64,000 nucleotides of DNA, taken from contig NC_079171.1 in the NCBI RefSeq assembly GCF_947568905.1, positions 16,430,001-16,494,000 on the forward strand, in the 5' to 3' direction. This DNA is from Ostrea edulis. Taxonomy: Eukaryota. The stretch's first letter is position 1; every line of letters starts with the position of its first letter. The notes below the pieces were generated by a model that searched no databases, was not told the DNA's origin, and worked only from the letters and a program-made list of their open reading frames with translations. A program made the position numbers and the translations under genes. This document shows positions 1 to 64,000 of the stretch, in pieces.

Positions 1-249
1 TTATAGTGAATTGCATTCCATAAATACAAGTCCATGCATGTTGTCCATCAAATGATGCTTGATTTGGAATTTACAAGAAGAATCTTGCATATTTAAGTGA
101 TATATTGTACTATATTTATTCTTGAGTGTCAAAATGAAAAAAAAAAATCATGCATCACAAAGTAAAACTTCAAAAAACTTTGAGAGAAATTTCCCACAGA
201 CCCTGAATATACAACTACACTAACCGCCAGCTTCTTACATCTCTCACTT

Positions 250-520
250 GAAATGAAATGCTTCTCACATGAAATGAAACTCTTCTTATATGAAATAAAA
301 CACTTCTCACATGAAATGAAACTCTTCTCACATGAAATGAAACTTTTCTCACATGAATTGAAACTCTCCTCACAAGAAATGAATCTCTCCTCACATGAAA
401 TGAAACTCTTCTCACATGAAATGAAACTTTTCTCACATGAAATGAAACTCTTCTCACATGAAATAAAACACTTCTCACATGAAATGAAATGCCTCTCACA
501 TGAAATAGAACACCTCTCAC
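250..520. repeat. 21-bp minisatellite (tctcacatgaaatgaaactct), about 13 copies
   Basis: Visible periodicity; produces the SHEMKLF repeat ORFs. Confidence 0.9.
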
Positions 521-1491
521 AAAAAAAAACAACACTTTTCTCAAGATATGACATTTCTTATATGGAATGAAACATTGCTTGAACAAAATGGAAAGCTTTC
601 TACATGAAAAGATACAATTTCTACATAATTCTCACACCGTTTACACAAATTATTCACACACTTTGGCCTTCTTATAGTCAGAATACTATGCGGCTTCTTC
701 AAGTTTTCAATACGATGCACTCATTACACCATTCTTGTTTGTAAGTCGTACAGTATGCTTTACACACAATAATTACACACTTCTACATCGAATGATCCAG
801 TAATTACACAAAATAAAATGTTTTTTTTACATGATTCTCACATGCTTTATACACAAAACCATGCGTTTCTTCCACAAATACTCATTTCATTCTTCTCACA
901 TGCTAATCTGTACATAAAATGATGGGCTTCTTTCACAAAACAAAACGCTTTTAAAACAATATAGAACTTGCATGCTTTTTAGGTGTAGTAGCACGCTTCA
1001 GAGTCTGTATATATTCCTATGTAAATGCTTTGAGCCTCTATTGAGGCTGTGTAGTGTATAAACTATAATTATGATGAATGAATATTAATTTGACAAGTTG
1101 CTCTTACTTAAGTGATTACTGAAGAAATGTCTTGCATATTTCTACTTCTGAGTTTGAACCCATTCTGGCTTTGGACTCATTATGTGAACAAACTTCAATA
1201 TTCATTATGTAAGTATGCTTTCATACAAATCTACATGTAGGATTTTCTGCATGACGGAAATAATCAAGTCTGGAAAACTAATAGGACAGACTTGACAGAC
1301 AGACAGACAGATAAATGGAGAAGAAACTTTATAGTCCCCATTTGGTTTTACAAACTGCAGGTAAGGGACTAATAAACATATGCTACCAACTGATATCTGT
1401 GGGGAAAATACACACATTCTTCTAATCATATACCTGTGGGATGATGAACACGCATTCTACTAGTATATCCATATTGTATGATACTACCCAC

Positions 1492-1907
1492 CAATTTTCG
1501 GTCCATCTTTGCCTTGATGTCCCTAGCCAGCGTGAAGAAAGCCTCCTCTACGTTAATGCTGGCCTTGGCACTCGTCTCCATAAACTTGATTCCATGTTCT
1601 ATTGCCAGCTAACATGTACAAAAAACACATTCTTGTCAAATCGTACATGTAATTTTCTGTATGGTAAATAAGTTGTTTACAAGACTATCTTTTAGTATAA
1701 CCATCAAAGTATCAGGAATGAACCTGACAACAAGGACAAATTCTCCAAAATCTTTTAATGTGGATTAATTTACTAACTTTCTTTAAACATGAATATTTAT
1801 GCTGAAATGAACCTTGTGTATTCCATAGTTACTGCCTACCCCCCTCTTCTTCTGAACACTCTGATTCTGCGAGTGTGGTACTTACTGATTCTGGGAGTAT
1901 CGTATTT

Positions 1908-1944
<37 letters not shown>

Positions 1945-4900
1945 ATTCTGTGAGTATGGTACTTACCGCCTCCCCCTTCTCCTTGGAGACCACCCTTTTA
2001 TCATTCATGTCACATTTGTTACCTAGGATCATCTTGTCAACATCTTGTGAGGCATGCTGTAAAACAGAATATAACACCAAAATTGAACAAATTCTAAAAT
2101 GGCCCATGCACTATAGTTTGATTTTCTATCATCTGTGTCAAGCTAGTTAAGTACAACAATGGTTCTAGCACTGTAATATGGACATTGTGGTTCTTGAAAA
2201 GATTGCAGAATTTTCCAAATTACATAAATATGTTGAACAATACAGTCCTACCATGGCCTCATCCAGAATCATAGTGATATGATGTGAACAAGTTTGAATC
2301 TACACTACATGAGGAGGTTTAAATATTCAGAATTTGACAAACTGCATCCTTGTGGTATGTTCTTGATTTCTTTCACGAGGTTTTCCTTTATATTCAGGGG
2401 TTTTCTTTCATGAGGTTTTTCTTTATATTCAGGGGATTTCTTTCATGAGGTTTTCCTTTATATTCAGGGGTTTTCCTACCATTTTCACACTGGGTCCATG
2501 GTTCGTAGAATTGGTAAAATTGATGCGTAAAATGTTCAAATTGGGAAAATTTGAAAAGGATCCCTTTCTGCTTAATAATCAAGTGAAGAAAATAAAGCTT
2601 ATCTACAACAAATTAACTTTTAAGAAATACAAGCACATGCATCAATTCTGCAAACTTGATGGTTTACAGCAGAGCTGGCAGATTTTTTTAATAGTCAGCC
2701 CTGCTGGTCCATCGGATTTTTCTTTTTCTGAGTTTCATACCCTGACCATGGTCCACTGAATTCATTGTCACTGACAGAAGAATTAACACTTTCATACCCT
2801 GACCACGGTCCACTGAATGCACTGTCACTGACAGAAGAATGAACACTTACATAACCTGACCATGGTCCACTAAACTCATTGTCACTGACAGAAGAATGAA
2901 CACTTACATAACCTGACCATGGTCCACTAAACTCATTGTCACTGACAGAAGAATGAACACTTACATAACCTGACCATGGTCCACTAAACTCACTGTCACT
3001 GACAGAAGAATGAACACTTACAAAACCTGACCATGGTCCACTAAACTCATTGTCACTGACAGAAGAATTAACACTTACATAACCTGACCACGGTCCACTA
3101 AACTCATTGTCACTGACAGAAGAATGAACACTTACATAACCTGACCACGGTCCACTAAACTCACTGTCACTGAAAGAAGAATGAACACTTACATACCCTG
3201 ACCATGGTCCACTAAACTCATTGTCACTGACAGAAGAATGAACACTTACATAACCTGACCACGGTCCACTAAACTCATTGTCACTGACAGAAGAATTAAC
3301 ACTTACATAACCTGACCACGGTCCACTGAATTCACTGTCACTGACAGAAGAATGAACACTTACATAACCTGACCACGGTCCACTAAACTCATTGTCACTG
3401 ACAGAAGAATGAACACTTACATAACCTGACCACGGTCCACTGAATGCACTGTCACTGACAGAAGAATGAACACTTACATAACCTGACCATGGTCCACTAA
3501 ACTCATTGTCACTGACAGAAGAATGAACACTTACATAACCTGACCATGGTCCACTAAACTCATTGTCACTGACAGAAGAATGAACACTTACATACCCTGA
3601 CCACGGTCCACTGAATGCACTGTCACTGACAGAAGAATGAACACTTACATAACCTGACCACGGTCCACTGAATGCACTGTCACTGACAGAAGAATGAACA
3701 CTTACATAACCTGACCACGGTCCACTGAATTCATTGTCACTGACAGAAGAATGAACACTTACATACCCTGACCATGGTCCACTGAATGCACTGTCACTGA
3801 CAGAAGAATGAACACTTACATAACCTGACCACGGTCCACTGAATTCATTGTCACTGACAGAAGAATGAACACTTACATAACCTGACCATGGTCCACTGAA
3901 TGCACTGTCACTGACAGAAGAATGAACACTTACATAACCTGACCACGGTCCACTAAACTCACTGTCACTGACAGAAGAATGAACACTTACATAACCTGAC
4001 CACGGTCCACTGAATTCACTGTCACTGACAGAAGAATTAACACTTTCATACCCTGACCATGGTCCACTAAACTCATTGTCACTGACAGAAGAATTAACAC
4101 TTACATAACCTGACCATGGTCCACTGAACTCACTGTCACTGACAGAAGAATGAACACTTACATAACCTGACCATGGTCCACTGAACTCACTGTCACTGAC
4201 AGAAGAATGAACACTTACATAACCTGACCACGGTCCACTGAACTCATTGTTACTGACAGAAGAATGAACACTTACATAACCTGACCACGGTCCACTGAAT
4301 GCACTGTCACTGACAGAAGAATGAACACTTACATACCCTGACCACGGTCCACTAAACTCACTGTCACTGACAGAAGAATGAACACTTACATAACCTGACC
4401 ACGGTCCACTGAACTCACTGTCACTGACAGAAGAATGAACACTTACATAACCTGACCATGGTCCACTGAACTCACTGTCACTGACAGAAGAATGAACACT
4501 TACATAACCTGACCATGGTCCACTGAACTCACTGTCACTGACAGAAGAATGAACACTTACATAACCTGACCATGGTCCACTGAACTCACTGTCACTGACA
4601 GAAGAATTAACACTTACATAACCTGACCACGGTCCACTGAACTCACTGTCACTGACAGAAGAATTAACACTTACATAACCTGACCATGGTCCACTAAACT
4701 CACTGTCACTGACAGAAGAATGAACACTTACATAACCTGACCATGGTCCACTGAACTCACTGTCACTGACAGAAGAATTAACACTTACATAACCTGACCA
4801 TGGTCCACTGAACTCACTGTCACTGACAGAAGAATGAACACTTACATAACCTGACCACGGTCCACTGAACTCATTGTTACTGACAGAAGAATGAACACTT

Positions 4901-7900
4901 ACATAACCTGACCACGGTCCACTGAATGCACTGTCACTGACAGAAGAATTAACACTTACATACCCTGACCACGGTCCACTGAACTCACTGTCACTGACAG
5001 AAGAATGAACACTTACATAACCTGACCACGGTCCACTGAACTCATTGTCACTGACAGAAGAATGAACACTTACATACCCTGACCACGGTCCACTGAACTC
5101 ACTGTCACTGACAGAAGAATGAACACTTACATAACCAGACCACGGTCCACTGAACACTCACCTCTTCAATATTGCGAATCCAATTACGGATGTTTTCAAA
5201 TGATTTCTCGTTCGTGATGTCATAAACTAACATAATTCCCTGAAAAGAAAAACATTAACTTTATATGTTACAATTTAGCGGTCAATCTCTAGAGAAAAAT
5301 TGGGAAATGAAAAACACTGGTCTTTGTGTTGGTTGTAACACGCAAACAATAAAATAAGAGATGTTGGAGGACAACATAGCTTGCCTACTCACTCTATCAT
5401 CTTGGTTCAAAAAACATAGTCAAGGTTTAAGTTCTGGAAAAGTAGGTCAAAGTCCAAGATAAAGGTCAAAAGTCTTGGTACCAATTAAAAGGCCTTGTCA
5501 TAATTAAGGCATTTAATGTGAAATATTACAGTTCTCTCCCCTTGCTTCAAAACATAAACCAGGAAGCCAAGATTATAGTTTTTGAAAAGTCAGTCCAAGT
5601 CCAAAGCAGAGGTCCCTAGGTCACAAGCCTTGATACCAAATGAAAGATCGGGTGATGAGACATTTACATGTGAAATATCAAAGTCCTATCCACTTTGGGT
5701 GAAACGATACAGCCAAGTTTTTCCTTACAGTGCGAGATTGACACAGGGGTCATGATAATAGCTCTTTGGAAATCCATCTAGCAAGCTAAAATATATACAT
5801 TAATTAGATTAATTAGCTAATCTACCTGTAGATTACTTTTTGAGTATTGAAACTTAATTTTGATATACAATGAAAACTTAAATTCATTAAAGAATTCAAA
5901 CTTCTTTAAAACAAAATAGATAACACTTCTAAATGAAAACATGAAATTGGGAATAAATGAGGTGTGAATTGACTGGCATCTGAACACGGTTAATAAATGA
6001 GGTGTCTGAACACGGTTAATAAATGAGGTCTGAATTGACTGGCATCTGAACACGGTTAATAAATGAGGTCTGAATTGACTGGCATCTGAACACAGTTAAT
6101 AAATGAGGCCTGAATTGACTGGTATCTGAACATGGTTAATAAATGAGGTGTGAATTAACTGGCATCTGAACACGGTTAATAAATGAGGTTTGAATTGACT
6201 GGCATCTGAACACAGTTAATAAATGAGGCCTGAATTGACTGGTATCTGAACATGGTTAATAAATGAGGTGTGAATTGACTGGCATCTGAACATGGTTAAT
6301 AAATGAGGTCTGAATTGACTGGCATCTGAACACAGTTAATAAATGAGGCCTGAATTGACTGGTATCTGAACATGGTTAATAAATGAGGTGTGAATTGACT
6401 GGCATCTGAACATGGTTAATAAATGAGGTCTGAATTGACTGGCATCTGAACAAAGTTAATAAATGAGGCCTGAATTGACTGGTATCTGAACATGGTTAAT
6501 AATCAGGCATAATTCATTGAATTTTCAGTTTGAATGGGCGGGCTATAATAAATCTCTGGACGTAAGTCTTGATATAAGAGTACAATAGTAAGGACATGTT
6601 AGTAATTTTTTGTATGAACATTTTGAGGTGGCAATTGAATAACATAGAGACATAATAACACCTGAATACTGTGCAGAAAAAAGTTTTGTGTTGTACAAAG
6701 ATTGAAATTCATCTACAAAAATCACTTGAATAGTTGATACAACAGTTCTAAAAATGCTTGCAATTTAGAGGAAGATAAATACAAATGATACTTAATGAAC
6801 TGATGAATAGACTGTACATCTATTAACATTGTGTATAAATGGTCCTTACCATAGCCCCTCTGTAGTATGCTGTTGTAATGGTTCGGAACCTCTCCTGTCC
6901 GGCAGTGTCCCTACAGAAAACAAGAGAAGCATGCACTAACACACCCAGTCATTCTTCTCCTATAGAAATTTGACATGAACATTAATAGTGACCCAAAAAT
7001 AAATCAAACCTTGCCATTAGTATCTGAGAAGACAATTTTGAAATAATTGTCTTACTTATTTCTATGACCATCTCTGAACCCCTTCTGTGGTCCATTCCCT
7101 GACCCCTAGGAGCCATAGCATGAACAAACTGCAATTCATACTACATGAAGATCATTGCATGATAATTTGACAAACTGTACCCTTCAAAACTCCATTCTGT
7201 GTTCAGGGATCATGCTTTGAACAAACTTAAATTTCTATTCTACAAGGAAGCTTATAAGCAAGTTTTGAGCCAATGATTTAGTGGTTCTTTTAAAAAAGGA
7301 AGACTTTTAAAAGACCCCACTTTAATTTTAGAATTGTGTAATTATCTCCTCTTGGAAGGGGCCATGTTTATTCATTTTAGCAAACTAGAATCCCCCTAAT
7401 TTACTCAAGGATGCTGTCACTGTGTGGCAAAGGATTCGACCCACAAAAAAAAATTAAACCACCAGATATGGCCTAGTCTTAAAAATGATTGATTTTGATA
7501 TGAAATATTACCCAGGATTTGTGCTATTTGTAATTGTTTTTCTTTTCTTTATATATTTCATAGTATTCAAATACCATGTCTTCAAAATTGGGGTATTTTA
7601 TAGTCACTTTCTTCAATGTAACGTCATGCAAATTAAGTTATGTATGTGCTGATCTCGTCATTATATCAGTATATATGTAATATATACAGCGCTTATGTAT
7701 GTGCTGATCTCGTCATTATATCAGTATATATGTAATATATACAGCACTTATGTATGTGCTGATCTCGTCATTATATCAGTATATATGTAATATATACAGC
7801 ACTTATGTATGTGATGATCTCGTCATTATATCAGTATATATGTAATATATACAGTGCCTTTTGGTCCACTGGTTCTTGAGATGTAAAAAATGTGAAAAGT

Positions 7901-10900
7901 TTACAGACAGTAGACAGATCAATACCAAACATTTTTTAAAAAATTTCCCAACAAACATTCTGTATATATCTTATAGTATATCGTGGTATATCTTTAAAAT
8001 GTGATATAGAATTACAGAAGTGTAATGCAAAACAAATTTTGATCAGAAACATTCTGGTGAGCTAGAAATGAATTGCTTCTTGTGTACAAAGTACGTGTGA
8101 AAGTGGCTTCCTCTCTACAAAGTTGTTTATGTGTGAAGCGACTTCTTTCCTTATCATTTGAATGTGCTTACTCAGTTTGCTGCTTTCACTTCCAAGAGTC
8201 AAGATCTTAACAATACATGTATAATGCATTTTCTCTACATAGATCATAGGAAATATCCTTAGCTAGGGTCATGATTTTCAAACTTTTTGCATCTACGCCT
8301 CATTGCAAACACTACCTATCAAAACACAATTTGTTCCCTAATGATCAAAGTGTGATGACTATAAACCTCTGCCTTTGAAAACATGAAAAATGTTAACAGA
8401 CAGTAGATTTAAGCAACTCTACTAAGAAATAAATATAATCACTTGTGCTAACTGTGATGTAAAACTGTCATTTTCAAACTTGGTAAGATTCAAAATTCAG
8501 TTGACATAATCCTAAATGTTTTCTATCCATTTTACAACAATTATAAATGCCCACCATTTTATGACATCTGATATATTTCCTGTACTCAGGGTGAGCAGGT
8601 AATGCTACATTGACCTTTGTTAAATGAGTATATACCCAAAGCTAAACGGACTGCTTTCTTCTAACTTAACTGCAAAGACGTAAATTTGAAAACAAGTTGA
8701 AATGTAAATATCACATCTAGTAATGTGAAATTGGAAAAATTTTCAAAACTGATTATCATGAATAATCAAACAGTGATTATTGAAGCAATCAATCGACTTC
8801 ACCAATATTAATATATTGATTATTTAAAATCAATAAAGCATTCTTATTTTTACGAAACAATAGGACTGAAATGATCACCGAAATATCGATACTGTTCAAT
8901 ATAAATGCTCGATTCATTGCCTCAATTTTTGGTTCAATAAAGTATGTTGGGCTTGACCAGTATTTATTATTCTTACATGTATGAGGACAAAATGGCGTCT
9001 GATAATGGTCAGACTGCTGTTAGCTTCACCGCCATAGTGGTCTACAGATCAAGCGTTCGCCCCACATGCGGAAGGTCGGGGTTCGAATCCCGGCTGCGAC
9101 AGACTTTTAAAAGTCATTAAAACAGGTGATGACAGTTCCAGCACCAAGCGCTCGGAATTAGGTGTGAATGTCACGGGTCCTTGGAGATGACCTTAAAAAC
9201 GGATGTCCTGTGTCACAGTAGGTGTGGCACGGTAAAGAGAACCCTCACTGCTAAATGGCCCTTAAGCACCAAACACAGGCCTAAATTTGAAGCCCTTCAC
9301 CGGTCTTGGTGACATCTCAGTATGAGTGAAAAATTCTAGAGAGGGATGTTAAACAAGATACAATCTATCAATCCATCGAGTCCGACAAAACCAATAATGA
9401 ACTTCATCAGTTAAAGATGATCTGACCCCATGTTTTATTTGAAATAATCATTCTTCTAAGTTCTATGTTGTGAATTCATTATTGAATATATTTGTTGAGC
9501 TGTCCATTGGGTTTGATAAGATGACCCTTCCTAAATGGATAAGCTAACATTTCCCAATTACTAGAAATTCCCAATTTTTCAGACAATAAAAGTGAAATAC
9601 ATTTCTCACATGATCAACTATTGTCAAAATATAGAGGAAAAACTTTATATCTGGGTGACTGTATGTCAATAAAAAATCCAATGGAAAGGTCTTACTACAA
9701 GAAATACTCATACCAAATATGAAAAGTCTACCCCTTATGGTGTAAAAGATATGACCAAGGTCAACATTTTTGAAAATTTCCAAAAACTAGGTCAAACATT
9801 CAAGGTAATAAGGTCAAAAAATCTGATATCGTTGGAAAGGTTTTCTCACAAGAATTGCACATGCTGAATACAAAAGCAGTACCTTTTTGATTTGAAAGAT
9901 ATGGTTTATATTTGAATTTTCTATAAGTAAGTCAATGTTAGGGTCACCAGATCAAAGATTTTGGTGTTACTAATGGAAAGGTATTGCCACATGGACTACA
10001 CATACTAATATGAAAGCTTTACCTCTTATGGTGTAAAAGATATGGCCAAGGTTAAAGGTTTTTGCCACAGACACACAGACAGACCAAAAACTACATGCCC
10101 TCAAATCTTCGATTCTGGGGGCATAAAAAAACCCACGACAGATTGCAATAAGTCACCAGTGTATACTCAGGTTAAGTCATTCGAGTATACTTGTGTTACA
10201 GTCAGCTGAGTATACTTGTGTTAGTCATCTGAGTGTACTCGTGTTACAGTCATCTGAGTGTACTCATTACAGTCATCTGAGTGTACTCATTAGTCATCTG
10301 AGTGTACTCATGCTACAGTCATCTGAGTGTACTCGTGTTATGGTCATCTGAGTGTACTCATTACAGTCATCTGAGTGTACTCATGTTACAGTCATTTTAG
10401 TATACTCGTGATACAGTCTCTGAGCGTACTCGTGTTATGGTCATCTGAGTGTACTCGTGTTACAGTCATCTGAGTGTACTCATTTAGTTACAGTCATCTG
10501 AGTGTACTCGTGTTACAGTTTCTGAGTGTACTCATGTAGTTACAGTCATCTGAGTGTACTCGTGTTACAGTCATCTGAGTGTGCTCTTGTAGTTACAGTC
10601 ATCTGAGTGTACTCGTGTTATGGTCATCTGAGTGTACTCATTACAGTCATCTGAGTGTACTCATGTTACAGTCATTTTAGTATACTCGTGATACAGTCTC
10701 TGAGCGTACTCGTGTTACAGTCATCTGAGTGTACTCATTTAATTACAGTCATCTGAGTTTACTCATGTTAGTCATCTGAGTGTACTCATGTTACAGTCAT
10801 CTGAGTGTACTCATGTTACAGTTTCTGAGTGTACTCATGTTACAGTCATCTGAGTGTACTCATGTAGTTACAGTCATCTGAGTGTATTAAATAAGAGAGC

Positions 10901-12940
10901 ATTAATGACAGACTCGGGAATTCGAGTCTACTCAGGTTTCAGCCACTGATTGTACTCGTGTTGCAGTCATCCGAGTATACTCAGGTTACGGTCATCCGAG
11001 TGTTTTAAACAGGAGAGCATTAATGACAGACTCAGGAATGTAATAATGTTACTCACCATATCTGTAACTTGATTTTTTTACCATCTAATTCTATTGTCCT
11101 AATTTTAAAATCAATACCTGCAAAGATAAAAGATAAAATAAAACAAGAGCTCCACAAGACGGAACATAACCCCTTACAATAAGTGTCTAAAAGTTTTCCT
11201 ATGAAGTCCCAAACTCAGTAGGGTGCTTTCCCTCCTGATAACAAAGCTACCTGTGAAGTATCAAATCAATTCAGCAACAAATGTGGCCTGTATAAGAGTG
11301 CCTACCAGCTTTTTCTATGAAGTTCCATATTGTCCTTGAACTTAAACCTTTCAGAACCAAAATCAGTAGGGTTCTTTCTTTCTTGATAAAAAAACTACAT
11401 GTGAAGTATAAAATCAATGAAGGAAAAATGTGGCCTGTAGAGTGTCTACAAGCTCAGTGTTAAACATGCACCCACACACATACTCACGTGCACATACTCA
11501 CGTACACACACTCACATACAACTCACGTACACACAGTCTTCACGAAAACTCAGTGGTCCGAAGACCGAGGCCAGTGAATTTTACGGTCGGGTCTGACAGT
11601 GAAAATTAAAAATCAGAAAGTCCGACGGGCTTGTAGATTTTTTGTAAGTCATATTAGATATAATGTTGGATTTAAATATTCTAAACGTCTTCTTTGCTTA
11701 AATTTACCATCAAAATAAAAATAAATAAAAAATAGCACATAAAGTAACCATAGTTTCAGTAAATTAATAAATTGTACAATTTTACAATGCATTCCATAAT
11801 GTGATAAACATATGAAAATTTAGGGGGCCAGTAAATTTCACTGTGGGCCAGTAATTCAGACAGTTCACTGGTCCGACTGGCCAGCAAGTTTTAAATGTTT
11901 TCGTGAAGATTGTACACATACTCATACACATACTCACATACACAAACAAGGCAGTTACTAACTTACTATATATCACCACTTGTGATGAACTGTGAAGGTG
12001 AAGGATAGTTAATCAGAAATGATGAAATAAATGTTTGAATGGAAGACTTCAATGTCTATCAACTTTTAATGAGATCTACAGACCTGGTCAGGAATTGGTT
12101 GGCCAAGGTGAAAGGCCAAGATGATTAGATTGAAATTTTTACATCTTTACAACTTCAGAAAATTACCTTAGACAGTGCTAAAACTCCTAATTATTCAACA
12201 ATGTAAATGATTCAACATCTAAATATCACATATATTTCAACATACAGAAGCAGGATGCTGACCCCCATACATTGACTGGTCCCATGAAAACATTAACAAG
12301 TATCACAATACATAAAACTGGCCCAAAATTCACTGACAGCTAGGTCTCATCTTCTGGACTAGCGGTTAGGGTGAAGACGGATGAGTTTTGTCAGCAACCA
12401 GCTGTGTTAGAACAATATTGACAGATCACAATCAGCATTAATATTTCTTAACTTTACTTCCTTCTGTTGACCCACAATGCACTCAACTCTGGGATGCATA
12501 TAGGTCTGGGATTTAATAGTGAACCACAGTGGCTTAGATATTACTTAGGGTCAACTTTGCATTTTATTCCATAACATCAATATAAACATACACTATAGGT
12601 CTACCCTAAAAGATTAATCAGATCGTTTCTGTCTTTCTCTTTTTTCTTTCTCTTTCGCATCGTGAGTATACACGGAAGGACAACAGGACTGTATAAAGTG
12701 TTTTCAAGAACAAGTGGTCAAATTTCAACTTGGGACGTGGACAAGTGATAGTGAACCTCCACTTAGCCTAGTTATAAAAAGCACCCCCCTTAAACTTAGA
12801 GTTTGTATTTGTTTACCTATTGTTGAAATAAACGTTGAATTAAAAGCATCCTCAGAGAACCTAAACAGCACACAGGTTTTTCCGACACCACTGTCCCCTA
12901 TCAATAAGAGCTTAAACAGGTAATCATATGTTTTTGCCAT
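1492..12940 (-). CDS. RAB8: Rab8 small GTPase, spliced, 3' end outside window. Coding exons 12817-12940, 11057-11117, 6850-6910, 5162-5239, 1967-2056, 1492-1608
   Basis: Exons join in frame with GT-AG ends: [42 protein letters not shown] / [20 protein letters not shown] / [20 protein letters not shown] / [26 protein letters not shown] / [30 protein letters not shown] / [39 protein letters not shown]. Exon sizes 124/61/61/78/90/117 match the animal Rab8 layout with exons 6 and 7 fused. No terminal CaaX exon found in 1-1491. Confidence 0.95.
1860..1966. repeat. Three about 24-bp donor-containing units interrupted by a C32 homopolymer (1912-1943)
   Basis: On the minus strand: gtaagtaccatactcacagaatc / G32 / cagtaaatacgatactcccagaatc / agtaagtaccacactcgcagaatc. 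Confidence 0.75.
2378..2475. repeat. Short tandem repeat (tttcatgaggttttcctttatattcagggg), about 3 copies
   Basis: Direct inspection. Confidence 0.75.
2738..5156. repeat. 57-bp minisatellite, about 42 copies, in Rab8 intron 4
   Basis: 19-codon periodicity ([19 protein letters not shown]); the array starts at the exon 4 donor. Confidence 0.97.
5953..6501. repeat. 40-bp minisatellite, about 13.5 copies, with a 120-bp higher-order period
   Basis: Unit gttaataaatgaggtctgaattgactggcatctgaacacg; blocks starting 6061, 6181 and 6301 are near identical. Confidence 0.92.
7638..7855. repeat. 55-bp tandem repeat, 4 copies
   Basis: ttatgtatgtgctgatctcgtcattatatcagtatatatgtaatatatacagcac repeated. Confidence 0.92.
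9025..9375 (+). mobile_element. tRNA-derived SINE, full length
   Basis: A-box-like tagtggtcta, B box GGTTCGAATCC at 9080-9090, body shared with the copies at 24962 and 37065, and a caat-type simple-repeat tail. Confidence 0.8.
10160..11010. repeat. Degenerate about 24-bp minisatellite (gtcatctgagtgtactcgtgttaca) in Rab8 intron 2
   Basis: Direct inspection; unit length varies. Confidence 0.9.
11534..11912. mobile_element. MITE with 16-bp terminal inverted repeats, inserted in a CA-rich microsatellite
   Basis: cagtcttcacgaaaac ... gttttcgtgaagattg; CAG-type terminus suggests hAT; TSD ambiguous. Confidence 0.6.
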
Positions 12941-12986
12941 CTCTGAAAATTCACAACGGAACCACCCTCGATAACATTATTTCTGT

Positions 12987-13010
12987 TGACGTCACAAACA
13001 GGTACTTCCG
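12987..13010. promoter_or_regulatory. Candidate Rab8 proximal promoter motifs: palindromic CRE and ETS site
   Basis: TGACGTCA at 12987-12994 and ACTTCCG at 13004-13010, 47-70 bp upstream of the Rab8 ATG. Motif match only. Confidence 0.4.
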
Positions 13011-13383
13011 TATTTATTGGTTACCCTTTTGATTTATCATAGGATGACATAGAAAACGTCGGAGGAGTTCCGTTTCTAGGTCACGAGCACCTGAGTCATT
13101 GTCGAGATCGAAATCGAAAGTAAGCAGAATGAACTCCGATGAAATATTTTTATAAATAGTAACTTTATCATAGCATGTGTGTACACTTGAAATTTTCCTT
13201 TACCGTGGTAGTAATTATGTTCACCACATTCGATGCACACAGACCCCACCTATTGTTCATGCCCTCGCAGACCGCTCTAGAATATGATCATGATCGATGA
13301 ATTTGCACACACACACACACACACACGCGAGGGCGCGCACTGTTTAGTACTGTACTGATAACGAATATATATACAGTATTTAC

Positions 13384-25229: not shown

Positions 25230-25815
25230 CTAGATTTTAAAATTTATTATACGCAGAACATGCTCTCACATATCGAATCAATTGAGAAACATAAACGTAT
25301 GCAGGTGTTGTTATTTTGCCGTTAACATGTATGTTCAATAAAATATCGAAATATGAAGCAGATGTAGTAGATTCTGTGATAATTATGATAATTTTAGAAA
25401 TGTACACTAAATAAATAATTTCAATGCATTTCTATTTTTAAAAACAATTAACAACATTTCATTCAAATCTGAAAAATCGCAACTATTCTAAATTTTGGAC
25501 ACTTTATTTCAATTTTTAAAAATGTATATACTTTTTTCTAATTAGAATCTATTTGAATCTCCTTGCCATATGTTTTATTTATATTGAAATTTGGATTATC
25601 ATTCCGGAGAAAACACAATATGAAATGTCGTAAAAGTATTGGAAAATCATAATCAGAATTTATAGCCATTGGGTTATTTCATCGAAATTAAATGATAAAT
25701 GTCGTAAGGAGATTTTTAATAATTGATTATGTTTGCGAACTTACTTAAATCATCTCACTAAGCCAAATGAATACGTATTCATTATCATTCCGGCATTTAG
25801 AATTATCCATTAAAA

Positions 25816-25825
25816 GTCACGTGAT
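25816..25825. promoter_or_regulatory. E-box / CLEAR-like motif upstream of the RabX1-like gene
   Basis: GTCACGTGAT, a 9/10 match to GTCACGTGAC, about 140 bp before the ATG at 25966. Confidence 0.35.
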
Positions 25826-25965
25826 CGCAAAATGGTGGATGAACTTTCAGTTCCGTTATCATAATGACAGTTTGAACGTAGTAACGTTTTCCTGTTGCTG
25901 TAGTCTTTGGAGTATATTTTATAGTTTAAGGAGACTTAAAAGGATGAAGTGAAACAGGAAAAAAA

Positions 25966-28900
25966 ATGAAATCCATAGAGGCGAAAGTTGTCGTTCTAGG
26001 CTCTCAAGGTTGCTGTATATTCTAACGTTTCCTTTAATTGATAATATTTTTGGCTCAGTCTGTTTACCAACATTCAAATGTCAGTTTACCTTCTTCTATT
26101 TTATTTAAATGTTAATTAGTACTGAGACTAGTTCTCGCCAAATATATCATTGATTACGGACGAACTTCCGAATTTCAAGAATATCTCAATGTGTAATTTA
26201 AATTTCTTTATCCAGAAAAACTACACGAACAATGTCAAGCTGTTTTAAATATTCACAGTGAGAAAATGAGGAATAATATATGTTATATAATGATGGATAC
26301 AGTTTCCCAAGATCAAGGAAATTTTTATATAAAAAATCTAGGATGTTGCACAGTCCTGTTGGATAAACCCAGGAATTGACCCGCTGACTGGAAAACATTA
26401 ATTAAAATAATCAGTGATGCATGCAGATTTTATCATAGTTATGATATTAAGTTATGATAAAGCACACAATATTGGCATGAATTCTAAATGTAACAAATTA
26501 TGTGAACTATGAATTTTGTGAAATTATTTATGGAGTACTGTTGTATAACTTGGAGACATGCAGAGGATATATTTAGATATGTGTGATACAGAATCCTTCT
26601 ATTCTGAATTGGATATCATTGTAGTATTTATTAATTCAAGCTTTTCCTTTGATTTCAAGTTAAGGTTTTTAAATTTCTATTTAAATAGCCAAATCGGTTA
26701 AATTTTAGATTTTACATATATAATTAATAAAGTGCATTGTTTCTAATGGTCAGTTATGGAAATTCATAACTGATGAATCACTGATTGGTTTTTTAGGTCA
26801 CCCGAGGTACTAAAGTGACTTATTACTATTGGACTGTGTCGATCATCTGTTAACAATTGAAAGAAATAATTTTTAACATTTTCTTGATAACTACCATTCG
26901 ATTTCTCTTCAAATTTGGTATGAAGCATCTTTGGGACAAGGGGAATGTAAATTGTAATTTTCAGGACTTTTGCAGCTCTATAGGGCCTTTAGGGTGAGAC
27001 AAAAATTGACCAATGTTCAATATTTTCTTCTCTACAACTTCGCATATGCAAGAAAAACTAAATGCATATTCATGTAAAGCAGAAAGGCCTCTACCGAAAT
27101 TGTAAATTTCACGATCCCTAGAGATAGATTGTGTCCCTATGATGGGGGTCAGACTTGGCATATATGGCATTTATGTGTGAAACATTTAAAAAAAATCTTT
27201 AATGCTATTGATACGAAATTGAAATTAAATAGATATTTAGAAGGAACAGGTAGCCCTTTACCAAATTGTAAATTTCATAATCCCTGGGTAGGGGTTTTTG
27301 TTCCAGGGTGGGGCAAAATCATCATAGTTATTATTGTCTGAATCATCATAGTTATTATCAGTTGAAAGACTGACATGTTGTTGATATTGTAGCTGTGGGT
27401 AAGACTAGTGTCGTCATTCGTTATGTTGGAGGAATGTTCAGCAAGGCTGTCAGTCCTACTATCGGAGCTTCTTTTTTTACTTACAAACTGTGAGTATTTT
27501 ATATCAGTATGTATATTATCTCTTCAATTCTTTTGATATAATTCTCGTACAATATAGGCTATATGTAGATTTTGTCCTAAATTACAATATCATTTAATAA
27601 TATTTATTGCCTTGATGAAATTACGGCGATTTCAATTGGCTGAAAAATTTGTTTGATTTTTGCATAAAAGAAAACCCGATTTTGACTTTGTGTTGTGTAT
27701 TGATATGTAGTATGAATTTGAAAACAAAATCATGTTTTGTTATTTAAACTCAATGTTTTAAAATATTTAAATGATAAGAAATGAATCTTATAATTTTTTT
27801 TCTTGATGGTGGTATCATAGGGAAAATTGAACAGATAACTTTTTCATCAATATGCACACGCATTGATGAAGTTTTCTGTCCAATTTTCCCTATAATACCG
27901 CCATCAAGAAAAAAAATTATAAGATTCATTTCTTAATTCATAAAAAATCTATATAACTGGCCCAGTTTGACGAGCTGTTTGCACCAATTACATATATAGT
28001 ACTGTTGTATATAATTAGAATCTCACATTTAGCAACATATTACCAGGCATTGTGTATTGATTGTAAATGTCTATTCTGTCTTGGTTTTAATTTTCACTTC
28101 ACACATTCAAAATTTCATGAGACCTGGGCAGCACTTAAGATTGTAGTGACTAGCCTAGGGGCTAGGTATGGTGACTGAATTGTGCCATGTTACACTTTAT
28201 CGTCTTTTTGTTATTTCACGGCAAAAAGACAACAAAACGATATTTAGAGACTTTTTGTCCCGAAATAACAAAAAGACGACAAAGTTATGATATTAGTTAC
28301 TTTCTACTTCAAAATAATAAAAATACAACACATTGTAAAATGACACAAATCAGCCACCATACCTAGCCCCTAGACTAGCCGCTACGATCTTGAACATGCT
28401 CCTGGCCTGAATTTTTAGAAATAATCTTAAATCAAAACTTGGACTTAAGTCTGAGATTTTAATTTGACTGCTGAAAGAAAAGGAAACTCAAACTTAATTT
28501 TGAATTTTTTTCAAGAAATCTGAACCTGGATATTGTGAGAATTTTGGCATCTCTTTGTAAAATGTGCTATTTTAATAATAGCGAGCCTGCACAGAGGGCT
28601 GGCTCGTACTGTGTGCTCTAAGGACTGAAGAATCTGAGCTAAATCTGAATCTTTAGAAAGAAAAAAATTTGACAGCAATCCCAGAAGACCCTTGTCAAAT
28701 GGTGGAGATCTTGCAAAGTCACACCTAGGACTATGATTGTGAACTTACATGGATTATTATCCTGATCATGTGTTCTCCTAGCTCCAAAATACAGTGCGCC
28801 ATTAGGCCTAATGCTTAACACTACTAGTGCAATGTTGATGAAAGGCAGAATAAAACAATGTGTGATGTCATGTCTATGTTTTGACCTACGTCATAATAGG

Positions 28901-31900
28901 ATTGTGACAATGGCGGATCCAACAGGAGTTCTTTTATTGCAACAAAAAATCTTTGTTTATTTCGCATCAAAATAAAAACTGCTTAAATCTGTTTACCAAT
29001 TTGAATTCCATGGTACGTCCAGTAATGCAAACCATGATGACCCCCCCCCCCCCCCCGATAACCAACAATGCCACTTAACTATTCACGACTGAAAATTCAT
29101 TAATGGCATTAATTCTAGGCTTATGAATAAATCTCAATGTATCCTTGCAAGAACAGGGGAAGGTGGGAGGGCTCAAATATGTTGAATGCAAATCTTCAAA
29201 TTTTTATATGCTCACATTTTTTAACTTGAAATTTTAATTGTTTTTTAATTCATAGGTATTAATTGATATGTTTTATACACTCTTAAATTTATGTCATTTA
29301 CCTGTACATGTTTTTATTATATATAATCCTATACAGCAATTTAGAGTAATTTTACATTATATTTAGCACTTATTTATAAGACTTATATCATAATAATAAC
29401 AATTTAGTTTGTTTACATATAGGAAGATATTTTTTTTTAAAACTTTGTGGTTATGTAGCTGTGATTGCTCAAACGGTAGCACCGTCAGCATGTTAATCAA
29501 GATTTAAAATCATGTATGTCATGTAGGTGGTTTTAGCAATGTAACAGGAAGAAAAATAAGATATACAAGCACCCCGAAATGAAATTTTAATGAAAGTTTT
29601 CCATTGTCATTTGCAAAGAAGTATAAGCTGACAAGTCTTAGAGTTTTGCATTAACAAATCGTGGCAGATCAATTCTGAATTAGGTCCAAATGAAGTATGA
29701 TATTTGAAAGTATATTTTATTTTATTTGCACAGCGCTTTATACTGCAGTTTTGTGCATTCTCTGGTAAAGCGGTCCAAGCTATGGATACTCTTTTAGTCT
29801 TTTTTTTATGAGAGCTCCTTTAACTTCTTGCATTTTGAATTTAAACCAAGGTCATAAGCCAAGGACACAATGACTGGTCAAAAAAGTAAAAAACTTTTTC
29901 TGGGTCATAACTTCATAATAATATAGGGTTATTGAACTTATATTGGTGAATATTGGTTTGAGTTGGCTGTGAAAATGCACAAGCTTGCGAGTGCATTTTG
30001 ACAGCCAACGAGTGCCAATATTCACCAATATAACTTCAATAACCCTTTTATTATATAGCTAAAGTATTTAGTTGTTAAATTACATGTATATCCCTTTTCA
30101 CTCAAAATACTCCAAATAGACGAGAATTTATCAATATTGGCATCTAAGGTGAAAGTGTGCAATATCAGCATGCATTTCTTAACTGTTCAATATTAAACCC
30201 ATCATTTGGCTTGTTTATGTCATTACGGTAAGGTCAATATTGAACGTTCATACTCGGAATGTTTCGGGTGCACACAATTTACGCAATGCAAAGTTAGCAT
30301 TCAATAAATTCTCAGGATATTGAACGCTAAAATTCTCTAGATTTTACGCAGATTTTATAATAGACTATTTATTAGCTATATATTCACTTTTTGCGTAAGT
30401 GTTACTTATGATGATACAGCCTGTCATGAAAGTAAACACAGATCATGTGGCCAAAATTTAGGTTACTGGTAAAAAACCACAAGATAGAAATTATATCTGT
30501 ACAGACTAAAATTAATGATCATCGAATTTTATCACATAAACAGCAACATCTTGTCCATCATGTCACAGACTACCGGTTGTTTTCATTCTATTCTGCAATG
30601 TGGTTTGCAATGTCTACCTGTTCATTGGGTTTGCAATGTCAGCCTTTTTATGGGGTTTGAAAGAGACAATGCACCATCAATATGTAACACTGGGAATTTA
30701 AGATTTTTATACACCCGTCTTAAGAAGGGACGTATTATGGTATGGCGTTCATGTCCGTCCGTCTGTCCGTCCGTCTGTTAGCTTTTTCGTGTCCGAGCCG
30801 TAACTTAAATACTACAAGGCCTAGAATCATCAAACTTTGTCTGTAGATACATCTTGGGTAGAAGGTGTGTCGCACATTAAAACCAGGTCACTGTGACTTT
30901 TCATTCAGAAGATATGGCCATATATGGCAAAAACTTGTCCGGCTCATAACTTGAAAACTATTAGACCTAGATTCACCAAAATTGGTCAACTAATGCATCT
31001 TAGGTAGAAGGTGTGTCGCATCCTACTTTAAGGTCACTGTGACATTTAATTAAGGTGATATAAAAAAAAATGTTTTAATGGGTACAATCTATACTGTTAA
31101 CAATATGTGACGGGCGTATCATGTGCCGTGGCGGTGCACTTTATTTATTGTGTGATACTCGGGTGAACATGTGTATTAATTAAGGCCCATGCTTTTCTTG
31201 TATGTAAATCTACACCATGCATTCACCACTAGCTGAAGGACGAAATAATATGCCCAAAAGATGCTTATATATCAATGAAAAACCATTTTCCATTTCTTTC
31301 AGAACACTGAACAACTACAGGATGAAATTGCAAGTATGGGATACTGCTGGACAAGAGAGATTTAGATCAATGGTTAGTAAATGTATATATAGTAACACTA
31401 AATAAGACTGGACAGATAGTACTTATATAAATATACACTGTAGTAACACTAAATAAGACTGGACAGATAGTACAAATGTACTTGTATATATATAGTAACA
31501 CTAAATAAGACTGGACAGATAGTACTTATATAAATTAATATATAGTAACACTATTAACTAAATAAGACTGGACAGGTCAAGGATCGTACAATGTACTGTA
31601 ACAGCTAGTGGTTATTTATGCTGGGGGTTAAGTACGCGGTTTTTCCATGTCCAATATTACGCAAGGGGGAAAATACGTGATAATTGAATATAATATATAT
31701 TACATGTATATCAAATATTTATAACTATACGCTTGGGGAAAATTTACGCGCTTCTTACGTGAACGCATAATTAGTGTAAATTTTACTCATGTGTAAATAA
31801 CCACTTTTACAGTAGATATAGTAACACTAAATAAGACTGTACAGATATAACTTGTATATACGTATATATAAGTAACACTAAATAAGACTGGACAGATATA

Positions 31901-34900
31901 ACTTGTATATACATATATAGTAACACTAAATAAGACTGGACAGATATAACTTGTATATACGTATATAGTAACACTAAATAAAACTGGACAGATATAACTT
32001 GTATATACGTATATAGTAACACTAAATAAGACTGTACAGATATAACTTGTATATACGTATATAGTAACACTAAATAAGACTGTACAGATATAACTTGTAT
32101 ATACGTATATAGTAACACTAAATAAGACTGGACAGATATAACTTGTATATAGTAACACTAAATAAGACTGTACAGATATAACTTGTATATACGTATATAG
32201 TAACACTAAATAAAACTGTACAGATATAACTTGTATATAGTAACACTAAATAAGACTGGACAGATATAACTTGTATATACGTATATAGTAACACTAAATA
32301 AGACTGTACAGATATAACTTGTATATACGTATATAGTAACACTAAATAAAACTGTACAGATATAACTTGTATATACGTATATAGTAACACTAAATAAGAC
32401 TGTACAGATATAACTTGTATATACGTATGTAGTAACACTAAATAAGACTGTACAGATATAACTTGTATATACGTATATAGTAACACTAAATAAGACTGTA
32501 CAGATATAACTTGTATATACGTATATAGTAACACTAAATAAGATTGTACAGATATAACTTGTATATACGTATATAGTAACACTAAATAAGACTGTACAGA
32601 TATAACTTGTATATAGTAACACTAAATAAGACTGTACAGATATAACTTGTATATAGTAACACTAAATAAGACTGTACAGATATAACTTGTATATACGTAT
32701 GTAGTAACACTAAATAAGACTGGACAGATATAACTTGTATATATGTATATAGTAACACTAAATAAGACTGGACAGATATAAATTGTATATACGTATATAG
32801 TAACACTAAATAAGACTGGACAGATATAACTTGTATATAGTAACACTAAATAAGACTGTACAGATACAACTTGTATATACGTATATAGTAACACTAAATA
32901 AGACTGGACAGATATAACTTGTATATATGTATATAGTAACATTAAATAAGACTGTACAGATATAACTTGTATATACGTATATATATATATATAGTAACAC
33001 TAAATAAGACTGGACAGATATAACTTGTATATACGTATATAGTAACACTAAATAAGACTGGACAGATATAACTTGTATATACGTATATAGTAACACTAAA
33101 TAAGACTGTACAGATATAACTTGTATATATGTATATAATTCCAATGTTATTTATTACAATTGTTTTGATTGGACAAAAATAAAACTGAACAAGAGTTTAT
33201 ACAACAATAAATCCGAAAACGCGATGCATTCATACACGCCTGAAAACAAATAACATAGTGCGGGGAAACTATTCAAATTTTTGCAATTGTAAATAAAGTG
33301 AATGAATTGGAATTATAAGAATCAAACATTCTTTTTGAAGAATTTATCGACGTGTAAACTCCGGACACTTTACTCCCACATAAAAGTGCTTTGCACTTTT
33401 ATTCAGTTTGTGAGTAAAATGTCCGGAGCTTACTCATTAATAAATTCTTCAAAAAGAATGTTTAATCCTATAATATATAATAGTAACACTAAATAAGACT
33501 GGACAGATATAACTTTTATATACATATATATATATATATATATATAGTAACACTAAATAAGACTGGACAGATATAACTTGTATATACGTATATAGTAACA
33601 CTAAATAAGACTGTACAGATATAACTTGTATATACGTATATAGTAACACTAAATAAGATTGGACAGATATAACTTGTATATACATATATAGTAACACTAA
33701 ATAAGACTGTACAGGACAATGGTTACCGTAGCATATGTAGATAATAACATAGAAAAATAGGCTATTTTCCCAAAATGAGCAAAAGGTTGAAAAAATTCCG
33801 CTATCCTGTTATAAAAGGGTAGAATAGATATTGACCCAGGCATGTTAGTAGTTATGTTAATTATTAATTATCATGTATATGGATTATAAGTGACGATTTC
33901 TCTTTTCTTTGTACCATAGGCTCCCATGTACTACAGGAAGGCCAATGCAGCCATGTTGATTTATGATATTACGTCTGAGGACAGCTTTTACGATATCAAA
34001 GACTGGGTCAGCGGTATGTCAGATCATCCTTCATATCTGTAGTAAAAGTCAATGAAATTCTAAAATGATCTGGTATCTAATTATGTCTTGTGATCCTAAG
34101 AACATTTTTAGGTCCCCTGAGTCACTCAGGTGACCTATTGCTATTGGTCTGCGTGCGTCGTCCATTAACAACTTCTTCTCAGAAACTACTGAGCCAATCT
34201 TGACCAAATTTGGTTTGTAGCATCTGTAGGTGAAGGTAAATTGTAAATTTCGTGACCTTCCACCTTATGGGGCCTTAATTTTGGGGTAAAAACTGTAAAA
34301 TTGATGTATTTCTTTAAAAATCTTCTTCTTTACTCCTGGGCATCTAGCAGAGAAAGTTAGTATATAGTAATGATGAGCAAGGAAGCTTCTACCAAAATTG
34401 TAAATTTCATGACGGGGTAGGGGTTCTGACCCCAAGGTGGGGCCAAACTTGGTATATAGTGTTTATGGTTAAAACACTTAAAAACATCTTCTTTAGTGCT
34501 ATTGATACGAAATTGAAACTAAAAGGATATTTAGAAAGAGCATAAAATTAAATTGTAAATTTGATGAATCCAGGAGTAGGTGTTTTGGTATCAGAGTAGG
34601 GCCAAAATGGTCAGTTATTAAATGTTTGAACAATAGAAATTTTTAACTTTTTCTTGATAACTAGTAGGGGGACATAAACTGTAAATTTCAGGATTCCTGC
34701 ACAACTGGGGCCTTAGGTTGGGTCAAAAACTTTCCAAAATTTACCAATTTTCTAAAATCTTCTTCTCTACAACCGCACATGTTTAAGAAAAACTTAATGC
34801 ATAGTGATGTAGAGCAGAAAAGTCTCTACCAAAATTGTAAATTTGATAATCCCCAGGGTAGCGGTTCTGACCCCAGGGCAGGGCCAAACATACTATATAG

Positions 34901-37900
34901 TGTTTATGGGTAAAACACTAAAATAACATCTTCTTATATGATGAGACACAGGGTAGGGATTCTGACCCAAGGGTGGGGCCAAACTTGGTATATAGTATTT
35001 ATGTGTATGTTTGCTGATACTGTGTAAAATCTAAATGCATACTTAGGATAATAGCAGAAAAGGATGTACAAAAATGGTGTATTTCACAACCCAGGTTTTT
35101 GACTCTAGGATGGGTCCAAATTAGTTATATCTTTTAATGTTAATGCAGCTATTATATTATTTAAAGCCTTTTATCAATGTATGAACTTTTAAGGACATTG
35201 AAGTTTTAAGAACACATCTTGTTTTATACTGTTGCTGAACTTAGAATTTAGCTTAGATATATTCAGAAGAGGAATTTGTTTTGTAGATTTCATAGCCCTT
35301 GGGAGTAGTGATACTTTTTCACTAGTACTCAGGTGAACAATAAGGCCTTTGGGCCTCTTGTTAAAGAAAATGAGTGAGGTCTCCCTATTTGACATGACAA
35401 TGGATTGTGTTACAAGTCCACCAGCAGCAGGAAGCAAAACAATTCTACAAGATCTACCATCAGAAGCAGTTTCTGATCAAGTGCCAGCATGCCAGGCTCA
35501 CTTCCTCCCTCCCCATACTTCTTGTATTGTCAGATCACAGTAGTTTTAGGGCAGGCCCCCACCAGGACTATGCCCTGAGCCCACTGGGACTGCAATACAA
35601 CCCCCAGACACCCAGCCAATTATTGCCCCTCCCTCCCTAATGAATACTGTAGAATTATTAGAATTCATATTTACACAGAGTCATCCCTAATGAATACTGT
35701 AGAATTATTAGATTTGATATTTACACGAGTCATCCCTAATGAATACTGTAGAATTATTAGATTTGATATTTACACAGAGTCATCCCTAATGAATACTGTA
35801 GAATTATTAGATTTGATATTTACACAGAGTCATCCCTAATGAATACATTAACTGTAGAATTATAAGTTTCGTGATTCCGTGGTGTATTAGGAATGCAAGT
35901 TTGCATTTTTTCTCTGTAGTCTGGATCCTGTGATTCTATTGATATCACAACATGTGAAAAAACTACCTATGTTTTACTTAGTATATGATAAATGTGATTA
36001 CATCTGTATTTTCAGAATTGAAAAAGAATGTTGATACACCAATAGGTAAGGAATCCATGTTACACATAAAGTCCTGAAAGGATGATCATAGTGAAGTAAA
36101 TGTGGTTAATTGTCTGTGTCTACAGGTTCATAGTCTGTCTACAGGTTCATAGTCTGTCTACAGGTTCATAGACTGTGTCTACAGGTGACACAGGTTCATA
36201 GTCTGTGTCTACAGGTTCATGGTCTGTCTATAGGTTCATAGTCTGTCTACAGGTTCATAGTCTGTGTCTATAGGTTCATAGTCTGTCTACAGGTTCATAG
36301 TCTGTGTCTACAGGTTCATAGTCTGTGTGTACAAATACATGGTCTGTGTCTACAGGTGTCACAGGTCATAGTCTGTGTCTACAGGTTCATAGTCTGTCTA
36401 CAGATACATAGTTTGTCTACAGATACATAATCTGTGTGTACAGATACATAGTCTGTCTACAGATACATAGTCTGTGTCTACAGATACAAAGTCTGTCTAC
36501 TGATACATAGTCTTTGTCTACAGATACATAGTCTTTGTCTACAGATACATATACTGTCTATACAGATACATAGTCTGTGTCTACAGATACATATACTGTC
36601 TATACAGATACATAGTCTGTGTCTACAGATACATATACTGTCTATACAGATACATAGTCTGTGTCTACAATATGTGTCTACAGATACATAGTCTGTCTAC
36701 AGATACATAGTCTGTCTACAGATACATAGTCTGTCTACTGATACATAGTCTGTCTACAGATACATAGTCTTTGTCTACAGATACAAAGTCTGTCTACTGA
36801 TACATAGTCTGTCTACAGATACATAGTCTGTCTACAGATACATAGTCTTTGTCTACAGATACATAGTCTGTCTACTGATACATATTCTGTCTACAGATAC
36901 ATAATCTGTGTGTACAGATACATAGACTGTCTATACAGATACATAGTCTATGTTTATGGATACATAGTCTGCCTAAAAGCACATGTTCTGTAGACATTGA
37001 AGTATATTTTCTGTAGGCAGATAATCATATGTCTACATTCACATGTTCGTCTAAAAATACACAGTCACAGTAGCTAAGTGGTAGAGCGTTCGCTTTTTAA
37101 CCAGGAGGCCAAGAGTTTGAGTTCTGCTTGTGCCATGGCCGGGTCAAACCTTTGATGTAAATATAAGTAGTGATTGCTGCTTTACCAAACATTCGACGTT
37201 CAGAAGTGAGAATTTCAGGTCTTTTAGGTATGACCTTAAAAATGGATGTCCCGTCTTGTGACAGGCGTTGGACGTTAAAGAACTCTCACTGTTACAGCCC
37301 TGAGCGCTAAGCAGAGGTCTAAGTTTGTGTTACCTCACCTGCAGCTGGTGATGTCTCAGTGTGAGCGAAAAATTCTCAAAGGGATGTAGAACAAACAAAC
37401 AGATACATAATCTGCCTACAAGTGCATAGTCTGTTACTGAATCATGAACTTATGGATAGTACATAGTCTGTTACTGAATCATGAACTTATGGATAGTACA
37501 TAGTCTGTTACTGAATCATGAACTTATGGATAGTGCATAGTCTGTTACTGAATCATGAACTTATGGATAGTGCATAGTCTGTTACTGAATCATGAACTTA
37601 TGGATAGTGCATAGTCTGTTACTGAATCATGAACTTATGGATAGTACATAGTCTGTTACTGAATCATGAACTTATGGATAGTACATAGTCTGTTACTGAA
37701 TCATGAACTTATGGATAGTACATAGTCTGTTACTGAATCATGAACTTATGGATAGTACATAGTCTGTTACTGAATCATGAACTTATGGATAGTACATAGT
37801 CTGTTACTGAATCATGAACTTATGGATAGTACATAGTCTGTTACTGAATCATGAACTTATGGATAGTACATAGTCTGTTACTGAATCATGAACTTATGGA

Positions 37901-40900
37901 TAGTACATAGTGTTACTGAATCATGAACTTATGGATAAAGTGCTTTTTGTATATTACATATTGAACTATCTTTGTTGATTGCATATTTATACAGACTGCT
38001 GTGTCAGCATAACTTTATCAATGTTTTATGTCTTGCAGTGATCATTCTTTTAATATGTTTTGTTGTGATAAGAGTTTTATGTTTTGCTGTGATCAGAGTT
38101 TTATGTGTTGCTGTGATCAGAGTTTTATGTTTTTCAGTGATGTGTCTTGTGGGAAATAAGAGTGACCTTGAAGAGAGTAGACAAGTCAATGTCAAAGAAG
38201 CTCAAGAATATGCAGACTCCATTGGAGCTCTGTTCCATGAGACGTCAGCACTCAAAAACATAGGTACACAGATATTTTTATGGTTTCAGCAGATTTCTTT
38301 TGGTACAAAGTTGGAGACAAATTTTAAAAAATTGAAATCTGAATTTAAATATCTTAGTGGTGAGATACAAGTTTTTTTTTATGCCCGTCTTTAAACGGAA
38401 CATTTTATACATTTATGGCATGATAGTGATGAATATATGAGGATTTATTCACCCAAGGAAAATCATATTGCCCGAGTGGAATATAATTTTTCTTGGGTGA
38501 ATAAATCTTCATATCTTCCAAACATTCCTGCAATAAATTGTTTATTATACCAAAACAAAGTAAGGCTATAAAAATACATTTGAAATTGGAGTCCGCTCAT
38601 TTATATGTAGCTGAGATTGCCCTAATGGGAACACCGCACTGTCAACACATTAGAGGGTACAGACAACAAAATACAGTGATATGATAACCAGTTTTTGTAT
38701 TTCCATTCTCCTAGAATGCTGATTTACTTGCTTGTTTTTGTATCAACCAAAACCAGTCAATTTAAAGGTCAAGTACGGTGATTTTCCTAAAACTTGAGTT
38801 TTATACAGAAAAATGTCTGTCATACACTTATGGATTAATTTCCATGCCAATTTTGATAAAAATCACTTGGCGTTAATTACACGGCGCTATCAAACTTTTA
38901 CCTGAGCGATCGATAAATATGTTGTGACGTGAGTTATATTGCTCGTAGCTTATGACGTCATCTGAGACAACTTTCGATTGCATTGATAGGTTTTTATAGT
39001 GTTTACATAGAAAAGTCCTGTATTCATGGTACAATGCGCTGCTTTGAACTGCAAAGTAAAATCGGGACAGGGATTAAGTATGTTTCTTTTCCCAAAAGAC
39101 CCTAAATTTTGAAGAATTTGGACACTGAAACTGAAAAGAGACACTGAGATTTGTGACGAGCCACAAGGATCAGTGAGTGACACTTTTTAATTAACGAGGA
39201 TCAGATTCCCATCAACCCTGACACATCATCCTGTTTGACTCCAAACATAGTGCAAAGTGATATTACCTGGGCATCCTACAAAACAAGTGGAGAGATGTAT
39301 TTCAATTATAAAAAGCTCAACCCAAAAAGGGGGATGCAATCCATCCCTCTCTACATCCACCACTGAATGCATTGTATTCATTGGGTTTGTGATTGCACAT
39401 AAAAATTATGTCACCCATTACCTAGTTCGAATTGATTTTATTTCATTTATTAAATGAAATATCTTTCGAATATTGTCGTACTCGTCATTTCATTTCTTCA
39501 CTATATATATTTTGAAAAAATAAAATATAGTAAAAATGGAAGTGAATTCACTTTTTAAAAAACCATTTTGATAAACGTACCTTATTTATTGTGAGGTCAG
39601 TCCAATTTCCAAAGCTTTTTTTCCAAGTTCATTATGCAAACAGGTACAAGTTTTTCCTTTTCCTAATATGCTTTTAAGTAATTAATCCAATGAATCATTA
39701 AGGCAAAATTTCACACCTGAAAATGCTACAATTCGTTAACTTTGTGTCGTAATATTTCAATTTCGCATTTGACATGTGTTGTGAAGAAATTACATGTACA
39801 TTATACTAATAGGACTAATTTACATTTTATGATATTGTATCTACATGTAGATGTTTAAAAAGGGGGGGGGGTTACAAATAACATTGGGCACAATAAGTTT
39901 TTTTCTTTTGTCTTTTGTTCTTTTTTTCAAAAAGGCATTTTTCAATTAAATATATATCTAGCTAAACACATTTGAATCTGAATCTGATCAATCTCATACT
40001 AGTAAATCCCATAAAAAATACAAACGTGAGAGTAAATCTAGTTAAAATCAGATCCTAAAATACGCTCACAATCGCTACAATTGAGTATATGGCGAGTATC
40101 TATGAAGTCTGATTTTGAGTAGCCTAGATTGTATAAAATACAAAGGTTATCTTTTGATAGAACATTTTTTTCCAATATCATTCCCAATTTTCTATGGACT
40201 GGCCCGGTAAATAATTTCTAACTGAGATTCCAATGAGATATTTGTCGAACATATACATGTATATATCATATAAATATTACTATCTGATGGTTTCGAAATG
40301 GGTGCAGGTACAAACATTATAAAGGTTGAATCCCTAAACTCAAGTGTATCTACGGTATTTCACCGTCACTATCCACGGTGTTGCTAAAACTGGCAATTTC
40401 TCACAGAAATTAAAACGATGATATACAGGCGTAAACAACTACAATTGTCTCAAATGACATAATAAGAAAGGGCGACAATTCCTTCATTCGTTTCTATAAA
40501 CAACGATTTTTTAAATAGGTATTTTGCGCATTTACCTGGATTGAAAAAAGAATAAACACATCAATAAGCTTTTCAAAAGGAGTTTCAATAAATTATAAAC
40601 TTTATTTCCAAATCTATTTTTATTACACTTGACCTTTAACTGTGTATCAGAGACCCACATATTTTGTGCCTTACGAACAATGAAAGTACAATGACTTGGA
40701 CTTATTGTGATGTCACAACCTTGACGTAAAATTTATGGAAAATGCACTAGGCTGCCAAAGAGGTGAAATATGATGGAAAGACATAGTGTTTGAGAGCGAG
40801 ATATGAAGTTTTATCAGGGGGGGGGGGGGGGTACATGTTTTTCTATCTAACTCCTCCCACAGTTTTTGAGTGAGGACCTTATATTACAGAGTGTTTACAT

Positions 40901-52211: not shown

Positions 52212-54494
52212 ATGGGCGCTTCTACGTCAACTTCAGAAGATAGTGATAAGCATTTGATACAGAAAGTTAAAATCGCTTTAGTAGGTACCTACGCTGTTGG
52301 AAAAACATCAATAATAACACGATACATCAGAGATACGTTCACTTCAGACTATATTTATACACGAGGTAAGATAAAGAAAACGACTGAGGGGCGAGTGGTC
52401 AACCTTGTATCAGCCCGTCACATTTGATGAAGTACATTCTTAATACAAACAACAATTTCAAAGATAAATTTTTTTTCTTATGTTGAAACTTGATATTTTT
52501 GTTTCAGGAGGAAGCATAAATAGGAAGTTGATAACTGTTCATGGATATAAACTTCAGATAGAGCTGATGTAAGTTAATATTATTTCAAAACTTAGCAGTT
52601 CTTTATCAATCAATATAAAACCATCACATGTAATTCAGATTATATCTCTATACATGTATGTATTGTTTTATATCTGATATAGAGATACAGGAGGGCAGAA
52701 GTATCAGAAGGAAATTGCCCCTACTTTGTATAAGATAGCACACGTACGTTTTCTATTAATATAACCCAACCTACGTTCCATTCAATGTTCACTTATCTGT
52801 AACAACCTAGACATTATCTCCAAAGGAAAGGCTAAACTGAAATACTTACACCTATAATGCACACCATCAAACGTCCATCCTTCTTTTAATTTTCAAATTT
52901 GATATCTAAACATAGATATAAATTTATACAAGTCGTACTGAAAATTTTAAAACTTAATATGACTGAAAAGTCCATGTTGAATCATTCCACTATGACACTT
53001 CATATTCTGCAGGGTATCTTACTTGTCCACGATATATCAAAACCCCAAAGCTTTGAGCATGTGGAGGAATGGCTAACGGGAATTCGACAGGTAAACTTGC
53101 CATTCTCATTTGTCCATTCACTTTACATCGGATTAATGTAAATAATAATATACAGATTTCCTACAGTCAAACCGATTCATGCACAATAATCATTGATATC
53201 AGTTCAAAACGTTATATTTGCTTCCACAGAACACTCTTGGTGATCCCGTAATAATGCTCATCGGCAATAAAAACGACTTGGATCCGCAGGTCAAATCTGA
53301 TTATCCTTCCACAGAATCCACGAATCTCACAACAGGACTATCTCGTGTTCCGTATGAACAATGCCAAAAGGTAACGTAGATTTAAACCATAGCCTTAGGT
53401 GTGAATTAAAATTTGAAGGAAGTATAGAAATCATAATTCAAACATTTATTTTCTCAAACCTTTTTAAGTCGTTTACAAGTACAGCATTTGTATATTCCTT
53501 CTAAGGTTTAAAATCGTCTGATATTTTACTATCATAACCCTCAGATCATTTATATTGCTCTTATGACTACAGGTTTTTAGGTTTCCTAAACGGATTGTCG
53601 TTGCATCCCTCCATTGGTTTATCATCGTATTCATCTGACGGGTCATCTTATTCCTCTGACGGTTTATCATTGTATTTCTTTGACGGTTTATTATTGTATT
53701 TTCCTCTGACGGTTTATCATCGTTTTCATCTGAAAGTTTATTGTATTCATCTGACGTTTATCATTGTTTTCATCTGAAAGTTTATTGTATTCCTCTGACG
53801 TTTATCATCGTTTTCATCTGACGGTTTATTGTATTCCTCTGACGTTTATCATCGTTTTCATCTGATGGGTTATTTTTGTATTTCTGTCCAGAAGGTACAG
53901 GAGGAGGGTCTCCTTCCATTTTACAGCGAGGTCAGCGCCAAGACCGGCATTAACATAGACCCTGTGTTTGAGTTGCTGGTCAAAGAAATTCTCCATAAAC
54001 AACACAGTCTTCTTGGCACTATCTGGGAGCCTGATCTAGGAAAGGTATTTCTTCCATTGGTTTGGAGTTACATTTTCAGTTCATATGCGGTTCATTCAGT
54101 TTCTCATTTCTAAAAATCTTTACTGAACGTACAGCGATGCTGATTGCGAAAACAATGAATTTTCACTTGATTTTGTAATACATGTTTAACGTTCGTCATA
54201 GTGTGTGCTCTGATAGCTACATGTACAATTAAATTAAAGTTAGAAAGTGGCCCTCTGCAGATCTATGCAAAAAGTATACAATAATCTAAAACGTCAATCT
54301 TGAAATGAAAGTAACAAATGTCGCTTTGATTTAAAATGAAAATAACATTTGTCGCAGTGAAGGATATATGTTGTGCTCCTGAGTTTCACCACACTACGGT
54401 ATTTTATATGTATATTTTTCAGGACGAAGTCGACAAAGGGAGACCTAATGATAAAAATCCGTCACACAAACGCCTCACCTGTACGATTTTATAG
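52212..54494 (+). CDS. Highly diverged Rab8-derived small GTPase, complete, 239 aa. Exons 52212-52365, 52508-52568, 52683-52743, 53013-53090, 53230-53370, 53892-54044, 54423-54494
   Basis: Seven GT-AG exons total 720 nt in frame. G1 GTYAVGKT, G2 YT, G3 DTGGQ, G4 NKND, G5 EVSAK. Starts MGASTS and ends CTIL*. Exons 2-4 are 61/61/78 nt, as in Rab8. Confidence 0.88.
53615..53880. repeat. Degenerate 20-24-bp tandem repeat abutting the exon 6 acceptor of the divergent Rab
   Basis: tttatcatcgttttcatctgacgg and tttattgtattcctctgacg units. Confidence 0.85.
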
Positions 54495-55329
54495 CAGTAT
54501 ATGGAAAATATAACGCCGCACAATGCAAGCCCGGGTCAAAATGTTCTAAACTGTTAAAATTTGTAAAACTGGGTTGTTATTGTTGTCGTTGGTTGTTGTT
54601 GTTGTTTGTGTGTGTGTGTGGGTGTGGGTGTGCGCGTGCAAGATTTGTAGCATTGTATTCCTATACAATAGTTACATGTGTATGTAATGGATAGATGTAC
54701 AATGTACATACTTGAATTGATAATAACTTGGCTGTTATTGTAAAACATCTTTACAGTAAATAATTATCCTTATCACCTTTGTTGTAGAGTATCTGTATCT
54801 GGTGGCATATATGTAGAAATTGACACCTGGAACTCCTCTACTTTTATCATGATAACAAAGCAAGGACTAGTGCTTAGTAGCTTAGCAAAATGTTTACAGG
54901 GAGCAGAGAGGAGGGGTCCGAGACACTCCCTGAGGAATCTAAGCTTTGTTATAACTTTGTATGAGAGACCGAAATAAAATTAGAATCCTGAGGAACTTAC
55001 TTTTGTGTAATAAAACCTTATGCTTGACAGTGTCAAATGCCCTCTATAAGTCTATAAAAGTACACCTGTAAGTGTACCGCTAATCAATATTTTTAAGCCA
55101 TCTGTCAATTCGGGAATTTACAGACAAACACTCACAAAATGAATTGTTCGTACACAAAAGACTGTTAGAATGTTTTACATTTTAAAAAAATTAACAGCAT
55201 CAACGCGTCACGGTAATTATCGCAAATATTCATATCTTGTGATCAGTCATCTAAACATTATAATTAGCTGACCTATTTTTGAATTCTAGATCTTTTGAGA
55301 CATAATTTATTCCAAACCTTCTAAATGAG

Positions 55330-56075
55330 AAGAAAATACATCCCGTGCTGTGGCCTTCAACTCGACATTTAGATATATCGGCATTTTATCTATTAACAAT
55401 GATATTCATTTTCCCTCATATGTCGATTTGATATATTCCAGTGAACTCAAAACATTAACATATTTTGTATTCTTTATAGGATTTATGAGATTGATCAGTG
55501 TTTGCTATAATAAGATGCCGCAGTTCTTACCGACAAATATCTACGTAGTCTTTGGTGATCAGGTTTTCCAACAGTGTGTTGAAATTCCCATGGGCATGAA
55601 TTGAGCTCCTATATTGGCTGACCTGTTTTAGTATTCTTATGGGGTAGAATTTATTCAATAGCTTATAAATGGGAAGAAGAAAAAATCGGTTGCTTTGGAA
55701 TTCAAAGTTTAGATACATCGACGAAGTTTTATCTAAATAACATTCACTTTTATTATCTTTGAACTTGACATTATAGACATCACAGAATCTTACATACATG
55801 TATATGCTTTATTTCTGGATATTTTATTGAGTATAGACGTTACCGGCAAACTAACAATTAACTCAAGCGAGATGACTTCAGCTTCATCGTCAACTCCCTA
55901 TATGCATATTGCAATATTCCATCATCCGTCTCGGAACAGATTCGACACGCGAGGGAATGTTCCACGTATTTTTAAACTGAGGGTTCAGGTTAGACGGACC
56001 CTACATGTGTTTTAAGAGTCTCATTTAAAGTCAGCATTTCTCAAGTTCTGTGGTAATTCCAATGGTTGGGTCGTT
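55330..56075 (+). mobile_element. Decayed, rearranged Penelope-like RT fragments
   Basis: AFNSTFRYI..LSINN and NIYVVFGDQVFQQCVEIPMGMN*APILADLF, with overlapping pieces out of order. Confidence 0.7.
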
Positions 56076-56255
56076 TGTTTTGTGTGTTTGTTTACGTCCC
56101 TTAAACTCACTTTGATAATTTTTCACTCATATTGAGACGTTACCGGTTCTAGGCGAAGTACCACAACTTTAGACCACTGCTTGTATAGCGCTCAGGAGTG
56201 GAACAGTGAGGGTCTCTTAACGTGCCAACTCCAGCGACATGGGGCCTCCGTTCTT
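56075..56255 (-). mobile_element. SINE 3' half (37065-like family)
   Basis: Reverse complement contains gcacgttaagagaccctcactg...ctgagcgcta...tgagtgaaaaatt...gggacgtaaacaaac. Confidence 0.6.
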
Positions 56256-57203
56256 AAAGCTGACATGAATTAATAAATATAGTATAATTCTATATGTCCG
56301 CCATATTTCTTTGCTAATCCGCCATATTAGTTGGAATTTCTATTGTTATATGTATCAGGGTTCGCATGGTATATAAGGGGACGAGTTGTGCTACGCTTCA
56401 CTTCACATCAGTGTCTTTGATTTACCTGTGCGGGTAGCTTCGACAGGTAACACGTACATCTCCGATACTAATTTATAGGACACCAAGAAGAAATGAAATC
56501 ACGTTTTGAAACACCATGCAGTGCTCAAAATTACAATAAACATATCGTACAGTAGTAAATCATTCTAAAAGCTTTGGATAAATAAATATAGAATGCCTTT
56601 TCTTTACGTGAATGTGGTACATTTGCAATAAATACGTCAAAAATATACAAAAACGCGGAAAAATAGTTCATCTATTATCTAGATCCATTGATGAAATGGA
56701 ATAAGCAAAGGGTATAAATTCTATACCATTCACACTTACTTCAAGCAAAATGCAAATACATAAATGCTACTATACGGAAAAAGAAGACATGGTCATGTAC
56801 GCTCGTCATGAAAAAGCATCGAATGCGGATGATTATTTACCTGGGTCTACTCGTAATATCTGTAAAGGACCGAAGATGTACGTGTACACTTGTCGAAAAT
56901 ACTCAAAGTAGTAGTAAAACTCCCTTTATTAGCATAATCCATGAAACAAAACGGTACACTCCATTTGTATTCCAACAGTAAACAACATTGTCCATTGTAC
57001 AGACTGGGACACACTTAGCCCGTGCCGATCAGCTATCTTCAATCAGGGGAAGCATCAGAGTAGAATATTTACCCTGTATTGTGAATGAATCCTTATACCG
57101 TATGGTTTGCTTGTCAGAGTACTGCAGATTTATAAATCAGGAAATCTTTTGGGTACATAAATTGTTTGTGCATAGATAATTTGCATATACAACACTGCAC
57201 GAG

Positions 57204-57252
<49 letters not shown>

Positions 57253-57769
57253 ATTCAAACGATGATCTTTTAATAATCGCGCTCTTATTAAGACAAATGA
57301 TATCGTTAATTCAATACATGTATAACGGAACAGTAACTCAATATTGCTCTCATTAATTGATATTACAGATTTATTTGATTCATTTAAAGCACGCAATAAT
57401 TAAAAATTAAACATATCTTTAAATAATGTTATTTTCAATTACTTCATTTTATGCTAATTCGGCGCTTAATAGATCTTATATATCTATGCCATTTTGCTTT
57501 ATTACATTCTGCGTCGGATGCAAATTGTAGTAATGTAAACTGTAATAATTGAGTTTATCATATGCGTAGTTATCAAGCACATATAATTTCTTTTTATTTA
57601 AACATATTTTATTGAGAAACTCAACAGGATTGGGCAACAGGCATAGCCTATATATGTAGGCCCTCTCCCAAATACAAAGGTCAAAGTACTTAGAATCAAG
57701 GGGAGGGGCCAACAGTGTCGGCCCCCCACCTTTGATAACAATATCCACTTATTTTTGTTATTTTGTTTG

Positions 57770-57990
57770 TTTGGTTTTTTCTTATGTTTTCCGCCACACT
57801 CAACAATTTTTCAGTTATCTGGTGGCGCCCAGTTTTTGTTGGTGGAAGAGAGAAACCAGATACAATGTACCCGGGAAGAGACCACCGACCTTCCGAAAGT
57901 AAATTGGGAAACTTTCTCACTTACCGGCGCGAGCGGGTTTCGAACCCGCGCCGACAGATGCAGAAGTGAGAGGCCGTTATTTTGTAATGC
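57770..57990 (-). mobile_element. tRNA-type SINE of a second family
   Basis: Reverse complement has B box GGTTCGAAACCC and an (aaac)n-like tail. Confidence 0.55.
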
Positions 57991-59530
57991 AAATAAAAAA
58001 TATATTGGGTGACAACCCCCTCCCCCCAAAATTGACCCCAGCTTGAAAGTTCTGATATAATAGTAGAAGACACACACCACCACCAATTAAGAAAATGAAG
58101 ATATTATGAGGCACTCATAGTAGAGGACTCTAACCACCCCACCCCCTCCCCAACAATGGAAGAAAATAAAGTGTAGGGGGAAATTATTGAGGCAGTCAAA
58201 ATAAAAGACTCTTGTAACCCTTCGCCCCCACATTAGGACTTTGAACAACATAAAACATCTTGGTTTGTTTGGGTTTTATGTTTTATTTTATTGATGTTTT
58301 CGTTCATCTTTTAATTATTATTTTGAATGGCAAGAAATTTTAAAGAATCCAATTTTCCATTTTTTTTTCTTCCTGTTGTACCCCCCACCCCATGAAAAAT
58401 GACGATACATGTCTGGTTATTACATGTACATTTTGCTTTTCAACACATGCATGCATACTAATTGTATGGTGTAGAATTGCACCCTTTACCAAGTTTTACT
58501 TCATTTACACAGTGTAAGGAATGGTAAACCAAAATCACAAAACAAAATGCATAAAGGCCAAAATAGTTTTAAGCGTAGGAACTTCATTCACGAATACATA
58601 AATACATGTATTCAGAAAAATCGCATGCATGCATTGCAGGACTATAGCATATGTGTGTTTTAACGTTTCTGTAACATGCCATAATGATTATTTGCATTTC
58701 GGAGATCTGGCGCAATGGATATATTCTGAAAATAGACATACCGTTGTACGTCGAAATTTCAAATTCAAATGTATCCGATAAGATGTTAGTATTCATAAAT
58801 TAGTAAAATTCGTTTTGAGGTTTTTTTTTTAAATATGATACAGTGTCAATCTACTGTAATGTATTAGTAGGATATGTAAAAGGCAAGAGTATCAACATTT
58901 TTTAGTATCGATATCTATATGATCACGAAAAAACATTATAATGTATATCCGAATTCATATGCCGATTTAGATATCAATAAAAACAAAGCTGCATAGTTTG
59001 GGGGAGGGGGTTCAAATGAGTCTGATGAAATTAAAAGAAGGAACCCCACATTTGCATTCAAACTAGATGTACTTCAAAATGATTTTATTTCTGCTCTGAC
59101 TGAAAGCATGATTCTAAATTCGGGAACGAATCTTGCATATAAAATAATCAATAGGGGAACACATAAATCCGAGCTCCTTTGGAATTTAATAAAATGCAGA
59201 TATGCACCTTGTTTCAGGCACGTATACAGGGGGTTGGGGTGGGCAGGGAGGCTGAGCTGGTCTGCTCTCCCCACTTTTTTGACAATTTACTTTTTTCCGT
59301 TATTCTAACATACAAAGTCAGTATTTTCTACATGCACAGTTAAAACTGATATTTTTTTTTTTGATTTGTAATGAATTCAATTATAAGCATCAACTCCTGT
59401 AAGTTTTTAATATATTGTCAATAACAAATTTTTAAATAGCTGAAAATTTTTAATGCTTGTAAGCTTACCATTATATCAGTGATCAATTTTCTTTCCTTCT
59501 GTGAAATGATATATTGTACATCGAAGTAGG

Positions 59531-59567
<37 letters not shown>

Positions 59568-60986
59568 CAATCAATGAATATGGACATACGGAGACCGTAA
59601 ATAATTATGTGGTTCCCAAAGAAACAATAAAACTATATTTTCGTTTATACATTTCCTTTTATATGTGTCTTTGTGTAATCAACTGTTTATTATGGATTGC
59701 AAATGTAATACCCGAATTTTTAAACAGATGTATATTTTCGATCATTATTCCCTTATTTGTATATCCAAGTTTGTATATGATCATCGATAAATTTTGAATT
59801 GAGCACGCAATATATCCAACCAGATGCTCAGTGTATATGATTAGATTCCCGATTTCTATAAACTGCAAAACTTCGACCAGACAAGCATTCAATACAGGAA
59901 AAATGTTCAACTCTGACATCTCCCCCGATTGAATACACCCTATTTGGCACGGGTGAAGTGTGTCGCAGTCTGTATAATGGAATGACAACTTGTTGTAAAG
60001 TTCTAACGAGATACAAATGGAGTTTATCATTTTGTTTCGTGGATTTATCAGAATAAAGATAATCTAATATTTTCGGTAAGTGCACATCTCCGATACCTGT
60101 TGAATAGACGTCCGTATTTGATACGAGTTTTTTTGGGGGGCGAATATGCCACGTGCATTACATATTATGTATATGGCATGGACCTATATTTTGCAAGAAT
60201 TGATATAAATAATATATTTTATGCTCTTTGCTTATTCCATTCTATCAGTATGTAATTGGCAAATGATTTCTCCGCATTTATTTCATAAGAAACTGCAAAT
60301 ACTTGCATGCACTTGCAAGTATGCAAGAAAAGCTTCTTTTTTTTTTTTTTTGCATTTTTTCTAAATTATCTAAACTTTTGGAATGTTGCATTGGTATACA
60401 ATAAATATTTTGTAATCTTGAGCAAAGCATGTTTTAAAATGTTATTTTATTTGTTTCGCATTCCCTATATATTATTATCGGAGATGTGCACTGGTCGAGT
60501 CCACCTAGAAAAATCACTCAGGTGTGACAATCACATTTCGGGTATATACGGGTACAGTAAATTAGGCTACCTGAGAGAAATATGGCGGATAAGATGAGAA
60601 AGGTGTACGTATTTATTAATTCATGTCAGCTTTAAGGTCAAATAAGCATACCCTGTCGACCGATGTCCACTTCTGGTGTATACAGGGGTCAGTGTCTGTT
60701 CTAGATCTTCTGCTTCCAAGTCTAATGCTCCGGATCGACTGCCATGACCTTAAAAAAAAAACCAAATCATCAAAAAAGACTCAATCATCAAATTTAAATT
60801 ATTCCTAGATTTTAAATGTCAAGATTTTTAGATTTATAATCTCATTGTTAAAATTCTAAAATGTGTTTGAAAGCTCGGAATTTCTTCAAGTTAAATTCAT
60901 CAAAATATCGAATTTCAAAAAGTTTTCAATAGCAAATATCTAATACAACAATGAACAGATTTCTTAAAAAATTTCGGCTATATACT

Positions 60987-62449
60987 GTTATCTGCAATGC
61001 GTTGCATATATAAGTCTTGGGGTACTAAAATCCCGAGTACATTACGATACCAAATATACATCGGGTTCGTATTCTCTATATAAAAGATTAAACTGACAAA
61101 AAAAAAAATTCTATGAATATCAAGGAAATTGCATAAAATATAGAGAGATTTATGAACAATATCGTATGCTTCATGCGGCTTATTCCGTTATACCTGGCAT
61201 TTCTCTTTGAATTCATTTGTTTCTCTTCCATATGTACATGTCTAGATCAACATTTTATCAAAACATGTGCCCTAATTATTATCGATATTATTTACGAAAT
61301 TACAATATTACCATCATGATATTATAGCATCTAACATCAAGATGTTGCACGCAACGCTCCACAGTAAAATGACCGATTTTCTCGTAGAGCGTTGCAAATA
61401 ACAGGAGTACATAGTTTCCCCGGGAAGAGGGTTTTCTTGGGGGGTACCATATCAGAGAAAACGAGACTTGGTTTCTTTTGGGGGGATCAAGCTAAATAAG
61501 TTTATTAGACGGAATAAAGCCCATCTCTATAACTTGTGCGTTGCATGCAACGCGCGACAGTAAAATCCCCGATTTTCTCGTAGAGCGTTGCAAATAACAA
61601 GAGTATATATTGGGCGACGATTCTTATTTTCTCGGTTAGGAATCAATCTAAAATGTACATAAAGGGGGAGTTTCCCCGGGATGAGGGTTTTCTTAGGGGG
61701 TACCATATCAGAGAAAACGGGGCTTTGTTTCTTTGGGGGGGGGGGGATCAAGCTAAATAAGTTTATTACACGTATTAAAGCCCTTCTCTATAACTCACGC
61801 GTTGCACGCGTTGATTTTCATAAATTGGTGGTTTTACTGTGGAGCGTTGCATGCAACGCGTCACAGTGAGATATAGAGAAGGGCTTGACCCCCCCCCCCC
61901 TAAAAAAGAAACCAACCCCTGTTTTCTCTGATATGATACCCCCAAGAAAACCCTCTTCCCGGGGAAATTCACCCTTTATGTACATTTTATATTGATTCCT
62001 AACAGAGGTAATAAGAATCGTCATCCTATATATACTCCTGTTATTTGCAACGCTCTACGAGAGAATTGGGGATTTTACTGTGGAGTGTTGCGTGCAAAAT
62101 CTTGATGTTAGATGCTATAATAGCATGATGGTGATATTTTAATTTCGTAAATAATATCTATGATAATTATAGCACATGTTTTGTTAAAATGTTGATCTAG
62201 ACATGTATATATGAAAGAGAAACAAATGAATTCAAAGAGAAATGGTATAACGGAATAAGCCGCATGAAGCATATGATATTGTTCATAAATCTCTCTATAT
62301 TCTATGCAATTTCTTTGATATTCATGGAAAAATTTTCTTGTCAGTTTAATCTCTTATAGAGAATACGAATCCGATGTACATTTTGGTATCGTAATATATA
62401 CTCGGGATTTTATTACCCCAAAACGTATACGCAACGCGCTGCAGATAAC
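60987..62449. mobile_element. Long foldback (inverted-repeat) element, about 1.46 kb
   Basis: 60987-61400 is the reverse complement of about 62040-62449, and 61555-61745 pairs with 61870-62080; the left arm has an internal tandem duplication. Confidence 0.85.
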
Positions 62450-62499
62450 TACGAAAGCCTATTAGTATCCTGTAAAAAACTAAATTCACATTCCATTAT

Positions 62500-62555
62500 C
62501 TCGTAATTACGAGAAAAAATTTCGTAATTACGAGAAAAGATCTCGTAATTACGAG
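62500..62555. repeat. Three copies of the palindromic 14-mer CTCGTAATTACGAG in a 21-bp unit
   Basis: Direct inspection. Confidence 0.85.
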
Positions 62556-62903
62556 AAAATATTGATATAAAGCCGAGTTCCACAACTTATGGATAATCTT
62601 GGAAATTCCCTCTTTGTTGATTGGTCAGCAAATCGAAATGATCTTATTCAAAGTGTGTGTGACGGTACATATTGTCGTCCGGTGTCGCATGATTTAGCAA
62701 CGCTAAATACCGATAACTTTTGTTCCGGGTTAACATTTACGTTCCAGTCCGCGTAAGTTTAGTTCCGGTCATAATCACATTTTTAAAAACATGAAATGCA
62801 CATGTTTACGCACATTTCTTAAGGGTTTTATTTCTTTCACCGGGTTATACAATAATCAAAGACTATCATATCATTAGAACCGGAATATTTATACGTCTAT
62901 TTT

Positions 62904-63264
62904 CAGGGGCGGATCCAGGAATTGTGGTTACGGGGGCGCCACTTTATGAGGCAGTGGGTCCAGGGCGAAGTCCTTGTGGGGGTCCAGGGGGCGAATCCCC
63001 CGGAAGCTCCTACATTTTACGGGGCTTGAAATATTTCTCCTAGTTAGTCATTTGTACTATTTTCTATCATTTTTAAAGGTGAAATTAATAAAATGACCCA
63101 AATTTTAAGGGTTTTTTGGGAAAAAATTGAGTTCTCCCAATAAAGTAATTTAAGAAATCAAATGATTTTTGTAAGAAATTATTGCTTCTTTTATCGTTTA
63201 GTACGTTTTCCGAAACAAGATACCGCGATTTACCTTAAATTTTAAAATTTTAATCCGCTACTGA
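62904..63264. mobile_element. MITE-like element with imperfect CAGGGGCGGAT / ATCCGCTACTG termini
   Basis: Imperfect TIRs and a GC-rich 5' part. Confidence 0.5.
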
Positions 63265-63498
63265 TTTTTGTGTTTTCAAACTTTGTCAGATCAACAGGTG
63301 TTTATTCTTGTTTTGATCTCTCCAATTCAGAGAATTGTAAACTGGAGGTGTGAAACCTATATATATGTAGATAGAGTTGTTACATGACTCCTTCTACAAT
63401 ATGTACCGACTCAAACTCAAATGTATGCAATATTTTTCTTTTTATTGATCAATGCCATCATATATCTTTAATGATCAAATCATTTCGTACCTGGTTAC

Positions 63499-63633
63499 NN
63501 NNNNNNNNNNNNNNNNNNNNNNNNNNNNNNNNNNNNNNNNNNNNNNNNNNNNNNNNNNNNNNNNNNNNNNNNNNNNNNNNNNNNNNNNNNNNNNNNNNNN
63601 NNNNNNNNNNNNNNNNNNNNNNNNNNNNNNNNN
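63499..63633. other. Assembly gap (N run)
   Basis: Run of N bases. Confidence 1.
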
Positions 63634-63839
63634 NGGGAAAAAGACCGGTCACAGGTATGTGTATATATGTTGCATAACAATTCCTGTCTGCTTCAACGCC
63701 CATCAATCGGCGTACGCTTTACCCGTAAAACAGCAAAACTAACATAACGAAAACTGATTATCCCTGGCAGTATCTATCACATATTGGTGGCTGTATAACA
63801 CAAATATTAAAGTAGGAAAAGGATTAGCAAACTATTTAT

Positions 63840-63844
<5 letters not shown>

Positions 63845-63908
<64 letters not shown>
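63845..63908. repeat. (AG)n microsatellite; others at 48549-48581, 57208-57249 and 59535-59564
   Basis: Direct inspection. Confidence 0.95.
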
Positions 63909-63911
<3 letters not shown>

Positions 63912-64000
63912 GACTATACACTTAAAGCGCTATAGATAGTGGTTTGTTAAAATAATATTTTCATATTATAGATATTTTAAATTGAAATTTATCAATATAC

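What the first reader, a model, noticed from the sequence alone, without database searches (positions are those of the whole stretch)
52212..54494. Highly diverged Rab8 paralog predicted to be both N-myristoylated and C-terminally prenylated, with a rewired effector surface
Seen: an intact 7-exon, 239-aa GTPase whose intron positions and phases match the Rab8 gene in this window (61/61/78-nt exons 2-4 and a fused exon 6/7 equivalent). G1-G5 nucleotide motifs, the switch I Thr and the catalytic Gln are kept. It gains MGASTS (MGxxxS myristoylation consensus), ends CTIL (CaaX, GGTase-I type) and has a 17-aa insert after NKND. In the gapless exon 2-3 alignment all three residues of the Rab hydrophobic triad are replaced (Rab8 F45->I, W62->I, Y77->L), and Thr72, the LRRK2 phosphorylation site, is replaced by Glu. 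Established: animal Rabs are normally not myristoylated (plant ARA6 and Plasmodium Rab5b are acylated but lack C-terminal prenylation), and T72 phosphorylation blocks GDI binding. Inference: a lineage-specific, GDI-independent, constitutively membrane-anchored Rab with new partners, possibly an unnamed subfamily.
Basis: partly seen in the sequence, partly recalled or inferred. Interest (0 to 1): 0.78.

Follow-up and report, generated by a model that had tools for sequence, protein, structure and literature searches.

The report
Oyster Rab-like GTPase, two predicted lipid anchors
This is a real, conserved oyster gene for a very diverged Rab-type membrane-traffic switch that is predicted to carry a fatty-acid anchor at its front end and a prenyl anchor at its tail, a combination not described for Rab proteins; the lipids themselves are so far only predicted from sequence.

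Summary
Window 52212-54494 (+) carries an intact 7-exon, 239-aa small GTPase, identical to the RefSeq protein "ras-related protein Rab-13-like" of Ostrea edulis. Orthologues exist in Saccostrea, Crassostrea virginica, C. gigas and C. angulata. A syntenic copy at 45% identity lies on a contig of unknown species. All keep Met-Gly-x-Ser-x-Ser at the start and Cys-x-Ile-Leu at the end. The gene is under purifying selection (dN/dS about 0.15), and many C. gigas mRNA contigs encode the orthologue.

Its first five introns match the neighbouring Rab8 gene in position and phase. Sequence trees cannot place it: it is 29% identical to that Rab8, and a Rab8 clade is neither recovered nor rejected. The switch and interswitch residues that define Rabs are replaced by family-specific invariant ones.

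The CaaX-Leu tail is not new, because Rab8 has one too. Glu72 is not family-wide: Crassostrea has Lys.

Best reading: a bivalve-restricted Rab derivative with a changed partner surface, probably N-myristoylated and geranylgeranylated. Lipidation and independence from GDI are inferred, not shown. It is a new variant of a known kind, of moderate interest. No earlier scan note covered this gene.

The parts
52212..52365 (+). Exon 1 (154 nt): start codon, MGASTS N-myristoylation consensus, an 18-aa hydrophilic N-terminal extension, P-loop GTYAVGKTS, helix 1 and the switch I Thr (YTRG). It ends in phase 1.
   Evidence: Pfam Ras/Roc; in-frame TGA upstream; M1 G2 S4 S6 invariant
52508..52568 (+). Exon 2 (61 nt): interswitch strands. 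Rab8 F45 and W62 are both replaced by Ile.
52683..52743 (+). Exon 3 (61 nt): DTGGQ and switch II (KYQKEIAPTLYKIAH). It holds the Glu at the Rab8 T72 position and the Leu at the Y77 position.
53013..53090 (+). Exon 4 (78 nt): strand 4 and helix 3 (GILLVHDISKPQSFEHVEEWLTGIRQ).
53230..53370 (+). Exon 5 (141 nt): GNKND (G4), followed by a 17-aa insert relative to Rab8, at the place where Rho GTPases carry their insert. Residues 140-153 are modelled as disordered, but the insert has conserved residues (D136 P137 K140 D142 N150 L151 G154 R157 V158).
53892..54044 (+). Exon 6 (153 nt): SAK (G5), helix 5, and the oyster-conserved LLGxIWEPD motif.
54423..54494 (+). Exon 7 (72 nt including the stop): disordered hypervariable tail ending in the CaaX box CTIL.
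   Evidence: An RNA-library contig starts at the exon 7 acceptor.
54495..55014 (+). Probable 3' UTR. RNA-library contigs cover 54421-54572 and 54768-54960. The first AATAAA signals on the + strand lie at 54973 and 55009.
1492..13501 (-). Neighbouring canonical Rab8 gene, used as the reference for intron positions. Coding exons: 12940-12817, 11117-11057, 6910-6850, 5239-5162, 2056-1967, 1608-1492. There is an alternative first coding exon at 13501-13384. The C-terminal exon lies outside the window.

Best explanation
The locus encodes a functional, bivalve-restricted, highly diverged member of the Rab branch of small GTPases. It most likely descends from a Rab8-type gene.

It keeps the nucleotide-binding machinery (G1-G5, the switch I Thr and the catalytic Gln), so it should still cycle as a GTP/GDP switch. 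The residues through which ordinary Rabs are read by effectors, REP and GDI have been replaced by a different set that is invariant within the family. These are RabF1-F4, the F45/W62/Y77 triad and the switch II face.

Membrane attachment is predicted to use two lipids on two flexible ends. One is co-translational N-myristoylation of Gly2 (MG-x-S-x-S). The other is geranylgeranylation of the C-terminal Cys in C-x-I-L, probably by GGTase-I without REP. Neither lipid alone would hold the protein stably, but together they would. GDI could at most mask the prenyl group, so the protein would stay membrane-resident through the nucleotide cycle.

Shown here: gene structure, conservation, purifying selection, transcription of the C. 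gigas orthologue, a Rab-like fold and the altered surface. Inferred: both lipid modifications, GDI/REP independence, and the partners.
For: Gene and orthologues: the gene model equals the RefSeq protein. Orthologues in Saccostrea, C. virginica, C. gigas and C. angulata are 60-81% identical. M1, G2, S4, S6, C236, I238 and L239 are invariant while the neighbouring residues vary. A 45%-identical orthologue on the L002 contig is intact and has the same seven-exon layout. It has the same upstream neighbour gene, starts MGKSNS and ends CTIL.

Selection and expression: dN/dS is 0.15 between O. edulis and C. gigas. Full-length C. gigas mRNA contigs from many runs start their ORF at the MG codon. The '249-aa' form is a GTG start chosen by a bacterial-style ORF caller. 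In O. edulis, an RNA-library contig begins at the exon 7 acceptor and a second one ends just before the first AATAAA.

Fold and family: Pfam Ras scores 115 bits for the orthologue. The AlphaFold model has a core pLDDT above 90, with residues 1-13, 140-153 and 214-239 disordered. The best structural matches are Rab3B, Rab8a, Rab11 and Rab1, with target TM-scores of 0.92-0.95.

Origin: five shared intron positions and phases with the window's Rab8, whereas the Rab21/22/31-like gene in the same window is split elsewhere.

Altered surface: Y27, R51, G53, I55, I72, G75, Y79, Q80 and H98 are invariant in the family and rare or absent among 82 Rab homologues.

Literature: the known N-myristoylated Rabs (PfRab5B, ARA6) lack the C-terminal prenyl motif (PMC3912013, PMC5869587). 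Rab8 and Rab13 carry CaaX boxes, and Rab8 can be modified by GGTase-I in vitro (PMC1175975). Phosphorylation of T72 in switch II governs which partners bind Rab8 (PMC4769169, PMC7139218).
Against: - No lipid has been detected on this protein. The myristoylation call rests on a consensus pattern plus conservation.
- The L002 copy has Lys at position 3, which the strict PROSITE pattern excludes. From my own knowledge, Arf6 (MGKVLS) is nevertheless myristoylated.
- The RefSeq model for Saccostrea cucullata starts 10 residues upstream of the MG. If that start is real, Gly2 would be internal in that species.
- The Kozak -3 base is T in both O. edulis and C. gigas.
- Rabs with CaaX boxes are usually prenylated by RabGGTase in vivo (PMC1175975), so REP independence is not a given.
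- Expression evidence in O. edulis itself is thin: two short contigs from one small RNA library, with no junction letters seen.
- Descent from Rab8 is not recovered by sequence.
Confidence: 0.6

Rival explanations
1. It is a diverged but conventionally anchored Rab-like GTPase. Only the C-terminal CaaX cysteine is lipidated. The conserved MG-x-S-x-S start serves another purpose, such as N-terminal processing, phosphorylation or partner binding, or it is not the true N-terminus.
For: No experimental lipid data exist. The Saccostrea cucullata RefSeq model has an upstream start. The L002 copy fails the strict PROSITE pattern. The Kozak -3 base is weak. Myristate is not needed if the geranylgeranyl group plus the few basic tail residues are enough.
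Against: Gly2, Ser4 and Ser6 are invariant across copies that are only 45-81% identical, while residues 7-14 vary freely. O. edulis has an in-frame stop upstream of the start. The C. gigas mRNAs have no in-frame upstream ATG. The N-terminal 13-16 residues are disordered and hydrophilic, as in typical NMT substrates.
Confidence: 0.25
2. It is not a Rab8 derivative. It belongs to an older molluscan Rab-like family that also includes the gastropod protein P0263. The family became fast-evolving early, and the lipid motifs were added later in the bivalve line. Its position 39 kb from Rab8 is coincidental.
For: The Batillaria protein P0263 is sister to the bivalve family with 99/96 support. It shares TxGG, Leu at the Y77 position and Tyr79, but it ends CCQVT and has no MG start. 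The family does not group with the window's Rab8 in either tree. The genes within 10 kb differ between the C. virginica and C. angulata loci.
Against: Five of six introns match Rab8 in position and phase. The Batillaria gene shares most of those positions too, so an old family could still come from a Rab8-type gene. The C-x-x-L box resembles that of Rab8. The AU test does not reject a clade of the family plus Rab8 (p 0.114). The join with P0263 is a meeting of long branches, which the tree tool itself flags.
Confidence: 0.3
3. It is a decaying or functionless duplicate that only looks intact.
For: It is very diverged from all canonical Rabs (about 30% identity) and its Rab family motifs are degenerate. 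I recovered no full-length O. edulis transcript.
Against: The ORF is intact, with the same exon layout, in at least six species. dN/dS is 0.15. The G1-G5 motifs are invariant. The C. gigas orthologue is represented by hundreds of spliced mRNA contigs.
Confidence: 0.03

Closest known systems
Rab8 / Rab10 / Rab13 group (Sec4 in yeast)
   Same: Both have the small-GTPase fold with G1-G5. Five intron positions and phases are identical to the Rab8 gene 39 kb away. Both have a single-Cys CaaX box ending in Leu, as in Rab8 CVLL/CSLL (PMC1175975). Rab10, Sec4 and Rab8 are marginally the best PDB profile hits, and Rab8a is among the best structural matches.
   Different: The candidate is only 29% identical to the window's Rab8 and is not joined to it in trees. 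The hydrophobic triad, RabF1-F4 and the T72 site are replaced. It has a 10-residue longer N-terminus with an MG-x-S-x-S start, a 17-aa insert after NKxD, Tyr at the Ras G12 position, and DTGGQ instead of DTAGQ.
N-acylated Rab5 relatives: plant ARA6/RabF1 and Plasmodium Rab5B
   Same: These are also lineage-specific Rab paralogues that acquired an N-terminal Gly myristoylation signal (PMC3912013, PMC3871812, PMC5869587).
   Different: They also carry a palmitoylatable Cys next to the Gly and have lost the C-terminal prenylation motif. The oyster protein has no N-terminal Cys and keeps an invariant CaaX box. It is an animal protein and is not Rab5-like.
Arf/Arl GTPases
   Same: Both have a predicted N-terminal myristoyl-Gly and a Gly-Gly-Gln G3 motif (DTGGQ against Arf DVGGQ; the Arf motif is from my own knowledge).
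   Different: For the orthologue, Pfam Ras scores 115 bits and Arf 38 bits. The N-terminus is hydrophilic and acidic and is modelled as disordered rather than as an amphipathic helix. The candidate has a C-terminal CaaX box, and all its fold matches are Rabs.
Rheb variants with altered membrane anchors (Zahonova et al. 2018, PMC5869587)
   Same: This is the same kind of evolutionary tinkering with the membrane-attachment device of a Ras-superfamily GTPase. It includes N-myristoylated forms, and forms proposed to bind membranes through both termini.
   Different: It concerns a different family (Rheb) in protists. The two-terminus cases there combine a lipid-binding domain with a prenyl group, not myristate with a prenyl group.

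Membership tests
Ras-superfamily small GTPase | G1 GxxxxGK[ST], switch I Thr, G3 DxxGQ, G4 NKxD, G5 SAK, and an alpha/beta G-domain fold | tested here: met
   All motifs are present and invariant in the family. Pfam Ras scores 115 bits for the orthologue, and single exons also hit Ras. The core pLDDT of the model is above 90.
Rab family | The closest solved relatives and fold matches are Rabs | tested here: met
   All 60 listed PDB hits of the profile search are Rab/Ypt/Sec4 proteins. The top Foldseek matches are Rab3B, Rab8a, Rab11 and Rab1, with target TM-scores of 0.92-0.95.
Rab family | RabF1-F5 motifs (IGVDF, KLQIW, RFrsiT, YYRGA, LVYDIT; Pereira-Leal and Seabra, recalled from my own knowledge) and the F45/W62/Y77 hydrophobic triad | tested here: not met
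   The corresponding stretches are RGGSI, QIELI, YQKEIA, LYKIA and LVHDIS. At these columns the family residues are rare or absent among 82 Rab homologues. Only RabF5 is largely kept.
Rab family | C-terminal Cys prenylation motif after a disordered hypervariable tail | tested here: met
   The C-terminus is CTIL or CIIL in every copy. Residues 214-239 are disordered in the model. Prenylation itself was not tested.
Rab8/10/13 subfamily | Shared gene structure with Rab8 | tested here: met
   The first five introns are at the same codons and phases as in the window's Rab8. The Rab21/22/31-like gene in the same window is split at other places. How specific these positions are among all Rab subfamilies was not tested.
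Rab8/10/13 subfamily | Phylogenetic grouping with Rab8/10/13 | tested here: inconclusive
   The family does not group with the window's Rab8. A joint clade is 18.9 log-likelihood units worse but is not rejected (AU p 0.114). The reference set was mostly unnamed metagenomic Rabs, so no curated subfamily labels were available.
Rab8/10/13 subfamily | Switch II Thr72 (the LRRK2 site) and the conserved [10 protein letters not shown] sequence | tested here: not met
   The T72 position is E in Ostrea and Saccostrea, D in L002 and K in Crassostrea. The switch II sequence is unrelated.
ARA6 / Rab5B-type N-acylated Rabs | MGC start (myristoyl plus palmitoyl), loss of the C-terminal Cys motif, and Rab5 affinity | tested here: not met
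   The first 20 residues contain no Cys. The CaaX box is retained. Rab5/Ypt51 is not a preferred hit.
NMT substrates (N-myristoylated proteins) | Initiator Met followed by Gly, a small uncharged residue at position 3, Ser/Thr/Ala/Gly/Cys/Asn at position 6, no Pro at position 7, and a hydrophilic linker | tested here: met
   The PROSITE PS00008-type pattern matches in 7 of 8 copies. L002 has Lys at position 3. The N-terminus is disordered. Actual myristoylation is not testable with these tools.
GGTase-I substrates | C-a-a-X with X = Leu | tested here: met
   The C-terminus is C-[TI]-I-L in all copies. Which enzyme acts in vivo is not testable here. CaaX Rabs are usually modified by RabGGTase (PMC1175975).

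The most novel reading that the evidence does not exclude
This is the first Rab-family GTPase, and the first in an animal, that is anchored by both an N-terminal myristate and a C-terminal geranylgeranyl group. It has escaped the REP/GDI delivery-and-extraction cycle, so it works as a permanently membrane-resident switch with its own private set of regulators and effectors. It has been conserved in oysters and at least one more distant bivalve for well over 100 million years (the age is my own rough estimate).
Probability: 0.4. Interest if true: 0.62.

Novelty: new variant of a known kind. Interest (0 to 1): 0.5.

Why it matters
Rab GTPases are thought to depend on REP and GDI to reach and leave membranes. 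The few known myristoylated Rabs gave up prenylation. A conserved Rab derivative that keeps the prenyl box, adds a myristoylation signal and has rebuilt the whole GDI/effector face would be a natural experiment. It would show what a Rab switch does when it cannot be recycled through the cytosol. It would also be a further example of how the membrane anchors of small GTPases are re-engineered in evolution.

Practically, the automatic names "Rab-13-like" and "RabC-like" in oyster genomes are misleading. These genes form a family of their own.

Tried and rejected
- The spliced protein has no single DNA reference, so I searched with exon 1 alone. That recovered full-length orthologues and, through them, the exact RefSeq protein P0037, which I used from then on.
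- The first AlphaFold run, with seven family sequences, was uninformative (pLDDT 40). It was repeated with a 90-sequence alignment.
- The ESM Atlas feature search gave only generic small-GTPase clusters (Rap-, Rho- and Arf-named) and no placement.
- Of the sequencing runs laid on the locus, three were DNA (they cover the introns and show no junctions). Only one small RNA library touched the gene, and only at its 3' end.
- No transcript contig encodes the exact O. edulis protein, and P0006 had no contig on record.
- The '249-aa' C. gigas form looked like an in-frame N-terminal extension that would abolish myristoylation. It turned out to be a GTG start picked by a prokaryote-style ORF caller.
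- Trees with 93 and 38 sequences could not resolve the backbone. The available references were mostly unnamed protist Rabs, so no subfamily assignment was possible.
- Literature searches for oyster Rab surveys and for Rabs with both myristate and prenyl groups found nothing on this gene.
- Pseudogene and mis-modelled-gene readings were rejected.
- No contig was taken for human, and no N stretch was touched.
Full report
**1. What is in the sequence**

Reading 51900-54800 and splicing the seven proposed exons gives a 720-nt ORF of 239 codons. Every intron is bounded by GT and AG, and the exon sizes are 154/61/61/78/141/153/72 nt. An in-frame TGA lies five codons upstream of the ATG, after a short upstream ORF.

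Single exons hit Pfam Ras and Roc. The protein starts MGASTS and ends CTIL. It carries GTYAVGKT, a switch I Thr, DTGGQ, NKND and SAK.

The translation is identical to P0037, "ras-related protein Rab-13-like [Ostrea edulis]". That protein is encoded on chromosome OX387711.1 of assembly GCA_947568905.1.

**2. Comparison with the Rab8 gene in the window**

A canonical Rab8 gene lies on the minus strand. Its coding exons are 12940-12817, 11117-11057, 6910-6850, 5239-5162, 2056-1967 and 1608-1492, with sizes 124/61/61/78/90/117 nt.

Its first five introns interrupt the same aligned codons in the same phases as those of the candidate. They fall after the switch I Gly (phase 1), before the DT(A/G)GQ Asp (phase 2), and at three phase-0 sites. 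Exon 5 of the candidate is 17 codons longer, which is the insert after NKND.

A third GTPase gene in the window is Rab21/22/31-like by its best PDB hits. It is split at other places, so the match with Rab8 is not a property of all Rab genes. I could not test how specific these positions are among the other Rab subfamilies.

**3. Relatives**

An exhaustive search with exon 1 and two word-index searches found a compact family:
- Saccostrea echinata and S. cucullata, 81% and 77% identical to the candidate.
- Crassostrea virginica ("RabC-like"), 60% identical.
- C. gigas and C. angulata ("Rab-13-like"), 63% identical.

With the family profile, members score 447-483 bits and the next protein scores 122 bits.

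A contig of unknown species (ENA ERZ26168041, locus L002) carries a 45%-identical copy. I modelled it as an intact 244-aa ORF with the same seven-exon layout (145/61/61/78/159/144/87 nt). It starts MGKSNS and ends CTIL. The gene upstream of it matches the upstream neighbour in the window and in C. angulata, so it is a syntenic orthologue.

**4. Conservation and selection**

In the seven-sequence oyster alignment, M1, G2, S4, S6, C236, I238, L239 and all G motifs are invariant. Residues 7-14 and most of the tail vary.

Between O. edulis and C. gigas, dN is 0.245 and dS about 1.65, so dN/dS is about 0.15. This is purifying selection, although dS is near saturation.

Glu at the Rab8 T72 position is not conserved. 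It is E in Ostrea and Saccostrea, D in L002 and K in Crassostrea.

**5. Expression**

The C. gigas cluster has full-length forms seen on up to 78 contigs each, all 1.0-1.8 kb Logan contigs. The ones I fetched are spliced mRNAs from several independent runs.

The common "249-aa" form begins at a GTG chosen by a bacterial-style ORF caller. The first in-frame ATG of those mRNAs is the MG codon.

For O. edulis itself, three of the four runs laid on the locus are DNA. The one RNA library gives two contigs:
- One covers 54421-54572. It starts at the exon 7 acceptor and has five further letters that do not fit the genome, as expected for a spliced read.
- One covers 54768-54960. It ends just before the first AATAAA at 54973.

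This is suggestive evidence for expression, not proof.

**6. Fold and placement**

With a 90-sequence alignment, AlphaFold gives a confident G domain (core blocks at pLDDT 87-96). Residues 1-13, the insert 140-153 and the tail 214-239 are disordered.

Foldseek's best matches are Rab3B, Rab8a, Rab11a, Rab1 and Rab27, with target TM-scores of 0.92-0.95.

Sequence gives no subfamily:
- PDB profile scores are flat: Rab10 98, Sec4 96, Rab8A 95, Rab2 95, Rab14 93.
- The candidate is 29% identical to the window's Rab8.
- Trees do not join the two.
- Forcing a joint clade costs 18.9 log-likelihood units, but the AU test does not reject it (p = 0.114).

A gastropod protein, Batillaria attramentaria P0263, is sister to the bivalve family with 99/96 support. 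It has 211 aa, ends CCQVT and has no MG start. It shares TxGG, Leu at the Y77 position and Tyr79, and most of the same intron positions. This join is between long branches and may be an artefact. If it is real, the diverged G domain is older than the lipid motifs.

**7. The altered surface**

I compared the family with 82 Rab homologues in one alignment.

| Family residue | Commonest residues in the 82 homologues |
|---|---|
| Tyr27 (the Ras G12 position) | Ser 26, Thr 19, Gly 15, Ala 8, Gln 7; Tyr not among them |
| Arg51 | Ile or Val in 72 |
| Gly53 | Ile, Val or Leu in 78 |
| Ile55 (Rab8 F45) | Phe in 52 |
| Ile72 (Rab8 W62) | Trp or Tyr in 66 |
| Gly75 (Rab8 A65) | Ala in 80 |
| Tyr79 | Arg or Lys in 78 |
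| Gln80 | Phe or Tyr in 81 |
| Leu/Phe87 (Rab8 Y77) | Tyr in 74 |
| His98 | Tyr or Phe in 81 |

So the switch I, interswitch and switch II face is replaced rather than merely relaxed. This face includes the hydrophobic triad and four of the five Rab family motifs. Tyr27 and Gly75 may also change GTP hydrolysis or GAP sensitivity; that is an inference.

**8. Mechanism proposed**

*N-terminal lipid.* The start fits the N-myristoyltransferase consensus in 7 of 8 copies. From my own knowledge, Arf6 shows that Lys at position 3, as in L002, is tolerated. The motif sits on a disordered hydrophilic stretch.

*C-terminal lipid.* The C-x-I-L end is a CaaX box of the geranylgeranyl type. Rab8 (CVLL/CSLL) and Rab13 (CSLG) also have CaaX boxes. 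Such Rabs are usually prenylated by RabGGTase in vivo, although Rab8 can be modified by GGTase-I in vitro (PMC1175975). The box is therefore inherited, not gained. Because the REP/GDI-binding face is gone, the GGTase-I route is the more likely one here.

*Combined effect.* One myristate and one geranylgeranyl on the two flexible ends would together give stable membrane binding. From general knowledge of the Ras fold, both ends leave the G domain on the side opposite the switches. GDI cannot bury the myristate.

*What is known elsewhere.* The known myristoylated Rabs, Plasmodium Rab5B and plant ARA6, lack C-terminal prenylation (PMC3912013, PMC3871812, PMC5869587). I found no report of a Rab with both lipids.

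*Position 72.* In Rab8, phosphorylation of T72 in switch II governs which partners bind (PMC4769169, PMC7139218). A fixed acidic residue there fits loss of GDI control, but that residue is Lys in Crassostrea.

**9. Verdict**

The family is real, conserved, restricted to bivalves as far as the databases show, and unnamed except by best-hit labels. Dual lipidation is a well-founded prediction. GDI independence and new partners are reasonable inferences.

The Rab8 origin rests on gene structure and the CaaX-Leu box, not on sequence phylogeny. I rate the finding a new variant of a known kind, with moderate interest (0.5).

Noticed in passing
window 13501-13384 (-): This is a second possible first coding exon of Rab8. 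It has its own ATG and GT donor and encodes a different P-loop/helix 1/switch I half ([40 protein letters not shown]). It is slightly more similar to the candidate's exon 1 than the canonical exon is (46% against 42%). An earlier scan note (s1-279173) also flags it.
   Followed up: partly
window 27374-38256 (+): A third small-GTPase gene lies between Rab8 and the candidate. Exon pieces are at 27374-27490, 31304-31390, 33920-34018 and 38110-38256. Its best PDB hits are Rab31, Rab21, Rab5 and Rab22. Its introns lie at other positions than in Rab8 and the candidate, so the window holds three Rab-type genes within 55 kb.
   Followed up: partly
window ~49600-50830 (+): This is the upstream neighbour gene. 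It has a 21-nt tandem repeat that stays open in three frames (49.8-50.2 kb), followed by a Cys-rich, membrane-like exon (50191-50484). It has no Pfam family. It is conserved as the upstream neighbour of the orthologue in C. angulata (L013) and in the unknown-species contig L002.
   Followed up: partly
window 53580-53880: Intron 5 of the candidate holds a tandem repeat of roughly 44 nt (tctgacggtttatcatcgttttca...).
   Followed up: no
window 5952-6458: AATAAA recurs every 40 nt on the + strand. This is a 40-nt tandem repeat inside a Rab8 intron.
   Followed up: no
window 55228-55500: This is a very high-copy repeat. Summed contig depth reaches the thousands to tens of thousands in the DNA runs, with many loose ends at 55346, 55380, 55461/2 and 55497. 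It is probably a transposable element or satellite boundary.
   Followed up: no
window 47180-47454 and 47719-47856: These stretches match, at protein level, introns of the orthologous loci in C. virginica (L012 13730-13980) and in L002 (13524-13619 and 14456-14593). They look like a transposable-element family shared among bivalves.
   Followed up: no
L014 (Batillaria attramentaria JACVVK020000605.1) 10001-18245: This gastropod Rab-like gene (P0263) shares the TxGG switch I, Leu at the Y77 position and Tyr79 with the bivalve family, and most of its intron positions. It has DAAGH instead of DTGGQ (no catalytic Gln), a CCQVT end and no MG start.
   Followed up: partly
C. virginica proteins P0153 / P0154: Two nearly identical C. 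virginica RefSeq proteins (XP_022309016.1 and XP_022308863.1) suggest either a recent duplicate or two haplotypes of the gene in that species.
   Followed up: no
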